A stretch of 64,000 nt of DNA from Spirochaetota bacterium (GTDB taxonomy: Bacteria > Spirochaetota > GWB1-36-13 > JAKPDD01). How positions within the stretch are numbered: the first letter of the stretch is position 1; each line of letters opens with the position of its first letter. A program made the translations under genes and the position numbers. The notes beneath the pieces were generated by a model, which had not been told where the DNA came from, did not search any database, and saw only the letters and a list, made by a program, of their open reading frames with translations. This document shows positions 1 through 64,000 of the stretch, in pieces. The stretch is from contig JAKPDD010000046.1 of the NCBI GenBank assembly GCA_029552945.1, forward strand, positions 8,366 to 72,365. Direction: 5' to 3'.

Positions 1-338
1 TAATACTTTTGGGAATAGTTGTAAATAATGGTATAGTTTTGATAGACTATACTAAACAGTTAAGAGAAAAACATGGTTTTGGCCTATTTGAGGCAATAAT
101 TGAGGCTGGTAAAACAAGATTAAGACCTGTTTTAATGACGAGTTTGACAACTATTGTTGGGATGATGCCTTTAGCACTTAAGACAGGATCAGGCAGTGAA
201 GTAAAACCTATGGCTGTTACAATAATAGGTGGACTTACTGTGTCAACTATACTTACACTTATATTTCTTCCTACTCTCTATTCTATAGTAGAGTCTTATA
301 TAATAAGAAGAAGAAGGGAAAAATTGGAGGGTAAATAG
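1..338 (+). CDS. RND (AcrB/HAE1-type) efflux transporter inner-membrane subunit, C-terminal fragment. The gene starts upstream of the window; the ORF track begins it at a TTG at position 9, but the frame is open back to position 1.
   Basis: The translation ...RLRPVLMTSLTTIVGMMPLALKTGSGSEVKPMAVTIIGGLTVSTILTLIFLPTLY matches the highly conserved C-terminal TM11-12 segment of AcrB-family pumps. The frame is open to the window edge. Confidence 0.8.
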   Translation, partial: ILLGIVVNNGIVLIDYTKQLREKHGFGLFEAIIEAGKTRLRPVLMTSLTTIVGMMPLALKTGSGSEVKPMAVTIIGGLTVSTILTLIFLPTLYSIVESYIIRRRREKLEGK

Positions 339-638
339 ATGTTAAAAAATAGAAAGTGTTACTATTGTAATGGTGAACTTGAGATAATAAAAGAGGGTTA
401 TACAATAACTGATTTTTGCACTACTACAAGTAATAAAAAGTGTTATGAATCTGTTGAGACAGTAAAAACATATCTTTGTAGATGTAATTTGTGTAAAAAA
501 GATGAGATAATAAAAGAGGAAGAACCAACTTTTATAAGTTTAGATGATGTTTATAAAGCTATAAAAGAGGATAAAATATTCAGTAATAATCCAGAAATAA
601 GTGTCCTAGTTAAGATAATACAAAGACTTATTGTTTAG
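339..638 (+). CDS. Small Cys-rich protein with a YgiT/MqsA-like zinc-ribbon motif (CYYCNGEL ... CRCNLC).
   Basis: 99 aa. It has CxxC...CxCxxC spacing with a G-E after the first CxxC, resembling YgiT-type zinc fingers. No HTH domain follows. The start is 1 nt after the RND stop, and it sits 9 nt upstream of the TolC-like gene. Confidence 0.35.
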   Translation: MLKNRKCYYCNGELEIIKEGYTITDFCTTTSNKKCYESVETVKTYLCRCNLCKKDEIIKEEEPTFISLDDVYKAIKEDKIFSNNPEISVLVKIIQRLIV

Positions 639-647
639 GAGATTTTT

Positions 648-2081
648 ATGAAAAGATATTTACTATTGTTAATTTTGCCTGTTTTTTTATACTCAAAACC
701 TGTAAAAATTGATGAGTTTGTAAAATCATATATTGAAAACAGCTATAAGATAAAACAGGAAAAAGAATTATTGAACCAATCACTTGCTGATATAATGAGA
801 GCAAATGCTATTGATGATATATATCTTTATGGGAATACAGGATATACATACTCTAAGGGTGGTGGTAAGGATAGTTTAATACCTACTGAAAAATCAAACT
901 CATACTCCCTTATTGCTGGCCTTTCTAAAGCATTCTCTGATACTGGTACAAGGGTCAAGGTTGATACAAGTCTTGTTAGAGTAAACTCAGAGACAGGGCT
1001 CTCAATGTATTCAGCATTTATTCCTCAACTTGCAGTATTTGCAGGCCAGGAAAAAACTTTTTATATGAACTCAATAAAGTTTTCAGTGACTCAACCATTA
1101 CTTAAGAATTTTTTTGGTCTTGTAGATAGGTATCCACTTGAGGCATCTAAACTAGGAAAAGATATAAGAGAGATTATGAATGAAGAGTCTTTTGAGAAAG
1201 AGATAACATCTGCTATATCATTGTATTTAAGATGGTTATTTTTAAGTAAACAGATAAAATTGGTTGAGGAGATAATAAATGAAAACAGGGATGTATTTAA
1301 ACAAGCTGAAGAAATGGTAAAGAGTGGTATATCAAGTAAAGCAGACCTTGAAACTGCAAGGGTTGGTATATTAATGTATGAAAGAACACTTTTTGAAGTT
1401 AAAAAGGCTTATGAAACTCTTGTTGAAGAAATAAAAAAGTATTATAATCTTTCGGATGATGATTATCCTGCTGAAATTGAGGTATTTGATAAGAGTATTA
1501 GTAATAATTATAATATTGATAATTTAAGACTGGTTAAGCTTGTGGATAAATATATTTCCCAGGTTTCCCTATCACTTTCTATTGCAAAAAATAAGAGACT
1601 TCCATCCCTTGATCTTATTGGGTCTTATACTCTGTATGGGAGTGCTGATAGTTTAAGTAAATCGTATTCCAATATTTCGACTTCTGAGTTTTTTATAGGT
1701 ATCCAATTATCGCTACCTATATTTGACTTTGATGTTAGAGGTGAGATTAAAAAATGGGAGTCTGAATATCAGAGGTTACAACTTGAAAAAGAGAAAACTT
1801 TAAAAGATATCAATACCTTAGCAATTTCTTTATTTAATAGTCTTAACAATACTAAGATTATTATAGATAAACAGAGAGAGTATATAAAATCTCTTGAAAT
1901 AAAATTGGGTTATCAAAGGGATCAATATAGACAAGGAATTTTACCTTTAGCTGAAGTTGTAAGAACATCATCTGATCTTTCAAATGCAAAACTTGCTTTA
2001 ACAAATTATATAGTTGAATATCAAACAACGTATTATAATTATCTTGATTTAATTGATAAATTATCAGGTGATTTTTTTTAG
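648..2081 (+). CDS. Outer membrane efflux protein (TolC/OEP family).
   Basis: 477 aa with a signal peptide (MKRYLLLLILPVFLYS). It has a two-repeat coiled-coil/beta architecture typical of OEPs (SLSIAKNKRLPSLDLIGSYTLYGS) and lies directly downstream of the RND gene. Confidence 0.7.
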   Translation: MKRYLLLLILPVFLYSKPVKIDEFVKSYIENSYKIKQEKELLNQSLADIMRANAIDDIYLYGNTGYTYSKGGGKDSLIPTEKSNSYSLIAGLSKAFSDTGTRVKVDTSLVRVNSETGLSMYSAFIPQLAVFAGQEKTFYMNSIKFSVTQPLLKNFFGLVDRYPLEASKLGKDIREIMNEESFEKEITSAISLYLRWLFLSKQIKLVEEIINENRDVFKQAEEMVKSGISSKADLETARVGILMYERTLFEVKKAYETLVEEIKKYYNLSDDDYPAEIEVFDKSISNNYNIDNLRLVKLVDKYISQVSLSLSIAKNKRLPSLDLIGSYTLYGSADSLSKSYSNISTSEFFIGIQLSLPIFDFDVRGEIKKWESEYQRLQLEKEKTLKDINTLAISLFNSLNNTKIIIDKQREYIKSLEIKLGYQRDQYRQGILPLAEVVRTSSDLSNAKLALTNYIVEYQTTYYNYLDLIDKLSGDFF

Positions 2082-2082
2082 T

Positions 2083-2118
2083 AAAAAGGCCCCATTTTTT
2101 AAATAAAATGGGGTTTTT
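2083..2118. terminator. Bidirectional rho-independent terminator between the convergent TolC-like (+) and MBL hydrolase (-) genes.
   Basis: A perfect 9-bp stem, ccccatttt (2090-2098) paired with aaaatgggg (2105-2113), with a 6-nt loop. It is followed by T5 on the plus strand and by a T-run on the minus strand. Confidence 0.7.
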
Positions 2119-2136
2119 AAAATTTTATAAAATAAA

Positions 2137-2751
2137 TCATATTAAAAATGGGTTATGATCTTTTTCAAAACCTATTGTTGTCTCTTCCATATGCCCAGGG
2201 TATACTATTGTATCAGGTGGTAGTTTAAGTAGTTTTTCTCTTATACTCTTGATAAGAGTTGCATAATCACCACCAGGAAAGTCTGTTCTTCCTATTGATT
2301 GTCTGAAAAGTGTGTCTCCAGAGAAGAGCATATTATTAATATAGAAACATAAACCACCAGGTGTATGCCCTGGAGTACTTATTACTTTTATCTTTGTGTT
2401 TTTAAACTCTATAGTATCCGAGTCTTTTAATACTTCAACATCGTATTTATAAACATAATTATAGCCTAAAAAATAGGATAGATTCTTTTTTGAGTCAAAT
2501 AAAAAATCTTTATCAAGTTCACTTATATAGACTTTTGTATTTATCATTTCTTTTATTTTATTTAATGCCATTATGTGATCTATGTGCCCGTGAGTAAGTA
2601 ATATAAACTCTATTTTTTTATTTCCTACTTCATTTATTATATATTCAGCCTCATCGCCAGGGTCTATTATAAAGACAGATTCTTCATTTCCTACAATGTA
2701 ACAATTTACACCCATATCACCGACAATAATTCTATTTACAAAAATGTCCAT
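2137..2751 (-). CDS. MBL-fold metallo-hydrolase (glyoxalase II-like).
   Basis: 204 aa with the HxHxDH metal-binding motif (LLTHGHIDHIMA) and downstream His/Asp residues typical of metallo-beta-lactamase superfamily hydrolases. Confidence 0.75.
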   Translation of the reverse strand: MDIFVNRIIVGDMGVNCYIVGNEESVFIIDPGDEAEYIINEVGNKKIEFILLTHGHIDHIMALNKIKEMINTKVYISELDKDFLFDSKKNLSYFLGYNYVYKYDVEVLKDSDTIEFKNTKIKVISTPGHTPGGLCFYINNMLFSGDTLFRQSIGRTDFPGGDYATLIKSIREKLLKLPPDTIVYPGHMEETTIGFEKDHNPFLI

Positions 2752-2773
2752 AATATTATATCCCTGTTATTTG

Positions 2774-4165
2774 TTATATGTCAAGATTTATACTAAAACT
2801 CTTAGTAAAAAATTCTTTCAAAGAGTTTATTGAGACTCTTTCCTGTTTCATAGTATCCCTGTTTCTGACTGTTACTGTATTGTCTTCAAGGCTCTGAAAG
2901 TCAACAGTTATACAGTAAGGTGTACCTATCTCATCCTGTCTTCTGTAGAGTTTACCTATACTTGCAGTATCGTCATATATAACATTAAAATCACCTATAA
3001 GAGATTTGAGAATTTTTTTTGCAACCTCAACGATTCTTGGCTCATTTTTCTTTAATGGAAATACTGCAACCTGTATTGGTGCAATATATGGAGCAAGTTT
3101 TAATACTACTCTCTCTGTCCCGTCCTGAAGTTTTTCAACAGTATAAGCGTCAACGAGTACAGTAAGCAGTGTTCTGTCAACACCAAATGATGGTTCAACA
3201 ACATAAGGTATATACTTTTTATTCTTTTTTTCATCAAAGTATATAAGGTCTTCATTGCTATGTTGTGAGTGGTTGGATAAATCAAAGTCTGTTCTTGATG
3301 CAATACCTTCAAGCTCACCCCAACCAAAAGGAAACTTATACTCTATATCTATTGTCCTATTAGAATAGTGTGCAAGTTCATCTTTTGAGTGCTCTCTTTT
3401 TCTTAGATTTTCATCTTTTATACCTAAAATTTTAGTAAAAAATTTCATAGAATAATCTACCCAGTGTTCAAGGTGTTCCATTTCAGTGCCTGGTTCAACA
3501 AAGTATTCTATCTCCATCTGTTCAAACTCTCTTGTTCTAAAAATAAAGTTTCCGGGAGTTATTTCATTCCTGAAAGCCTTACCTATCTGTCCTACCCCAA
3601 ATGGTATCTTTTTTCTTGATGAGTTTAGAACAGACTTAAAGTTTATAAATATACCCTGTGCAGTCTCAGGTCTTAAATAAACAATGTTTGCTGCCTCTTC
3701 TACTGGCCCCTGGTATGTCTTGAACATAAGATTAAAAAACCTTATTGTTGTAAAATCTTTTGCACCACATGTTGGACACTTTATATTCTGGTTATTCTGT
3801 ATTATCTGATTTAACTCCTCATTTTTCATTCCGGCAGTTGATATACCAAGTATGTTTTCTATAAGATGGTCGGCTCTAAACCTTTCTTTACATTTTTTAC
3901 AATCAACAAGTGGATCATGAAAGTTTTTAACATGCCCTGATGCTTCCCAAACTCTTGGGTGCATGAGTATAGCAGAATCAAGTCCTACCATATCTTCTCT
4001 ATTATGTATAAAAAACTTCCACCAGACTTTTTTTATATTATTTTTAAGTTCAACTCCCAATGGGCCATAGTCCCATGTGCTTGCAAGTCCACCATATATT
4101 TGAGAGTTTTGGAATATTATCCCCCTGTTTTTACAAAGATTTACAACCTCTTTCATTATATCCAT
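2774..4165 (-). CDS. glyQS: Glycine--tRNA ligase, dimeric alpha2 (eukaryote/archaeal-like) type.
   Basis: 463 aa. The N-terminus MDIMKEVVNLCKNRGIIFQNSQIYGGLASTWDYGPLGVELKNNIKK and class II motifs match alpha2-type GlyRS, as found in spirochaetes and other lineages. Confidence 0.9.
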   Translation of the reverse strand: MDIMKEVVNLCKNRGIIFQNSQIYGGLASTWDYGPLGVELKNNIKKVWWKFFIHNREDMVGLDSAILMHPRVWEASGHVKNFHDPLVDCKKCKERFRADHLIENILGISTAGMKNEELNQIIQNNQNIKCPTCGAKDFTTIRFFNLMFKTYQGPVEEAANIVYLRPETAQGIFINFKSVLNSSRKKIPFGVGQIGKAFRNEITPGNFIFRTREFEQMEIEYFVEPGTEMEHLEHWVDYSMKFFTKILGIKDENLRKREHSKDELAHYSNRTIDIEYKFPFGWGELEGIASRTDFDLSNHSQHSNEDLIYFDEKKNKKYIPYVVEPSFGVDRTLLTVLVDAYTVEKLQDGTERVVLKLAPYIAPIQVAVFPLKKNEPRIVEVAKKILKSLIGDFNVIYDDTASIGKLYRRQDEIGTPYCITVDFQSLEDNTVTVRNRDTMKQERVSINSLKEFFTKSFSINLDI

Positions 4166-4178
4166 TATTTCCTCTCCT

Positions 4179-5399
4179 TTATTTTACACTGTCCATATTT
4201 TTAACAATCTGTTCTGCGAACTGACTACATTTTAATTCTTTTGCACCCTCCATTCCTCTTGCAAGGTCGTATGTTACACTCTTTTCAAGTATTGTTTTTT
4301 GAAGTGCTTTTTCTATAATATCTGCAGCTTCATTAAATCCTAAGAATTCAAGCATCATTTTTGCTGAGAGTATAAGTGAAGATGGATTTACTTTATCAAG
4401 ACCTGCGTATTTTGGTGCTGTTCCATGTGTTGCTTCAAATACTGCTGTCTTCTCACCTATATTTGCCCCAGGTGCCATCCCAAGCCCACCAACAAGTGCT
4501 GCAGCAGCATCGGATATATAATCACCATTAAGGTTTGTTGTTGCAATAACATCATAGTTTTGAGGTGATATTATTATTTGCTGGAACATGTTATCAGCAA
4601 TCCTGTCATTAATCATTATTTTTTTATTGTTTGGTTCCTCATTTTCAAAGTATACATAATCTGAAAACTCATTTTTTGCAACATTATATCCCCAGTTTTT
4701 AAAAGCACCTTCTGTAAACTTCATAATATTACCTTTATGCATTAGAGTAACTGACCTTCTATTATTTTTTATAGCATACTCTATAGCCATTCTTACAAGT
4801 CTTTTGCTCCCATATTCACTTACTGGTTTTATTCCTATTCCAGAATCTTCTCTTATCTTTTTATTTGATATTGACATAACAAAGTCAATAACTTTTTTAG
4901 CTTCCGGAGTTAATGATGCCCATTCTATTCCGGTATATATATCTTCAGTATTTTCTCTAAAAATAACCATATCAACAGACGGATTTTTAAGGGGTGATGG
5001 CACACCCTCATAATATTTAACAGGTCTTATACAAGCGTAGAGGTCAAAAACCTGCCTTAATGTTACATTTAAACTCCTGAAACCACCTCCAACCGGTGTT
5101 GTTAATGGTCCCTTTATAGCAATATTATACTCTTTTAAGAACTCAACACTTTTTTCTGGGAGATAATCACCTGTCTCTTTATAAGCCTTTTCACCTGCAA
5201 GTATCTCAACCCATGCTATTTTTACGTTAGAATAGCATTTCTTTAATGCTTCATCAACTACAAGTTTTGTAGCAGGCCATATATCAATCCCTGTTCCATC
5301 CCCTTCAATAAAAAGTATTATAGGATTATTATTTTTTAAAGCTTTGCCGTTTTTTATTTCAACTTTCTGACCAAAAGATGGTATACTATAGTAACTCAT
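4179..5399 (-). CDS. icd: NADP-dependent isocitrate dehydrogenase (homodimeric type).
   Basis: 406 aa. The motifs [31 protein letters not shown] and [27 protein letters not shown] are typical of prokaryotic ICDH. Confidence 0.9.
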
Positions 5400-5485
5400 A
5401 TTTTTTACTCCTCTTTAAAATTGCATTTAAAAATTAATTATAAAACTAAGAAATTACTATAAAATTTTAAGAATTAAAAAATTTA

Positions 5486-6598
5486 CTAGTAGTATGTGAA
5501 TAAAAATATATATAGAAAGCTAAATAGCAATCCGTAAAGTATTCCATATTTATATATCTTTTTAGTTTTAAGAGTTTCCCAGACTAATATTAAACCAAGA
5601 CATGAGAAAGCTATAATAAATGATATAATAAATGAAGTTAAAAAGTCAGCACTGTACCCTATAAGTTCTACTATAGATTGATTATCTTTTATCTTTTTAT
5701 ATAACAGTACAAGATGAAACCAGTATACAAGAAGACTGTAACTACCAAACTTTTCTATTATTTTAAAGCTTTTCTGGTGCTTTAAAGAGACTATATTAAA
5801 TAAAAATACTATTAGTATCACAAGTGAAAACTTAAGTGCAAAAAATGAATATGATGTTTTTGAGTTTTCATTTAATAAAAAGTAGAATAGTATTGCTGAT
5901 ACTATAGATGTTATTAAAGAGTATTTTACTACTTTATTTGAAAAAGAGATTTCATTATTTTCTTTATGGATAAAGTATAAATATCCAAAAAAAGTTCCCA
6001 ATAATATATAGCTTAACCATGGAAATATTGGAAAAAGAGAGTAGTTTATATCTTTTATGTATACAAGTATAGGGACTGGTAAAAAATCTAATTTTAGTTT
6101 ATTGACAATTGGTGTTGCGAAAAATATAATAGTTCCAACTATCAAAATAGAATAGGAATATATTTTATCATTAGATATAAGAGTTCTTAGTAATAATATT
6201 ATTAATAATCCTAGTCCTATACACTGAAGTACGTCAATGCCGTAAAACTTTAACCATTGATCTTCAGAGGTATAACGGAGGATATTGTGAAGACTTGGAT
6301 ATGGCAAGTGAAGTGAGTAACCAAGTACAAAGAGTAATAATATTTTACCAAGTGTTTTCCAGAATGGTTTTCTAAGTTTTCTAAGATCATCCTTTTTGTT
6401 TATTGTTGTTATAAAAAAAGTGAACCCAGAAACAAAGAGAAATAATGGGGCAACAAGTCCATTAAAAAAGGTGATTATGTCATAAAATATGTTTTTTCTT
6501 AAATCAAGTTTTAATATAGAGTTAAGAACATGGGTCTCTATCATGAAAAGAGTAGCTATACCGCGGCTTATGTCTATAAAGTTATATCTTCTATTCAT
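5486..6598 (-). CDS. Polytopic membrane protein, DUF1624/acyltransferase-3-like.
   Basis: 370 aa with about 10 predicted TM helices. The N-terminal R-x-x-F-I-D-x-x-R-G-x-A-x-x-x-M-x-x-x-H signature (RYNFIDISRGIATLFMIETHV) is typical of the DUF1624/heparan N-acetyltransferase-like family. Confidence 0.45.
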   Translation of the reverse strand: MNRRYNFIDISRGIATLFMIETHVLNSILKLDLRKNIFYDIITFFNGLVAPLFLFVSGFTFFITTINKKDDLRKLRKPFWKTLGKILLLFVLGYSLHLPYPSLHNILRYTSEDQWLKFYGIDVLQCIGLGLLIILLLRTLISNDKIYSYSILIVGTIIFFATPIVNKLKLDFLPVPILVYIKDINYSLFPIFPWLSYILLGTFFGYLYFIHKENNEISFSNKVVKYSLITSIVSAILFYFLLNENSKTSYSFFALKFSLVILIVFLFNIVSLKHQKSFKIIEKFGSYSLLVYWFHLVLLYKKIKDNQSIVELIGYSADFLTSFIISFIIAFSCLGLILVWETLKTKKIYKYGILYGLLFSFLYIFLFTYY

Positions 6599-6630
6599 TG
6601 ATTTTTTTACTGATTTTTTTGATCATTAAG

Positions 6631-6703
6631 TGGAGATAAGGGGAATTGAACCCCTGGCCGCCTGCGTGCAAAGCAGATGCTCTCCCAGCTGAGCTATATC
6701 CCC
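6631..6703 (-). tRNA. tRNA-Ala (anticodon TGC). Not in the ORF track.
   Basis: The reverse complement reads GGGGATATAGCTCAGCTGGGAGAGCATCTGCTTTGCACGCAGGCGGCCAGGGGTTCAATTCCCCTTATCTCCA. It has a cloverleaf with a GGGGATA/TATCTCC acceptor (G3:U70 wobble, characteristic of tRNA-Ala), a GCTC/GAGC D-stem, an anticodon loop TTTGCAC, and a T-arm GGGG-TTCAATT-CCCC. No CCA is encoded. Confidence 0.85.
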
Positions 6704-6877
6704 ATCTGTAGTATTAAAATTTATAAACAAAATTTAAAAAAACAAAATTTTTAATTTTGTTGAATTGAAAATATAGATAAAATTCATTTTTGAAAATAAC
6801 CATAAGATAATGGAATGGTTTATAGTTATTTAAAAAGAGGATTTTAATAATTAAGATGTTTATAATAATTAAAATGT

Positions 6878-7519
6878 TTATAATGATAATATCGGATTTA
6901 AAAAATCTGTTACATTGTCTGAAACAATTATATCTTTAAAATATGTCTTAAATAAGTTAAAAGTATCGTTTTCTATTTCGTTATTCTCTTTAAAAAATCT
7001 ATTATAAAAAATTCCAATTATTTTTATATTTTTTGTCTTTAATGCTTCAAAAGTAAGTAAAGTGTGGTTTATACTACCTAATCTAGGATTTGACACAATT
7101 ATTACAGGTAGTTTTTCCTTTTTGATCCATTCTATAGTAAAAAAGTTTTCTCTTATTGGAACGTATACTCCTCCGGCCCCCTCTATTAATACGTAATCAT
7201 AATTTTTTAAAAGAATATCTATATTTTTTTCTACAATAAAAGTATCAATTACATTATTTTCTAACCTGGCTGCTAAATGGGGAGAAGATGGAAATTTAAA
7301 TACATAAGGGCATGTTAAACCTTCAATATCTTCTTTTAGGGTATCTATTCCCATTATTTTCCTATGTGTGATAATATCTTCTGAAATATTATCTTTGTTT
7401 CCAGTCTGTATAAATTTGAATGTTATTACTCTCTTATATTTCATAATCTCTTTACCAAGTAGACCAGTAAAAAATGTTTTTCCAACCCCTGTGTCTATTC
7501 CAGTTATAAATATTTTCAT
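6878..7519 (-). CDS. bioD: Dethiobiotin synthetase.
   Basis: 213 aa. It has the N-terminal P-loop FITGIDTGVGKTFFTGLL and the conserved EGAGG motif. It lies at the end of the bio gene cluster. Confidence 0.85.
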   Translation of the reverse strand: MKIFITGIDTGVGKTFFTGLLGKEIMKYKRVITFKFIQTGNKDNISEDIITHRKIMGIDTLKEDIEGLTCPYVFKFPSSPHLAARLENNVIDTFIVEKNIDILLKNYDYVLIEGAGGVYVPIRENFFTIEWIKKEKLPVIIVSNPRLGSINHTLLTFEALKTKNIKIIGIFYNRFFKENNEIENDTFNLFKTYFKDIIVSDNVTDFLNPILSL

Positions 7520-8241
7520 TTTTTTGCCCTTAAAATAAAATATAATGGATGGTATGTAAGAGTGGTTTCTTTTTCTAATCTGTAATATTTTAAAAGATTA
7601 GGTAAAACTTCGTTTTTGTTGTATTTTATAGCATTTACACCTGTTGCTTTTATATGGTTGAATAATTCTTTGTATGAATTGAATCTTATTATTATTTTAT
7701 TTTCTTTAATATCTATAATATCAAACATTTCGTAAAAAAATGATTCTATTTCTTCTATTGTGTAGTAATTAATTGATGGCATGCCTATTTCTCTAAGTTC
7801 TATAAAGTTTTCAGGACCAAATGTTGTAAATGCAAGAATTCCATTATCGTCTAATGATTGGAATATTTTTTCAAACATTTTTTTATAGTCATTTATCCAT
7901 TGAAATGTTGCATTTGAGATAACAAGGTTATTATTTGATGGGAACTGAATATATTCACAATCTCCTTTAATAAAATTGACTCTTTCATCTATGCATACAT
8001 ATTTTTTACAGTCTACAATATCGTTTGCTATCAGGGTTTTGAAATCTATTTTTTTTATTATTTTTTTTGTTAGGGTTCCTGTACCACAACCTATTTCAAA
8101 TATTTTATTAAATCTTTTGAATACTTCTATGTAATCAATTAACTTGTCAGCCATTATTTTTTGTACTATAGCATTTTTATCATATAAAACAAGTGAATTA
8201 AAAAACCTTTTTTCAATAAGTGTTTTATCCATAAACTTCAC
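7516..8241 (-). CDS. bioC: Malonyl-ACP O-methyltransferase (BioC-like class I SAM methyltransferase).
   Basis: 241 aa with SAM motif I IFEIGCGTGTLTKKII. It sits between the bioG/H-like gene and bioD, and its stop overlaps the bioD start (ATGA). Confidence 0.65.
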   Translation of the reverse strand: MKFMDKTLIEKRFFNSLVLYDKNAIVQKIMADKLIDYIEVFKRFNKIFEIGCGTGTLTKKIIKKIDFKTLIANDIVDCKKYVCIDERVNFIKGDCEYIQFPSNNNLVISNATFQWINDYKKMFEKIFQSLDDNGILAFTTFGPENFIELREIGMPSINYYTIEEIESFFYEMFDIIDIKENKIIIRFNSYKELFNHIKATGVNAIKYNKNEVLPNLLKYYRLEKETTLTYHPLYFILRAKK

Positions 8242-8905
8242 CTATTATCTCATTCCATGACATCCATTTGTAAAAAGGAAAATGCCCTGACTCTATTAGT
8301 TTAAACTCTATATTAAAATCCTTATAAAATCTTTTTTGATTCAAACTGAATACAATTTTATCTTTAGAAGATATTATAGCTTTATTTATAAAGCCTTCTT
8401 TAAACTCAAAACTTATAAGTGAAAGTTTTTTAAGTTCCTCCTTTATGTCGTTAAAATCTCTACTGACTGAAAAATACTCATAAAAGTTCTTAAACTCCTC
8501 CTCTTTTATAAACATATTTTTATAAAACTCTATTATATTTTTTTTATCAAGATTCTCTAATGTTTTTGTAAATATTACTGGATGGATGCCATATTTTTCT
8601 GAGATCATAAAAGGTGTCCCATTTATTGCTATAGATTTAATATTTTTAAGGCTATCAAAAAAACCCTTTTTAAATAGTATAGAGCTTACAGCAACACCAA
8701 AAGAGAAGGAAATTATAAATATCTCTTTATAATCCCTCTTTAGATTAATACTACCATAATTATCAATATTCTGGTAGTTGTAGAACATTAGGATATCAAA
8801 GTTTTTTTTATCCAAAAATAAAAATGGTTTTTCATCAAGCCCCCAACCGTTAAAAAAGATTATAAGATTATCATTTCCCTCTTTATTTAGCCATATTTCT
8901 TTCAT
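8225..8905 (-). CDS. Pimeloyl-ACP methyl ester esterase candidate (BioG/DUF452-like small alpha/beta hydrolase).
   Basis: 226 aa. The N-terminus NLIIFFNGWGLDEKPF and a nucleophile elbow-like ISFSFGVAVSS are consistent with it. Its position between bioF and bioC is where bioH/bioG-type esterases are usually encoded. Confidence 0.45.
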   Translation of the reverse strand: MKEIWLNKEGNDNLIIFFNGWGLDEKPFLFLDKKNFDILMFYNYQNIDNYGSINLKRDYKEIFIISFSFGVAVSSILFKKGFFDSLKNIKSIAINGTPFMISEKYGIHPVIFTKTLENLDKKNIIEFYKNMFIKEEEFKNFYEYFSVSRDFNDIKEELKKLSLISFEFKEGFINKAIISSKDKIVFSLNQKRFYKDFNIEFKLIESGHFPFYKWMSWNEIIGEVYG

Positions 8906-10073
8906 AATATTCCTTTATTTGATCATACAGAGTATCTATATTATTTTTTTCTACAAGCGAGTTTAGAGAAAACCTTATTCTTGCACTCATTTTAGGTACA
9001 GTAGGATATCGTATAGGGAGAGCATAAAATCCATTTTTATAGAGGTATTCTGATAAAATTATTGTATCCTCATTAGTTCCTATAACTAAAGGTATGATAT
9101 GGCTTTCTCCTAATACTTTTAAGCCCAGTGATGAAAGTTTTTCTCTTGTGTATTTGGCAATATAATTTAAACTCTCTCTCCTGTTATGGAACTTATGAAA
9201 AGACTTTTTTAGAATAAAATTATTCCATGAAAGAACAATAGGGGGGAGAGCTGTCGTGTATATAAATGTCCTTGTTTTGTTTATTATATAATCTATTATT
9301 ATTTTGTCTGCTACTATAAAACTCCCTATAGATGCGTAAGCTTTACCAAATGTTCCTAAGAAGATATCAATTCTATCAAATAAATTTTCTTTAAATGAGA
9401 CTCCAAGACCATTTTGTCCCATACAACCAACTGAATGTGCTTCATCTATATACAATAGGCAATTATATTTTTCTTTTAGGTATAATAATGTTTCAATATC
9501 AGCTATATCACCATCCATACTAAAAACAGATTCAGTTATTATGACTGAGTTTTTATAATTGTTCCGGTGATTTTTTAGCAATTTTTCAAGGTGGTTGTAA
9601 TCAAGGTGATTATATCTATAAAACTTAGCTCCACTTAGCTTAATACCATCTATTATACTTGCATGGCATAATTTATCAAAGAAAATTATAGTTTCATAGT
9701 CAAATAATGATGATATTAATCCAATGTTGGCATGGTAACCACTATTTAAGACTATTACATCTTTTTTATAAAACTCTTTTAGTGTTGCCTCAAGCTCTTC
9801 GTAACTTAATGAGTTTCCAGATAAGAGTCTTGAGCCTGAACTTGAAAAAAAATAGTATTCAATATTTTCATCTTTTATTTTTTTAAGGAACTCATTTAGT
9901 ATTGATTTATCAAACCCTATTCCAAGATAATCGTTTGATGAAAGATTAAGAATCTTTTTTCCAGTCTCTTTTTCAATTAAGAAATGGCCCTCATGCAACA
10001 TTGGTTTTTTTATGGTTCTGTAAATTGAATCAATTTTTAAAGAATTAAGCTTTTCAAGAAAAAACTCATACAT
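8883..10073 (-). CDS. bioF: 8-amino-7-oxononanoate synthase (PLP-dependent).
   Basis: 396 aa, with a PLP-lysine region GTFGKAYASIGSF and an alpha-oxoamine synthase fold. It lies in the bio cluster. Confidence 0.85.
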   Translation of the reverse strand: MYEFFLEKLNSLKIDSIYRTIKKPMLHEGHFLIEKETGKKILNLSSNDYLGIGFDKSILNEFLKKIKDENIEYYFFSSSGSRLLSGNSLSYEELEATLKEFYKKDVIVLNSGYHANIGLISSLFDYETIIFFDKLCHASIIDGIKLSGAKFYRYNHLDYNHLEKLLKNHRNNYKNSVIITESVFSMDGDIADIETLLYLKEKYNCLLYIDEAHSVGCMGQNGLGVSFKENLFDRIDIFLGTFGKAYASIGSFIVADKIIIDYIINKTRTFIYTTALPPIVLSWNNFILKKSFHKFHNRRESLNYIAKYTREKLSSLGLKVLGESHIIPLVIGTNEDTIILSEYLYKNGFYALPIRYPTVPKMSARIRFSLNSLVEKNNIDTLYDQIKEYYERNMAK

Positions 10074-11502
10074 TTAAGACTTTCCTTATTGTATACTCGC
10101 TGATATCTAAAATTCTATCTATATCTTTTATCGTAAAGTTAATGGGTAAAAACCAATACACAGTATTACCTAACGGCCTTAGTATTATATTATTTTTAAG
10201 ACCTTCCAAATGTATTTTAAATCCTATTCTTTCAGAAAGATCGTAATTAATATTATTTTTTCTACTTTTTACTATATCAATGGCACCAATACTACCAATA
10301 AACCTTATATCATTAACAAAGTCAAATTTTGAAAAGTTTTTTAGTCTTTTATGAAAGTGTTCAAAAGACTTTTTATTAGAGTATGGTAAATTATTTTTTA
10401 CGATATAGTCAATATGAGATTTAGCAACTGCACATGCTGCAGGGTATGCTGTGTAACTATGGCCATGGAAAAATGTTTTGTATGAAAAGTAATCACCATA
10501 AAAACTTTTATATATTTCTTCCCTTACGCCTGTTAAACCTAAAGGTAAAACACCTGAGCCTAAAGCTTTTGATAAACAGATTATATCAGGTTCGACACCT
10601 GCTTTTTTGAAAGCAAACATTTGCCCTGTTCTCCCAAATCCTGTTGCAACTTCATCAAATATTAGGAGTATATTATAAGTATTTAATAATTCTCTTAATT
10701 TTTTAAGATAGAGTGCAGGATATACTTTCATTCCTGCAGCACCCTGTAATAGTGGCTCAACAATAACTGCAGCTATCCTTCCTTTATTTTTTTCAATAGC
10801 ATCATACATGTGTTCAAAACATTCAATATTACATATATTGTCAGCATCGAATGTAAACTCATTTTTTCTATGTTTACAATTTGCACAGTCAGGTGATGCA
10901 ACCTCAAGCCCTTTGAATAATAAAGGTTTAAATATTTCCTGATATAAAGGAATACCACCAACACTCATTGATCCTATTGTATCACCATGATAAGAGTCTT
11001 TAAGATAGATAAAAAGGTCTTTTTTTTCTCCTTTATTATACCAATATTGAAAAGCTATCTTTAAGGCAACCTCTACTGATGTTGATCCATTGTCTGAAAA
11101 GAAGAATCTTGAGATTGATGAGTCTAATAGCTTTTTAAGTTTTTCTATAAGTTCTATAGCACTTATATGTGTGAAACCTGCAAATATTATATGATCAAGT
11201 TTTTTTAACTGTTTTGTTATTGATTTGATTATATTTTTATTACAGTGTCCTATTGAGCTTGTCCACCATGATGATATGGCATCATAATAAAAGTTTCCTT
11301 CTATATCATATACTTTGAGTTTTTTACCCTTTACTATTATGCTCATATTTATATTTTCATAGTCTTTAGCCTGAGTAAAAGGGTGCCATATATGATTTTT
11401 ATCAATATATCTATAATATTCTATCTTTTTAGAACTTAAATATCTGTTCAATAAGCTCTTTATCTTCTTCAACACTTCTTCCCCTTGTTGTAAGATAACC
11501 AC
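10066..11502 (-). CDS. bioA: Adenosylmethionine-8-amino-7-oxononanoate aminotransferase. GTG start as called; an internal GTG or TTG about 27-30 nt downstream is an alternative start.
   Basis: 478 aa with HIWHPF, a class III aminotransferase PLP region (DEVATGFGRTG) and a lysine motif (LSKALGSG). The called start overlaps the bioB stop by about 74 nt. Confidence 0.88.
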   Translation of the reverse strand: MVILQQGEEVLKKIKSLLNRYLSSKKIEYYRYIDKNHIWHPFTQAKDYENINMSIIVKGKKLKVYDIEGNFYYDAISSWWTSSIGHCNKNIIKSITKQLKKLDHIIFAGFTHISAIELIEKLKKLLDSSISRFFFSDNGSTSVEVALKIAFQYWYNKGEKKDLFIYLKDSYHGDTIGSMSVGGIPLYQEIFKPLLFKGLEVASPDCANCKHRKNEFTFDADNICNIECFEHMYDAIEKNKGRIAAVIVEPLLQGAAGMKVYPALYLKKLRELLNTYNILLIFDEVATGFGRTGQMFAFKKAGVEPDIICLSKALGSGVLPLGLTGVREEIYKSFYGDYFSYKTFFHGHSYTAYPAACAVAKSHIDYIVKNNLPYSNKKSFEHFHKRLKNFSKFDFVNDIRFIGSIGAIDIVKSRKNNINYDLSERIGFKIHLEGLKNNIILRPLGNTVYWFLPINFTIKDIDRILDISEYTIRKVLNV

Positions 11503-12379
11503 CTGTCAACATTCCATTTGCAGCACAAGCAAGTATAAGTCCCTGGAAGTCTTTCATTATTGTCTCTCTTCCAGCAGCAAACTTTATTACCTTATCTTTT
11601 AATATTATTCTATATGCACAGAATGTTTTTATTACATCAACAGCAGTTATGGGTTTCTGGTTCTCAAGTCTTGTACCTTTTATAGGTATAAGTACATTTA
11701 TAGGAACAATATCAACATTAAGGTCCTTAAGTAAAAATGCTAGATTAATCCTGTCCTCCATTGTTTCACCAAGCCCAATTATTGCACCTGAACATATTCT
11801 TATAGGGTATTTTCTTAAAATCTTTATAGTATTTATTCTTTCTTCTACACTATGGGTTGTTGCAATAAGTTCTTTATATTTTGGAGGATTAACCTGTAAG
11901 TTGTGATTGTATTCAACAATACCTGTTTCAACAAGCATACTTGCTGTTTCTTCGCTTAATACTCCTAGTGAACAACAGACTTCAAGGTCATTTAATCTTT
12001 CTTTTATATATCTTATTGTCTCCAGTATTTTTTCAAACTCTTTATTAGGCTTAGGATATCCATAACCACTTGTAACTATACCAAAGTGTCTAACATCATT
12101 TAGGTAAGCTTTTTCAGCCTCTTTATATATCTCTTCTTTTGGTAAAAGATTGTATGTTTTTATATCAGTTTTATGGAATGATGATTGAGCACAATAACTA
12201 CAATTCTGGTCACAGACTCCTGACTTTGAGTTTGAAATTGAACAGGTATGGAAACTATTTGCAAATTCTTTTTTTATTTTATATGATATATGGGCTAAAT
12301 AAAAAACATCATTCTTATTTATAAGTTCTATAATATAATCTTTATTAATTTTATCAGTTAAATCAAATTTAATTTCCAA
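11429..12379 (-). CDS. bioB: Biotin synthase (radical SAM).
   Basis: 316 aa with CSYCAQS (CxxxCxxC) and the YNHNLQ/GETMEDR motifs characteristic of BioB. It is the first gene of the bio operon on the minus strand. Confidence 0.9.
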   Translation of the reverse strand: MEIKFDLTDKINKDYIIELINKNDVFYLAHISYKIKKEFANSFHTCSISNSKSGVCDQNCSYCAQSSFHKTDIKTYNLLPKEEIYKEAEKAYLNDVRHFGIVTSGYGYPKPNKEFEKILETIRYIKERLNDLEVCCSLGVLSEETASMLVETGIVEYNHNLQVNPPKYKELIATTHSVEERINTIKILRKYPIRICSGAIIGLGETMEDRINLAFLLKDLNVDIVPINVLIPIKGTRLENQKPITAVDVIKTFCAYRIILKDKVIKFAAGRETIMKDFQGLILACAANGMLTGGYLTTRGRSVEEDKELIEQIFKF

Positions 12380-12416
12380 AATTTACCCTTTCATAAAAAG
12401 AGAATTGTATATATTT

Positions 12417-12459
12417 AAAATTTATACATTATTTAATTTAAAATTTATACATTATTTAA
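12417..12459. repeat. Tandem direct repeat, two 20-bp units (aaaatttatacattatttaa) separated by ttt, in the divergent bioB/rlmE promoter region.
   Basis: The sequence 12417-12436 is identical to 12440-12459. It lies 38-80 nt upstream of the bioB start codon. Confidence 0.6.
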
Positions 12460-12613
12460 CCATAAAAATATATTGTTTTGAAAAAATATATTGTGTATCT
12501 AATATTTTTTATGTTTTAGATTATGAGTATGACTTAGAATATTTAGAAATAAAAAAAATTTAAAATTATTAAATTTTAATATCCTATCTAAAAAACTATT
12601 CTTTGAGGTTAAA

Positions 12614-13198
12614 TTGCCTTATAACAGTAGTGATTTTTATTTTCAAAAAGCGAAAAAAGATGGTTATGTTGCCCGTAGTGTTTATAAACTTGAGGAAATC
12701 GATAAAAAGTATAATATAATAAAACAGGGCATGAAAGTACTTGACCTTGGTGCATCACCTGGATCATGGAGTCAGTATTGCATAAAGAAAGTTGGTAGAA
12801 AGGGTTTTGTTCTTGGTATAGATATAAAAGATGTCAAGATTAAAGCAGACAATTTTGTTTTTATAAAGAAGGGAATAGAGGAAGCTTATGAAGATATAAA
12901 AAATTATGGGCCTTTTGATATTGTTTTAAGTGATATGGCACCTAATACATCTGGTATAATAGATGTTGATGTTTATAAGTCTATAGAACTCTCGGGTTTA
13001 GCTGTTGATACTGCTTTGAAATGTATGAAAAAAAATGGTGTGTTTATAGTAAAGGTTTTTCAGGGAGAAGACTTTGATATCTTTTATAGAGAAAAGATTA
13101 AAAATTGCTTTGAAAAATATAAGTCGTTTAAACCAAAAGCTGTGAGACAGAATAGTAAAGAGATATATATTATATGTTGGGGTTTAAAAGGAGAGTAA
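12614..13198 (+). CDS. rlmE: 23S rRNA (uridine2552-2'-O)-methyltransferase RlmE/FtsJ.
   Basis: 194 aa with YVARSVYKLEEID and SAM motif VLDLGASPGSWSQY, then DIVLSDMAPNTSG. Confidence 0.9.
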   Translation: MPYNSSDFYFQKAKKDGYVARSVYKLEEIDKKYNIIKQGMKVLDLGASPGSWSQYCIKKVGRKGFVLGIDIKDVKIKADNFVFIKKGIEEAYEDIKNYGPFDIVLSDMAPNTSGIIDVDVYKSIELSGLAVDTALKCMKKNGVFIVKVFQGEDFDIFYREKIKNCFEKYKSFKPKAVRQNSKEIYIICWGLKGE

Positions 13199-13199
13199 G

Positions 13200-14093
13200 A
13201 TGGGTATTTTTAAAAGAAAACATAAGTATGAAGGACTTGAAAAGACAAAAAAGAGTTTTGGTGAAAAGATAAAAAATCTTTTTAAGTCTGATATTACTGA
13301 GGAAATTATTGAAAAGATAGAAGAAGACCTTATACTTTCTGATGTTTCTGTTGACACAACATTAAAGATAATAAAAAGGTTTAGAGAGGAAAGAAAGAAA
13401 AATAGCAGAGAACCTATTGAGATTTTTAAAAACATAATTGAAGAGATTATGCCTGATAATAATCTTAAGATAGAAAAAGGAAGACTTAATATTATATTTG
13501 TTTTTGGTGTAAATGGTGTTGGGAAAACTACAACGATAGCTAAACTTGCTAAGTTTTATAAAGACCAGGGTTTTTCTATAACACTTGCTGCTGCTGATAC
13601 ATATAGGAGTGGTGCTGTAGATCAGATAAGTGTATGGGCTGAAAGGGTGGGTGTTCATCTTGTGAAACATGAGGGTAAAAGTAAACCGTCAGCTGTAATA
13701 TTTGATGCAATAGATTCAGCTATTGCAAGAGAAAGAGACCTTTTAATAGTTGATACAGCAGGTAGATTACATAACAGAGAAAATCTTATACAGGAACTTG
13801 AAAAACTTAATAAAATACTAAAAACTAAGGCTCAGGATGCTTATAAATACAATCTTTTAGTATTGGATGCAACTACGGGACAGAATGCACTTCAACAGGC
13901 AAAGACTTTTAGTGAACATATAGGAATAGATGGTATATTTTTGTCAAAGATAGATTCAACAGCAAAGGGCGGTATAGCAATAACTATAGCTAATGAATTA
14001 AAAATACCAGTTGTATTTGTTGGAACTGGTGAAAAACTTGATGATATAGAAGATTTTGATAAAAAAGATTTTGTAGAATCAATATTTGAGTAA
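13200..14093 (+). CDS. ftsY: Signal recognition particle receptor FtsY (short form lacking an extended A domain).
   Basis: 297 aa with GTPase motifs GVNGVGKTTTIAKLA, DTAGR and TKIDSTAKGG. The start overlaps the rlmE stop. Confidence 0.9.
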   Translation: MGIFKRKHKYEGLEKTKKSFGEKIKNLFKSDITEEIIEKIEEDLILSDVSVDTTLKIIKRFREERKKNSREPIEIFKNIIEEIMPDNNLKIEKGRLNIIFVFGVNGVGKTTTIAKLAKFYKDQGFSITLAAADTYRSGAVDQISVWAERVGVHLVKHEGKSKPSAVIFDAIDSAIARERDLLIVDTAGRLHNRENLIQELEKLNKILKTKAQDAYKYNLLVLDATTGQNALQQAKTFSEHIGIDGIFLSKIDSTAKGGIAITIANELKIPVVFVGTGEKLDDIEDFDKKDFVESIFE

Positions 14094-14097
14094 ATGA

Positions 14098-14727
14098 ATG
14101 TTTTCAGAAAAGGGAATAGAAACTTTAAAAAATGGACTTAAAATATTAGGTATAGAACCTGAAGATAACACTATTGATAAGTTTAATATTTTGTTTGAGT
14201 TTTATAGTTATTGGAATAATAATATAAATCTTTCCTCGATAGAGGATGAGGATAGCTTTATAAAAAAGCATATACTTGATTCGGCTTCAGGTATAAAGTT
14301 TATAAATGGTAAAAAAGTTGCTGACCTTGGATCAGGTGCAGGCTTTCCTGGGGTTATAATTAAACTGTTAAAACCAGAAATTGAAGTATCTCTAATTGAG
14401 AGTGTTTCAAAAAAAGTAAAATACCTTAATGATCTTTCCAATATACTTAAAATTGATTTTAAGGTCTATAATCCTACAGTAGAAAAAATAAAAAATGATT
14501 TTGATATAGTTACAACAAGGGCTTTTGGTAGTCTATCTAAAATATATAAAACAGCTAAACTCTATACTAATAAAAAAATAATAGCATATAAGGGAAGGTA
14601 TAATAAAATAATTGATGAAATTAAAGAGTTAAGTGGGGTATTAAATAAAAATAAAATAAAAATAGAAAATGTTCTAGTACCTTTTACTGATTTTGAAAGA
14701 CATATTGTTATACTTGATCTTGAATAA
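14098..14727 (+). CDS. rsmG: 16S rRNA (guanine527-N7)-methyltransferase RsmG (GidB).
   Basis: 209 aa with HILDS, SAM motif VADLGSGAGFPGV and LIESVSKKVKYLN, matching RsmG. Confidence 0.85.
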   Translation: MFSEKGIETLKNGLKILGIEPEDNTIDKFNILFEFYSYWNNNINLSSIEDEDSFIKKHILDSASGIKFINGKKVADLGSGAGFPGVIIKLLKPEIEVSLIESVSKKVKYLNDLSNILKIDFKVYNPTVEKIKNDFDIVTTRAFGSLSKIYKTAKLYTNKKIIAYKGRYNKIIDEIKELSGVLNKNKIKIENVLVPFTDFERHIVILDLE

Positions 14728-14761
14728 AAGGCTACAAAGTAGCCTTTATATTTTGATTATA

Positions 14762-15178
14762 TTAGTTGAGTTCAAGGAGTCTTATCTTAAATAGAAGGTC
14801 ATGCCCTGCTAAGGGATGATTGGCATCTATTATTACTGTTGAGTTTTTAACCTCAAGTACTTTTACAGGTATTTTATTTTCACCATTTGAAATAAATAGG
14901 AACTCACCAGCCTGTATATCATCTTCAACATCTTCTCTTGGTATTTCAAAAATAAGGTCTTCTCTTGGTTCACCATAAGCATTTTCTTTTGATATTCTTA
15001 TCTCTTTTTCCTGATTTATTTCCATACCTATAACTGCGTTCTCAAACTCTTCAATAAGATACCCTTCTCCTATTACAAACTCTAATGGTTCTACTCCTTC
15101 TGAAGAATCAAATACTGTGCCGTCTTCCAACATTCCAGTATAATGGACTTTTACTCTGTCCCCTTTTTTTGCTATCAA
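14762..15178 (-). CDS. FKBP-type peptidyl-prolyl cis-trans isomerase (SlyD/FkpB-like).
   Basis: 138 aa. GDRVKVHYTGMLEDGTVFDSS...LEFVIGEG is the canonical FKBP domain. Confidence 0.85.
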   Translation of the reverse strand: MIAKKGDRVKVHYTGMLEDGTVFDSSEGVEPLEFVIGEGYLIEEFENAVIGMEINQEKEIRISKENAYGEPREDLIFEIPREDVEDDIQAGEFLFISNGENKIPVKVLEVKNSTVIIDANHPLAGHDLLFKIRLLELN

Positions 15179-15402
15179 AGGTTCCCCCTTCTTTTAATAA
15201 AGTAATGAGTTAAATATAACAAAAAAGTTTGCAAAACTGAAAGTTAATTTCTAAAAAACTTTTTCGGCTAAATCGACATTGTACACTATTAATAAAAAAT
15301 ATAAAATTTAAGGAATAAGTACAATCTTTATTAACTGGACAAAATCTTTAAAAAACTTTGAATTAAAATTTATAATTATTAAAAATTAAGATAATAATAA
15401 GA

Positions 15403-16206
15403 TCAATATAAATTGTTTATTAAAATATTTTCAACAGTGTTTGGGATATTTTTGCCTGTCCATATTCTAAATTGCTCTATTGCCTGATACAGAAGCATTT
15501 TATATCCATATACTATTTTGCAGTTTTTATTTTTTGCTTCCATTATTAATCTGGTATCTTTTGGTTTATAGACTATATCAAAAACAATAGAGTTTTCAAT
15601 GATAAATTTATTTTCTACAGGTATTTCTCCTTTCATACCTAATGGAGTAGTATTTATCATAATATCATATTCAGGTATATTATCAAGATAAGAAAAGTAA
15701 GTTTGATTTATACTATTAAGATCATCTATTAGCTCTTTAGCCTTTAATCTATCTCTACCTGCTATACATAAGGACTTGACTTTGTCTATTAAAGTAAAAG
15801 AGATAGCTCTTGCAGAACCACCATAACCTAATATTACAACTCTTTTATCCTTTAACTCTGTTATCTCTTCAATAGCTTTAATAGCACCTATACCGTCAGT
15901 ATTAAAACCTGATATTTTATCATTTTCATTAATTAATGTATTTACTGCCCCTATTTTTTTAGCGATGGGATCAATATAATCAATGTGTTTCATTATATCA
16001 ATTTTAAAAGGTATTGTTATACTTGCACCTTTTATCCCAAGTCCCCTTATAGAGTCAGCAATTATTTTTGCATCTTTTGGTTTAAAAGCAATATATATTG
16101 AATCTATTCCAAGTTTTTCAAAACCATAATTATGAATAACTGGAGAAAGTGAGTGCTCAACAGGATTGCCAAAAACAGCATAGACATTTGTTTTCCCAGT
16201 TATCAT
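15403..16206 (-). CDS. aroE: Shikimate dehydrogenase.
   Basis: 267 aa with AVFGNPVEHSLSPVIHN, a Rossmann motif VILGYGGSARA and NTTPLGM. Confidence 0.85.
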   Translation of the reverse strand: MITGKTNVYAVFGNPVEHSLSPVIHNYGFEKLGIDSIYIAFKPKDAKIIADSIRGLGIKGASITIPFKIDIMKHIDYIDPIAKKIGAVNTLINENDKISGFNTDGIGAIKAIEEITELKDKRVVILGYGGSARAISFTLIDKVKSLCIAGRDRLKAKELIDDLNSINQTYFSYLDNIPEYDIMINTTPLGMKGEIPVENKFIIENSIVFDIVYKPKDTRLIMEAKNKNCKIVYGYKMLLYQAIEQFRIWTGKNIPNTVENILINNLY

Positions 16207-16217
16207 TATATTTGACC

Positions 16218-16613
16218 TTATTTTACAACTGTGTAAAAATCTGCCTTGTATGTGTCACCGCTATAACCTGATGTTGTTTTAGTAACTTTTATGATAAGCC
16301 ATGATCTATAAATCCCGTTTTTGACAATATTTCCTCTGTTGTCTCTTCCAGCCCAGAGTATGTCAAATGGACTTGATGGAGTTCCAACACTACCAGATGC
16401 TTCATAAACAGTAGATGAATCTTCACTGTATATTTTAAGTTCCCAATCAAATGATGATACACCTGTTAAATCCAATATAGCTCTGAACTTTGTATTTTCA
16501 GTCTCAGGATGGAATGGATTTGGAAAGTTATAAAAGTTTAATATTATTCCATTATTGTCTTTAACACAGGAGATAATAATAAAAGTTATTGATAATAATA
16601 AAAGTTTTCTCAT
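16218..16613 (-). CDS. Small lipoprotein with an FlgD-Ig-like beta-sandwich domain.
   Basis: 131 aa with lipobox IIISC. PNPFHPETE...ILWAGRDNRGNIVKNGIY resembles the FlgD Ig-like/NPF-motif fold. Function unknown. Confidence 0.4.
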   Translation of the reverse strand: MRKLLLLSITFIIISCVKDNNGIILNFYNFPNPFHPETENTKFRAILDLTGVSSFDWELKIYSEDSSTVYEASGSVGTPSSPFDILWAGRDNRGNIVKNGIYRSWLIIKVTKTTSGYSGDTYKADFYTVVK

Positions 16614-16624
16614 AAATATTCTCC

Positions 16625-19468
16625 TTATTTAGTTTTACCTAAGAACTGAATGCCCATCATTGTTATATCATCTGACTGGACTATCCCACCTGTAAATAGA
16701 TTAACATCATCTATTATCATCTTAAAGAGTTCGTTTATATTATTCCCATTATATTTTACTATTGTTTCTTTCAATCTTTCAAATCCGTACTGTTCTCTGT
16801 TTAAGTTTTCAGCTTCTGTAACTCCATCAGTATATTGAATAAATATATTATTTTTTTCTAATTTAAAGCTATAGTTTTTTATTGTATTTTCAAATATTTT
16901 TCTATCAACTAAACCACATACCATTCCACCAGTTTCAAGTATTTTAATCTCTTTTTTGTCTGGTGAAAATACGATTGATGGATTATGGCCTGCTACACTA
17001 TATATTAACTCTCCACTACTATTTACAATGCCATATAATATTGTAGCATACATGTTTGATGGTGTATTCTTAAATATATAATCATTTATTACAAGTAACA
17101 TTTTTTTTGGATCTAATAGAGAACTTGCATATGTCCTGATTATTGTTCTAATCATTGACATTACAAGACATGCACCAACTCCATGTCCTGATACATCTGC
17201 AATAACAATTGCAAGATTATCTTCATCTATTTTTATAAAGTCAAAATAGTCTCCACCTGTTTCAACTTGTGCACTATAGTATGATGCAAACTTAAGTGAT
17301 TCAAAAGTTGGATACTCTTTTGGCAATAGTGTTTCCTGAATTAATCTTGCAGCATTTAATTCACTTTCCATTCTTGTCTTTTCTTTAAGGTGTTCAGCCA
17401 TTATGTTTAAGTGGTCTGCAAGTTGTCCTATCTCATCATTGCCTTTAATCAAAATTTTATAATTTAAATTTCCTTCACCTATTGCCTTAATACCTTCATT
17501 TATTTTTTTAAACCTATTTAAAAATAGAAGTGATAGTATTACACCAAGGAATATAAACCTTATTAAGAGATTTAAAAATAGGTCTATAAGTGAGTTTATT
17601 CTCTGATTAAGAGCTTCTTCTAGTTTATCCTGTGATATTCTTACTAAAAGGTATCCTATATGGTATCTGTTAAATAAAAGATTAAAAAGTTCTTCAATAC
17701 TATTATTGTTAATATTTATAAGAGATTCAGATATTAAACCTTTATTGTAATTTTCTCTAAAGTTAAGTATCAAATTATTTATCTCTTTTATTTTTTCATC
17801 AAGTTTATTTATATCATTTTCAGAAAATGTCTTGTATACTGATGGTATTGGATTTGATAATATTGACTTTATTCTTTCTTTTAAAGTATCACTAGTCTTA
17901 AATACTTTTATAAAGTCATTTATATAGATTAAAAAGAAATATGAGATCATGCTATTATAATCTTTTAGCGTAAGAGTGTTTTCAATATTTTCATCAGTTA
18001 TCTGGATGTTTCTATAAATTGCATTATTATTTAATATAAGTTCTTTAAGATATTTTATTTCCTCTTCAATTTTTTTCTTATTTTCATCAAAATTGTTACT
18101 GTTGTCTTTATAAGCTTCAAATATTTTTATTTTATAAATTGCATCCAATCCTTTAATTAATATAGACTTATTAAGGGCATAATAGTCCTGTTCTTTAACA
18201 GATACACTAAGATAATTATTAAAAAGTTTTATTGTTCTTTCAGATAGATTTTTTATATTATTATCAAAATTTTTTATTCTTGCTATTACTTTATCTACTG
18301 ACTTTAGATTAGCTTCAAGATATTCTAAAAAGTTTAACATTGATTCAATATATGTTGATAAATTTTCTTCTCTCTCAGTGAGTATATCCTTAAATGGATA
18401 TATATTTTTATTATATATTTCTTCCAACTTTTTTATTTTAATTGTTATTTTTGGTTTTATATCTTCAAAAGATGCTTTTTCTTCATTTAAAAGTTTGATC
18501 TCTTCAATAATATCATTAAGAATCTGGTTTATTATTTTTTTATCAGTTAAAATCTTTATGTTTTCAATAGCTTTTATAATATTTTTTCCACTTTTGATTC
18601 TTGTATACCAGTAGGTCTTAAAGAAGTATTGAAGTCCATTTACTGCTATTGATATTGTTTTTATATCTGATAAGGTAATAGGATAAAATGGGGGAACAAA
18701 GCCTCTTGTTTTTCTATTTAATCTTATCACAGTTTGATAATACTCTTTACTTTCACTTATTATAGAATTACCGTAAGTCGTTGGTTTTTCATCTTCGTAA
18801 AGATGTGAATAATTGTTTAAAGTAGTAAAAATATAAAAAGAGTTAAGGAAAAAATTATCAACTTTTATTTTTGTTAAAATATTTTCTTTTTGATACATTC
18901 TATAAAACTCAGAAAATAGGTTTAATCTGAAGTTTTCATTAGCACCTAGAAAATAGTATACAGGTAGAAATATCTGATATATTGATTTTTTGTTTATTGT
19001 AGTAAAGTCTTTTTGATAATCAAGTAAAGGACTTGTCTTTATATTACTCCAGAAATTTATAATATAATTGTAATGTTCTTTGCCATATTTTTTTTCTACA
19101 TCAAAAAAGTATTTTAATTTATTTTTTGGATCACTATCCACAATTATGAGAGAATTTTTATTTATGAATTTTATTGAATCAAATACTGCCAGTTTATCCT
19201 GTGAAGACTTATATAGGCTTATTATTTTGTCCTCAAGTATAGAGAGCCTGAAGTCACCCTCTTCAATTCCTAATGAAAAGTTAATTATATCCTGTTTAAG
19301 TGTATCTATCTTTATAGATATTTCTGAATCTATTCTTTCTATAAAGTCATATTTTACTGAGTTTATATAAAACGCGAAAACAAAGAAAAATGATATAAGT
19401 ATTATAACAGCAATTAATAATGATAGTTTAAGGGCAATACTAAAGCTTTTTTTTCTAATAACTTCCAT
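16625..19468 (-). CDS. Membrane sensor phosphatase: N-terminal TM, large periplasmic sensor domain, second TM, HAMP linker, and PP2C/SpoIIE-type Ser/Thr phosphatase domain.
   Basis: 947 aa. It has an N-terminal TM helix, about 600 aa of extracytoplasmic region, then a TM helix, a HAMP-like helix (KKINEGIKAIGEGNLNYKILIKGNDEIGQLADHLNIMAEHLK) and a C-terminal PP2C signature (GGDYFDF...VIADVSGHGVGA...TDGVTEA...QSDDITMM). Confidence 0.75.
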   Translation of the reverse strand: MEVIRKKSFSIALKLSLLIAVIILISFFFVFAFYINSVKYDFIERIDSEISIKIDTLKQDIINFSLGIEEGDFRLSILEDKIISLYKSSQDKLAVFDSIKFINKNSLIIVDSDPKNKLKYFFDVEKKYGKEHYNYIINFWSNIKTSPLLDYQKDFTTINKKSIYQIFLPVYYFLGANENFRLNLFSEFYRMYQKENILTKIKVDNFFLNSFYIFTTLNNYSHLYEDEKPTTYGNSIISESKEYYQTVIRLNRKTRGFVPPFYPITLSDIKTISIAVNGLQYFFKTYWYTRIKSGKNIIKAIENIKILTDKKIINQILNDIIEEIKLLNEEKASFEDIKPKITIKIKKLEEIYNKNIYPFKDILTEREENLSTYIESMLNFLEYLEANLKSVDKVIARIKNFDNNIKNLSERTIKLFNNYLSVSVKEQDYYALNKSILIKGLDAIYKIKIFEAYKDNSNNFDENKKKIEEEIKYLKELILNNNAIYRNIQITDENIENTLTLKDYNSMISYFFLIYINDFIKVFKTSDTLKERIKSILSNPIPSVYKTFSENDINKLDEKIKEINNLILNFRENYNKGLISESLININNNSIEELFNLLFNRYHIGYLLVRISQDKLEEALNQRINSLIDLFLNLLIRFIFLGVILSLLFLNRFKKINEGIKAIGEGNLNYKILIKGNDEIGQLADHLNIMAEHLKEKTRMESELNAARLIQETLLPKEYPTFESLKFASYYSAQVETGGDYFDFIKIDEDNLAIVIADVSGHGVGACLVMSMIRTIIRTYASSLLDPKKMLLVINDYIFKNTPSNMYATILYGIVNSSGELIYSVAGHNPSIVFSPDKKEIKILETGGMVCGLVDRKIFENTIKNYSFKLEKNNIFIQYTDGVTEAENLNREQYGFERLKETIVKYNGNNINELFKMIIDDVNLFTGGIVQSDDITMMGIQFLGKTK

Positions 19469-19581
19469 CTTAATACCACTTTATTTTCATCAGAATATAG
19501 AATAAATTTATAAATTAAAAAATTTAAACAGAAAATAATAATGTAAAATAAATTAAGGAAAATAAAAGAATTTAAAATATT

Positions 19582-20217
19582 TTAATAATCAAAAGGTAAT
19601 AACTCAAGCTTTTTCCAAATATCAATTGGTAATGGCAACTCTTTAATATATCCAGTATATATGTCAATAATCCATCCTATTATAAGAGGATATGGTTTCT
19701 TTTTAAGTCTATTTTTCATAATAGATGTTTTCAAAAGTCTTTTTATCTGATATATTACATTTAATTCTGAAAGATAATCAGCTTTATTATCAAATGAATT
19801 CATTTTTTCAATTTCCTCTTTATTTTCAAGATATAACTCTCTAATTGTTGAGATCCAGTTTGAAGTAAGTGGATTGTTAACCCCTTTTATGGCAGACTGG
19901 ACTGCTCCACACTGATAGTGTCCTGCAATAACTATGTATTTTATGTTAAGAACTTCAACCGCATATTCAAGAACAGATAATATATTAATATCATTTGTAA
20001 AGACTTGATTCCCTATATTTCTATGAATAAAGATATCACCAGGCATTGTTTTGGTGAATGATGTTATCGGCATTCTTGAGTCTGAACAACCTATGTATAA
20101 AATTGAAGGTTTTTGACCCTCTGATAATTTTTTAAAGTAATAAGGATCATTTTTTACTGCTTCTTCAACAAATTCTTTATTATTTTGCATGATTTTTTTT
20201 ATTATATCATCTGACAA
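19582..20217 (-). CDS. Beta-class carbonic anhydrase.
   Basis: 211 aa with the Zn ligands in CSDSR and HYQCGAV, which is the beta-CA signature. Confidence 0.8.
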   Translation of the reverse strand: MSDDIIKKIMQNNKEFVEEAVKNDPYYFKKLSEGQKPSILYIGCSDSRMPITSFTKTMPGDIFIHRNIGNQVFTNDINILSVLEYAVEVLNIKYIVIAGHYQCGAVQSAIKGVNNPLTSNWISTIRELYLENKEEIEKMNSFDNKADYLSELNVIYQIKRLLKTSIMKNRLKKKPYPLIIGWIIDIYTGYIKELPLPIDIWKKLELLPFDY

Positions 20218-20343
20218 TTTTATTATCCTCCATAATTATATCAAAAATTTAAATATAATAAATTTTAGTTAAAATTATATTATCTTTTAAATGCTGATTT
20301 TTAAACTAAAGTTTAACAAACTATTTAAACTAAGGAGGATTAT

Positions 20344-20967
20344 ATGAAAAAATTTTTTTTATTAACACTATCATTATTACTGATAGTATCTTGTGGGAAG
20401 AGAGAGTTTTCAGACCCTAAGGAGCTTCTTAAAGAGTATACAGCAGGACTTCAAAAAGGTGAGTTTTATACTGATATGTGGGACTTAACTGAGTTTGCGA
20501 AAATATATTATGATAAATATATTGCAACAGCATCAAAAGAAGATCTTGATAGATTAATTTCTAATATTGAAAAGTTCTCAAAGACAGTTGCTAAGTTAAA
20601 CCAAAAAATGGCATCAAACTCTTATATAGAATCAATGGAGATTGTAGAAGATAAACCAGATCTAAAAAAAATAACAGTTGTATACTCAAGAAAACAGACA
20701 GAAGAAGAGAAAAACTTAAAGTTGCCAAAAGTATCTTTAGGAATAGTATTTGTATTGAAAAAGTATGGTGAAACATGGAAAATAATAAATTATGAGAGAA
20801 TGATGTATGCTGAGAGAGAACTTGATATTGTTAAAACTTTTAAAGAAAACCTTCCTAATATGTTAAAGGATGCAGGGTATAATCCTGATACTCTAACATT
20901 AAAGCAAATTAATGATTTTTTTGAAACAAAAATACTAAACCCTCAAAAAGAGGTTAATAATAAATAA
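20344..20967 (+). CDS. Hypothetical lipoprotein.
   Basis: 207 aa with signal peptide and lipobox LLIVSCGK. No recognisable catalytic motif. Confidence 0.4.
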   Translation: MKKFFLLTLSLLLIVSCGKREFSDPKELLKEYTAGLQKGEFYTDMWDLTEFAKIYYDKYIATASKEDLDRLISNIEKFSKTVAKLNQKMASNSYIESMEIVEDKPDLKKITVVYSRKQTEEEKNLKLPKVSLGIVFVLKKYGETWKIINYERMMYAERELDIVKTFKENLPNMLKDAGYNPDTLTLKQINDFFETKILNPQKEVNNK

Positions 20968-21259
20968 TATAACTCTTTTGTATATATTTATAGAGAGGCT
21001 TTTATAAAGCCTTCTCTCTTAGTTTCTTTAAAGTAAGATTTGAATCTTTAGATTTTTTCTTTATTTATAAATAAATATTTTATCAAATTTTATAACTTAG
21101 TTAAGATAAATAACTACTATTATAGTCTAACTTTTTTATTTTTCTATTTTAAAATAGAAATATTATGAATTAAAGTAAAATTGAATAATTTTTATATGAA
21201 TAAGAAATATTATAAATTTATATACCATTTTTAATATTGAAATAATTTTAGGAGGAAAT

Positions 21260-21823
21260 ATGAATAGTTTTACTTTAATTAATAAAGATATTTTTAATAT
21301 TAAAAAAGTATCTACTATTATACTAAGTAATATTTTACTTATACTATCAGCTTATCTATCTATTTTTTTGCCATTTAGCCCAGTGCCTATTACTCTTCAG
21401 ACTTTGGCATTGTTCATAATAACAGGATTTCTTGGGAAAACTGGTTTTATTGTGTTGTCTCTTTATATTTTGGAAGGTATTATAGGTTTTCCAGTATTTG
21501 CTTATGGTAAAAGTGGAATTATAGCATTATTAGGTCCTACAGGTGGGTATATTTCAGGATTCGTTGTAGCAGGATTTCTATTATCTTATTTTTCTGAAAG
21601 ACTTGATTTTTCTAAATTACATATTTCTTTACCACTAATGATTATTGCGAACATAATAATATATACTTTTGGTATTTTACACCTTAATCTATTTTTTATT
21701 AAAGACCTGGTAAAGTCTTTAAAATTAGGAGTTATGCCTTTTATTGTTGGTGATGTTATAAAGATTGTAATATCTTCTATAGCATTACTTTTTTTACATA
21801 AAATAAAAAATATGAGGAATTAA
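21260..21823 (+). CDS. bioY: Biotin transporter BioY (ECF-type S component).
   Basis: 187 aa with six TM helices. [27 protein letters not shown] and [16 protein letters not shown] match the BioY family. Confidence 0.8.
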
Positions 21824-21825
21824 AC

Positions 21826-23697
21826 ATGATAAAAAAAAGAAAAATAGCCATAACAGATACAACTTTAAGGGATGCTCCCCAATCACTATGGGCAACAAGG
21901 ATAAGGACTGATGAGATAATTGAGATTGCTAAAGATATTGATGATGTTGGTTACAACTCTGTTGAAGTATGGGGAGGTGCTACTTTTGATGTTATGTTAA
22001 GGTATCTTGATGAGGATCCATGGAATCGTCTTAAAAAGGTAAAAGAAGTTATAAAAAAGACTCCTCTTCAAATGTTGCTTAGGGGGCAAAATGTAGTAGG
22101 TTATAAAAGTTACCCTGATGATGTTCTTGAGGCTTTCATATTTAAGGCTGCCGAGTTTGGAATAGATATATTCAGAGTTTTTGATGCTTTAAATGATGTA
22201 AGGAACCTTGAATCTTCCTTTAAGTTTGTAAAAAAAACAGGCAAACATTTGCAGGGTACTATCTGTTATACTATTAGTCCTGTTCATACTATAGAATATT
22301 ATATAGAAAGAGCAAAACAACAGGTTAATATTGGGATAGATTCTTTATGTATAAAAGATATGTCTGGTATTCTTTCACCTAAAATGGCTTATGAACTTGT
22401 TTTAGGGCTTAAGAGTGAATTAAAGATACCTATTCAAATGCATTGTCATTCAAGTAGTGGGATGGCAACAGCAGCATATGTTAAAGCAATAGAGGCTGGG
22501 GCTGATGTTATTGATTGTGCAGTTGCTCCTATGGCATTGTTTACTTCTCAACCACCTGTTGAAAGTCTTGTTGCAATATTAAAAGAATATGAGGATATAG
22601 ATCTTAGTATTCAACTTAATGATGTTGTAAAAGTCTCTGAATATTTTGAAAGAGTGTCTTATAAGAAGAAAGATTATACTAAAATGCAGAATCTTATAGA
22701 TATTTCTGTTGTAATTCACCAAATACCAGGTGGTATGGTATCTAACCTACTTACACAGCTTGAACAACAAAAAGCACTTGATAAATTAGAGGAAGTATTA
22801 AATGAGGTTCCAAAGGTAAGAAAAGACCTTGGATATCCACCACTTGTTACACCTACAAGTCAGATAGTAGGTACTCAGGCTGTTTTTAATGTTTTAACAG
22901 GTGAAAGGTATAAGATAGTCCCAGAAGAAGTTAAAAATTATGTTGCAGGTTTTTATGGAAGACCCCCTGTACCTATAAATGATAAGATAAAAAAGATGAT
23001 ACTTGGTGATAGAAAAGAGATAACAACAAGACCTGCTGATAATCTTGAACCAATGATGCCTAAGGTTAAAAAAGAACTTGATCCTTCACTGGTAAGAAGT
23101 GAGGAAGATTATATAACATATGCATTATTTCCTGAAATAGCATTGACTTACTTTAAGTGGAGAGATAATCCTACTAAAAATCCTGCACCAAGTGATGTCT
23201 ATGATCCTCTTAAAAAGCAAAAGGAAGAACCTAAGATAGTAGTTGAAACAGTAAAAGAGACAACATCTATAGTTAAAGAAATATCTGAACTTGCAAAAAT
23301 AATTGATACTACAAGAGTTGACCTAATAGAGTTTGAAGAGAAAGATAGAAGAATAAAACTTAGTGCTAACTCAAATACAACAGTTGGTACAAGTAATCTT
23401 ATAGAGACAGCTTCTCATAAAGAAAATAGAATTGGAAAGTCTGATAAAAGTGAGATTGGGGAGACAATAAAATCACCTATGGTTGGTACTTTTTATAGAA
23501 AACCTTCACCAGATGCTGAACCTTTTGTAAAAGAGGGAGATATTGTTGAACCTGGTAAACCTATATGTATAATTGAAGCTATGAAAATGTTTAATCAGAT
23601 AGAGGCTGAGAAAAAAATGAAGATATTAAAAGTATTGGTTGACAATGGTCAAGCCGTTGAGTTTGGAACACCTCTTTTTGTTGTAGAATATCTTTAA
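21826..23697 (+). CDS. Biotin-dependent carboxyltransferase alpha subunit with C-terminal biotinyl domain (oxaloacetate decarboxylase alpha / pyruvate carboxylase subunit B / transcarboxylase 5S-type).
   Basis: 623 aa. The N-terminal carboxyltransferase TIM-barrel has [10 protein letters not shown], and the C-terminal biotin attachment motif is [11 protein letters not shown]. It starts 2 nt after bioY. No adjacent beta or gamma subunits. Confidence 0.85.
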
Positions 23698-23708
23698 TTT
23701 TACTTTTT

Positions 23709-23733
23709 AAGAAGGGGGACCCCTTCTTTTTTT
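23709..23733 (+). terminator. Rho-independent terminator after the carboxyltransferase gene.
   Basis: A G+C-rich hairpin, gaagggg-ga-ccccttc, followed by a T8 run. Confidence 0.75.
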
Positions 23734-23835
23734 AAATTTTAAATATTTAAAATTTTTTATTTTATTTTAATATTTAATTTTTTTGTATAATAAAGTATAT
23801 TTAATTAAATAAAAATGTAACAGGTAAAATCTATT

Positions 23836-24549
23836 ATGAAAAAAACAGTTCTACTATTTTTTTTCTTTATATATTCTTTTGTATATACAATAGAACTTGA
23901 TTATGATTTTTATATTCAACCACCAATTTTTAACAGGCTTATATTTATCCCCTTAAGGACTTTGTCACAAAAAGAGACAAAAGAGTTTAAAATTATTAAA
24001 GATAAAGTATTTACAGGCGATATTGTCGATTCAAGTATTTATAATAACAATAACTTAAGTGTTTATTATTATCCAGACCTGACAAAATATTATTTAATGC
24101 TGTTAGAAAAGAGAGAAAAAGATAATGATTTAATGCTTAATATTTCTACAAAGCCAATAACTGCTTATCCTAAGGATAAAAAAATAAAGATAAGATTTAT
24201 ATTTGATGCTGTTGTTAACAATTATCAAGAAGATGTTGAGTCATATGCAGAAATATATATTGATAAAAAAAATGTAGGAATAACAGAGCAAAAACTTCTT
24301 TCTCAGGAAAAAAACTTTGAGTTTGAAACAAGTTATGAGAAACATTTACTTCAGGTTAATATATTTATCCAGGATCCTTTAAAGAAAAAGTGGGTTAGAT
24401 TAAAGAATATAGATCAACCTAAGCCAATATATTTTATACCCAATTCTGCATACGATAATCTTTATATAAAGATGACATATTATCCTGGTAAGAATGGGAA
24501 TAGTAGATATTATTTTACTGGGAGTTTTTTAATTGATAAAAAGGATTAA
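23836..24549 (+). CDS. Hypothetical secreted protein.
   Basis: 237 aa with an N-terminal signal peptide. No recognisable domain. Confidence 0.35.
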   Translation: MKKTVLLFFFFIYSFVYTIELDYDFYIQPPIFNRLIFIPLRTLSQKETKEFKIIKDKVFTGDIVDSSIYNNNNLSVYYYPDLTKYYLMLLEKREKDNDLMLNISTKPITAYPKDKKIKIRFIFDAVVNNYQEDVESYAEIYIDKKNVGITEQKLLSQEKNFEFETSYEKHLLQVNIFIQDPLKKKWVRLKNIDQPKPIYFIPNSAYDNLYIKMTYYPGKNGNSRYYFTGSFLIDKKD

Positions 24550-24589
24550 AGTATTTAGTTTTTTTAAATTGTTTTTTAAGGAGAAAGGG

Positions 24590-25429
24590 TTGATAAGATC
24601 AAAAAAAGATAAAGAGTTAATAAAATTAAAACAGGATATTAACCAGATAAGGAAGTTAATAATTGATAGTGTTTTTAAAGCTGGTTCAGGGCATCCTGGT
24701 GGATCTTTGTCTGCAGTTGAACTTGTTTATACTCTTTTTGATAAGTTTCTTAAGTTTGATCCAGATAATCCTAAATGGGAGGATAGGGATTATTTTATAC
24801 TTTCTAAAGGGCATGCAGCCCCTCTTTTATATACTGTGCTTGCGTATAAAAAATTTTTTGAGATAGAGGAACTTGCAACACTAAGAAAAATTGGTTCAAG
24901 ACTTCAGGGCCATCCTGATGCTCTTAAAGTCCCAGGTGTTGAGGTTTCAACAGGTTCATTAGGGCAGGGTTTTGGTGTTGCAGGTGGTATAGCATTGGGC
25001 CTTAAAATCAGTGGTAAAAAAAATAAGGTTTATGCACTTTTGGGTGATGGTGAAATACAGGAGGGTAGTGTATGGGAGACTGCTATGGCTTGTGCTCATT
25101 ACAAGCTTTCAAATATATGTGCTATAATTGATGTTAACAAGTTTCAGATTGATGGTAGGGTTGATGATGTTATGAGAGTTGAGCCTATTGATAAAAAGTT
25201 TGAGGCTTTTGGGTGGAGGAGTATAAGAATTAATGGACATGATATTAAACAAGTAGAGGATGCTTATAAATGGTTTTTAGAATATAAAGGTGATAAACCA
25301 TCTGTTATAGTTGCTGATACTGTAAAAGGTAAAGGTGTCTCTTTTATGGAAAATAAGAGTGAATGGCATGGTAAAGCACCAAATGAAAATGAGTATAAAG
25401 CTGCAAAAAATGAAATTTCTAAGGAGTAG
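24590..25429 (+). CDS. Transketolase, N-terminal (TPP-binding) subunit. Probable TTG start at 24590; the ORF track extends it to an ATG at 24533.
   Basis: GSGHPGGSLS, GHAAPLLY and GSLGQG...GDGEIQEGSVWE are transketolase TPP-binding motifs. An SD (taaggag) lies 6 nt upstream of the TTG at 24590. The ATG at 24533 would overlap the upstream gene by 17 nt. Confidence 0.85.
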   Translation: MIRSKKDKELIKLKQDINQIRKLIIDSVFKAGSGHPGGSLSAVELVYTLFDKFLKFDPDNPKWEDRDYFILSKGHAAPLLYTVLAYKKFFEIEELATLRKIGSRLQGHPDALKVPGVEVSTGSLGQGFGVAGGIALGLKISGKKNKVYALLGDGEIQEGSVWETAMACAHYKLSNICAIIDVNKFQIDGRVDDVMRVEPIDKKFEAFGWRSIRINGHDIKQVEDAYKWFLEYKGDKPSVIVADTVKGKGVSFMENKSEWHGKAPNENEYKAAKNEISKE

Positions 25430-25433
25430 GTAA

Positions 25434-26384
25434 ATGCTTAGAATGGCTTCACAAAGGGATTATTATGGTGATAAATTAATAGAATTGGGATATAAAATGC
25501 CTAATCTTGTAGTTATGGATGCAGACCTTGCATCTTCAACAAAGACAGTTAAGTTTAAAAATGAGTTTCCAGAGAGACACTTTAATTTAGGAATTGCAGA
25601 GGCTAATCTTATGCTGTTTGCTGCTGGAGTTTCTTTAACAAATAAAATTGTTTTTGTAAGTTCTTTTTCTATGTTTGCAAGTGGCAGGGCATGGGAGATG
25701 ATAAGAAATACTATTGCTCATGATAGGCTCAATGTGAAAATAGTTGCTTCTCACTCAGGTGTTGCTGTAGGAGAGGATGGTTATTCGCACCAAGCTACAG
25801 AAGATATTGCAATAATAAGAGCAATACCGGAAATGAAAGTTTTGTCTCCAGCTGATGCTATTGAGACCCAGAAAATAATTGAATATATTGCTTATAATAA
25901 GGGGCCTTACTATGTAAGACTTACAAGAGAGACAACGCCTATATTTATGCATGATTATTATTCTAATAATGATTTTGTTGAAGGGAAGTTTATTAAAATT
26001 TCAGACGGTAATGATGCAACAATAATATCTACTGGTAGTGTTACTTTTTTTGCTTTAGAAGCTGTTGATATCTTGAGAAAAGAGGGAATAAATGTAAGGC
26101 TTTTTAATGCAAGTTCTATTAAACCCATTGATAAAGAAGAGATAATAAGATCTGCTAAAGAGACTGGATGTATATTAACAATTGAAGACCATAATATAAT
26201 AGGTGGCCTTGGTTCTGCTGTAACAGAAGTTGTATCTGAAAATTACCCTGTTATTGTTAAAAGACTTGGTATACCCGATGTTTTTGGTAGTTCTGGTAAA
26301 CCTAAGGAACTTTTCAAATTATTTGGTTTGACAACCGATAATATAGTTAGTAATATAAAATACTTGATAAAAAATAAAAAATAG
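25434..26384 (+). CDS. Transketolase, C-terminal (pyrimidine-binding/C-terminal domain) subunit.
   Basis: 316 aa. The N-terminus RDYYGDKLIELG..., and the GIAEANLM and HSGVAVGEDGYSHQATEDIAIIRAIP motifs of the Pyr domain, mark it as a split transketolase. Confidence 0.88.
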   Translation: MLRMASQRDYYGDKLIELGYKMPNLVVMDADLASSTKTVKFKNEFPERHFNLGIAEANLMLFAAGVSLTNKIVFVSSFSMFASGRAWEMIRNTIAHDRLNVKIVASHSGVAVGEDGYSHQATEDIAIIRAIPEMKVLSPADAIETQKIIEYIAYNKGPYYVRLTRETTPIFMHDYYSNNDFVEGKFIKISDGNDATIISTGSVTFFALEAVDILRKEGINVRLFNASSIKPIDKEEIIRSAKETGCILTIEDHNIIGGLGSAVTEVVSENYPVIVKRLGIPDVFGSSGKPKELFKLFGLTTDNIVSNIKYLIKNKK

Positions 26385-26431
26385 TTTTATTATTTTCTAA
26401 CCTTTTTAAAGTAAATTTTTAGGAGTTTCTT

Positions 26432-28660
26432 ATGGTTTTATCAGAGTCATATACTTCTCTTCTTAATAAATTGATTGTTAATCCAAGGATAACAGATGTT
26501 CTAATAAAAATATATGAGAAGAAAGAGATCTCACTTGAGGAACTTGACAATTATTTGAAGGACCCGGATTTTCTAAGAGAGACTCTAGTATTTCTTGATA
26601 ATAATAAATTAATAGCAAGAACAGGAAATACTGTTTATTATAAACCACTTATAGACTATTCTAAAATAGATAACTTTATTGAAAACTATAAGATAGCTAA
26701 AGAACTTTTTTACGACGAAGTTAAAAACTTTTATAAAACACGTGCTTTTAATATTGCTATACTTGAAGAAAAACTGAATGAAGTTTTTGCAAATGTTAAT
26801 AAATATACTGATATAAGCTCTAATTTTAGAAGTATATATAAAATTAAAGACTTGTATCCGAAAAGTGCTGAAATAACAATAAATATTATAGGAGTAAACT
26901 CTTTTGAAGTTTATGAAATAAGAGATTCTCTTGTGAAAAATGTTTTTTTTAAATACACAACATCTGATAGTTTTATGCAAACTGATTTTGAAAAAAAGAT
27001 TATAAATGAATCTATACAGTTAAATGAACCTATAGTTGTAAATGAGCCACAAATTAATAATCTTGCTGTAAAAAGGATTTTTACTGTTTATCCTGTAATG
27101 TATGAAAATAAGATTGTTAATGTACTTCTTTTTGGTTTTGATACTTCTAATATTTCTCTGATAAAAGATAATATTGTTGACCTTATTAATGGTTTTGTTT
27201 TAAACTTTACACTTACTTTAAAGACTGTTAATATGATTAAAGTTCTTGAGGATAAGGTAGCAGAAAGAACAAATGAACTTAATAAAGCTAATAAGGAACT
27301 AAGATCTATTAATGAAGAGATATCTTTTAAAAACAGAGCCAAAATAAAAGAGATAGAGATAGCCGCAAATATACAAAGAACTGTTATACCAGATCCAAGA
27401 TATATACCGAGGATAGGACCTTTAAGCCTTGGTGCTGTATGGATCCCTATGCCTATGAAAAAGACTGGTGAGAAAGATGTTGTTGTAAAAGAGGTTAGTG
27501 GTGACTTTTTTAACTATTATAAGATAAATAATGATGAATATGGTTTTGTTATAGCAGATGCTTCAGGACATGGAATACCTGCTGCACTTCTTACAATGAT
27601 GGCAAGTGCTGCTTTTTCGTTTAATTCCAGAAAAGGTGGAACAACTGCAGAAATATGTGAAAGAGCAAATAAAGAGATACATAGTGCTATAGGTACTATA
27701 GGTTCTTATCTTACTGTTTTTTACCTTAAAATCAATCTTAAAACATTAAAAACACAGTTTACAAATGCAGGACACCATAAGGCAACTGTTTATAGGAAAA
27801 AGACAGGTAAACTTGAAGATTGGAACTCAGAAGGATTTTTTATTGGTGCAATCGATGAAGCTTTATATGGTTATGGTGAGAGTTTCCTGGAACCAGGTGA
27901 TAAGGTTGTGTTAACAACAGATGGTATTGAGGAGGCCAGGAGACTTTTGCCAGAAGAGGTAAAAGAATCAAAGTTTAATTCTCTTGTTCTTGATAAAGTA
28001 GGGAAAGAGGATAGGGACTTTATACTAAGTCTCTACGATAATAAAGATGGCAAATATATTATCAATAAAAGGGAACTTTTAAGAGATGAAGCTGATAGGC
28101 TTATAGATATATATAATTCTATTGGTTATGATCTTCAAAATGAAGAAGATAAACTTAGAGCAGACTTTTTTGAAGAGGAAAGACTTAAGGAGTTTATTAT
28201 AAATAATGCGACATTACCAGCTAAAGACTTTGCTGAAAAACTTATTGAAGAGGTAGAAATATTTTGTAATGGTGTTCCAGCAGACGATGACAGAACTGTG
28301 TTGGTAATAGATGTTGGGGCACCTACTAAAGAGACCAAGAATGTATTAATTGAAGAAGCTATAACTAAAATTTCTATGAAGAATTTTAAAGAAGCAGAAA
28401 GTTTACTATTGAAATACATAAAAGAGTACGGTGAAGAGATTGAAGTAATGCTGGATCTTGCTGATGTTTATATTATGTCAAATCAGGATGGTAAGGCTGA
28501 AAAGATTTATCAGGAAATGCTTAAAAAGTATCCTAATGAATACAGAATATATCAGGGATTATCAAAGATTGAGATAAATAGACATAACTATGAAAAGGCT
28601 GCTGAATATAGAGATGAGTCTTTAAAGATAATGACAAAGATGAAAAAAAGGAAAAAATAA
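26432..28660 (+). CDS. Cytoplasmic PP2C/SpoIIE-family Ser/Thr phosphatase with an N-terminal regulatory region, a coiled coil and C-terminal TPR repeats.
   Basis: 742 aa. A coiled coil (EDKVAERTNELNKANKELRSINEE) precedes the PP2C signature (SGDFFNY...FVIADASGHGIPAA...TTDGIEEA...DDDRTVLVI). A TPR-like C-terminus follows (ESLLLKYIKEYGEE...YQEMLKKYPNEYRIYQGL). Confidence 0.7.
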   Translation: MVLSESYTSLLNKLIVNPRITDVLIKIYEKKEISLEELDNYLKDPDFLRETLVFLDNNKLIARTGNTVYYKPLIDYSKIDNFIENYKIAKELFYDEVKNFYKTRAFNIAILEEKLNEVFANVNKYTDISSNFRSIYKIKDLYPKSAEITINIIGVNSFEVYEIRDSLVKNVFFKYTTSDSFMQTDFEKKIINESIQLNEPIVVNEPQINNLAVKRIFTVYPVMYENKIVNVLLFGFDTSNISLIKDNIVDLINGFVLNFTLTLKTVNMIKVLEDKVAERTNELNKANKELRSINEEISFKNRAKIKEIEIAANIQRTVIPDPRYIPRIGPLSLGAVWIPMPMKKTGEKDVVVKEVSGDFFNYYKINNDEYGFVIADASGHGIPAALLTMMASAAFSFNSRKGGTTAEICERANKEIHSAIGTIGSYLTVFYLKINLKTLKTQFTNAGHHKATVYRKKTGKLEDWNSEGFFIGAIDEALYGYGESFLEPGDKVVLTTDGIEEARRLLPEEVKESKFNSLVLDKVGKEDRDFILSLYDNKDGKYIINKRELLRDEADRLIDIYNSIGYDLQNEEDKLRADFFEEERLKEFIINNATLPAKDFAEKLIEEVEIFCNGVPADDDRTVLVIDVGAPTKETKNVLIEEAITKISMKNFKEAESLLLKYIKEYGEEIEVMLDLADVYIMSNQDGKAEKIYQEMLKKYPNEYRIYQGLSKIEINRHNYEKAAEYRDESLKIMTKMKKRKK

Positions 28661-28668
28661 GTTAATAT

Positions 28669-29856
28669 ATGAATGTATATATAAAGCTTAAAAGGGATAT
28701 CCCTCTTTTATATAAAAATCCATGGGTATTCCCTAACAGCATAGATAGGATTGAAGGAAATCCTAAAAAAGGCGATATAGTTACTGTTTTTGATTCAAAA
28801 AAAGATTTTGTTGGATATGGTTTTTATAATCCTGAATCTTTCTTTAAGGTAAGAATTTTATCATGGAATATAAATAAAAAGATAGATGAGAAGTTTTTTT
28901 TTGAATCTATTGAAAGATGTTTTAGAATACGTATAAGTCTTTATAAAGAAAATTATCATACTGGTTTTAGGTTAATAAACTCTGAAGGGGATGGATTACC
29001 AGGATTTACATGTGATATTTATAATGATGTATTCATAATAAAATTAACTTCTTATGGTTACTATAATTTTTTAGATGTGATTGTCAGGGCTCTTAGAAGT
29101 GGATTCAAAAAGTTTTTATTAAAAGATATCAAAGCAATTATAAATATTATTAACAATAATGAAATTAAAGAAGAGTCTCTCCCTGCAACCAATCCTTTGA
29201 TTTATGGTGAGAATATAGAAGATATCTATTTTTATCAGGATGGTATTAAGTTTATTCTAAATATAAATAATATCCAGAAGACTGGATTTTATTTTGACCA
29301 GAGGTTTAATAGACTGTTTTTAAAGAATTTTTTTTCAAATTATAGTATTAAGAACATACTGGATGCATACTGTTATGTTGGTTCGTTTTCATGTTATTTA
29401 TATGAAAATGATAGGATTATTGATCTTGTTGACTCATCTTCAAAAGCACTTGAACAGGCAAAGGTAAACTGTAAGATAAATAACGTTGTTTATAATATAA
29501 TAAAAGATGATGTGGAAAACTACTTAAAAAACAGTGATAAAATTTATGATCTTATAATACTTGATCCACCTAAACTCTCAGTTAAAGAGAAAGATAAAAA
29601 TAATGCTATTAAAAAATATATTTATCTTAATTATCTTGCTTTAAATAGAATAAAAAAGGATGGGTTTCTTGCCACATTTTCGTGTTCAGGTAATTTAAGT
29701 TTTTCTGAGTTTTCCTATTCTGTACTTGAGGCTTTAAAAAGGGCTAACAGATCACATAAAGTTATTTATAGTTCTATTAATTCTCCGGATCATCCTTATT
29801 CTCTGGCTATTGAAAAAACAGGGTATCTTAAGTTTTTGTTTATTCAGGTTTTTTAG
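28669..29856 (+). CDS. Class I SAM-dependent RNA methyltransferase with N-terminal PUA-like domain (RlmI/YccW-like).
   Basis: 395 aa. The N-terminus KRDIPLLYKNPWVFPNSIDRIEG..GDIVTV is PUA/EVE-like. SAM motifs ILDAYCYVGSFS and LIILDPP lie in the C-terminal half. Confidence 0.6.
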   Translation: MNVYIKLKRDIPLLYKNPWVFPNSIDRIEGNPKKGDIVTVFDSKKDFVGYGFYNPESFFKVRILSWNINKKIDEKFFFESIERCFRIRISLYKENYHTGFRLINSEGDGLPGFTCDIYNDVFIIKLTSYGYYNFLDVIVRALRSGFKKFLLKDIKAIINIINNNEIKEESLPATNPLIYGENIEDIYFYQDGIKFILNINNIQKTGFYFDQRFNRLFLKNFFSNYSIKNILDAYCYVGSFSCYLYENDRIIDLVDSSSKALEQAKVNCKINNVVYNIIKDDVENYLKNSDKIYDLIILDPPKLSVKEKDKNNAIKKYIYLNYLALNRIKKDGFLATFSCSGNLSFSEFSYSVLEALKRANRSHKVIYSSINSPDHPYSLAIEKTGYLKFLFIQVF

Positions 29857-29919
29857 ATATAAATAGAGTTTACGCTCTATTTAAAAAAATAAATTCTTAA
29901 TTTAGATTTTAATTCTTTA

Positions 29920-29959
29920 TAAAAAAAAGACTCAGGAAAAGGAGGTGAAACCTGAGTCT
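29920..29959 (-). terminator. Minus-strand rho-independent terminator about 200 nt downstream of the SurA-like gene.
   Basis: A perfect 9-bp stem, agactcagg (29928-29936) paired with cctgagtct (29951-29959). On the minus strand it is followed by a T8 run (plus-strand A8 at 29920-29927). A second small hairpin, agcatt-ttg-aatgct, is at 29963-29977. Confidence 0.55.
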
Positions 29960-30178
29960 CCTAGCATTTTGAATGCTTGAACAAAGATTCATTTTTGATA
30001 ATATTAAATTAAATAAAAAAAAAATATAATGTCAAGTTTAATTTTATAATTTTTAGTAAACGTTTTTTAATTAATAATTTTAGGTATAACACGTTTTATA
30101 ATTTTATAGCATAAGCATTTTAAATTTCTGTTATTTATTATAAAATTTTTAAATGTTAAAATTTTAAACTAAAGAATT

Positions 30179-30769
30179 TTATTTTTTAAACTCATCCTCG
30201 TTTATTAATATTTTTGACTCACTTTTTACCTTGTCTTTTAACTTTTCAAGAAGAATTAATGCTTTTTGTTCTTTTATCTTTGTTTCTATTATCTTTGATG
30301 CTTCTTTTGCTGAAACATCTTTAAAATTATCCTTATACTTATTATAAACCTCTTCTATCTCTTTATCAGATACTTCCCCAATTTTTGGTAATAGTACCTT
30401 TTCAAGGTATGCTTTTAATATTAATTGATCTTTTATATAGTTTGCTATTGCTTGGGAAGTTGAATTAAGCCATTTTTCATCAATAAACTTTGCAGTTGAA
30501 TTCTCTTTTTTTATTCTTTCTAAAACTAGGTTCATTGTTATATATTCTTCAAGGAATTTTAATTGATAGTCTTTATTATTTCTGAATTTACTTATATCTA
30601 TCTGGTTATTGCTCATTATTTTCATAACTTCAAGTTGACTATCAAATATTTTTATAAACTCACTATACATTATTTTTTTTCCATCAACTTCTGCTACCCA
30701 ATTTGTTACTGCGTGTGTTGCAATACCTATCACAATACCTATAATAGTATAAATATATTTTTTATACAT
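30179..30769 (-). CDS. Periplasmic SurA-N-terminal-domain-like chaperone (no PPIase domain).
   Basis: 196 aa with an N-terminal TM/signal anchor. Its composition and length resemble SurA/PpiD N-terminal chaperone domains. Weak call. Confidence 0.35.
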   Translation of the reverse strand: MYKKYIYTIIGIVIGIATHAVTNWVAEVDGKKIMYSEFIKIFDSQLEVMKIMSNNQIDISKFRNNKDYQLKFLEEYITMNLVLERIKKENSTAKFIDEKWLNSTSQAIANYIKDQLILKAYLEKVLLPKIGEVSDKEIEEVYNKYKDNFKDVSAKEASKIIETKIKEQKALILLEKLKDKVKSESKILINEDEFKK

Positions 30770-30881
30770 TTTTAGTCTCCAATTATTTTTTTTATTGTAT
30801 TTGTGTAAATTAAATATAACTAAAAAAATTGATTTTTTTATTTATTTTTAGTTAATATTTTATTATTAAGGGGGTAGCATT

Positions 30882-31901
30882 ATGGGATTTAAAAGAATTG
30901 TATCTCTTTTTTTTATAATATTTTTTATTTCTACATTTATTCCAACATTTCTTGATGCAAGGAGAGGTGGCGGAGGTGGGGGGTTCTCAAGCAGGAGTTC
31001 ATCGAGTTCATCAAGGAGTTCATGGAGTTCATCAAGGAGTTCATGGAGTTCTTCTAGGCATTACTATGGTAGTTCTTCTGATGGTGGGCCTATAGGTATT
31101 ATTATAATGCTTATTCCAATAAGTGTATTTGCTTTTTTTAGTTTTAGGGATTATATAAGGAGATTTAGAGAAAATCCTAAAGAATATTGGCATAGATTAA
31201 AAAAAATACTTTTAAAAATTGTTCTTAATATCTCTATATTGTTTTTATCCTTATTTTTGATTGGAATTTTGGAGGCACTTCAAATTGATAATAAGATAGG
31301 TTCGGCAACACCTTTTATAATTATTGTCCTTATTTTAACTGTTTATCTTATGATTATTATTAACCGTAAAAAACCAAGTAGAAGCCTTGTAAGTTTTCAG
31401 TTTGGTTTTTATCTTGGAAAAGGTGCTCTTGTTGAAGAGATAAAAAATATAATTAAGAAAGCTGATATCAATAAAACAAGTTCTCTTTATAATATGTTTA
31501 GCAATATAGTTGATTTTGTGATAAAAAATAAGGAATCAATTAGATGGTTCAACTATTCTATTGAAAAGTATAGAAAAGATAATGAACTTGAGACTGCTTT
31601 TAATAAAAAAGAGTCAGAGGAAAGAGCAAAATATGATGTAGAAGAGGTGGTTAATATTAAAGGTAAAAAGGTTGAGGCTCCTGAAGATTCTAATAATCTT
31701 GAAGAAATATTTGTCTTAAGTATAATATTGGGAGTATTTGTCAGGATAGATTTTAGTGATAAAGGATTTGAGGATACATTAAGACTTTTGAAATACTGTA
31801 AAGATATTACTATAGATAATTTTGGAGGAGTTAGTGTCTGGTATAATATAATGGATAGAGAGGAACTTATTGAAACATATCCTGATATAAAGAGTGTGTA
31901 G
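30882..31901 (+). CDS. Membrane protein with an extracytoplasmic Gly/Ser/Arg/Trp low-complexity repeat.
   Basis: 339 aa. A signal/TM segment is followed by RRGGGGGGFSSRSSSSSSRSSWSSSRSSWSSSRHYYGSSSDGG, then 2-3 TM helices and a cytoplasmic domain of about 170 aa with no recognisable motifs. Confidence 0.4.
   Translation: MGFKRIVSLFFIIFFISTFIPTFLDARRGGGGGGFSSRSSSSSSRSSWSSSRSSWSSSRHYYGSSSDGGPIGIIIMLIPISVFAFFSFRDYIRRFRENPKEYWHRLKKILLKIVLNISILFLSLFLIGILEALQIDNKIGSATPFIIIVLILTVYLMIIINRKKPSRSLVSFQFGFYLGKGALVEEIKNIIKKADINKTSSLYNMFSNIVDFVIKNKESIRWFNYSIEKYRKDNELETAFNKKESEERAKYDVEEVVNIKGKKVEAPEDSNNLEEIFVLSIILGVFVRIDFSDKGFEDTLRLLKYCKDITIDNFGGVSVWYNIMDREELIETYPDIKSV
30992..31055 (+). repeat. 21-bp tandem repeat (agttcatcaaggagttcatgg, two full units plus partial flanking copies) encoding SSSRSSW repeats.
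   Basis: 31005-31025 is identical to 31026-31046. Partial copies lie immediately 5' and 3'. Confidence 0.7.
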
Positions 31902-32082
31902 GAAAATTATGTCATTAAGATGTAGTATTTTATATACAAGTATTTTGATTAAGTTTTTTAATTAATTTTTAAATTTTTGATTATTAATTATTTATTATGA
32001 ATAAATTTTATTTTATTATGGCACTGTTTTTGACTAATTATATTATTAAATTATCTTATTTCTGTTTTTAAGGAGTATTAAA

Positions 32083-33411
32083 ATGAGGAAAAATATAATT
32101 TTTGTTTTGTCGATAATAGTTCTTTTTTTATTATCCTGTAAGTCTTCTAAATCTAGTTCCCCTGTTTCTAGTATTGTAGAAGTTCCGAACGAGGTTTATA
32201 TAACTTCAAATGGTTATCCTCAAGACTTGAATAGTGCAAGGTCAAAGATAATTGGAAAGTGGATGTATGCAAATAATCAGTTTTTTGAGTTTAAAGCAGA
32301 TAAAACCTGGGAGTATTATATAAGTTATGATGGTGGTACAACAAAACTGGTTTATTACAATGGCTATTATGAGGTTTATGAGAATGTTGCAAAAACTGGT
32401 TTTTATTATCTTGCATTAAGTTATAATCAAATTGGTATAAGTAATTTAAATGAATTGTATGGTGACCCAACACCACATCTTTATAATTATGATCCTTATG
32501 GTATTGCTGATGTTCCTAAAAAAAGGTATCAGATAGTAGAGCTTTATGTTGATGATAATGTTTTTGGTATGAATATATATAGAAATACATCTGATAAATA
32601 TGATCTTTTATCAGGCTGGGTACATGCAAACTTTGACTTTTTTAACAATTACTGGACATATTCTACAATATTACTATCTACAACACAAACATATTTTGAA
32701 AATACAATGCTTGCTGAAATAAATTCTGATAAGAGTTTTGTACAGACTTGTTATACTGAAGTTTCAGGCGATTATGTAAATAACTGTACAACTGATCCTA
32801 ATAAAAGTAAGCTTAATAGTATTCTTACAACCTATGTTTCAGGTTATGGAGAGGATGAGCCACCTTCTACTATAACATCTAGTGTTTATAATGAGTATTT
32901 ATCATCAATTGATTCAAGTTTTGTTAATAATTGTTATTACCTTTATTCAGGCTTATATGTTCTTAAATCAAATCTTTCTGAATCTGATAATTCCAGGCTT
33001 GAAAGAATAATGCTTGGAAAACACTGGGATGGTGTATTCTGGGTAAATCTTACAAATAATTATGCTTATAAAGTAAATAGAGAGGGAACTTTAATTTTTA
33101 GAAATGATGGTAATGTAGAATATACACAGGTTTCTCCATATTTTACACAATCAACTTTACCGTCTGCTTTAGTTAGCCCTGTATTGAATGTTTTGCCTGC
33201 TACTTTGCCACCTACTCTTGATATTCAGACTGTTAACGGTACTTATTCTATTGTTACTGAAACACTTACTAACTCAAATGGGGATAATCTTGGAAAAAGA
33301 GTCTATCTTTCATGGGTTTCAGCTTCACCAATAATGGGGACTTTAAGGTTTGAAATATTGATAGTAAAAGATAAAAATATACTTATTACTTTCCCATTTT
33401 ACAGACAATGA
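32083..33411 (+). CDS. Hypothetical lipoprotein.
   Basis: 442 aa with a signal peptide and a Ser-rich linker after the Cys (LLSCKSSKSSSPVSS). It is rich in Tyr, Asn and Thr, typical of a secreted beta-rich protein. No recognisable domain. Confidence 0.4.
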   Translation: MRKNIIFVLSIIVLFLLSCKSSKSSSPVSSIVEVPNEVYITSNGYPQDLNSARSKIIGKWMYANNQFFEFKADKTWEYYISYDGGTTKLVYYNGYYEVYENVAKTGFYYLALSYNQIGISNLNELYGDPTPHLYNYDPYGIADVPKKRYQIVELYVDDNVFGMNIYRNTSDKYDLLSGWVHANFDFFNNYWTYSTILLSTTQTYFENTMLAEINSDKSFVQTCYTEVSGDYVNNCTTDPNKSKLNSILTTYVSGYGEDEPPSTITSSVYNEYLSSIDSSFVNNCYYLYSGLYVLKSNLSESDNSRLERIMLGKHWDGVFWVNLTNNYAYKVNREGTLIFRNDGNVEYTQVSPYFTQSTLPSALVSPVLNVLPATLPPTLDIQTVNGTYSIVTETLTNSNGDNLGKRVYLSWVSASPIMGTLRFEILIVKDKNILITFPFYRQ

Positions 33412-33513
33412 GGGGCGATCACTTTTTATAATTATTAATTTTTTGATAAAAAATTTTTTACTAGCACAATTTTAAAGTAAAATTTTATTATTAAAATTTA
33501 AATCTTTTAAAAA

Positions 33514-34653
33514 TTAGTCTCCTCCACCACAACTACTGCAAGAACTACAACTACTGCATGAGCTACAACTGCTACACGAGCTACAGCTGCTACACGAAGA
33601 ACAACTACTGCATGAAGAACATGTGCTTTTATTATTATCATCTTCATAATAATTGTCATCTCCTGAAGAACTGTAATTCAATGAACTGTCATATACCTCT
33701 TCTATTTTTTCATGATATTCATTATTCTGGTAAAAATTTAAGTCACTGTCTTTTGGAATCTCAAATTCTGCTCCATCGTTGAGTGTGTTGGAATCTTTGG
33801 CATAAAAACCTTTTTCACCTACATCCATAATATAATTACCGTAATCATCAATTAAAGTTATATTATTACAATATATATTGTTATCGTAACACATTGAACC
33901 CCAGATGAAACTGTACAATAAGTATTCATTTAGATAATTTGGAATAGAAATAGAAGATACCCCACCACCATACTTTATTTCACTTACATTTTTTATTTTT
34001 TCTTTTGGTCTTATTATATTTTTTCTTGTATCTATTTTTAGATTTTTTATACCCATAAACTTTTCTATTGTAATCGCTATATTATCTAAAAAGTTATGAA
34101 ATACTTTTTTCTTATATTCAACATACTGTTCATATTTTTCTTGGTTTTCAAATATTTTTTTCATTTTGTTTTTAATCTCTTCCCTTGTTTTACCATTAAA
34201 ATCCTTGAATATTGCATAAATATTAATTTTTATAGGATATTCTCTTATTTTATGTTCTCTATTTACTTTTATTTCCATAATATATTTTAATTCATTGTCT
34301 TCATGTTCGAGTGTCATAAGAATATATTTGAAAACTTCAGATTGTATACGGTCTATTTTTATTTCAAACTCTTCAATTGACTTATTAAGATCATTTGCAA
34401 TATTTTTATTATCAAAATAAACATTATTATTATCTAATTCAATTTTTATAACATTTGTAATGTTTAATGACCTTAGAGCCATCGACAATTGTTGGAGTAT
34501 AGATAATGCTGTAAATGTTTCATGCTCCTCTTTTTTTGATAAGCTTCCTAATACTAAAATATTAAGGATTTTACCAAAAACTTTTCTTGGGGGTACTCTT
34601 TTTATTGATTTTGCTTCTTTTGTATTTATAAATATTTTACCTTCCAGTATCAT
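33514..34653 (-). CDS. Cytoplasmic protein with a C-terminal (Cys-Ser-Ser)x10-Cys-GGGD tail. Candidate substrate of the adjacent radical SAM/SPASM enzyme.
   Basis: 379 aa with no signal peptide. About 340 aa of Lys/Glu/Asn-rich N-terminal domain are followed by an acidic stretch (SSGDDNYYEDDNNKST) and then CSSCSSCSSCSSCSSCSSCSSCSSCSSCSSCGGGD-stop. The gene lies 38 nt downstream of the rSAM gene on the same strand. Confidence 0.55.
   Translation of the reverse strand: MILEGKIFINTKEAKSIKRVPPRKVFGKILNILVLGSLSKKEEHETFTALSILQQLSMALRSLNITNVIKIELDNNNVYFDNKNIANDLNKSIEEFEIKIDRIQSEVFKYILMTLEHEDNELKYIMEIKVNREHKIREYPIKINIYAIFKDFNGKTREEIKNKMKKIFENQEKYEQYVEYKKKVFHNFLDNIAITIEKFMGIKNLKIDTRKNIIRPKEKIKNVSEIKYGGGVSSISIPNYLNEYLLYSFIWGSMCYDNNIYCNNITLIDDYGNYIMDVGEKGFYAKDSNTLNDGAEFEIPKDSDLNFYQNNEYHEKIEEVYDSSLNYSSSGDDNYYEDDNNKSTCSSCSSCSSCSSCSSCSSCSSCSSCSSCSSCGGGD
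33529..33621 (-). repeat. Degenerate 9/18-bp coding tandem repeat encoding (CSS)10C.
   Basis: 31 codons with strict TGY-AGY/TCN-AGY/TCN periodicity. The units differ at synonymous positions (e.g. acaactactgcaagaact, acaactactgcatgagct, acaactgctacacgagct). Confidence 0.8.
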
Positions 34654-34691
34654 TTTGGCCTCCTTTTTTATTTTAATAAAATAATATTTTT

Positions 34692-35759
34692 TTAAATAAA
34701 TCTATATTTTTTTAAAAACTTAAATGGTGATACTCCTTTTTTCTCCTGCATTTCAAATGTTTTTTTAACAAGTACACATTCTAATGATTTCCCTTTCATA
34801 TCACCCTCTTTATATCTGTCTACAGGGCAACCACTATTACATATAAATTGATATGGGCATTTATAACATTCTTTTGACTCGTAATAGTTTTTAAATAGAT
34901 TTTTTCTTTTTATAATAATATCACTTATACTTTCATTATACCAGTTTGCAAAGTTTCCATTTTCTGTAAATGTTTTATTGCAGCTATAACAGTAACCATC
35001 ACTGTCAAACTCTAACCAGAAACAGTCATTCCCGTTCTGAAAGCAATAACCTGGTGTGAATATCTGTGTTATATGAAAAAGGTTATATTTGTCAAGAAAG
35101 ATTGCAAACTCTTCCATCATACTATTGTCAAGTGATTCCTTGCCAGATGCAAATTTTATTTTTATTTTTTTTAAATTAGAATAATATTTTTTTTTGTCAA
35201 GTTCCTGGTGAATGTAATAATAAAAATCATTTAAATATTCTATTGTTTTTTTATTTACTACAGTAAGTATAGATATATTGAAGTTGTTATTTAAAGCATC
35301 TTTATAATTTTTATAAACTTTTTCAAAACTGTTATTTCTGTAATAATCATGGACTTGAGGAGGAAAATCAATACTTATACTTATATTAAAGTTTTCTTTA
35401 CTACTTAAAGTCTCAATTTCTTTTAAGTATTTAATATCAGTATTTAAACCATTTGTTTGCATACAGACTTTTTGATTTTTAATTTTGTTTTTTTCCCAGT
35501 GTTTTTTAATTATATTTATAATTTTTCCAAAATAGGCTGGTAAAATAAGAGATGGTTCACTACCATGAAATGTAAAACTATTTATTCTAAAACCTTCTTG
35601 CTCTATTTTTTTTATTAATGTTTCTATATTTTCAATAATTTCTTTGTCATCTTTTTTTCTTGATCTTTTAAATGATTCTGGGAGATAACAATATTTACAG
35701 AAAAGGTTACAGGTTTTGAAAGGTGCATAGTAGATGTTAATATTTTTGCAAATATTCAT
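34692..35759 (-). CDS. Radical SAM enzyme with C-terminal SPASM domain (peptide/protein-modifying radical SAM maturase family).
   Basis: 355 aa. It has an N-terminal CX3CX2C (C17-NLF-C21-KY-C24). The C-terminal auxiliary-cluster cysteines are GYCFQNGNDC...GYCYSC and the canonical SPASM motif CYKCPYQFICNSGC (CX2CX5CX3C). Confidence 0.85.
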   Translation of the reverse strand: MNICKNINIYYAPFKTCNLFCKYCYLPESFKRSRKKDDKEIIENIETLIKKIEQEGFRINSFTFHGSEPSLILPAYFGKIINIIKKHWEKNKIKNQKVCMQTNGLNTDIKYLKEIETLSSKENFNISISIDFPPQVHDYYRNNSFEKVYKNYKDALNNNFNISILTVVNKKTIEYLNDFYYYIHQELDKKKYYSNLKKIKIKFASGKESLDNSMMEEFAIFLDKYNLFHITQIFTPGYCFQNGNDCFWLEFDSDGYCYSCNKTFTENGNFANWYNESISDIIIKRKNLFKNYYESKECYKCPYQFICNSGCPVDRYKEGDMKGKSLECVLVKKTFEMQEKKGVSPFKFLKKYRFI

Positions 35760-35767
35760 TTTTTTAT

Positions 35768-36385
35768 TTATAACCAGAATGTAAAACCTATCATAAGGTT
35801 AATTAAATAACTGTTAAATTCATTATATCCTTCATATAATGGAGAGCCATCTTTATCCTTATTGAAGGAAAACCTTACTCCAGTATACATAATAATATCT
35901 TTAAAAAGTAAAAATCTATCTGATAGAGTAAGAGAGTAAAGCAATTTTTTAAACTTTATATTATAATCAGTTTTTTCATATACAAGGCTACTTGTAAAAG
36001 TATAATCTACACCTAAACTTATAATAAAAAAATTATCATAATGAGTGAGGAATGAAATTCCTACCAGAAAACCTGTGCTATATATTGACCTTTCGCCTTT
36101 ATCTGGGAAATAGTTATCGTAATAAGAATTAAGGCTTTTAGATATACCTGTAAGTTTTCCACTTTCAAAAAATAGTTCAAGGATTAGAGGTTTAAATAAC
36201 ATAGCTGTGTTTATACCAAATGATGCGTATGATTCTGTGTATCTGTTTGAATCTTTAAAAGCTAGTTTACTTTTGTAAGAAAAGTATGGTGTAAACATTA
36301 TTTTATTATCAATTATTGTTTTTGCAGAAATATAATTATGAAATATTAATAATAATGTTACAGTCAATAATAATTTTTTTTTCAA
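35768..36385 (-). CDS. Small outer-membrane beta-barrel protein (8-stranded OmpW/OmpA-like class).
   Basis: 205 aa with a signal peptide (MKKKLLLTVTLLLIFHNYISA), alternating amphipathic beta-strand pattern and a C-terminal ...IGFTFWL ending in an aromatic residue. It is 8 nt upstream of the rSAM gene on the same strand. Confidence 0.45.
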   Translation of the reverse strand: MKKKLLLTVTLLLIFHNYISAKTIIDNKIMFTPYFSYKSKLAFKDSNRYTESYASFGINTAMLFKPLILELFFESGKLTGISKSLNSYYDNYFPDKGERSIYSTGFLVGISFLTHYDNFFIISLGVDYTFTSSLVYEKTDYNIKFKKLLYSLTLSDRFLLFKDIIMYTGVRFSFNKDKDGSPLYEGYNEFNSYLINLMIGFTFWL

Positions 36386-36467
36386 AATAAAAACCTTTAA
36401 ATTCGTTACTTAAAATTTTTATGTTATATTTTATATTTTATAAAAATTAATAGTTAAGGATAATTTA

Positions 36468-37727
36468 ATGAAAAAAATATTTATATTTCTTGTATTGCTT
36501 CTATCTTATTATAGTTATTCCTACGTTTATGATCCTGGTGACTTGATTAATAGTGTTAAAAGATCACAGGTAATAACAGAGATGTTTATTAACAGATTTA
36601 GTGTTATGAGTTTGAGTATTGATTCTACTGCTCCTGAGGCTGTGAATTATAACCTTGTAAGGGGCTATTATTCTAATAATTTTGATTTATTTTTTAGTGG
36701 AGAAAGTGTTTTTGGTTTGCTTGTACCTACTCCTTTTGGTAATCAAGAAGCTACTTTATTTAGAGTTTTTGGTTCTATAATAGTGAAGTTTGATGAGATA
36801 TATGACTTTGGTCTATTTAAATGGGGTTTTGGTATAGGTATTGCAGGTTACAGGTATGGTATGTATAAGAGTATTGACCTTAATAGTAATAGCTTTGTTA
36901 ATAATGGTGGAGTTGATGAGGAGTCATTTAGTGTCAGGGATTATATATACTCTCAAATATTTGATGACCTTATTGTTATAACAAATATTATAAAACCATT
37001 AGGTTATTTTCATTTTGGTATTGTTATGAATAAAGAAATATTCCCTGGTATAGATGGAATAGTAGGTACAAAAGATGATACAGAGATAACATCAAAATCA
37101 AGACTCTTTCTAGATACAAATCTATTTGGTTTTATTCTTTCTTCAATTGGCTATAATTCTGAACTTGATAAAGCTGAATATGTTACTGTTAAAATAGAGA
37201 CTATGAGTATTTTATCTTTATTTATTGATAAGGAAAGATATCTTCTCCCCGATTTATACTTAGGTTATTCATATATTAATCCATCTTTTAAAGATTTTAA
37301 CTTTAATAATACAATTAATACTGGTATTGTTCAGTGTTTTTATAATTTTGGAAACAATATTTATATAAAAAGTTTTATTGAGTTTTTTATTTCTGGAAAA
37401 AATGAATCAGAATCTATTTTCCGTCAAGGATTGATTGAGTTTGGAATAGGTATTTATATGCTTAATAATAATAACAATAATTTTAATACCTATTTTATAT
37501 TTGGACTAAGTAGTTTTTCAAGTTATAGACTCAAGAGCTTTGGTTCCAGTTCAACAGATACTATTGGTTGGTTGGGTGGTATTAAAATTGATTTTGGTTT
37601 TGATGGTAATAATATGGGAGGTAGTTTATTACTTACTATTTCTGAAAATTATTCAGAGAAAATTGCATACCTTGTAGAGTCTTATGACCATCTTATTTTT
37701 GAACTTAAATTACAATTTGGTTTTTAA
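36468..37727 (+). CDS. Hypothetical secreted protein, probably an outer-membrane beta-barrel.
   Basis: 419 aa with a signal peptide. It is Gly/Tyr/Phe-rich, and its C-terminus ...FELKLQFGF ends in Phe. Confidence 0.35.
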   Translation: MKKIFIFLVLLLSYYSYSYVYDPGDLINSVKRSQVITEMFINRFSVMSLSIDSTAPEAVNYNLVRGYYSNNFDLFFSGESVFGLLVPTPFGNQEATLFRVFGSIIVKFDEIYDFGLFKWGFGIGIAGYRYGMYKSIDLNSNSFVNNGGVDEESFSVRDYIYSQIFDDLIVITNIIKPLGYFHFGIVMNKEIFPGIDGIVGTKDDTEITSKSRLFLDTNLFGFILSSIGYNSELDKAEYVTVKIETMSILSLFIDKERYLLPDLYLGYSYINPSFKDFNFNNTINTGIVQCFYNFGNNIYIKSFIEFFISGKNESESIFRQGLIEFGIGIYMLNNNNNNFNTYFIFGLSSFSSYRLKSFGSSSTDTIGWLGGIKIDFGFDGNNMGGSLLLTISENYSEKIAYLVESYDHLIFELKLQFGF

Positions 37728-37738
37728 AGGAGTTTTAT

Positions 37739-38263
37739 ATGAAAAGGATATTATTTATCTTTATTTTACTGTTTTTCTTAATTGGATGTTCAAGAATACT
37801 TGATCTTTTATGGAATCCTAATCAGGCTGAATTTAATATATATTCACAAAGTAATGTTACAGGACAGATTAGAGTTACATTCAATGAATCTTATCATTCT
37901 GATGTGAGATGTTATGACTGTAATTCGAATGACTCCTATTTCTGGGGTTATTATATATATAGAAATAGTTCAGGGCCATATGATGACTTTACACTTATAG
38001 GAATTGACTCAAGAGAAAAATTGACAGTTATTAAAGACACTTACGATTATTATCATTGGGGTTATGTTGAGGTCCATGGTAGTAGTGTAACAGATCCGGA
38101 TCCAAATGGCCCTGGGGTCTTTATTGACACATGTACAAGTGGTGTTACATATTATTATAGAGTTGTTGTTGTATATAGGTCCTGGGATAAAAAAAATAAT
38201 GAATGGGAAAGTGATATAGAGAGTAAGGCAGCAAGCAGCTGGACTGCAAGTTTATGTAAGTAA
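37739..38263 (+). CDS. Hypothetical lipoprotein (beta-sandwich/FN3-like).
   Basis: 174 aa with lipobox FLIGCSR. YYYRVVVVYRSWD looks like a beta-sandwich strand. It has 5 additional Cys residues (CYDCNSND, DTCTSG, SLCK). Confidence 0.4.
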   Translation: MKRILFIFILLFFLIGCSRILDLLWNPNQAEFNIYSQSNVTGQIRVTFNESYHSDVRCYDCNSNDSYFWGYYIYRNSSGPYDDFTLIGIDSREKLTVIKDTYDYYHWGYVEVHGSSVTDPDPNGPGVFIDTCTSGVTYYYRVVVVYRSWDKKNNEWESDIESKAASSWTASLCK

Positions 38264-38406
38264 ATTGATTTATAAAATTTTTTTAGTAAAAAATTTTTAT
38301 CCTGATTAATAAGTCTTATTATAATTATTTTTCATTTTTGTGCCCTTTTTTATCTTAGTTTTTAATTAAATTTTAACCTGATAAAATTTTTATAAAGGAA
38401 AAAACA

Positions 38407-40302
38407 ATGGTTTTCAATTACAATGGAAAAGAGATTAAAGCAGAAAATTGTAAAACATATATGGATATTGCAAATATCATATCAAAAAAACACAACTTTA
38501 TAGTGTGTGAGGTTAATGGTAAAATATTTGATCTTATGCATGAAATTAGTGAGGAAGGTGAGATTAATTTTTTCAGTTTTGATTCTACTATTGGACAGGA
38601 AGTATTCTGGCATACATCATCCCACATACTTGCTCAGGCTATAAAAAGATTGTTTCCTGATGCTTTATATACTATTGGACCTGCTATTGAAAAAGGATTT
38701 TATTATGACTTTGATATGGGTGATTATCATTTTAGGCCAGATGATGTTGAGAGGATTGAGAAAGAGGTCTTTAGTATTATAGAAGAAAATTATCCTATTC
38801 AAAGGATTGAACTGTCTAAAAAAAAGGCAATTGATGTCTTTAAAAATAACAGTTATAAAATTGAGATTATTAATCAACTTCCAGAAGATTCTGTTATTTC
38901 CTGCTATAAACAGGGTGAGTTTATAGACCTTTGTAGGGGGCCACACTTACCTTCAACTGGCTATGTAAAAGCTTTTAAAGTTATGTCTTTTGCTGGTGCT
39001 TATTGGAGGGGAGATTCAAAAAACAAAATGCTTCAAAGGGTTTACGGGATATCTTTTCCTGATGAAAAGCAACTTAAAAAATATCTTACTCTACTTGAAG
39101 AAGCAAAAAAAAGAGACCACAGGCTTATTGGAAAAGAGCTTGATCTATTTAGTTTTCATGATGAGGGCCCAGGTTTTCCATTCTGGCACAACAATGGGAT
39201 GATAATATTTAAGACATTGGTTGATTATATAAGAGGTGAGAATGCAAAAAGGGGGTATTTAGAGGTTATGACTCCCCCTATATTAAGTGATGTTTTATGG
39301 AAAAGAAGTGGACACTGGGATAACTATAAAAATAATATGTATTTTACTGAGATTGATGAGAAGTCTTATGCTGTAAAACCTATGAACTGTCCTGGTGGGC
39401 TTTTAATATACAAAACAAGACTTCATTCATATAGAGAATTACCTATAAAACAGGCTGAGTTTGGCCTTGTACATAGACACGAACTTTCAGGTGTTCTTCA
39501 TGGTTTATTTAGAGTAAGGAGTTTTACACAGGATGATGCTCATATTTTCTGTACTGAGGATCAACTTACTGAACAGATAATAGAGATAGTAAACTATACT
39601 ATGGAAGTTTATAAAGTAATGGGCTTTAAAGAGTTTGATATATTTGTTGCAACAAGACCTGATAAGTTTATTGGGACTTTGGAGAACTGGAATAAGGCAA
39701 CTGAAGCTTTGACAGATTCACTTGAAAAACTTGGTATAAGCTATAAAATTAAAGATAAAGAGGGTGCATTTTATGGGCCAAAAATAGAGTTTAATATAAA
39801 AGATAGTCTTGAAAGGAATTGGCAGTGTGGAACTGTTCAGGTTGACTTTTCAATGCCTGAAAAGTTTGATCTTACTTATGAGGCTTCTGATGGTACCTCA
39901 AAGAGACCTGTTATGGTTCACAGAGCTATATTGGGTTCATTAGAAAGGTTTATTGGTATACTTATTGAGCACTATTCAGGTAAATTACCGGTATGGCTTT
40001 CCCCTATACAGGTAAGACTTATAAATGTTTCCGATTCACACCTTGATTATTTAAATAATCTTTATAATAAACTTAATTCAGTTGGTATAAGGGTTGATAA
40101 AGATATAAGGAATGAAACATTGGGTTATAAAGTAAGGGAAGCAAGGAATAAGAGAATACCATATATTATTGTTATTGGAGATAAGGAGGTAAATGAAAAG
40201 AGTATTGCAGTAAGAGACAGAAGTAATAACAGTGTATCAATGTCTGTTGAAAGTTTTATTAATATTATAAAAGAAAAGATAGAAAGTAAGGCTATTGAAT
40301 AA
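38407..40302 (+). CDS. thrS: Threonine--tRNA ligase.
   Basis: 631 aa with an N-terminal TGS domain and an editing domain ([10 protein letters not shown]). Class II motifs are present ([21 protein letters not shown]), and a C-terminal anticodon-binding domain. Confidence 0.95.
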
Positions 40303-41057
40303 TGCTTGCTAAAAGAATAATACCATGTCTTGATATAGATAAAGGAAGGGTTGTAAAAGGTGTAAACTTTATTAATCTTGTTGATGCTGGTGACCCTGTT
40401 GAAAATGCTATTATATATGATAAAGAGGGAGCAGATGAGATTGTTTTTCTTGATATAACTGCATCCAGTGAAGATAGAGGAATTATTTTTGATATAGCAA
40501 GAAAGGTTGCTGATAGCATATATACACCATTTACTATAGGTGGGGGGATAAGTTCTATTGAACAAATAAGGAAGATTATTCAGGCAGGAGCTGACAAGGT
40601 ATCTATAAATACTTCTGCTGTAAAAGACCCTGAGATTATAAAAAATGGGGCAAAAGCTTTTGGAAGTCAAGCTATTGTTGTTGCTATAGATGCAAAAAGA
40701 GTTGGAAATAAAAAATGGAATGTATTTATAAAGGGGGGAAGAGAAGACACTGGTATTGATGTTATATATTGGTCTAAAAAAGTTGTATCTTTGGGTGCTG
40801 GTGAAATATTACTTACATCTATGGATAGAGATGGCACAAAATTAGGATACGACCTTGAACTTATTGAATGTGTATCAGAATCTGTTTCAGTGCCTGTTAT
40901 TGCATCAGGTGGCGTGGGCACTCTTGAACATTTGTATGAAGGTATAAAGGCTGGGGCTGATGCTCTACTTGCTGCAAGTATTTTTCATTTTAAAGAATAC
41001 ACAATAAAAGAGGCTAAAGAGTATTTAAGATCTAAAGGAGTTGCTGTAAGATTATGA
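40302..41057 (+). CDS. hisF: Imidazole glycerol phosphate synthase cyclase subunit HisF (or a HisF-like paralogue).
   Basis: 251 aa. [20 protein letters not shown]...DAGDP...[11 protein letters not shown] and the C-terminal [15 protein letters not shown] match HisF. The start ATG overlaps the thrS stop (ATAATG), and there is no adjacent hisH. Confidence 0.8.
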
Positions 41058-41926
41058 GTTTTTTAGAGATAAAAAATTTTGATATTAAAAATTTTACTAC
41101 AATTAAAATAGGTGGAATAGTAGAGAAAGCACTTTTACCATCTAATAAAGAGGGTATATTAGAAGTTTTTGATATTATAAAAAAGAGTGGTAAAAATTTT
41201 TTTATATTAGGTGGTGGTAGTAATGTTGTTATAAAAGATGATTTAACTGGCTTTTATGCAATTATTACTTCTAAACTCGATTATTATAAAATAGAAGATA
41301 ATACTATAATTTGTGGGGCTGGGCTTAAAACATCTTTATTTTGTGAGATATCTCTTGATAATTCTTTAAGTGGTTCTGAGTTTTTGTATGGCCTACCAGG
41401 CTCTATTGGTGGTGCTGTATTTATGAATGCAAGGAGTTATGGTTTCTCTATATCTGATATAATTGAGAGTGTTGATGTCTATGATTATGAAAATAATAGT
41501 TTTTTAAGTTTAAAAAGTAGTGAGTGTGAGTTTGGTTATAAAAATTCTATTTTTCAAAAGAGACCATACTTTATATCAGAGATAAAATTCAAACTTACTA
41601 GAGGAGACTTTAATGAAATTAAAGAAAAGATGAATTATTTTAAAAAGGATAGAGAAGAAAAAGGGCAATATGTTTTTCCTTCTGCAGGATGTGCTTTTAA
41701 AAACAATTATGATATTGGTATTCCTACAGGAAAAATTATAGATGAGCTTGGACTTAAGGGGATGGTTTTTGGTGGCGTTAAGGTCTATGAAAAACATGCC
41801 AATTTTTTAGTAAATACTGGTAACGCAACTTATGAGGATTATATTAATGCTGTCTCTTATATAAAAAGAGCTGTAAAAAATGAAAGAGGCATTGACTTAG
41901 AGTGCGAAGTTATATTTTTGCCTTAA
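41054..41926 (+). CDS. murB: UDP-N-acetylenolpyruvoylglucosamine reductase.
   Basis: 290 aa with an FAD-binding region (ILGGGSNVV) and a C-terminal MurB domain ([22 protein letters not shown]). The start overlaps the hisF stop (ATGA). Confidence 0.85.
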
Positions 41927-43452
41927 TTTTTGTTTTTTTTTCTATTTTCCTGTATTCTCAAGGCAAAACTCAAAAGGTTTCAATAAAATATATAGAGATA
42001 TCAGGTAATTATTCTTTTACAAAAAAAGAGATTCTGAATGTACTTAAAATAAAAGAGATGATGGAATATGAGATAGAAGAGATAAAAACTAAATTAGATA
42101 TATTGAAAAAATTCTATGTTGATAATGGGTATCTTCTGACAAAGATAGACTCTTATATTGGTCTTGATGGTATTTTCTATATAATAATTAATGAGGGTAT
42201 CATAGATAATACTGTATTTGTTAATCTTGATTATTTTCAGATAATATTAGTAAAAGATATATTTGGTGATTTTAAAAATGTTATTTTTCATAAACCAACT
42301 GTTGAAGCAAAACTCTCAGACCTAAAATCAAAGATAAAGGTTGACTTTGACTATGAGTTTTTAAACTCTGATAGAGATGGTCATTATATACTTTTTCTTG
42401 TTAGAAATCAAAGTAAACAAGACAAAACAGAGGATGGAAAACTTAAACCATATTTTGATTACTATTTTAATTTCAGGGGTTGGTTATTATTACTTGTCCC
42501 ATATTTTTATGTTACTTTTTATAATATTGGAGGAATAGATCATTCTTTAAGATTTAGAGTTGATATAAGATTTGCTACTGAAAACTGGATTTATGCTAAG
42601 TTCAGGGAAAGTGTAATTGATGAATACTATTCTGTTGAATATTTTACTCCCCCTATATACAAAGATTTTAAGTTAAACATAAACACTGGTATATTTATTA
42701 ATAGGAGTGGCCGTGGTGACCTAGGACTAAAATACAAGCTTATAAGATACCCTTTTGAGGTTGGTGGGGGATTTGACTTTAAATATTTCTGGGCATCATT
42801 AAGAGGTGGTATGGTCTATCTTAAGTTTAGAAACCCTGAAAATACAGGTGATGGTTTTGTCCAATTTGATCCTTTTAATTATCCTGAACTTACTGGTGAA
42901 TATGATAAGATTTTTAAAACAATCTCCCTTAGTATAAACTATTCTGAGCCTAAAAAATACCATAAGGAGAAGGATAATTTTATAAGATTTTCCCTAACTC
43001 ATTTTTCAAATGAAAATTATAAGTGGATAAGTCTTTATGCTAAATCTGAGTATTTTTTTATTTTTGATTATGACCTTATAGCTCTAAGATTTAAGTCTTT
43101 CATGAATATAGGGAAGTTTCCTGGATATTATGCTCATACGATTGTGGAAGACTTTTATCTTAGGGGTTATAAGGATGAACCTATATTTACTGATAGGGGG
43201 CTTGCAGGTGGTTTTGAATATTGGAACTCTTTTTATACTGATAAATGGCATACATTATTTTTTATAGACTTTGCCTATTTTAATAATCAAACTTATAAAT
43301 CGCCGATATCGATAGGTGATTTTGAAACAAGTTATGGTATTGGTATCTCTTACTCATTTGAGGAGTTGAACCTTAGATTTAGTTATTCTCTTGCATTAAA
43401 ATCAAGGGCTGATAGTGGTAAGTTTGATTTTTTCTTCAGGAAAAGATTCTAA
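41902..43452 (+). CDS. Omp85-family outer membrane protein: one POTRA-like domain plus a beta-barrel.
   Basis: 516 aa. A signal peptide is followed by a POTRA-like region (VSIKYIEISGNYSFTKKEILNVLKIKEMM...YVDNGYLLTKID). A long Tyr/Gly/Phe-rich C-terminal domain ends in ...FDFFFRKRF, with a terminal Phe. Confidence 0.5.
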   Translation: MRSYIFALIFVFFSIFLYSQGKTQKVSIKYIEISGNYSFTKKEILNVLKIKEMMEYEIEEIKTKLDILKKFYVDNGYLLTKIDSYIGLDGIFYIIINEGIIDNTVFVNLDYFQIILVKDIFGDFKNVIFHKPTVEAKLSDLKSKIKVDFDYEFLNSDRDGHYILFLVRNQSKQDKTEDGKLKPYFDYYFNFRGWLLLLVPYFYVTFYNIGGIDHSLRFRVDIRFATENWIYAKFRESVIDEYYSVEYFTPPIYKDFKLNINTGIFINRSGRGDLGLKYKLIRYPFEVGGGFDFKYFWASLRGGMVYLKFRNPENTGDGFVQFDPFNYPELTGEYDKIFKTISLSINYSEPKKYHKEKDNFIRFSLTHFSNENYKWISLYAKSEYFFIFDYDLIALRFKSFMNIGKFPGYYAHTIVEDFYLRGYKDEPIFTDRGLAGGFEYWNSFYTDKWHTLFFIDFAYFNNQTYKSPISIGDFETSYGIGISYSFEELNLRFSYSLALKSRADSGKFDFFFRKRF

Positions 43453-44156
43453 GCTTTAACTATTTTGTCTATGAAAGTCTTAAGATTTTCTTTTATACTT
43501 TTAATCTCTAAACTTTTTATCTTGTCTTCTATAAGATTCCTGTAATATTTTAACTTGTCTGATAAAAATTTTTCATCCATATTACTATCTTTGTCAATAA
43601 TGTCATCTTTTATCTGGTATAGTATTCCAATATGTTTTAGAATATAATATATCTTTCTTAGTGTGTCATAGTTATATTTCTCGATAATTGCTAATATAGG
43701 TGCAACAAATAGTAAACCTGTCTTATTGTAACATGTTGTTATATAATTTTTTTTATCTATTTCTGATAGGATCATTCTTTCAATTATTTTTATAAAAGCC
43801 TTACCTATTAAATCGTTCTTAAAAATATTTTTTATTGCTTTTATTATCATAATACTTGATATCAGGTATGCTTTTTTGTCTCCTATATACTTATTTAATG
43901 GTTTTTTGCCCCTTCTTTCTGTTTCATCATCTACTATATCATCAATTATTATTGCTGAGTTGTGAATTATTTCTATTATACTTGCTATCCTTACATTTTT
44001 TTCTTCAGTTTTAAACTCTGATAAAATAAATACAAGTTCGCTCCTTAGCATTTTGCCAAAATCTATATTTAATTTTTCTTTTTTAATTTTCATTATACTA
44101 TAGATTTTTTCTATAACTTTTTTTTTAAAATCATTAAGTTTCTTTGAATAACTCAT
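43449..44156 (-). CDS. Short trans-isoprenyl diphosphate synthase-like protein (polyprenyl synthetase fold).
   Basis: 235 aa with two Asp-rich motifs, IIDDIVDDETERRGK (first DDxxD) and IKDDIIDKD (second). It overlaps the hflX start by 23 nt. Confidence 0.5.
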   Translation of the reverse strand: MSYSKKLNDFKKKVIEKIYSIMKIKKEKLNIDFGKMLRSELVFILSEFKTEEKNVRIASIIEIIHNSAIIIDDIVDDETERRGKKPLNKYIGDKKAYLISSIMIIKAIKNIFKNDLIGKAFIKIIERMILSEIDKKNYITTCYNKTGLLFVAPILAIIEKYNYDTLRKIYYILKHIGILYQIKDDIIDKDSNMDEKFLSDKLKYYRNLIEDKIKSLEIKSIKENLKTFIDKIVKA

Positions 44157-45210
44157 TAAATATCCTTTTTTTTAATTTATCTATCCCTTTACCAGTTAAA
44201 GATGATATAGGTATTGCTAAAGGGTATTCATCCATAAGACTCTTTAATGATTCTCTGTCTATCATGTCTATCTTTGAAAAACAGAGAATATATTTTTTAT
44301 TACTGCAACCTATTTCATCCAGTGTTGAAAATACAGTGTTAAGCTTATCTTTTATTTTACTGCTTGACGAATCCTGTAATATAAGTAATAGTCTTGAGTA
44401 TTTTATCTCTTCTAGAGTTGACTTAAATGAAGCTATAAGTTGGGTTGGCAACTTGTTTATAAATCCTACTGTATCAGCAAATAGTACTATTTTACCATTT
44501 ATAAAGACTTTTCTTATTACAGGGCTTAATGTTGAAAATAGCCTATTTTCAGATAAGAGTTGTGCCTTACTCAAAGTATTTAAAAGAGCTGTTTTCCCTG
44601 CGTTTGTGTATCCAATTATACTTACTATAGGAATGTTTTCAGTTAATCTTTTTTGTCTAATTATGTTTCTATTTGATTCTATCTCTTTTAGTTTTTCTGT
44701 TAGTTTTGATATTCTTCTTTTTATCAATCTTTTGTCGATTTCTATCTGCTTTTCACCAGGTCCTTTTGTAAACCCATATCCCCCCTCTATTCTCGATAGA
44801 TGTGTCCACATTCTTTTAAGCCTTGGCAACATATATTTTAGTTTTGCTATCTCAACCTGTGTCTTTGCTTCTGCTGTCCTTGCATTGTTTTCAAATATAC
44901 GGAGTATAAGTTCAGTTCTGTCAATTACCATTATACCTGTTTCTTTCTCAAGATTTCTTTGTTGATTAGGTTTTAATTCATCATTAAATATGATAACCTC
45001 TATTTTATGTTTTTCTATTATTGTTTTTAATTCCTCTATCATAAAAGATGTTATCAGAGTTGCAGGATTTATTTCCTTAAGTCTGAAAACTATTGTATCT
45101 ACTACCTCTATTTCGATAGTTTCAGAAAGTAATTTTAATTCAGTAAGAGATTCTTCTAATCCTATAATCTCTTTATTATAGATATATATACCTAAACAGA
45201 TTCCCCTCAA
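44134..45210 (-). CDS. hflX: GTPase HflX.
   Basis: 358 aa with an HflX N-terminal domain and a G-domain (IVSIIGYTNAGKTALLN, DTVGFI, and the NKxD-equivalent SKID). Confidence 0.85.
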   Translation of the reverse strand: MRGICLGIYIYNKEIIGLEESLTELKLLSETIEIEVVDTIVFRLKEINPATLITSFMIEELKTIIEKHKIEVIIFNDELKPNQQRNLEKETGIMVIDRTELILRIFENNARTAEAKTQVEIAKLKYMLPRLKRMWTHLSRIEGGYGFTKGPGEKQIEIDKRLIKRRISKLTEKLKEIESNRNIIRQKRLTENIPIVSIIGYTNAGKTALLNTLSKAQLLSENRLFSTLSPVIRKVFINGKIVLFADTVGFINKLPTQLIASFKSTLEEIKYSRLLLILQDSSSSKIKDKLNTVFSTLDEIGCSNKKYILCFSKIDMIDRESLKSLMDEYPLAIPISSLTGKGIDKLKKRIFNELFKET

Positions 45211-45804
45211 TTAACTTACCTTAAAACTTATAGATATTCCATCACCAATATCAAGTATTATTGTTTCAAAATTTTCATATATATATTTTGAAAACTCAGC
45301 CATTTTTTTTACCATCCTTTTTTCTGATCTTTTTAAGTCATCTCTATTTATCCTGTTTCTTAAGTATATATTATCTGCTATTACTATTGAGTCTTTGTTT
45401 AAGTATTTTTCTATCTCTTTTATATAATCTATATACCTTGCCTTAGCACCATCTATAAATACAAGATCAAATACTGTTTGATTTTCTTTTATAAACTCAA
45501 AAAAGTCTATTCCAACTAATTTTATATTATTCTTGTTGAATTTTTTTATTATATCTTTTCCTTTATCAAACCTTGTAATCTCTTTTTCAAGTGAAATAAT
45601 TTCTGCTTCTTTTGATGCTTCAGACATAAAAAAGGAAGAAAAGCCGGAACCAAAACCTATTTCAAGTATTGTTTTTGGTTTTTTTGTTTTAACAATAGTA
45701 TATAGAAAATAACCTACTATTTCATCAATAAGTGGAATATTATTTTCCTGGGCGTAGTTTCTTATATATTCTACCCATTCAAAACTTAATTTTTTGTTTA
45801 TTAT
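45211..45804 (-). CDS. Class I SAM-dependent O-methyltransferase (family 3 / caffeoyl-CoA-OMT/YrrM-like). There is no canonical start codon; a possible ATA start follows a strong SD.
   Basis: The frame is open from a TAA at 45817-45819 down to 45211. The translation ...IPLIDEIVGYFLYTIVKTKKPKTILEIGFGSGFSSFFMSEASKEAEIISLEKEI...FDLVFIDGAKARYIDY... carries SAM motif I (LEIGFGSGFS) and post-I motifs. The ORF track only calls the last 138 aa from an internal Met. In-frame ATA codons at 45802-45804 and 45799-45801 follow an AAAAGGAG SD. Confidence 0.5.
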   Translation of the reverse strand: MINKKLSFEWVEYIRNYAQENNIPLIDEIVGYFLYTIVKTKKPKTILEIGFGSGFSSFFMSEASKEAEIISLEKEITRFDKGKDIIKKFNKNNIKLVGIDFFEFIKENQTVFDLVFIDGAKARYIDYIKEIEKYLNKDSIVIADNIYLRNRINRDDLKRSEKRMVKKMAEFSKYIYENFETIILDIGDGISISFKVS

Positions 45805-45908
45805 GCTTCTCCTTTTTTAACTTTGTTTTTTAAATTTTAACTTAAATTTTTTTACTTAAAATTTTAAAAGGTAAGAAAAAATGCAATCTTCTAATTTAAT
45901 CATCAATT

Positions 45909-48020
45909 CTATTTCATCTTTTTTTCTATAAACTCAATTATCTCTTCTCTATTTCTTCTCTCTTTCAATATTTTTAAAAACTCTTCATCTTTACAGATTT
46001 TAGCTATATTGAAAATAGCTTCAAAGTGTGTCTTTGTATCTGAAGTTAAAACAACAAATAGGGTGTGAACCTTTTCACCATCTATAGCTGGATAGTCTAC
46101 AGGATTTTCGGGAAAACATATTGCGATAATCTCATCCTCTTTTCTGTGGACTATTGGATTTCTTGAATGGGGAATTGCGATCCCTTTATCTATTGAGGTT
46201 GGCATGAGTGTTTCTCTTTCTATTAGATTATGCAGTATTTGATCTTTTGAAAGCTTATATATGGATGGTAATTCTGGAACTATGTTTTTAATAAGTTCTA
46301 TATTGTTATTTCCAGGTATATTATAATATATACCACCATTTTTTATTTTATCAACAAAGCTTATCTTCTTTATACCCAGGATCTCTTTTGCCCTTTCTAA
46401 GGCTGCATCTATATTTTCCTGTATATTTATTTCTCCTATCAATTTATCAATTTCAGATTGTTTGATTATTTCAAGTGGTTGTTTTTGAACTCCAGATAAT
46501 ATTAGACTTATTCCCTCTTTTTTTGAGTCTTCAATTAACTTTTTTAGTATATGAATACCGGTTGCGTCTATTGTAGGCACTCTTCTCATTCTTATTATTC
46601 TTACTTTTGGTGGGTTTTCAACTTGGGTCATAGCTTCTTTAAACTTTTGTGCAGCACCAAAAAAAAGGGGACCATCTATCTCAAATACTTCCACACCCTT
46701 TGGTATCTCTCTTGTTTGAAGGTTAAATGGATCAAAATCTTCTTCATTTTCTTTTAATTGATCTTTTATAAAGTTAACTTCTGAGACTACTACCATACGT
46801 CTCATAAATAGGAATGCTGCTAAAACAATTCCTATTTCTATTGCAACAGTAAGATCAATTATAACAGTTAAAATAAATGTGATTAATAATACAGCTGCAT
46901 CACTCTTTGTTGACTTTAATATTTCTACAAAACTTCTCCATTCACTCATATTGTATGCAACTACAACAAGGATTGCCCCCAATGTTGAGAGTGGTATTAA
47001 TTCAGCCCATTTGCCAAAAAATATCATTATAAGAAATATTGTTAAAGCGTGCGTCATACCTGCGATTGGAGTTCTTCCTCCATTTTTTATGTTTGCTGCT
47101 GTTCTTGCTATTGCTCCTGTTGCTGGTATTCCCCCAAATACTGGTGAAACTATGTTTGCTACACCATTAGCTATAAGTTCCATGTTTGACCTATGTTTAC
47201 CACCTATCATACCATCAGCAACTACAGCAGATAATAATGCTTCGATACCAGCAAGTAGTGCTATTGTAAATGCAGGGTTTATTAAGTTTTTGAATGTTTC
47301 AAAGCTTATATTAGGTATTTTTGGGGAGGGGAGTGAGGATGGGATACTACCGAACTTACTTCCTATTGTTTCAACAGGTAGGTTAAAAACCTGTACAACA
47401 ATTGTCGATATTATTATAGCTATTAATGACCCTGGTATCTTTTCTGTTACTTTTTTCCAGAATACTATTATGAGTATTGAACCTATACCTATAATTAATG
47501 GATAGATATTTATAGTGTGTATATTGGAAATATATTCGATCCATTTCTCTATAAACTCTGAAGGGACTTTTTCTATCTTTAAACCAAAGAGGTCTTTTAT
47601 CTGTGATGAAAATATAATTAGTGCTATTCCACTTGTAAAACCTACTGTTACGGGGTGAGGTATATATTTTATTACTGAACCTAATTTCACCAATCCCATT
47701 ATTATCAGAAAAAAGCCTGCTATAAATGTTGCTATAGCAAGCCCATCAATTCCATATTTCTCAACTATGCCGTATACTATTACAACAAATGCACCTGTAG
47801 GCCCACCTATCTGTACTCTACTACCACCTAAAAATGATATTATAAATCCTGCAATTACTGCAGTAAATAGACCCTTTTCTGGTGTTACACCTGATGCTAT
47901 AGCAAAAGCAATTGCAAGAGGTATAGCTATTATTCCTACTATTACCCCCGCACTAAGATCCTGTATAAATTGATTCTTATTATAGTTTTTTAGAGTGTCT
48001 AATAACTTTGGCCTTAACAT
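45909..48020 (-). CDS. SulP-family anion transporter fused to a STAS domain and a C-terminal PTS EIIA(Ntr)/fructose-type (EIIA-2) domain.
   Basis: 703 aa. The N-terminal 420 aa or so form a polytopic SulP core (GIIAIPLAIAFAIASGV...). A STAS domain follows (EVFEIDGPLFFGAAQKF). The last 150 aa or so carry an EIIA-2 signature with a phosphorylatable His (DKGIAIPHSRNP ... HTLFVVLTS). Confidence 0.8.
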   Translation of the reverse strand: MLRPKLLDTLKNYNKNQFIQDLSAGVIVGIIAIPLAIAFAIASGVTPEKGLFTAVIAGFIISFLGGSRVQIGGPTGAFVVIVYGIVEKYGIDGLAIATFIAGFFLIIMGLVKLGSVIKYIPHPVTVGFTSGIALIIFSSQIKDLFGLKIEKVPSEFIEKWIEYISNIHTINIYPLIIGIGSILIIVFWKKVTEKIPGSLIAIIISTIVVQVFNLPVETIGSKFGSIPSSLPSPKIPNISFETFKNLINPAFTIALLAGIEALLSAVVADGMIGGKHRSNMELIANGVANIVSPVFGGIPATGAIARTAANIKNGGRTPIAGMTHALTIFLIMIFFGKWAELIPLSTLGAILVVVAYNMSEWRSFVEILKSTKSDAAVLLITFILTVIIDLTVAIEIGIVLAAFLFMRRMVVVSEVNFIKDQLKENEEDFDPFNLQTREIPKGVEVFEIDGPLFFGAAQKFKEAMTQVENPPKVRIIRMRRVPTIDATGIHILKKLIEDSKKEGISLILSGVQKQPLEIIKQSEIDKLIGEINIQENIDAALERAKEILGIKKISFVDKIKNGGIYYNIPGNNNIELIKNIVPELPSIYKLSKDQILHNLIERETLMPTSIDKGIAIPHSRNPIVHRKEDEIIAICFPENPVDYPAIDGEKVHTLFVVLTSDTKTHFEAIFNIAKICKDEEFLKILKERRNREEIIEFIEKKMK

Positions 48021-48167
48021 TTTATTTTTATCCTCTTTTAGTATTTATAAAAGATAGAAATAGAAAATAATTTAACTAGTATCGTAACTAATAATTAAAC
48101 TAAGAGGATAATAATGACTTGTAAAACGTCTATCCACTTAGTTTATTTTTTTAGTTCTATTCAATTC

Positions 48168-49448
48168 TTAAAGATATTTTCTTGGGTCTGTTATTTTACC
48201 CTCTATTGCTGTAGCAGCAGCAGTTGCAGGTGATGCTAAATGTACCATGCCGCCCTTACCCATTCGCCCATTAAAGTTTCTGTTAGTTGTAGCCACAGCA
48301 ACTTCACCCGGTGCAAGTACCCCATTACTCATGCCAAGACATGCACCACATGTTGGGTTTGTTACACTTACTTCAGCTTCCATTAAGATGTCGATTATTC
48401 CTTCCTTTAAAGCTTGATTAAATATTTTTGGTGTTGCAGGTGATACTATTACTCTCACATCTGGATTTATTTTTCTTCCTTTAAGGATTTTGGCAACTAC
48501 TCTAAGGTCATCAAGCCTGCCATTAGTACAACTACCTATATATACCTGATCAACTTTTTTGCCTTCAAGTTCTTTTACTGGTTTTACAACATCAGGCTTA
48601 TACTCATCAGTTATCATTGGCTCCAATTTTGATACATCTATTTTTATAATTTTTTCATAAACAGCATCTTCATCTGGCCACCACTTTTTAAAATCGTTTA
48701 ATGCCTCTTTTTTTGACTTATACTCATTTTTTATAAAAGGCCATAAATATTCAACTGTTTCCTCATCAGGGTATACTATTCCACTTGTTCCACCAGCTTC
48801 TATTGCCATGTTTGTTATTGTCATTCTCTCATCCATAGTCATTTTTCTTATTGCAGAACCAGTAAACTCAATTACCCTGTCTGTTGCACCGTTTACACCA
48901 AGTGTTTTGATAATGTATAAAATAACATCCTTTGAATAAACTCCTTTAGGTAATTTTCCATCAACCTCAATTTTTATTGTTTTTGGGTCTTTAAATGCAC
49001 ATACCCCTTTTAATATCCCACCTTCAAGGTCTGTTGTACCAACTCCTGCAGCAAATGCACCAAATGCACCATGGGTACATGTATGTGAGTCACCCATTAT
49101 TATGGTATATCCTGGTCTAACAAACCCTTTTTCTGGGAATATTGCATGGCATACACCATTTCTTCCAACATCAAAAAAGTCTTTTATACCATGTTTTTTT
49201 GCCCATTCTCTTAATATTTTATGTTGTATTGCTGTTTGTGTGTCTTTTGCAGGTGTGACATGGTCAATTACAAGTTTTATCTTGTCAGGATTAAAAACCC
49301 TGTCTTTTCCTTTTGCCTGAAGGTCTAATATTGCAGGTGGTGTTGTAACCTCATGTCCAAATACAAGGTCAAGCGATATTATGTTAATATCTTCAATTTT
49401 CTCTATCAGGTGTTTTTCAAAAATCTTTTCAACAACAGTTTTTCCCAT
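48168..49448 (-). CDS. Aconitase-family dehydratase large subunit (3-isopropylmalate dehydratase / homoaconitase LeuC-type, short form).
   Basis: 426 aa. DHVTPAKD, IMGDSHTCTHGAFGAFAAGVGTTD and GSCTNGRLDDL match the [4Fe-4S] cysteine ligands and substrate motifs of LeuC/HACN large subunits. No small subunit is adjacent. Confidence 0.8.
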   Translation of the reverse strand: MGKTVVEKIFEKHLIEKIEDINIISLDLVFGHEVTTPPAILDLQAKGKDRVFNPDKIKLVIDHVTPAKDTQTAIQHKILREWAKKHGIKDFFDVGRNGVCHAIFPEKGFVRPGYTIIMGDSHTCTHGAFGAFAAGVGTTDLEGGILKGVCAFKDPKTIKIEVDGKLPKGVYSKDVILYIIKTLGVNGATDRVIEFTGSAIRKMTMDERMTITNMAIEAGGTSGIVYPDEETVEYLWPFIKNEYKSKKEALNDFKKWWPDEDAVYEKIIKIDVSKLEPMITDEYKPDVVKPVKELEGKKVDQVYIGSCTNGRLDDLRVVAKILKGRKINPDVRVIVSPATPKIFNQALKEGIIDILMEAEVSVTNPTCGACLGMSNGVLAPGEVAVATTNRNFNGRMGKGGMVHLASPATAAATAIEGKITDPRKYL

Positions 49449-49556
49449 TTTGGCCTCTTTAATAGTTTATTTTTTGTTTTTTTGTGCTTAAATTTGTTCT
49501 TTAAATTTAACTTAAGAGATTAAATAAGTTAAAAAATTTATAGTGGGGTAATTTTT

Positions 49557-50858
49557 ATGAAAAGAGTTATTTTATTGTTAATTCTTGTTAGTTTTTTACC
49601 ATTTTTTTCTATTAGCGGACAGAATGAAAGTAATAGTGACATTTTTAATCTTATTAGGACTGATAGAGATAAAGCTATTGGTTATATCGGTAATTTAAAT
49701 AAGACAGATATTTTAAGTATAAAAGATAGTAAAGGTAGGGGAATAATTAACCATGCAACATCACTTAACGATATTTCTCTTGTTCAATTATTGTTATCAA
49801 AAGGTATTGATATAAACTTCAAAGATGATCTTGGTTTTACTGCACTTCATGATGCTGTAATATCTTCGAATAAGGATATGGTCCTTTTTTTGTTATCAAA
49901 GGGTGCTAATCCAAATATTGGTGATAATAGAGGTATTACACCTCTAATGTTTGCGATAAAAAACGGAGAAGAGCAGATATTTAGAATACTTTTGCCGGTA
50001 ACTAATAAATATACTAAAGACCTAGCAGAAAAAAACGTTCTACACTATTGTGTTTATTATAATAGAGTTGATATGCTTAAAGTTATAATAAATGATTATA
50101 AACTGCTTATTAATCAGAAAGACAATATAGGAAGGACACCTTTACACTATGCAGCTTCTTTAGGTAATATTGAAATTGTTAAAATACTTCTTGAGAATGG
50201 TGCTAATCCAAATATACTTGATTATTCTAATGATTATAGAAGGACAGCTTTAGATTATACTACGAATGAAGAGGTAAGGAAATTAATAACTAATTATGGT
50301 GGTGAAAACGGAAAGTATTCCTATGTAAATAAAGTGGCTTTTGGTCCTACATTTTATACAACTGACTTTGATAGTCCTATATATTATTATGGTGGTGGAT
50401 TTGAATTATATCTTGATAAGTCTGTAAGCTTATACTGGACGTTTGCGTATGGAGAAAATAGTGGTTACAAAAATTATAAATTGGGTGGTATTTATTTTGC
50501 ATTGCATAATATTTTCACTCTTTTTAAAACAAATTATGACAAGGAGTATAATGAAAAGAATTTTCTTTTTAAAGCCCTTCTTGTACTTTCTGCTATATCA
50601 CCAGAAGGTATATATATAAACTTTTATGTAAATGATTACCCTTTTATTTTTTATAGTATATATGCAGGCTTTGCTGGGCTTGATATGGCAAGTTCTCCGT
50701 ATGACAAAGACTTTTATGTGAGTGGTGCTATAGGTGGTAGGGGTGGGATTATTCCTATAGATGATTTAAGAATAACTTTATTTTTTAATTTGAGACTTAC
50801 ATATAACACAGGTAATGGTGGTTACGAAATGGGGGGAGGAATCTCTTATAAATTTTAA
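49557..50858 (+). CDS. Secreted ankyrin-repeat protein with a C-terminal beta-barrel-like (putative outer membrane) domain.
   Basis: 433 aa with a signal peptide. There are at least 5 ankyrin repeats (GFTALHDAVISSNKDMVLFLLSKGANPN, GITPLMFAIKNGEE, GRTPLHYAASLGNIEIVKILLENGANPN). The C-terminal 200 aa or so have an alternating aromatic/Gly pattern ending ...GGGISYKF. Confidence 0.7.
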   Translation: MKRVILLLILVSFLPFFSISGQNESNSDIFNLIRTDRDKAIGYIGNLNKTDILSIKDSKGRGIINHATSLNDISLVQLLLSKGIDINFKDDLGFTALHDAVISSNKDMVLFLLSKGANPNIGDNRGITPLMFAIKNGEEQIFRILLPVTNKYTKDLAEKNVLHYCVYYNRVDMLKVIINDYKLLINQKDNIGRTPLHYAASLGNIEIVKILLENGANPNILDYSNDYRRTALDYTTNEEVRKLITNYGGENGKYSYVNKVAFGPTFYTTDFDSPIYYYGGGFELYLDKSVSLYWTFAYGENSGYKNYKLGGIYFALHNIFTLFKTNYDKEYNEKNFLFKALLVLSAISPEGIYINFYVNDYPFIFYSIYAGFAGLDMASSPYDKDFYVSGAIGGRGGIIPIDDLRITLFFNLRLTYNTGNGGYEMGGGISYKF

Positions 50859-50901
50859 TTTTTTATAAAACTATAAATAAATATTTTTTTGAGGGGTTTT
50901 T

Positions 50902-52734
50902 ATGAACCTTAGAAAAGAACTTAATTTTTTAGGAATATTTTCTCTTGCAACAGGTGCTATGATAAGTTCTGGATTGTTTGTACTCCCAGGTTTTGCTTAT
51001 AATATTGGTGGTGCATCTATATTTTTAGCCTATCTTATAGGTGGGATTATAGCAATTTTAGGTCTTTTTTCTGAAGTTGAGATAGCAACAGCAATGCCAA
51101 AAGCAGGTGGAAGTTATTTTTATATAACAAGGATAATGGGTCCTGCTGTAGGTAGTATAAATGAAATTGTTACATGGTTTACTCTTACTTTAAAAACATC
51201 GTTTGCAATTGTTGGTATGTCAGCCTTTTTGCAATATATAGGTAATATTGACTTTAGAATAGCAGGGGTTGTTACTAGTATTATTTTTTGTATAGTAAAC
51301 CTTTTTGGTATCAAAGACTCAGTTAGGATTCAAATTTACCTTGCTACTTTTTTAATTGCAATACTTTCTTTTTTTATATTTAAAGGTCTTTCTTACATAA
51401 AACTTGAAAACTTTGACCCTTTTTTCAAAGATATGAGTATTTTTTCAACTGTTGGTTTTGTTTTTGTTTCTTATGGGGGACTCCTTAATATAACGAGTGT
51501 ATCAGAAGAGGTTAAAGATCCTGGTAAAAATATTCCCAGGGGTATGTTTGTTTCTGCTATTTTAACAACAATATTGTATACTTTTGTTGTATTGATTACT
51601 GTTGGTGTTTTAGGTCCAAGGCTTGTATCAGGTGAAAATGGTATTACTCTTACTCCAATATCTGATGCTGCTCACACTTTTTTAGGTACTCCAGGTGAGG
51701 TTCTTTTAGGTATAGCTGCTATACTTGCATTTGTTTCAACTGCTAATGCTGGAATAATGGCAGCCTCAAGATATCCTTTTTCTTTAAGTAGGGATGGTCT
51801 TTTACCAAAATTATTTTCTAATGTAAATAAAAAAAATATTCCATATGTTTCTGTATTGACTACAACGCTTATTGTAATACTAACAATATTTATTGAACTT
51901 GATTTTTTAGTTAAAGCAGCATCTACAGTAGTTGTGTCAGGTTATATTATGTCAAGTTTGGGTGTTATAGTATTAAGAGAAAGTAAAATATTAAACTACC
52001 ATCCTTTGTTTAGGTCTCCTTTTTATCCTTACATACAAATAACTACTATAATAATAGCTGTTTTTCTTATTGTTGAGATTGGTATTACTGCATTTTTGAC
52101 TACTTTAGGATTAATTTTATTAAGTGGTTTGTTTTATATATTTTATGGGAGTAAAAAGAGAATTGAAGAGTATGCTCTCCTTTACTTAATTGAAAGAATA
52201 ACCAATAAGCAACTTGTAACAAGAAGGCTTGAAAATGAACTTAAGATGATAATAAGAGAGAGAGATAATATAACTAAGGATAGGTTTGATATGATAGTTG
52301 AGAAAGCATGTGTACTTGATACAGATGCAACTACTGCTGATAATCTATTTAAAGAGATTGCAGTTTTATTGTCTGATAAAATTGATCTTGATAAAGAAAA
52401 AATATATAAGTTACTTAAAGAAAGGGAAGAGGAGAGTAGTACTGCTATAACGAATTTTCTTGCTATACCACATATAATTATAGAGGGTTCAAATAAGTTT
52501 TATATTGTTCTTGCAAGATCAAAAAATGGTGTATTTTTTTCTGACAATTATCCTTCTATTAAAGCTATTTTTGTACTTATCGGAACAAAAGATGAAAGGA
52601 ATTTTCACTTAAAGGCTTTATCATTTATTGCCCAAATAGTCAAAAATAAAGATTTTGAAAAAAAGTGGATATCTGCAACTAGTGAGGAAGGACTTAAAGA
52701 TGTTGTAATACTAAGTGAAAGAGTAAGAGATTGA
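50902..52734 (+). CDS. APC-superfamily amino acid permease fused to a C-terminal PTS EIIA(Ntr)-type (EIIA-2) domain.
   Basis: 610 aa. The N-terminal 420 aa or so form a 12-TM APC core (GAMISSGLFVLPG ... FSEVEIATAMPKAGGSYFY). The C-terminal region has NFLAIPHIIIEG...AIFVLIGTKDE, which is EIIA-2-like with the conserved His. Confidence 0.75.
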   Translation: MNLRKELNFLGIFSLATGAMISSGLFVLPGFAYNIGGASIFLAYLIGGIIAILGLFSEVEIATAMPKAGGSYFYITRIMGPAVGSINEIVTWFTLTLKTSFAIVGMSAFLQYIGNIDFRIAGVVTSIIFCIVNLFGIKDSVRIQIYLATFLIAILSFFIFKGLSYIKLENFDPFFKDMSIFSTVGFVFVSYGGLLNITSVSEEVKDPGKNIPRGMFVSAILTTILYTFVVLITVGVLGPRLVSGENGITLTPISDAAHTFLGTPGEVLLGIAAILAFVSTANAGIMAASRYPFSLSRDGLLPKLFSNVNKKNIPYVSVLTTTLIVILTIFIELDFLVKAASTVVVSGYIMSSLGVIVLRESKILNYHPLFRSPFYPYIQITTIIIAVFLIVEIGITAFLTTLGLILLSGLFYIFYGSKKRIEEYALLYLIERITNKQLVTRRLENELKMIIRERDNITKDRFDMIVEKACVLDTDATTADNLFKEIAVLLSDKIDLDKEKIYKLLKEREEESSTAITNFLAIPHIIIEGSNKFYIVLARSKNGVFFSDNYPSIKAIFVLIGTKDERNFHLKALSFIAQIVKNKDFEKKWISATSEEGLKDVVILSERVRD

Positions 52735-53498
52735 AAAAAATATTTCTTTCTTTATTACTGTTTTTTTTATCTCTTACTTTATTTTCTATCGATAAAAAAA
52801 TAGTTTCTCTTACACCTGCAATAACATCTATACTTATAGATATTGGTTATTCTGACAATATTGTTGGTGTAACTTCAAATGATTTTTTTTTAAAAAGAAC
52901 AGTTATTGGAACTATAATAAATATAAATGAAGAGAAAATTATTCTCTTATCACCTGATATTATAATCTATCAAGACTTTCAAGAGTTTTTAGTAAGTGGA
53001 TTAAAGAATATACTTAGAAAAAAAGAGTTTATAAGACTTAATATAAAAGATGTTAATTCTATATTCAATGAAACTAAGAAGATATTAAATTATCTTGGTA
53101 AAAGTCAGAGAGAATTGAATAGGTGGATGGACGATTATAAACGTGAAATTAACAAATGTAAAAATTCTATAAATAAAAATTTTAAATACATATTTATAGT
53201 TGATAGAGACCCTGATTTTAAGAGTATCTTTGTAAGTGGTAATAGTAGCTTTATATCAGAAATTTTAAACTCTATAGGTGGGATAAATATTATTGAATCT
53301 AATAGAGATTATATAAAAATTAACCAGGAATTTTTACTTTCTTTGGATGGTGTTGTTGTATTTGATAGTTCATTTAATAAATTTTACAATAATAAACTAT
53401 TTTATGAAAAATATTTAGTAATTGATAATAAAAATATTACAATACCAGACCTTAGACTTAATGAAAAGGTTAAATATTTATGTGGTTTATTAAAGTAA
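52731..53498 (+). CDS. Periplasmic substrate-binding protein, class III (BtuF/siderophore-type) ABC SBP fold.
   Basis: 255 aa with a signal peptide. KKIVSLTPAITSILIDIGYSDNIVGVT is the BtuF-like N-lobe signature. The start overlaps the stop of the upstream permease (ATGA). No cognate permease or ATPase is adjacent. Confidence 0.5.
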   Translation: MKKIFLSLLLFFLSLTLFSIDKKIVSLTPAITSILIDIGYSDNIVGVTSNDFFLKRTVIGTIININEEKIILLSPDIIIYQDFQEFLVSGLKNILRKKEFIRLNIKDVNSIFNETKKILNYLGKSQRELNRWMDDYKREINKCKNSINKNFKYIFIVDRDPDFKSIFVSGNSSFISEILNSIGGINIIESNRDYIKINQEFLLSLDGVVVFDSSFNKFYNNKLFYEKYLVIDNKNITIPDLRLNEKVKYLCGLLK

Positions 53499-56020
53499 TA
53501 GTTTTATTTTTTTCTCTTGTATTTTTTTCTTTTTCACTTTACTCTGAAGAGGTTGTTATAAAAAATGCTGATAAAATTTCATACATAAGAAAAAAAGATG
53601 AAGCAGGATATACTAAGATTGAACTTTATGGTAATGTATATATTATCTACAAAGATAAAAACATTTTTACTGATAGACTTGTGATAAAGTTTTTTAACGA
53701 TGAACCAAAAGAGATAATAGGTGACGGCAATGTAATGATTGAGGATAAAAACTCAATAGTAATAGGAAACAAGTTTTTTTATTATCTTGAATCTGAAAAG
53801 CAGGTAGTTTATGAAGCACAAACATATAATAAACCTTATTTTATAAGAGGTGATTATTTTAAGTTTATTGATAAAAATAATTTTATAGCGTCAGATATAA
53901 GTTTCTCAAACTGTGAGATGTTTTATCCCCATTATTCTATATCAGCAAAAAAGGCATGGATATATAAGGATGATAAAGACTTTTTCTTTGGTTTCAGTTT
54001 GAAAGCAGGGCAGGACCCTATATTTTATTTTCCTTTTATGTACAAATCATATTATGGGACAGGTATTATAACATCAATTGGTAATGAGACAATAGGGTGG
54101 TTTGTAAATAATACTTATAAGACAAAAGGGCAGTCTTATGACTTTAAGTTTATGTTTGATCATTATCAAAGGTTAGGTGAATATTTTGGTATAAATTATA
54201 AACTTAACGGAACTCCTGGTCTTGATATTAAAACATCTCTGATATATGATAAACACATAAAATATACAGGAACAGATTTTACAAACTTTTTTGAAGAGGT
54301 AAGTGGGGAGGGGCCTGTATCTGGCAGGTCAATGAGGTATAAGGTAGATGTTAACCTTACAGATAATATACTTAATGGTGATAATATACTTTCTCTTAAC
54401 ACTTCTATGAATATAAAATATTTTGAGACAAGTGATCCTTTTATTCAAAGTCAATATGAAACAAGAAGGCTTGAGACTTTTGATGCTAATAAAATACTTT
54501 TTCCCCAGGAGTCACCATCTTCTATGGCATTACAGAGTGGTGGTACAGGACAAGGTAGGACAATATATTTTGCTTTGAATAATACTTTTTATGGTTTTTC
54601 ACTTAATCTTATTGGTGATTTTAAATGGATACTTTCTATGAGTGATAACCCTTCTGAAGCCAGAAACCCTTATAAACCAGATTATTATAAAAATTATAAG
54701 TCTTCAATAACATTCCCTAGTATTAATTTTTCGAAGTCTTTTAGCTTATTTAATATTAACTCAGATAATTTTAAATGGCCATTTTCTTTAAGTTTATCAG
54801 GTAATTATGTTGATACAAAAAGTTATTCACTTGGGGATATAACATCAGAGTCTTTGAATAGGGGTATTACAACAAATCTTAATATGCCTTTGACATACAA
54901 TTTTAGCAACTATAGTTTAATTTCTAGTTTTGCTATTTCTAATATTATAAACATTGGGGATACATCCTCTTACAGTTCTGGGGTTTTATCTAGAGAAATG
55001 AGAACATCAGATATTACAACAAACTTTAATAATCCTATATCTTTTAATGCAAAGTTTAATACTTCATCTTTAACATCGTCTGTTCCACTTACATTTTCTT
55101 ATAAGATTTACAAACAAGAAACAAAGAATCCAACAATAACTGACATAGATAGTGATAGATTAAATAGTTATAAGTATTATTCTTATAATATTGGTACAGA
55201 TACCAAATACAGTTTTTTAGAGGATTATGAATATCTTAACTCTTCAATACAAGCAAGAATGACTTATTCATATTCAAAAAAGTATGACCTGCCTCCATCT
55301 ATCTATAATACTACATCGACTTATAATTATTTTGCATCGTTTAATACATTAATGTCTTCTATTACGTTTTCTACGTTTACCAATACATCTCCTGGTGTTA
55401 CGGGTGAAAGCAGAGAGGGGCCTATTAATATTGGATTTCAGAGTCAAATTATCCCTTTTTTTTCAGTATCAAATAATCATGTTTATAGTAGATATGAGAA
55501 AAGAAGTAAGACCAATGACTTTTCTATTACATCATCTATTAAGGCAAAAACTGATATTTTTGATAATTTCTGGTTAAATAGTTTTTCATTTACTCTAAGG
55601 TGGTATAAAGACTATATTAACTTTAGGTCTGATTATATAAATTATAATATGTCCATAAATTTTAATATTACAAGATTATGGGAATTAAGTTTTGTATTTT
55701 CAGGACAGAATAATAGATTGTACTATTATACTGATAAGGTGAGTAAACAAGAGAGAAGAGACTTTTTTGATGATCTTATAAAGTCTTTGAAAATATGGTC
55801 TATAAAGGACAGAGAATATACATACTTTAAAATGAACTCTTTTGGTTTTAATGTAAAACATAACCTTCACAAATGGTATTTTGAGTTTACATCATCTTTC
55901 ACACCAAGGCTTGATCCTAATGGTTCCTTTTATTTTGAAAGTCTTATAGGTTTTAAACTAGTATTAACAGAAATACCTGGACTTTCACCACCAGAGATAA
56001 AAAAGGAATATGGAAAATGA
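53480..56020 (+). CDS. lptD: LPS-assembly protein LptD (OstA).
   Basis: 846 aa with a signal peptide. An N-terminal OstA/LptA-like beta-jellyroll (ADKISYIRK...GNVYIIYKD...GDGNVMIEDKN) is followed by a conserved PIFYFPFMY segment, equivalent to the E. coli PVPIFYSPY. A large C-terminal Ser/Asn/Tyr-rich beta-barrel follows. Confidence 0.7.
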   Translation: MWFIKVIVLFFSLVFFSFSLYSEEVVIKNADKISYIRKKDEAGYTKIELYGNVYIIYKDKNIFTDRLVIKFFNDEPKEIIGDGNVMIEDKNSIVIGNKFFYYLESEKQVVYEAQTYNKPYFIRGDYFKFIDKNNFIASDISFSNCEMFYPHYSISAKKAWIYKDDKDFFFGFSLKAGQDPIFYFPFMYKSYYGTGIITSIGNETIGWFVNNTYKTKGQSYDFKFMFDHYQRLGEYFGINYKLNGTPGLDIKTSLIYDKHIKYTGTDFTNFFEEVSGEGPVSGRSMRYKVDVNLTDNILNGDNILSLNTSMNIKYFETSDPFIQSQYETRRLETFDANKILFPQESPSSMALQSGGTGQGRTIYFALNNTFYGFSLNLIGDFKWILSMSDNPSEARNPYKPDYYKNYKSSITFPSINFSKSFSLFNINSDNFKWPFSLSLSGNYVDTKSYSLGDITSESLNRGITTNLNMPLTYNFSNYSLISSFAISNIINIGDTSSYSSGVLSREMRTSDITTNFNNPISFNAKFNTSSLTSSVPLTFSYKIYKQETKNPTITDIDSDRLNSYKYYSYNIGTDTKYSFLEDYEYLNSSIQARMTYSYSKKYDLPPSIYNTTSTYNYFASFNTLMSSITFSTFTNTSPGVTGESREGPINIGFQSQIIPFFSVSNNHVYSRYEKRSKTNDFSITSSIKAKTDIFDNFWLNSFSFTLRWYKDYINFRSDYINYNMSINFNITRLWELSFVFSGQNNRLYYYTDKVSKQERRDFFDDLIKSLKIWSIKDREYTYFKMNSFGFNVKHNLHKWYFEFTSSFTPRLDPNGSFYFESLIGFKLVLTEIPGLSPPEIKKEYGK

Positions 56021-56862
56021 AATATATAAAGACTGCTGATAATAGTTTAACATTGTACTCTGAAGAATATCAAGAGACTTATCATACAGTAGCAGGTGCA
56101 TACTCTGAAGCAATTAATAAGTTTATAGAACCATCTGGGATACTCGATTGTCCTGATAATAAAAGGCTCCTTGATATTGGTTTTGGACTTGGGTATAACT
56201 CTTTTGTGCTTTTAGACCTTTTATTGAATAAAAAGAGTGATATTAGTTTTAGTATATATTCTGTGGAAAAAAATAAAAGTCTACTATCTTACTGTTTTTT
56301 TGAAAAGTATGCTGAATATTATAAGAGACTTGAAAAAGATGGTGAGTTTAAAATAAATAACATATATTTTAAACTTTTTATAGGTGATGCAAGATTAATA
56401 ATAAAAAATTTTGAAAAAAAATTTTTTGATCTTGTTTTTTTAGACCCATTTTCACCCCCTAAGAATCCTGAGTTATGGACACTCCAGTTTTTTAGAAATA
56501 TCAAAAGTCTGTTAAAAGATGATGGTAAGGTCTTAACATATTCTTCTGCACTTCCAGTAATATCTGCTTTTTTAAAAGCAGGTTTTTATGTTGGTTATAC
56601 CCCAGGTTTTGGAAGAAAAAGAGGGGGATTAATAGCTTCTCTTAAAAAAGAGGATATTAAAAAAGAGTTGACTGAAGATGATTATTTTCTTGTCAAAAAC
56701 TCCGCAAGAGCAATTCCTAATTATGATAAGGGTTTATGGGATAAAGATAAAATAGTTGAGTATAGAAATAAATTAATCAGTATGGCAAAATTATACCATA
56801 TTCGTATGCCACACAAAAAGGCTTTGTCTCTACTTAAAAAGAATATTAAAACTTGTTCTTAA
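56017..56862 (+). CDS. MnmC-like SAM-dependent methyltransferase domain protein (tRNA mnm5U34 pathway, DUF752-type).
   Basis: 281 aa. DLVFLDPFSPPKNPELWTLQFF and GFGRKRGGLIASL closely match the conserved motifs of the MnmC methyltransferase domain. The start overlaps the lptD stop. Confidence 0.6.
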   Translation: MKYIKTADNSLTLYSEEYQETYHTVAGAYSEAINKFIEPSGILDCPDNKRLLDIGFGLGYNSFVLLDLLLNKKSDISFSIYSVEKNKSLLSYCFFEKYAEYYKRLEKDGEFKINNIYFKLFIGDARLIIKNFEKKFFDLVFLDPFSPPKNPELWTLQFFRNIKSLLKDDGKVLTYSSALPVISAFLKAGFYVGYTPGFGRKRGGLIASLKKEDIKKELTEDDYFLVKNSARAIPNYDKGLWDKDKIVEYRNKLISMAKLYHIRMPHKKALSLLKKNIKTCS

Positions 56863-56930
56863 TGATTCTTTTTCTCATTATTTTTAAATATTATCCGATT
56901 TAGAAATAATGTTTTTTTGGGGAGGAAATA

Positions 56931-57830
56931 ATGGAATTGTATATAAATAATAATAAGGTTGATTATAGGTTAAACAATGAAAAGTCTTTAAATGAGGTAG
57001 TTAATTTTTTGAAAACATGGGTAAGTACTCAGGGTGGGTTTATTAAAGATATTTTGGTTAATGGTAATAATATTGAGAGTATATCTGATATAAAGCTTGA
57101 AGATATAAAAAGGATGGATGTTATAGTAAGTTCAGCAATAAATGAAGTTGAAGAAACAGTTCCAGTCTTAAAAGATTATATTCAAAGATTTATAGAAAAT
57201 ATTGAATCACCATACTTTACAGACGACAAGAACGAGAAAATAGAGGGTATTTTATGGGTAATAGATGCTATAACTCTTACTGTTAAGTCTTTAAAACTTG
57301 ATCCTTCATACATATATTACAATGGTAGGAGTCTTGATGAGATTATTAACTTTCTCTCTATAAGTTTAAAGACTATTATTGAAAATATCCATAATACTGA
57401 GTTTTTTAAGACATATTTTATTGAAGGAATAAAACCTAAATTATCAGATCTTATTTTATATATAGAGAGAATAATTGATTTTTATAACTTTATTGTTGGG
57501 AAAAATAATGAGTTTTTAAAATCTATAATTTCAGAAATTGATATTTTTAAAAACAGTATTTCTGGGTTTGCTTTAATGATTAATGAGGGTAGAGATAGAG
57601 ATGTTTTAGTATTTATTCAAAAATTGCTTAAGTTTTTTGAGTTTTTAATGCTTGTTTTATCTTTAAGATCTTATGATATATCCTCATATCATGAAAGTAT
57701 AATAAACTCTTTTAACAGTGTATATGAATATTTTAAGGAAAAGGATTATGTTAGTGTAATAGATATTATTGAATATGAGATATCAGAAAAACTTGATAGG
57801 ATTAGAGATGATATTTTAAAGGTTTGTTAA
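56931..57830 (+). CDS. Hypothetical cytoplasmic protein.
   Basis: 299 aa with no recognisable motifs. Its stop overlaps the start of the downstream ABC ATPase. Confidence 0.3.
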   Translation: MELYINNNKVDYRLNNEKSLNEVVNFLKTWVSTQGGFIKDILVNGNNIESISDIKLEDIKRMDVIVSSAINEVEETVPVLKDYIQRFIENIESPYFTDDKNEKIEGILWVIDAITLTVKSLKLDPSYIYYNGRSLDEIINFLSISLKTIIENIHNTEFFKTYFIEGIKPKLSDLILYIERIIDFYNFIVGKNNEFLKSIISEIDIFKNSISGFALMINEGRDRDVLVFIQKLLKFFEFLMLVLSLRSYDISSYHESIINSFNSVYEYFKEKDYVSVIDIIEYEISEKLDRIRDDILKVC

Positions 57831-58480
57831 TGCTAAAAGGATTTGGGATATCAAAGACTTACAAATATCATGGTTTTTATAAGAGAGTACTTGATAATAT
57901 TGATATAGAAATAAAAGAAAAGAGTATTAATCTTTTAATTGGTAAGTCTGGAGAGGGAAAAACAACTTTACTTAAAATACTTGCAAGAATTATTAAACCT
58001 GATTCAGGTACTATATTTTTTAATGGTAAAAAACTAGGATTTATGGACGGATTTTACAGACAAAATACTGGATTTATCTTTCAAGACTTCAAATTAATAC
58101 CGTATTTAAATGTTTTTGAAAACATAAGCTTGCCAATTAAAATAAGAGGAAAATATAATAAAGATTGGATATTTAGTGTTATGGAGTTTATAGGGATAAA
58201 AGATTTATATAAAAAGTATCCTTATATGCTATCAGGTGGTGAAGCACAGAGGGTTGGTATAGCAAGGGCTGTTGCTTCAGGTGCCAAGATAATATTTGCT
58301 GATGAACCTACTGGAAATCTTGATAAGGATACTGGTAAATCTGTTATAAACCTTTTCAAGAGTATTAAGGATGAGTTTGGTATTACACTTGTTATTGTTA
58401 CCCATGATGATGAGTTCAGACAAGCAAGTGACTTTATTTTTGAGCTTTCAAATTCTAAAATAAGGTGTTTGAATGTTTAA
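57824..58480 (+). CDS. ABC transporter ATP-binding protein (FtsE/LolD/MacB-type).
   Basis: 218 aa with Walker A (GKSGEGKTTLLK), ABC signature (LSGGEAQRVGIARAV) and Walker B (IIFADEPTGNLD). Confidence 0.85.
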   Translation: MLMLKGFGISKTYKYHGFYKRVLDNIDIEIKEKSINLLIGKSGEGKTTLLKILARIIKPDSGTIFFNGKKLGFMDGFYRQNTGFIFQDFKLIPYLNVFENISLPIKIRGKYNKDWIFSVMEFIGIKDLYKKYPYMLSGGEAQRVGIARAVASGAKIIFADEPTGNLDKDTGKSVINLFKSIKDEFGITLVIVTHDDEFRQASDFIFELSNSKIRCLNV

Positions 58481-59795
58481 GTCTTTTTTTTATTCTCTTT
58501 TTCTATATACTAAAAGATTAAAGTTTTATTCTTTTCTATACATATTTACACTTTTTATTATTGTTTTGATTCTTGGATTATCTTTATACTTTATAAACAA
58601 TATAAGTTTATTTTCAGAAAAAGTAAAAAGTGTTACCCCTGAAAATAGGATTAAAATTGTATTAAAGGATGAGGGGATAAAAAAGAAAAATGGTGGAATA
58701 TTTTCTTTATTTTCAAAGGATAATATTATAAAAAAAGAAAAAAACTTTATTAAACCAGATACTGTAAAAAAAATAGAGTCTATAAGAGGTGTTAAATCTA
58801 CAATTAAATTGTATAATATAGACTTTCCCGTAAGTGTCTATTTTTCTATACCAGGTTCATCCAATTATTTTAATGCTGAAATTGTAGGTATTGGTATTGA
58901 TTCAAATTATGCAAAAAGTTTTGTTCGAAAAGGTGATTTTATATATAAAGAGGGAAAGGAAGTACCAATACTTATTGCTTCATATCTTATTGAAGTCTTT
59001 AATTCAATTTTTGAAGCTAATAATTTTCCTTTAAAACTTACAAAAGAGAATGTTCTGGGATTTACTTTTAATATTGTTGTAGGTTCATCTTTTATGGTTG
59101 GAGGTAAACCACTTGATAATTTAAGATGTAAAGTAGTAGGTTTTATAGATATGGACTATACTATGGGTATTGCAGTCCCTTCTGAGCTTGTTGCTAAGTA
59201 TAAAAAATATTATTGGTCAAATTTCAAGAATAATTATTTTGACTTTTTAATTTCATATATTGATATAAAAGAATATAATACCATAGAAAAAGAACTTGAC
59301 AGGTTAGGACTTAAAATTAAAAAAAGTGATAATCTTTTTAATAAAATATCTGATATAATAAATACTATACTTGAAGTACTTAAAATAACTGTTACTTTGG
59401 TATTTTTTGTAATAGGAGTACTTGGAATTATTGGCATTATTTATACACTTATCTTTATGCTTAAAGGAAGAAGAACAGAGTTTTATATATATAATTTTTT
59501 TGGTGGCATTAACATTACTTCATTTTTATTCTGGGGTTACATAAGTATATTGAATTTTATTGTTGTATTTATAAATTATTTTATTATAGAATATTTTATT
59601 GGTCTTGTTTCAAAATCTATATCAAAAGTAGATATATATAATTTTATTGAACTTGATAATATATTAAAATCTATTCTTTCATATTCTCCAGGATTTGGTT
59701 TGAATTATTCTATTAAGGTTTTTTTAATATTTGAAGTAATAAGCTTTATTGTCATATATATCTATAACTTATTTCTGGTAAGAAAAGAGACTTGA
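58473..59795 (+). CDS. ABC transporter permease, FtsX/LolC/MacB-like fold.
   Basis: 440 aa. An N-terminal TM helix and a periplasmic domain of about 240 aa are followed by a C-terminal cluster of three TM helices, typical of the FtsX-like permease family. It overlaps the ATPase gene by 8 nt. Confidence 0.6.
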   Translation: MFKSFFYSLFLYTKRLKFYSFLYIFTLFIIVLILGLSLYFINNISLFSEKVKSVTPENRIKIVLKDEGIKKKNGGIFSLFSKDNIIKKEKNFIKPDTVKKIESIRGVKSTIKLYNIDFPVSVYFSIPGSSNYFNAEIVGIGIDSNYAKSFVRKGDFIYKEGKEVPILIASYLIEVFNSIFEANNFPLKLTKENVLGFTFNIVVGSSFMVGGKPLDNLRCKVVGFIDMDYTMGIAVPSELVAKYKKYYWSNFKNNYFDFLISYIDIKEYNTIEKELDRLGLKIKKSDNLFNKISDIINTILEVLKITVTLVFFVIGVLGIIGIIYTLIFMLKGRRTEFYIYNFFGGINITSFLFWGYISILNFIVVFINYFIIEYFIGLVSKSISKVDIYNFIELDNILKSILSYSPGFGLNYSIKVFLIFEVISFIVIYIYNLFLVRKET

Positions 59796-60419
59796 TTCAA
59801 AAAAAATTATTTTTTCAATATCTATTCCAATATCTTTTGCCATAATTATAAACTCTTTTATGTAGTTTTCCTCTATTTGACCTATAAATGTTTTGTTTTC
59901 AGAGTCAATTATATTATCTTCTGTAACCATTATTGAAAATGGTATATATATTGTGTTTTTTAGCGGTATTTCAGAAAATGTTTTTTTTATCTTTTCCTCA
60001 TTCTCTTTTGAACAGGTAAATAAAAATGTTTTATATTTTTTTTCTATAATACTTAAATCTTTCAATATTAATAATTCTTCTATTTTTTCTTTTAAATCTG
60101 TAGGTCTTTTTATTGAAAGTAAAGATATCCTTTTTTCGTTATCTTTTAATTTCCTTTTTAATCTATAAAAAAGCCTGCTTTCATTTTCATTAGAAAATAT
60201 TAATACTATTGAGTGTAATACCTTTTTATAAGGTTTTATTTTTAATGGTTCATCAAACTCTGTGTATATTATTTTGTTATCTATTCCTTTTATTTTGATT
60301 AGTAAGAGTTCTTCTAATTTTTCATACTCTATTTCATCATAAGTGTTGAATTTATCACTTATTTCTTTAATAAAGTTTTTTATATTTTCAGCTTCAGTAT
60401 CATATATAATGTATTCCAT
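59769..60419 (-). CDS. Hypothetical protein.
   Basis: 216 aa, Lys/Glu/Ile-rich, with no recognisable motifs. Its 3' end overlaps the convergent permease gene by 27 nt. Confidence 0.3.
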   Translation of the reverse strand: MEYIIYDTEAENIKNFIKEISDKFNTYDEIEYEKLEELLLIKIKGIDNKIIYTEFDEPLKIKPYKKVLHSIVLIFSNENESRLFYRLKRKLKDNEKRISLLSIKRPTDLKEKIEELLILKDLSIIEKKYKTFLFTCSKENEEKIKKTFSEIPLKNTIYIPFSIMVTEDNIIDSENKTFIGQIEENYIKEFIIMAKDIGIDIEKIIFFESSLFSYQK

Positions 60420-60421
60420 CT

Positions 60422-61261
60422 TTATATATTAACCTTTCTGTAATAAAGATTTTCTGGCTCAATATTGCCTGTGAAAACTATACTTGCATCCCCTTTCATT
60501 ATAACCTCTTCAAAGTCATATTCAATTTCTATATCACCACCCAAAAGATGAACAGTAACTTTTGAATTAACAAGTTTTTTTAGCCTTGCTGCTACTACTG
60601 TTGCGGCTGTCCCAGTCCCACATGCTAATGTTATTCCTGCACCCCTTTCCCATACTCTCATTATTATCTCATTTCTATTCAATACTTGAGCAAACTCTAC
60701 ATTTGTCCTTTTTGGAAATAGAGGATAGTTTTCTATTTTAGGCCCCCACTTTTTTATATCAACTTCTTCAACATTATCAACAAAGATTACAGCATGTGGA
60801 TTACCCATTGAAACCAGAGTAGCTTTAAATATAACACCATCAACCTCTATCTCTTCATCTATTGCTGGTTCTATCCCTTTTTTTGTAAAAGGTATTTTTT
60901 CTCTTTCAAATATTGGTTTACCAAGGCTTGCTTTTATAAGATTATTTTCTATTTTTATATTATTTATTCCAGGAAGTGTTTTAACCCTAAACTCATTTTT
61001 ATTTATATAACCTTTAGTAATAAGATATCTTACAAATGCCCTAAGTCCATTGCCACACATAGCTTCACTACCATCAGGATTTAGCATAGTCATTTTATAT
61101 AATTCATCCTCTTTATCTACTATTAATATCCCATCACTTCCTATTCCAAAGTGTCTATCACATAGAATAGGAGCTATATTTTCAATATCATATCCTTTTA
61201 TCCACTCTCTTTCAACAAGTATAAAATCATTTCCTGTGGCCTGTACTTTTACAAACTTCAA
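60422..61261 (-). CDS. dapF: Diaminopimelate epimerase.
   Basis: 279 aa. It has an N-terminal GNDFILV, the active-site Cys motifs NPDGSEAMCGNG and GAGITLACGTG, and the two-domain DapF fold. Confidence 0.85.
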   Translation of the reverse strand: MKFVKVQATGNDFILVEREWIKGYDIENIAPILCDRHFGIGSDGILIVDKEDELYKMTMLNPDGSEAMCGNGLRAFVRYLITKGYINKNEFRVKTLPGINNIKIENNLIKASLGKPIFEREKIPFTKKGIEPAIDEEIEVDGVIFKATLVSMGNPHAVIFVDNVEEVDIKKWGPKIENYPLFPKRTNVEFAQVLNRNEIIMRVWERGAGITLACGTGTAATVVAARLKKLVNSKVTVHLLGGDIEIEYDFEEVIMKGDASIVFTGNIEPENLYYRKVNI

Positions 61262-61444
61262 TTTATACCTCCTATAGAATAATTAAAATTTAATTATTTT
61301 TTATATATAATAACTTATTATCTATTTTTTGTTATTTAAATTTTTGAAATTATTTTAAAATTTATTTTTTAATAAAATTTTAATTTTTTGGGATTTTATT
61401 ATCAAATTTTATTATCTAAAATTTTTTAAATAAATGAGGCTGTT

Positions 61445-62812
61445 GTGCTTGATAGATTACAGGAAAAAATAAAAGATGTTTTCAGAAATTTAAGTGGTTC
61501 AGGTAAGATAAGTGAAAAAAATATTGAGGATGGAATAAGAGAAATAAAACTTGCATTACTTGAAGCGGATGTTAACTATAAAGTTGTAAAAGAGTTTGTT
61601 GATGAGATAAAAAGAGAGAGTATTGGTCAGAAAGTTATTTCTAATGTTAATCCTGTTGACTTATTTTATAAGATAGTTTATGAAAAAATAAAAGAGTATC
61701 TTGGCCCTGAAAATAAAGGTTTTGATATAAAACCTGGTAAGACAAATATTGTAATGCTTGTTGGTTTACAAGGTAGCGGAAAAACTACTACAGCAGCAAA
61801 GCTAGCATACTTTTTTAAAGATAAGGCCTCTCCATTAATTGTTGGGGCTGATATTTATAGACCAGCTGCAAAAGAGCAATTAAGAAATCTTGCTGTATCA
61901 AATAACTTTGCTTTTTATACTGAAGACAAGGATCCTGTAACAATATGTAAAAATGCAATAAATTATGCAAAAAAGAACCTTCATAATCTTGTTATACTTG
62001 ATACAGCAGGTAGGCTTCACATAGATAATGAACTTATGAAAGAGCTTGTTGATATTAAAAAAGCTGTTTTACCTGATTATATATTTTTTGTTGCAGATGC
62101 TATGGTTGGGCAGAGTATTGTTGATGTTGCTAAGAGTTTTGATGAACACCTTGATATAAATGGTGTTATACTTACAAAGTTTGATAGTGATGCAAAAGGT
62201 GGGGCTACACTCTCTATAAAAAAGGTTACTGGTAAAAGTATATCTTTTATAGGTGTAGGAGAAAAAATACAGGATTTTGAGGTTTTCTATCCTGAAAGAA
62301 TAGCATCAAGGTTGATAGGTAGGGGTGATATTTTAACACTTGTTGAGAAAACGACAAAAGCAATTGAAGAGTATGAAATAAAAGAGATGACTGAAAAAAT
62401 GATGTCCGGAAAAATGGATCTTGAAGACCTATTAAAACAATTGAAAGTTCTGAAAAAGCTTGGTGGTGTTTCTGCTGTAATGGAGATGTTACCATTACCC
62501 TCCGGTGTTAAGAATGCTGATCCATCTGAGGAAATAAAAAAGATGGAGGCTATTATTTTATCTATGACTCCACTTGAAAGAAAGAATTATAGGATATTGA
62601 ATATTTCAAGGAAGAAAAGGATTGTAGGTGGGAGTGGGACAACAATGAGAGATATAACAAAGTTTCTTGATAATTTTCAGAAGATGAGTAAGATGGTTAA
62701 AAAGTTTTCAAAAAATGCTAAAATATTAGAAAAATTTATGACCTCGAATAAAAATGTATTAGATTTAAATGACAAAATTAAGGATATAGATTTAAAAAAC
62801 TTTAAACTCTAA
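61445..62812 (+). CDS. ffh: Signal recognition particle protein Ffh (GTG start).
   Basis: 455 aa with an N domain, a G domain (GLQGSGKTTTAAKLA, DTAGR, TKFDSDAKGG) and a Met-rich M domain (MTEKMMSGKMDLEDL). An SD (gagg) lies 5 nt upstream of the GTG. Confidence 0.95.
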   Translation: MLDRLQEKIKDVFRNLSGSGKISEKNIEDGIREIKLALLEADVNYKVVKEFVDEIKRESIGQKVISNVNPVDLFYKIVYEKIKEYLGPENKGFDIKPGKTNIVMLVGLQGSGKTTTAAKLAYFFKDKASPLIVGADIYRPAAKEQLRNLAVSNNFAFYTEDKDPVTICKNAINYAKKNLHNLVILDTAGRLHIDNELMKELVDIKKAVLPDYIFFVADAMVGQSIVDVAKSFDEHLDINGVILTKFDSDAKGGATLSIKKVTGKSISFIGVGEKIQDFEVFYPERIASRLIGRGDILTLVEKTTKAIEEYEIKEMTEKMMSGKMDLEDLLKQLKVLKKLGGVSAVMEMLPLPSGVKNADPSEEIKKMEAIILSMTPLERKNYRILNISRKKRIVGGSGTTMRDITKFLDNFQKMSKMVKKFSKNAKILEKFMTSNKNVLDLNDKIKDIDLKNFKL

Positions 62813-62826
62813 ATTAGGAGGTGAAA

Positions 62827-63081
62827 TTGGTCAAAATAAGGTTAAAGAGAATGGGTAGAAAAGGGCACCCATTCTATAGAATTGTAGTTGCAGAGGAAAC
62901 TGTTAAAAGAGATGGTAAGGTTATTGAAGAGATAGGATATTATTATCCTACTAAAAGTGATAAAGAAAAGAATTTAAAAGAAACTGAAGTAGATATAAAC
63001 AAGTATAATGCTTGGATTAAAAAAGGTGCAAAACCAACTAATTCTGTTAAACTAATTGTAAATAAACTACAACAAAATTAA
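62827..63081 (+). CDS. rpsP: 30S ribosomal protein S16. Probable TTG start at 62827; the ORF track uses the GTG at 62821, which overlaps the SD.
   Basis: Translation from the TTG gives MVKIRLKRMGRKGHPFYRIVV, the canonical S16 N-terminus. The AGGAGG SD at 62816-62821 is 5 nt upstream. Confidence 0.9.
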   Translation: MVKIRLKRMGRKGHPFYRIVVAEETVKRDGKVIEEIGYYYPTKSDKEKNLKETEVDINKYNAWIKKGAKPTNSVKLIVNKLQQN

Positions 63082-63105
63082 TAAAACAACTCAAAGGAGA
63101 GAAAG

Positions 63106-63345
63106 ATGCAAAAAGTAAAGGTTTTTGTCGAAAACATCGTAAAATCAATTGTTGATCACCCTAATGATGTAAATATTAAAGTTGTTGAGGGTGAAAAATC
63201 AACTATTTTAGAACTCAGAGTTAATCCTGAGGACGTGTCTAAAGTAATTGGTAAAGGTGGAAGAATAGCAAAAGCTATAAGAACATTAATAGGTGTTCTT
63301 GCAGGCAGAGCTAACAAAAGAATATTTTTAGAAATATTGGAGTAA
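63106..63345 (+). CDS. KH-domain RNA-binding protein (YlqC/UPF0109 family).
   Basis: 79 aa. It has the GxxG KH loop in VIGKGGRIAKAIRTLIGV and sits in the conserved position downstream of rpsP. Confidence 0.75.
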   Translation: MQKVKVFVENIVKSIVDHPNDVNIKVVEGEKSTILELRVNPEDVSKVIGKGGRIAKAIRTLIGVLAGRANKRIFLEILE

Positions 63346-63349
63346 AAAT

Positions 63350-63382
63350 TAGGGGGTTCATCCCCCAGTCCCTAAAATTTTT
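63350..63382. terminator. Hairpin terminator between the convergent KH-protein gene (+) and the TtcA-like gene (-).
   Basis: ggggg-ttcat-ccccc, nested within taggg...cccta, followed by aaaattttta. Confidence 0.5.
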
Positions 63383-63414
63383 ATTTATAATAATTAAACT
63401 TTACATAATTGTCT

Positions 63415-64000
63415 TTAATTAAGGTATATTTTCTCGATTTTTTCATAATTTGTAGAATTAAATAAGCTTACTCTTATGTTTTTAAACTCCTTTTCTAAGT
63501 TATTTATTAGGTTCTTTATATATTCTCTTTTCGTATTTCCATCAAATGGGCATGCACATTTTACAGTTTTTATTTCAAGTCCTTTTACAAGTTTTTCTAT
63601 CTCTTTTTCCTCTATTAGAGCCATAGGTCTTATTATAGTTATTTTACCATCAAATATCTGTAGTTTAACTGGCATAGTTGCAAACTTACCGTGATAAAAA
63701 AGATTTAAAAGAAGTGTTTCTATTATGTCATCTTTATGGTGTCCTAAAGCTACTTTAGATATGTTGTATTTTTCAGCAGTTTCAAATATTTTTTTTCTTC
63801 TTATCCAGCTGCACCAGAAGCAACCTATTTTATCTTTTTTGCTTTCAGTTTTAACGGGTAGCTCATCTATAATCAATTTTACTGCCTGTTCTTCACAAAA
63901 TTTTTTAACATATTTAGCTATTTCTTCTCTTTTGGAATTTTCTATTAGTTCGTTTTTAAGATGGAGGGCAATTATATCATATTTTTTAAAAAAGTTTTCT
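63415..64000 (-). CDS. tRNA 2-thiocytidine biosynthesis protein TtcA-like PP-loop ATPase, C-terminal part. The gene continues beyond the window end.
   Basis: The frame is open from 63415 to the window edge. The translation ...ENFFKKYDIIALHLKNELIE...KIGCFWCSWIRRK...KVALGHHKDDIIETLLLNLFYHGKFATMP...CACPFDGNTKREY shows the CxxC pairs and HHxDD motif of the TtcA/PP-loop family. The N-terminal SGGKDS PP-loop would lie past position 64000. Confidence 0.6.
   Translation of the reverse strand, partial: ENFFKKYDIIALHLKNELIENSKREEIAKYVKKFCEEQAVKLIIDELPVKTESKKDKIGCFWCSWIRRKKIFETAEKYNISKVALGHHKDDIIETLLLNLFYHGKFATMPVKLQIFDGKITIIRPMALIEEKEIEKLVKGLEIKTVKCACPFDGNTKREYIKNLINNLEKEFKNIRVSLFNSTNYEKIEKIYLN

Follow-up and report, generated by a model that had tools for sequence, protein, structure and literature searches.

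A radical SAM/SPASM enzyme subfamily encoded beside an unannotated protein family with a C-terminal cysteine-repeat tail

Introduction

The locus described here raises the question whether a radical SAM enzyme acts on the repetitive, cysteine-rich end of the protein which is encoded directly behind it. It lies in a stretch of 64 kb from a Spirochaetota MAG, which was analysed as a whole and is called the window in the following. Radical SAM/SPASM enzymes are a main source of new peptide chemistry, and the current discovery pipelines rely on RRE domains and short precursors. A compendium of 15,108 enzymes was restricted to those associated with an RRE (PMC10288494). A subfamily that lacks an RRE, and whose candidate substrate is a folded protein of 330-450 aa, is therefore missed by such searches.

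Results

Gene order in the window

The features of the locus are the following.

35768-36385, minus strand: 205-aa ORF with a TTG start, N-terminus MKKKLLLTVTLLLIFHNYISA
34692-35759, minus strand: radical SAM/SPASM enzyme ("c2" subfamily), 355 aa, PF04055 and TIGR04085
34659-34665, minus strand: Shine-Dalgarno sequence AAGGAGG, 5 nt before the c0 ATG, read from the sequence
33514-34653, minus strand: "c0" family protein, 379 aa, with folded N-domain, acidic disordered linker and Cys-repeat tail
33517-33621, minus strand: C-terminal tail (CSS)10-C-GGGD, the part on which the radical SAM enzyme is proposed to act

All elements named in a preliminary description of this DNA were found again at these positions, namely the ORFs, the two motifs of the enzyme (CX3CX2C and SPASM) and the tail (CSS)10-C-GGGD. 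The ORFs are separated by 8 nt (205-aa ORF and enzyme) and 38 nt (enzyme and c0), and the strong Shine-Dalgarno sequence of c0 sits within the latter spacer. The 205-aa ORF had been labelled as an outer membrane (OM) beta-barrel and was taken as a possible sign of export or surface association. The label could not be upheld beyond a signal-peptide-like N-terminus, as Pfam, NCBIfam and PDB searches revealed zero matches. A homologue is found in none of 80 related loci, so that an export role cannot be inferred from this gene, which is lineage-specific and stands outside the system.

The radical SAM/SPASM enzyme

The 355-aa protein contains the motifs C17-x3-C21-x2-C24 and C298-x2-C301-x5-C307-x3-C311. 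It scores above the cut-offs of both PF04055, which defines the radical SAM superfamily (67 bits, cut-off 29.5), and the SPASM model TIGR04085 (36.1 bits, cut-off 27). The closest relative of solved structure is the anaerobic sulfatase-maturating enzyme anSME (PDB 4K36; E 6e-19, residues 15-323), to which the profile aligns in full length, and the initial radical SAM/SPASM assignment is thereby confirmed. Across 15 orthologues the cysteines of the CX3CX2C cluster are invariant, as are the SPASM cysteines C239, C246, C260, C298, C301, C307, C311 and C328, while C257 is nearly so; these nine SPASM cysteines align with the auxiliary-cluster cysteines of anSME. A C-terminal extension with 7-8 Cys, the ligands of two auxiliary 4Fe-4S clusters, and with a CX2CX5CX3C motif is characteristic of the SPASM subgroup (TIGR04085/PF13186). 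Homologues score with 302-361 bits, a single one with 180 bits (31% identity), and all others with 66 bits or less. By these scores the enzyme represents a discrete radical SAM/SPASM subfamily. The subfamily is previously undescribed and has anSME as nearest relative.

An N-terminal RRE was found neither in the enzyme nor in its orthologues, as judged from the position of the radical SAM motif and from the neighbouring ORFs. The motif begins at residue 17 in all of them, which leaves no room for such a domain. A separately encoded PqqD-like small ORF is not conserved beside the gene pair either.

The c0 family

The neighbouring 379-aa protein has at least 136 homologues with E-values down to 6e-92, all of them unannotated. 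They originate from Ignavibacteriota/Kapabacteria, Bacteroidota, Latescibacterota, Gemmatimonadota, Myxococcota, SAR324 and Spirochaetota and comprise 326-455 aa (326-385 aa among the database homologues). An alignment (A1) of the window protein with 24 homologues, which covers the sequences from end to end at 30-43% identity, defines the family, here referred to as c0. Judged from the homologues, c0 is a large unannotated family and not an oddity of the window.

The N-domain motifs MYFxGxLxIDPSQ, ETFTAxSILQQ, LVLEHxD and RxHxVGEYPI are present in the window protein; G36, E43, D81, D88, E116, H117, H134 and W251 are invariant in the family. No Pfam family could be assigned to the protein, the PDB contains no sequence match, Foldseek gave no significant match, and by eye no signal peptide is visible at the N-terminus. 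In the AF2 model (pLDDT 80.8, pTM 0.77) the N-domain is folded up to about residue 330 and is followed by an acidic disordered linker; residues 330-379, including the tail, are disordered, and the tail should thus be accessible. An early suggestion that this locus matures a protein and does not produce a small RiPP peptide agrees with the folded, autonomously conserved N-domain and with the RRE-less enzyme.

The cysteine-repeat tail

The window protein ends with ...SSSGDDNYYEDDNNKST-(CSS)10-C-GGGD-stop. When all six frames of the window are read, its (Cxx)10C motif (33529-33621) is the sole (Cxx)≥3C run. The codons are mixed (TCN and AGY for Ser, TGT and TGC for Cys), and TRF detects an 18-nt period with a match of only 81%, which indicates that the periodicity is maintained in the protein and did not arise by recent slippage of the DNA.

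The (CSS)10 repeat does not stand alone. Nearly all c0 proteins carry tails of the type ...SSCSSCSSCGGCGGD with 2-9 Cys, so that the window tail is an expanded copy of the family-wide signature SSCSSCSSCGGC..D. At least two Cys within the last 45 residues are found in 119 of 120 database homologues. The 11 Cys of the window tail are the maximum seen, compared with 3-9 in these 120 homologues and two in some loci. The minimal tails consist of a single CxxC (...ACGACD in L103 and ...SSCGGCGD in L028), and two-Cys tails occur also among those c0 proteins which are encoded beside the enzyme. The last Cys is always located 1-5 residues from the C-terminus, and the end is usually Asp; C-G-G-G-D of the window corresponds to CX3D.

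It was too strong to state that the repeat is no known RiPP core motif, because Cys-Xaa-Xaa repeats are the hallmark of heterocycloanthracins (PMC2674419). The only NCBIfam match of c0 is a weak one of its tail to the heterocycloanthracin model TIGR03601 (21.6 bits, E 2.6e-4), below the cut-off of 35. A heterocycloanthracin/sonorensin assignment was rejected, as no locus cluster contains a YcaO-type neighbour.

Conserved pairing of enzyme and c0

The c0 gene lies directly 3' of the enzyme gene in 30 of 31 informative loci anchored on the enzyme. These 30 pairs comprise 15 genome loci, the window, ten metagenome loci and four further contigs. In the exceptional locus, L092, no c0 gene follows the enzyme orthologue within about 750 bp downstream. 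The adjacency of a radical SAM enzyme and a Cys-tail protein, for which a search of other genomes had been proposed, is thus conserved. The genes flanking the pair vary between loci, and apart from the pair the window has no neighbour in common with any of the 80 related loci. In the window, L103 and L104 the pair persists at 37-47% identity with wholly changed flanks. Enzyme and c0 co-diverge (r = 0.85, Mantel 0/2000) up to a sequence distance of 65%, and the enzyme subfamily is found almost only beside c0. The functional link between enzyme and repeat-tail protein, previously assumed from the window, is supported by this comparison of sequences as well as by the joint loss of tail and partner described below.

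A second partner gene, c1

According to the preliminary description, a wide occurrence of the repeat protein without an adjacent radical SAM gene would refute a system. Such a gene is indeed missing next to c0 in 65 of 81 loci, yet in 49 of these 65 (about 60% of the c0 loci) its upstream position is taken by c1, a small helical protein of the Pfam family PF27765 (UCP032817-like) which is unrelated to the radical SAM enzyme. The tail is therefore linked to a partner, though not specifically to the radical SAM enzyme.

All 66 partner-bearing loci (49 with c1, 16 with the radical SAM enzyme and one with another radical SAM enzyme) encode a c0 with Cys tail. Nine c0 proteins are tail-less; they belong to five separate lineages of the NJ tree, and none of them has a partner. 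As they retain every invariant residue of the N-domain, the partner appears to track the tail and not the N-domain. Tail-bearing c0 proteins without any adjacent partner are encoded in L008, L012, L018, L045 and L057. Overall, a link between partner and tail is supported by these patterns of occurrence.

PF27765 is large, with about 13,000 representative clusters. Its residues H73, E74, C86, H95, H96 and C143 are invariant in c1. Cys-repeat tails are also found in cis, namely in 19 of 54 long c1-domain members compared to 5 of 349 internal windows, and 86 of 119 stand-alone c1 proteins end in CxxC. In L105 a CDF cation-efflux gene overlaps the start of c1 and belongs to the same operon as c1 and c0. 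The one remaining partner is found in L042 from Myxococcota, where a second, unrelated radical SAM/SPASM enzyme is encoded directly downstream of a c0 nested among the c1-type c0 proteins.

Discussion

A proposed tail maturase

We lean towards the view that the radical SAM/SPASM enzyme serves specifically to mature the adjacent 379-aa c0 protein, and that it most likely modifies the tail chemically. This view is based on the enzyme class, the exclusive pairing, the discrete subfamily and the co-divergence, and furthermore on the coupling of tail and partner, the accessible tail and the c1 proteins with Cys tails in cis. The independent radical SAM/SPASM enzyme beside c0 in L042 and the resemblance of the RRE-less enzyme to the protein-acting anSME point in the same direction. 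From the observed class, pairing and co-occurrence we infer both the tail as substrate and the nature of the chemistry, for which PapB provides a precedent: it forms links between Cys and either a downstream Asp/Glu or the carboxylate at the C-terminus (PMC12373016).

In the proposed mechanism the folded N-domain would have its own function and would hold out a C-terminal arm, disordered and acidic, that ends in Cys-x-x repeats. SAM would be cleaved reductively at the CX3CX2C cluster, and the 5'-deoxyadenosyl radical would take a hydrogen atom from a tail residue, while the two SPASM auxiliary clusters would aid the covalent modification. The most likely products would be thioether cross-links from Cys, formed either with carbons of adjacent Ser residues or, in the manner of PapB, with the conserved C-terminal Asp/carboxylate; an anSME-like oxidation of Cys/Ser would be the second option. 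The product would remain on the protein, which would mean maturation in the sense of anSME or QhpD, with no peptide being exported. Across most other lineages c1 presumably serves the tail analogously from the same operon position.

Several observations speak against a maturase. An invariant Asn stands at the position of the catalytic Asp277 of anSME. The reaction cannot be predicted from the likeness to anSME, as is illustrated by DarE (PMC10288494). The 65 c0 loci without the enzyme indicate that the upkeep of the tail needs no radical SAM enzyme, and the five partnerless tails and the enzyme without nearby c0 in L092 have to be considered as well. Any two neighbouring genes that are inherited vertically would be expected to co-diverge. 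Two-Cys CxxC tails would be no less typical of a metal or redox site, and one c1-c0 operon includes the CDF gene.

Alternative functions of the tail

The last two points would fit to a tail that stays unmodified and acts as a metal-binding, Fe-S-binding or redox (poly-CxxC) module, with the radical SAM enzyme or c1 as functional partners which use it, e.g. for the delivery of metal, sulfur or electrons. Overlapping CxxC motifs are classic metal and redox ligands, and a single CxxC is what the minimal tails contain and what most stand-alone c1 proteins end with; the invariant His, Glu and Cys residues of c1 are also in agreement with this explanation. We nevertheless regard it as rather unlikely. 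It is difficult to see why a dedicated and exclusively co-occurring radical SAM/SPASM subfamily should do no more than use the tail, and the nearest enzymes (anSME, DynA, CteB) act covalently on peptides or proteins. Moreover, metal-homeostasis genes are not generally conserved near c0, and metal binding does not need a strict position 1-5 residues from the C-terminus.

An enzyme acting on a small molecule, on the c0 N-domain or on a ligand of this domain, with an irrelevant tail and an adjacency that reflects a shared pathway only, seems improbable to us. SPASM enzymes are not all peptide modifiers, since AhbD and NirJ act on tetrapyrroles, and the invariant Glu, His and Asp residues of the N-domain may form an active or binding site. 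But these very residues are retained in the tail-less c0 proteins, which have lost the partner, and c1-domain proteins bear a similar tail in cis without any c0 N-domain.

It is very improbable that the locus makes a classical RiPP, with the tail as a core peptide that would be released from a 340-aa leader after modification and then exported, aided by the OM barrel. A radical SAM gene beside a Cys-rich C-terminus does resemble sacti- and ranthipeptide clusters, and the weak likeness of the tail to heterocycloanthracin cores could be read in the same way. However, a protease, an ABC exporter or an RRE is conserved in none of the more than 100 loci, a YcaO/cyclodehydratase is absent nearby, and the OM-barrel gene is confined to the window among the related loci. 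As a precursor peptide c0 is too long, and the supposed leader is a confidently folded domain that persists in tail-less members. That the adjacency is meaningless inherited synteny can be practically dismissed: one broad clade (Ignavibacteria/Kapabacteria-like MAGs) does supply most enzyme-type loci, many of which have a downstream Band_7 and an upstream Dtd gene in common, but the pair outlasts wholly changed flanks, the subfamily hardly occurs elsewhere, and tail and partner were lost together five times.

Two partners for one tail

A broader and quite tentative idea, which we consider doubtful at present, is that the Cys-x-x...(Gly-Gly-Asp) tail is a widespread unrecognised appendage matured by two unrelated and interchangeable enzymes. 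The oxygen-sensitive radical SAM/SPASM enzyme would be used in mostly anaerobic lineages (Ignavibacteria/Kapabacteria and the Spirochaetota MAG), and elsewhere the His/Glu/Cys-bearing c1 would work on c0 in trans or on a tail of its own in cis. The pair of anSME and FGE, which both serve formylglycine formation, would be the parallel. Should this hold, PF27765 would turn out to be a new and very large family of enzymes that modify Cys tails, and the tail in its modified form would be a new cofactor or cross-linked structure derived from a protein.

In any case, the comparative data yield a clean and directly testable candidate pair of enzyme and substrate, which is tied to the much larger PF27765 domain, itself linked repeatedly to Cys-repeat tails at the C-terminus, be it in cis or in trans. 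Solving the fate of the tail would explain what two large families of "hypothetical proteins" do in many bacterial phyla, and could reveal a new protein cross-link or cofactor or else a new metal/redox appendage.

Comparison with known systems

The best match of the window enzyme in NCBIfam as well as among PDB sequences is anSME. Like anSME/AtsB (4K36) it consists of a radical SAM core and a full SPASM domain with two auxiliary clusters and has no N-terminal RRE, and like anSME, which modifies Cys/Ser of a whole protein and not of a leader-bearing peptide, it is proposed to act on a protein. It is not an anSME equivalog, as TIGR03942 scores 94.9 bits with a cut-off of 349.45 and the match covers the core only (16-189). 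In contrast to anSME, C276-D277 of 4K36 aligns with C260-N261 in the HMMER alignment, N261 being invariant in 15 sequences, and the partner c0 belongs to a different protein family. Neither the window nor any of more than 100 loci has a sulfatase gene among the neighbouring genes, and the tail lacks the sulfatase motif C/S-x-P/A-x-R.

PapB and the SCIFF maturase CteB are also SPASM radical SAM enzymes encoded beside a Cys-rich C-terminal target, and the position of the last Cys and the usual Asp end of c0 are reminiscent of PapB substrates. Unlike in those systems there is no RRE, no protease and no exporter, and the candidate substrate is a folded protein of 326-455 aa instead of a short leader-core peptide. 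The models of sacti- and ranthipeptide maturases remain far below their cut-offs (PapB NF047865 47.3 of 340 bits, SCIFF TIGR03974 30.1 of 425, SkfB 27.9 of 300).

In the maturation of quinohemoprotein amine dehydrogenase (QhpD-QhpC system), the SPASM radical SAM enzyme QhpD forms Cys-to-Asp/Glu thioethers within a subunit that stays in the functional protein, and the same logic is proposed for the enzyme and c0. Nevertheless, c0 is unrelated to QhpC and QHNDH genes are absent; amine-dehydrogenase genes are not found nearby, and QhpD is not among the best 25 of 36 NCBIfam matches of the enzyme.

Heterocycloanthracin and other TOMM precursors share the C-terminal Cys-x-x runs. Differences are that these precursors are short and secreted, that no dehydrogenase is encoded near c0, and that the maturase class is another one.

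ACGX-repeat and SbtM-type enzymes are radical SAM/SPASM proteins tied to Cys-repeat peptides, and their models are closest to the L042 enzyme, which reaches 231 bits on TIGR04340 (cut-off 400) and 177 bits on TIGR04082 (cut-off 350) and thus stays below both. Its weak matches include also the AhbD and NirJ models. The likeness to the ACGX/SbtM group is limited to this one locus, and the window enzyme comes from a different lineage.

The locus and its repeat tail

The ORF listing returned three minus-strand ORFs with exactly the coordinates of the preliminary description, separated by spacers of 8 nt and 38 nt:

35768-36385, minus strand, 205-aa ORF of the signal-peptide type (ORF listing)
34692-35759, minus strand, radical SAM/SPASM enzyme of 355 aa, here called rSAM (ORF listing, Pfam, NCBIfam)
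33514-34653, minus strand, repeat protein of 379 aa, here called c0, as is its family (ORF listing)

The c0 gene is preceded by a strong ribosome-binding site (AAGGAGG), and its product ends in ...GDDNYYEDDNNKST(CSS)10CGGGD; all six frames of the whole window contain no second (Cxx)n run. The serine codons of the (CSS)10 stretch are a mixture of TCN and AGY, and its DNA forms an 18-nt repeat with merely 81% match, so that the periodicity of the tail is kept at the protein level. Identical copies of the locus are present on 18 metagenome contigs. A promoter and terminator scan of this region of 24-29% GC was uninformative (35 promoter-like sites versus 26 expected, no terminator), and PADLOC matched no defence system among the three window proteins or c1, a small helical protein found upstream of c0 at many other loci.

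The radical SAM enzyme

The enzyme contains the motifs C17x3C21x2C24 and C298x2C301x5C307x3C311. Its assignment as a radical SAM/SPASM protein, originally made from these motifs, is borne out by the HMM scores, which are 67 bits against a threshold of 29.5 for Pfam Radical_SAM and 36.1 bits against a cut-off of 27 for the SPASM model TIGR04085. The cluster cysteines and nine more, aligned with the Aux I/Aux II ligands of anSME, are common to 15 orthologues. The profile aligns over its full length with the anSME of C. perfringens (4K36, E 6e-19) and more weakly with CteB (5WGG), and in its N-terminal part with ChlB (9gm3, E 3.5e-13). None of the NCBIfam equivalog cut-offs is reached (anSME 95/349, DynA 93/450, PapB 47/340). 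An identity as anSME was rejected on account of the score of 95 versus 349 bits, the replacement of the catalytic Asp277 by an invariant Asn in this subfamily, and the absence of both a sulfatase gene and the sulfatase motif. Since the radical SAM motif begins already at residue 17, the protein is evidently devoid of an RRE; in this it is comparable to the protein-acting anSME, while typical RiPP maturases differ. As DarE illustrates, closeness of sequence to anSME is no guide to chemistry (PMC10288494).

The rSAM profile revealed 14 metagenome loci, ten of which carry a Cys-tailed c0 directly downstream; three were left out of the pairing count as too short or too distant. At L092 (45% identity) the place of c0 is taken by a 167-aa signal-peptide protein. 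In four further contigs, reached by way of protein homologues, a tailed c0 comes after rSAM in every case, with varying flanks (Dtd/Band_7, an ABC transporter, Lon, an Na/H exchanger). The pairing of the enzyme with a Cys-tailed c0 is thus conserved in other genomes, in 30 of 31 informative cases and with differing flanks. In a database of 5.8 billion proteins the homologues score 302-361 bits, one reaches 180 bits (31% identity), and all others, among which the anSMEs start, have at most 66 bits. This gap together with the 30/31 pairing identifies rSAM, at the level of sequence, as a discrete subfamily nearly confined to the neighbourhood of c0. The pairwise distances of the two proteins correlate with r = 0.85 (28 pairs, Mantel test, 0/2000 permutations).

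L092 (279-1846) is the only close rSAM orthologue without c0 next to it; the neighbouring 167-aa protein has a WCGDS motif and possibly a thioredoxin fold. A radical SAM/SPASM homologue of 387 aa and 30% identity is encoded on two short contigs (L096:1511-2539 and L097:97-1260). Its upstream neighbours are a 314-aa ORF, putatively phage-like by eye, and, close by, an 82-aa ORF that contains Cys; in the short flank of this homologue c0 was not seen.

The c0 family

Among 5.8 billion proteins searched there were at least 136 c0 homologues of 270-407 aa, mostly 340-385 aa, with E values down to 6e-92; none carries an informative name or has a Pfam domain. They stem, among others, from Bacteroidota (Tenacibaculum, Aquimarina, Fluviicola, Roseivirga), SAR324 and unclassified bacteria. 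The same type of tail (...SSCSSCSSCGGCGGD and variants, 3-9 Cys) closes 119 of the 120 homologues inspected; the last Cys always lies 1-5 residues before the end, and the terminal residue is mostly Asp. With its 11 Cys the tail of the window protein is the longest seen in the family. The idea of a unique motif therefore needs correction, as from these sequences (CSS)10 is an expanded version of a family signature.

In the family alignment an N-terminal region with the conserved motifs MYFxGxLxIDPSQ, ETFTAxSILQQ, LVLEHxD and RxHxVGEYPI is followed by an acidic low-complexity linker, usually with SW(F/L)D, and then by the tail. The linker of the window protein is without a motif of this type and has NYYEDDNN in its place. 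In the AlphaFold2 model residues 1-330 are folded with confidence (pLDDT 80.8, pTM 0.77) and residues 330-379 are disordered. Neither Foldseek (E > 0.1, TM < 0.2) nor a sequence search found a relative in the PDB.

Genes beside c0

The gene directly upstream of and co-directional with c0 was classified after clustering of the ORFs from 80 genome loci of many phyla. At 15 of these, as well as in the window, it is an rSAM orthologue (37-46% identical to the window enzyme), with gaps to c0 of -7 to +38 nt if three larger apparent overlaps are omitted, in which the ORF caller had stretched c0 to an upstream start. At 49 loci it is c1, here of 133-187 aa. An adjacent partner is absent in 15 of the remaining 16. 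At the sixteenth, L042 (Myxococcota), the partner is a different radical SAM/SPASM enzyme directly downstream of c0 (+15 nt), and its nearest models, ACGX-system with 231 bits and SbtM with 177 bits, both stay below cut-off. At L105 (1593-4125) there is a 4-nt overlap between a CDF cation-efflux gene (PF01545/ZT_dimer) and the start of c1, with c0 next in line; the arrangement looks like a three-gene operon.

All 66 c0 loci with a partner have the Cys tail. Nine c0 proteins are without any Cys tail (L013, L015, L022, L040, L044, L061, L062, L064, L074), and not one of them has an adjacent c1 or rSAM. In a neighbour-joining tree of the N-domains the tail-less proteins represent five separate lineages, two of which are nested in the rSAM-type clade; the rSAM-type proteins form a single clade, in which the window protein branches deepest. 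Of the invariant N-domain residues the tail-less proteins keep all but T46, replaced by Asn in three of them. As they do so without a partner, we conclude from these comparisons that the N-domain has a function of its own and that tail and partner constitute an accessory module, gained or lost jointly. Eight of the nine (all except L015) retain an SW(F/L)D-type linker motif, sometimes degenerate (EWLD, DWF), and end acidic/aromatic (...DIDF, ...DMDY, ...GDDW, ...GDWF).

In five c0 proteins (L008, L012, L018, L045, L057) the tail is present and an adjacent partner absent. One MAG (CAZWLN01) encodes two Cys-tailed paralogues, L012 and L030, with rSAM only beside the latter, which makes an action of the enzyme in trans plausible.

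The alternative partner c1

The precomputed Pfam label of c1 is PF27765, 'UCP032817-like'; our copies of Pfam and NCBIfam, which do not contain PF27765, gave no match. In the library searched, no relevant literature was found on the tail motif, PF27765, UCP032817 or TIGR04222. The domain is all-helical in its model and has no relative of solved structure. Invariant residues are D69, W72, H73, E74, C86, H95, H96 and C143. Searched with a profile, 1.84 billion representatives yielded 12,958 members of this family. Among 173 sequences examined, 86 of the 119 stand-alone proteins end in CxxC, and 19 of the 54 longer c1-domain proteins have a C-terminal Cys-repeat tail of their own (for example ...GGGDCGGGGCGGGGCGGD, ...DSCSSCSSCGD, ...GCSSSCGGGCGGGD), compared with 5 of 349 internal windows. 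As far as sequences can tell, these own tails tie the domain to the Cys-repeat tail in cis, and the adjacency of c1 and c0 does so in trans. The position of c1 is taken by rSAM in one c0 clade and by a second radical SAM/SPASM lineage in L042, and it looks as if the tail-directed partner was swapped by non-orthologous replacement.

The c1 motif D-x-x-W-H-E-x-I-L-x-T-x-x-Y-x-x-x-C may resemble plant DUF1399/GRDP, and the tails may resemble TIGR04222-type proteins; for neither resemblance was there a Pfam or NCBIfam match even at E <= 1.

Possible function of the tail

Systems in which a radical SAM/SPASM enzyme is encoded beside its substrate are known already. New are the enzyme subfamily and the breadth of the c0 family, a candidate substrate class of folded 330-450-aa proteins with a terminal Cys-x-x tail, and the interchange of rSAM with the large uncharacterised PF27765 family.

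On balance we slightly favour a covalent modification of c0 by rSAM in its disordered C-terminal Cys tail, with a product that remains attached to the protein. The core of the preliminary description, an enzyme acting on the repeat tail, is backed by comparative genomics, and its chemical part stays conjectural. From the general behaviour of SPASM enzymes on Cys-rich targets and the precedent of PapB, thioether formation would be the most plausible chemistry. PapB joins Cys to Asp/Glu or to the C-terminal carboxylate (PMC12373016). A linkage of this kind would fit the terminal position and the frequent final Asp of the c0 tail; in the window C-G-G-G-D corresponds to CX3D.

The main rival, to which we give a rather low probability, sees in the tail a poly-CxxC module of metal, Fe-S or redox type, which the partners use unmodified. 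In its favour are the existence of minimal CxxC tails, the CxxC and the His/Glu residues of c1 itself, and the operon with the CDF transporter, which at this single locus hints at a metal connection of the tail. Lesser rivals to a modification of the tail by rSAM are that the enzyme acts on a different substrate, or that c0 is a classical exported RiPP. An adjacency of rSAM and c0 that is meaningless synteny is likewise a lesser rival. Evidence speaks against all three, in the case of synteny the pairing under differing flanks.

Neighbouring genes and related tails

The 205-aa ORF had been described as an outer membrane beta-barrel that perhaps aids export. Like the 419-, 174-, 442-, 339- and 196-aa ORFs of the window, it has no homologue in the 80 c0 loci (tblastn), and searches of Pfam, NCBIfam and the PDB gave no match that would bear out a barrel fold. 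It was therefore rejected as a component of the system, leaving the export idea unsupported, and the candidate barrel gene is by this comparison a lineage-specific neighbour. The N-termini of three plus-strand ORFs around the pair (32083-33411, 442 aa; 36468-37727, 419 aa; 37739-38263, 174 aa) resemble signal or lipoprotein sequences. These ORFs belong to no significant Pfam/NCBIfam family (sub-threshold matches only for the 174-aa protein), have no homologues at related loci, and look like lineage-specific envelope proteins. The ORF at 30882-31901 (plus strand) encodes a DUF1517 protein (PF07466, 39.8 bits) with the low-complexity stretch RRGGGGGGFSSRSSSSSSRSSWSSSRSSWSSSRHYYGSSS past a signal-like N-terminus; in other genomes it has no connection with the c0 system.

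C-terminal Gly/Ser-Cys repeat tails of their own, ending in GGD, GGS or GGE, are carried by the longer PF27765 proteins P0141-P0144, P0176, P0202, P0221, P0231, P0257, P0277, P0283, P0286, P0289, P0291 and P0294, of which P0141-P0144 possess an N-terminal membrane helix in addition. P0214, P0256 and P0292 of the same family end in acidic C-x3-C repeats.

Follow-up and report, generated by a model that had tools for sequence, protein, structure and literature searches.

A PtsN-like EIIA domain fused to an APC-family permease in a Spirochaetota genome: a candidate for PTS control of transport in cis

A 64 000-nucleotide stretch of a Spirochaetota genome (referred to here as the window) contains an open reading frame in which an amino-acid permease of the APC family appears to be joined to an EIIA(Ntr)-type domain, which raises the question of whether the fusion is genuine and whether the transporter could be controlled through its own tail. 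Little is known of what the regulatory (Ntr-type) PTS does outside Proteobacteria, and within Proteobacteria its targets were previously found singly, via interaction screens; a covalent fusion names a PTS target directly, in Rosetta-stone style. The label 'Ntr' is a historical name.

The fusion gene is complete (50902..52734, + strand), running from an ATG start to a TGA stop and encoding 610 amino acids. The original prediction of a 610-residue APC permease with a C-terminal EIIA domain is borne out: the gene is real, both Pfam domains score above their cutoffs, and the motifs quoted for them, FSEVEIATAMPKAGGSYFY and ITNFLAIPHIIIEGSNKFYIVLARSKNGVFF...IKAIFVLIGTKDE, are both present in the protein. 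The C-terminal extension also exists, as a cytoplasmic tail of about 190 residues (421–610) rather than the 180 first given. The permease core comprises residues 1–420 (50902..52161, + strand) and is of the APC/SLC7 type with a LeuT fold. In the Pfam scan of the 610-residue protein, AA_permease_2 (PF13520) covers residues 7–396 with 156.6 bits (cutoff 27), and AA_permease (PF00324) scores 143.8 bits, above its gathering score. The best solved match to the core is GkApcT (6f34/5oqt; E value 1.5e-31), with residues 2–418 aligning with residues 22–456 of GkApcT. As shown by Foldseek, the 12-TM LeuT-fold core of the AF2 model superposes on solved APC transporters, with a TM-score of 0.84 (normalised to the target) and an r.m.s.d. 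of 2.7 Å over 438 columns against 6f34_A. Although GkApcT and MjApcT (3gia), both prokaryotic APC/SLC7-type amino-acid transporters, are homologous to the whole permease core, their identity to it is only 24%, their specificity for a substrate is not transferable to it, and both stop after TM12 without the cytoplasmic regulatory tail of the APC–EIIA protein. None of the named APC subfamilies (BcaP, ABT 2A0306, CAT, AdiC and others) scored above its curated NCBIfam cutoff; the best equivalog, TIGR00909, reached 172.7 bits versus a cutoff of 556.8, and the BcaP model 155 versus 690. As no equivalog model comes near its cutoff, the substrate cannot be assigned, and a specific assignment was dropped. 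At the level of the superfamily, the protein is an APC/SLC7 secondary transporter, and its substrate is probably an amino acid or else some related amine.

The tail ends in a PtsN-like EIIA domain, residues 467–610 (52300..52731, + strand), which was delimited using Pfam, a PDB profile search and the AF2 model, in which the pLDDT of the domain is 86–94. The C-terminal region, whose scoring as PF00359 had been named in the original prediction as decisive, matches PTS_EIIA_2 (PF00359) over residues 469–598 with 89.1 bits (E value 3.5e-25, cutoff 27; profile positions 7–137 of 144). In the PDB profile search with this domain, the PtsN structures 1a6j, 2a0j, 4gqx and 3urr were found with E values of 5e-11 to 5e-8, followed by EIIA-Mtl (1a3a) at 4e-5; in single-sequence and profile searches the four PtsN structures score about 20 bits above EIIA-Mtl. 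The proposed EIIA(Ntr)-type identity is therefore upheld, as this is a bona fide EIIA-2 domain with PtsN/EIIA-Ntr as its nearest PDB structures. The equivalog cutoffs of PtsN were not reached (TIGR01419, 41.3 bits versus 138.7; NF008145, 35.8 versus 221), and by sequence the domain is to be described as PtsN-like but not as a PtsN ortholog.

Among solved structures, those nearest to the tail are PtsN (EIIA-Ntr) from E. coli (1a6j), N. meningitidis (2a0j) and Burkholderia (4gqx/3urr), which have an Arg/His/His triad in common with it. Aligned to 1a6j, the predicted phosphorylation site is His524, in the motif AIPH, corresponding to His73 of E. coli PtsN (codon CAT, 52471..52473, + strand), whereas Arg508 (52423..52425, + strand) and His569 (52606..52608, + strand) correspond to Arg57 and His120, respectively; all three codon positions were verified in the sequence. 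His524 is invariant among 191 family members, Arg508 is kept in 189 of the 191 and His569 in 188, the other three having Tyr. This retention of the full PtsN triad across many phyla, at an overall identity of only about 50%, points to selection for phosphotransfer chemistry and not just for the fold. PtsN itself, about 160 residues long, is soluble and unattached and acts in trans on several targets, whereas the domain described here is covalently tied to one transporter and is preceded by an additional conserved linker of 46 residues.

That the permease and EIIA parts belong together is evident from the family. Homologs of the APC–EIIA protein number more than 5,000 matches at E ≤ 1e-10, and among the matches listed all 120 of 120 have the APC+EIIA architecture at about 609–638 residues. 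At least 582 species genomes, from many phyla, encode a full-length relative; the family forms 237 clusters at 50% identity and is common in MAGs that bear the labels Planctomycetota, Leptospirales and Spirochaetota, and tandem paralogs occur at one locus (L008). The fusion is thus not rare among bacteria. Such an open reading frame would also result if a permease gene and a separate ptsN gene had been joined by an assembly chimera, a frameshift or readthrough. However, the identical protein lies on 19 contigs, and the database entry P0001, 100% identical and with the same Pfam architecture, is present from NCBI, JGI, Logan and ENA sources; together with the architecture and length common to the listed matches and the breadth of species genomes, this rules out an artefact, the probability of which we consider virtually nil. 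Full-text searches of the literature found no paper describing the APC–EIIA protein or its linker+EIIA module, although an earlier mention in reviews is possible, and no experiment on any family member. Such fusions may reportedly be catalogued by Barabote & Saier in 2005 and by Deutscher in 2014. For the window itself, the significance of the fusion lies mainly in correct annotation and context rather than in a unique discovery.

Between the permease and the EIIA domain lies a conserved helical linker, residues 421–466 (52162..52299, + strand; IEEYALLYLIERITNKQ...LENELKMIIRERDNITKDRFDMIV), which is the best-conserved region of the family, with a mean column identity of 0.776 and with Leu443, Glu446, Arg454, Asp455 and Asp460 invariant in 191 of 191 sequences. 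The linker has no match in Pfam or the PDB, and it is modelled by AF2 with low confidence (pLDDT 45–54). The same linker+EIIA module is also fused to Na_H_Exchanger+TrkA_N, Na_H_Exchanger+TrkA_C and a P-type cation ATPase, these non-APC carriers scoring 160–220 bits against the APC-derived profile. The 46-residue linker and the EIIA domain therefore constitute a portable module that moves onto other transporter types, and its presence on several kinds of transporter is consistent with a plug-in device that regulates membrane transport in general. In the window, the fusions mark a permease of the amino-acid type and a dicarboxylate/anion transporter as targets; in other places the targets are exchangers of the K+/Na+ type that carry TrkA domains, and the occurrence of the module on these exchangers mirrors the reported binding of nonphosphorylated E. 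coli PtsN to TrkA (PMC3665714). The large family, the invariant phosphorylatable His and the invariant linker make this protein tractable for studying the gating of a LeuT-fold transporter by EIIA.

The phosphocarrier partners expected of such a module are partly in evidence. In the precomputed Pfam calls for all genes of the window, no Enzyme I, HPr or HprK gene was found. When the analysis was extended by 10 kb past the right edge, two adjacent HPr-family genes (PF00381) were located on the same contig, outside the window and 14.9 kb downstream of the fusion (window-equivalent positions 67658–68365). One of the two passes the TIGR01003 cutoff of 47.9 (65.8 bits, the other scoring 41.4), and both retain the active-site His (NGIHVRPAA and NGLHIRPG). 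No PTS gene was found in the 10 kb past the left edge, and Enzyme I and HprK were not found in the approximately 84 kb of this genome that was covered. The phosphorelay is thus only partly evidenced, with HPr genes on the contig but no Enzyme I seen in this 84 kb, and the charging of HPr on its His is unproven for this organism. At 83 other APC–EIIA loci, PTS genes are not among the conserved neighbours and no E. coli-HPr-like open reading frame occurs, and rpoN, hpf, ptsO and hprK are absent both from the window and from the vicinity of the fusion at those loci. Regulatory-type Enzyme I has been reported in Planctomycetes and Leptospira, which are said to be without PTS sugar transporters (PMC2405797), and the frequency of the fusion in MAGs of Planctomycetota, Leptospirales and Spirochaetota fits lineages with this type of Enzyme I.

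The only experimentally characterised transporter–EIIA fusion that was found is LacS, the lactose transporter of Streptococcus and Lactobacillus (GPH family), in which, as in the APC–EIIA protein, a C-terminal EIIA domain is present in cis; the EIIA-Glc-like domain of LacS is phosphorylated by HPr on a His to modulate transport (PMC10710835). The APC–EIIA protein may work like LacS by analogy. It is not a member of the LacS family, since its domains are PF00359 and PF13520 rather than PF00358 on a GPH transporter. The EIIA-Glc domain of LacS (PF00358) is unrelated to the EIIA-2/PtsN type (PF00359), its transporter part is GPH/MFS-like instead of having the APC/LeuT fold, and LacS has no counterpart of the conserved linker. 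Moreover, LacS carries a sugar and not an amino acid, and it comes from Firmicutes that have a complete sugar PTS, whereas the APC–EIIA protein occurs in lineages whose PTS is reported to be purely regulatory. An EIIA-2 family domain also serves as a phosphorylation-dependent module in the MtlR/LicR-type PRD-containing regulators, which are not PTS proteins; these are soluble DNA- or RNA-binding proteins with PRD and EIIB-like domains, whereas the APC–EIIA protein is a transporter in the membrane and lacks both kinds of domain.

On the model of LacS, we propose that transport is controlled in cis through HPr/NPr-dependent phosphorylation of His524, a proposal to which, taken as a whole, we give an even chance. 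Enzyme I would charge an HPr/NPr-family phosphocarrier from PEP, and the charged carrier would reversibly phosphorylate His524 of the PtsN-type tail. By way of the invariant helical linker (residues 421–466), the phosphorylation state would then be relayed to the permease and would switch transport up or down, so that amino-acid-type uptake would follow the PEP/pyruvate or nutrient status of the cell. The SulP (DauA-like) anion/dicarboxylate transporter encoded nearby could read the same phosphorelay via its own, independently acquired EIIA domain. A broader reading, which we put forward only tentatively, is that the linker and the PtsN-like domain together form a distinct portable 'PTS output tail'. 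Such a tail would have been attached repeatedly to APC permeases, TrkA/RCK CPA exchangers, P-type ATPases and possibly other proteins, and in the many lineages that possess a PTS phosphorelay without a sugar PTS, the relay would act directly above all on transporters with this tail. On phosphorylation of His524, the invariant linker would shift and serve as a gate or plug at the cytoplasmic side of the transporter, and PEP/nutrient status would in this way set amino-acid, cation and anion fluxes via one mechanism.

Two other readings of the tail have to be weighed against control by phosphorylation in cis. The cytoplasmic domain of eukaryotic SLC4/Band 3 has an EIIA fold, and the literature that pairs PTS_EIIA_2 with 'transporter' includes two papers on SLC4 gene families; the tail might likewise be a phosphorylation-independent domain for dimerisation, scaffolding or ligand binding. 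The three APC–EIIA members with Tyr at the position of His569 would agree with this, as would the lack of an Enzyme I gene in the 84 kb covered and the closest relative in the SulP–EIIA clade (P0123), which has Tyr at the phospho-His position, from which it follows that EIIA tails can persist without the canonical site. However, maintenance of the fold alone is insufficient to account for a His524 that never varies in the family and a full triad across phyla, and the HPr-family genes with an intact active-site His on the same contig also speak against this reading, which we regard as quite unlikely. Alternatively, the protein could be mainly a sensor, or transceptor, in which binding or transport of substrate by the permease would alter how easily the tail gains or loses phosphate and hence the phosphorylation state of the HPr/NPr pool, so that other targets under PTS control would be informed of the amino acids available outside. 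It is an established principle of the sugar PTS that transport flux sets the PTS phosphorylation state, and the several transporters that carry the module, as well as the tandem paralogs in L008, could all feed one shared phosphocarrier pool. This is very unlikely, however, as there is no EIIB or EIIC domain or other phosphate sink through which transport would evidently drain phosphate, no downstream target has been identified, and the LacS precedent is simpler, with the PTS acting on the transporter (PMC10710835). Phosphorylation-dependent control in cis thus remains the preferred reading for the APC–EIIA protein.

The second EIIA-tailed transporter predicted within 7 kb, about 3 kb away, is likewise real. 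The SulP–STAS–EIIA gene (45909..48020, − strand) encodes a DauA-like protein of 703 residues with Sulfate_transp, STAS and PTS_EIIA_2 domains, the last scoring 83.8 bits; the NCBIfam DauA model gives 532 bits, under its cutoff of 614. Its phospho-His equivalent is His618 (codon 46167..46169, − strand, position verified). It is separated by 2,881 bp from the APC–EIIA gene, and an ankyrin gene and a LeuC-type gene lie between the two as described. The two tails were, however, wrongly taken for the same regulatory module: the EIIA domains are only 32% identical, and the SulP domain is without the DERNFHL..AIAQ signature that the APC domain has along with its conserved N-terminal linker. By sequence, the two tails are best described as independent fusions and not as copies of one module. 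The SulP+EIIA architecture is rare, being found in nine of the best 120 SulP matches, and a domain-only homolog search with the SulP tail was uninformative, giving one match among only 35 word-index candidates.

The coordination of amino-acid and anion uptake that had been proposed for the pair is plausible but unproven, and three arguments favour a single co-regulated unit: both genes lie within 6.8 kb, the His is kept in both EIIA domains of this genome, and the entire block of APC–EIIA, ankyrin, aconitase-like and SulP–EIIA genes is kept in a close relative (L091, SulP 78% identical). However, L091 is the only relative in which the pairing is kept. No SulP gene occurs within 10 kb of the APC–EIIA gene at the 83 other loci, a SulP–EIIA locus with a 55% identical SulP (L092) has no APC–EIIA gene nearby, and in the syntenic relative L007 the APC–EIIA gene directly follows a POTRA gene, without the six-gene block that bears SulP. 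In addition, the two genes are on opposite strands and divergently transcribed, their tails differ as noted, and the His is lost from the SulP tail of the close relative. As the pairing is rarely kept and transcription is divergent, proximity is weak evidence for coordination, and a single co-regulated unit is unlikely.

No neighbour of the APC–EIIA gene recurs throughout the 83 loci, the commonest neighbour cluster being generic PAS sensor proteins (13 of 83 loci), and gene context therefore gives no hint of a substrate or a partner. In the window, the gene for an ankyrin-repeat protein (49557..50858, + strand; Ank_2 and related Pfam families) ends 43 bp upstream of the permease gene, an adjacency conserved in L091. 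The promoter/terminator scan found no terminator-like site between the two, and they are possibly co-transcribed. No terminator flanking the APC–EIIA gene was found in the scan, which is uninformative in this 28% GC DNA, where 32 promoter-like sites were counted versus 27 expected by chance. No significant Pfam family was found for the C-terminal 189 residues of the ankyrin protein or for a downstream ORF of 846 residues. The LeuC-type gene (48168..49448, − strand) encodes an aconitase/LeuC–HacA-family large subunit as judged from Pfam and NCBIfam. Directly downstream of the fusion, a gene for a substrate-binding protein of the Peripla_BP_2 family (52731..53498, + strand; 42.4 bits in Pfam) begins with a TTG start at 52731. 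The junction reads ...GAT TGA, so that the overlap with the permease stop codon is TTGA and not the ATGA first reported. The description of this product as a BtuF-like binding protein stands at the level of the Peripla_BP_2 family but not for BtuF, the NCBIfam model of which scores 29 bits versus a cutoff of 234. The same 255-residue Peripla_BP_2 gene call is present in three public assemblies.

The ORF at 50902..52734 (+) runs from an ATG start to a TGA stop and encodes 610 residues, on which Pfam places AA_permease_2 (residues 7–396, 156.6 bits) and PTS_EIIA_2 (residues 469–598, E = 3.5e-25), bearing out the original prediction of an APC permease fused to an EIIA domain. The C-terminal region does score as PF00359, since PTS_EIIA_2 reaches 89.1 bits against a Pfam gathering score of 27, and the two peptide motifs quoted in that prediction are found in the protein. 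The overlap with the downstream Peripla_BP_2 gene, which had been read as ATGA, is actually TTGA: the junction is GAT TGA and the downstream ORF begins at TTG. An assembly artefact as the source of the fusion was excluded by database homologs, by the identical protein on 19 contigs and by many genomes. A Spirochaetota MAG database entry annotated 'amino acid permease' matches the protein at 100% identity, and 5,171 homologs were retrieved at E ≤ 1e-10; each of the 120 listed combines PF13520 and PF00359 in about 609–638 residues with ~50% identity, and some homologs are already named in JGI. With one genome per species, relatives occur in at least 582 genomes, the best 80 of which are all MAGs, in phyla that include Omnitrophota, Planctomycetota, Cloacimonadota, Spirochaetota/Leptospirales, Latescibacterota, WOR-3, Verrucomicrobiota and relatives, Fibrobacterota-like groups, Zixibacteria and Gemmatimonadota. 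The fusion is not unusual, being abundant and of an architecture already in public databases, and the gene in the window does not stand out within its large but uncharacterised family. Full-text literature searches, with two key PTS reviews outside their coverage, yielded no account of the EIIA-Ntr-type tail, of the conserved linker or of their occurrence on APC, CPA and P-type ATPase transporters alike. The value of the gene is that it points out direct targets of the regulatory PTS.

The permease half is a core of the typical APC/SLC7 kind. Among solved structures it is closest to GkApcT, the Geobacillus CAT homologue (6f34/5oqt, E = 1.5e-31), and the AlphaFold2 model of the protein (mean pLDDT 80.1, pTM 0.63) gives a TM-score of 0.84 to 6f34, normalised to the target. 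No NCBIfam equivalog lies near its cutoff for the permease, and therefore no substrate name can be assigned. The tail resembles PtsN specifically: a single-sequence PDB search with it returned four PtsN/EIIA-Ntr structures as the only matches, and in a family-profile search the same four came first (E = 5e-11 to 5e-8), with EIIA-Mtl (1a3a, E = 4e-5) ~20 bits behind. An assignment as PtsN ortholog was ruled out by TIGR01419 (41 bits, cutoff 138.7). Counted along the PtsN sequence against the PDB-search alignment, R508, H524 and H569 align with R57, H73 (the phosphorylation site) and H120 of E. coli PtsN. Among 191 unique family members, H524 is kept in all 191, R508 in 189 and H569 in 188, with Tyr in the remaining three; this near-complete invariance despite ~50% overall identity argues for selection on phosphotransfer chemistry, beyond the fold alone.

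The linker between TM12 and the EIIA domain (residues 421–466) has the highest average conservation in the protein, with a mean column identity of 0.776 versus 0.719 for the membrane core, and its residues L443, E446, R454, D455 and D460 are invariant (191/191 sequences). It found no counterpart in Pfam or PDB searches and is predicted by AlphaFold2 to be helical at low confidence (pLDDT 45–54). When a linker + EIIA profile was searched against 1.84 billion representatives (E ≤ 1e-30), 237 clusters were obtained, comprising APC fusions, probable contig-end fragments and other architectures, in which the module scores 160–220 bits. These are Na_H_Exchanger + TrkA_N + EIIA (five representatives), Na_H_Exchanger + TrkA_C + EIIA, a P-type cation ATPase + EIIA (P0373, 808 aa) and an ATP-synthase α/β-family protein + EIIA (P0320, 732 aa, with N-terminal, nucleotide-binding and C-terminal ATP-synthase domains). 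The last of these is peculiar and may stem from readthrough in gene calling. The signature DRFD…AIPH…DERNFHLRALSAIAQ…W…ERRR is common to the module across architectures and, because the same module recurs on other transporters, linker and EIIA domain together form a portable tail for membrane transporters. The CPA-TrkA-EIIA fusions recall an interaction reported from E. coli, in which non-phosphorylated PtsN binds TrkA (PMC3665714).

The second EIIA fusion proposed nearby was likewise recovered by Pfam as an ORF at 45909..48020 (−) encoding 703 residues with Sulfate_transp, STAS and PTS_EIIA_2 (83.8 bits). It lies 2,881 bp from the APC-EIIA gene in divergent orientation, and the ankyrin and LeuC-type genes expected between the two are present. 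The two transporters had been thought to carry the same module; their EIIA domains are 32% identical (E = 4e-7), the SulP domain lacks the DERNFHL..AIAQ signature and the tails were acquired independently. SulP-STAS-EIIA is much rarer than APC-EIIA, with PF00359 in nine of the best 120 SulP matches, the others being SulP-STAS proteins of 554–586 residues, many labelled Ignavibacteria, 64–68% identical over the transporter part. That the fusions form a genuinely co-regulated two-gene unit is favoured by the locus of one close relative, L091, which keeps the whole block of APC-EIIA, ankyrin, aconitase-like and SulP-EIIA genes (SulP 78% identical). However, no SulP gene lies within 10 kb of APC-EIIA at any of 83 other loci, no APC-EIIA gene lies near the SulP-EIIA gene of locus L092 (55% identical), and the syntenic locus L007, with the order ThrRS, HisF, MurB, POTRA, APC-EIIA, lacks the six-gene, ~7.4-kb block (polyprenyl synthase, HflX, methyltransferase, SulP-EIIA, aconitase-like and ankyrin) that separates POTRA from APC-EIIA in the window (43449–50858 versus L007:8401-11860). 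Because the pairing is kept in L091 only, the proximity is lineage-specific and weak evidence for a functional unit; of the coordination originally proposed, a common input to both tails from one HPr pool is still plausible.

Cis regulation of the permease by its PtsN-like tail is the best-supported reading, with about an even chance of being correct: an HPr/NPr-family carrier would phosphorylate His524, and the invariant linker would relay its phosphorylation state to the permease. Which way transport would change, what is transported and which signal acts upstream are all inferred, and no result obtained connects the system with nitrogen. Such control would parallel that of LacS, in which HPr phosphorylates an EIIA-Glc-like domain fused to the transporter (PMC10710835); LacS already exemplifies the principle of a secondary transporter carrying its own PTS EIIA regulator. 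A further parallel, acting in trans, is the regulation that PTS-Ntr exerts on amino-acid ABC transporters of R. leguminosarum (PMC3665714). A rival explanation is that the EIIA-fold tail works independently of phosphorylation. The conservation of H524 speaks for phosphotransfer in the APC family. Among SulP-STAS-EIIA proteins, the nearest relative is P0123 (L091:10001-12121; 78% identical, its cluster comprising 20 member sequences); it reads AIPY for AIPH, with Tyr at the phospho-His position and the Arg and second His retained, and the SulP tail of that lineage may function without His phosphorylation. The APC-EIIA protein could also be a transceptor.

For the phosphorelay required by cis regulation, no EI, HPr or HprK is encoded in the 64-kb window, and Enzyme I did not turn up in the ~84 kb examined. 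In the same ENA contig, followed for a further 10 kb to the right of the window (L089, exactly collinear with the window end), two adjacent PF00381 (HPr-family) genes lie just outside it on the reverse strand (L089:16214-16921, window-equivalent 67658–68365), 14.9 kb downstream of the APC-EIIA stop. The 96-residue product, with NGIHVRPAA and an AKS motif at the Ser46-like position, exceeds the TIGR01003 cutoff (65.8 versus 47.9 bits), and the 135-residue product, with NGLHIRPG and a C-terminal extension of ~40 residues, falls slightly under it (41.4 bits). The active-site His is intact in both, and the tandem paralogs might serve different EIIA tails. Regulatory-type EI has been described in Planctomycetes and Leptospira, and lineages that have it, some Proteobacteria excepted, lack PTS transporters (Comas et al., 2008; PMC2405797); this distribution fits the taxonomic range of the fusion.

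Among the neighbouring genes, that for the aconitase/LeuC-HacA-family large subunit (48168–49448, −) lies 147 bp upstream of SulP-EIIA on the same strand, an adjacency that L091 shares. The whole window has no annotated small subunit (Aconitase_C/LeuD), and the pair could form an operon of a hydro-lyase and a dicarboxylate/tricarboxylate (DauA-like) transporter. The ankyrin-repeat gene (49557–50858, +) encodes an N-terminal signal-peptide-like segment and a Gly/Tyr-rich C-terminal region of ~190 residues ending in GGISYKF, which has no Pfam match and looks like a β-barrel anchor of the outer membrane; export of ankyrin proteins is uncommon among free-living bacteria. An 846-residue ORF (53480–56020, +) with a signal-peptide-like N-terminus and no Pfam family is conserved in L091 and is probably in a single operon with the permease gene, because it shares 19 bp with the SBP gene upstream of it and 4 bp with the methyltransferase gene downstream. 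The window also encodes two SpoIIE/PP2C-phosphatase sensors, a HAMP-SpoIIE protein (16625–19468, −, 947 aa) and a SpoIIE-TPR protein (26432–28660, +, 742 aa), which may be a sign of a signalling repertoire rich in partner-switching; SpoIIE proteins are again encoded close to the fusion genes at loci L007 and L092. A tandem duplication of APC-EIIA (609 and 611 aa) is present on a metagenomic contig of 1.47 Mb (L008:8092-11836), where a third APC permease, lacking the tail, lies 6 kb away. In a Cloacimonadota MAG, a free-standing PtsN-like ORF (L041:9889-10554, +, 221 aa, E = 2.7e-15 to E. coli PtsN) lies ~7 kb downstream of APC-EIIA, the sole such case in 83 loci.
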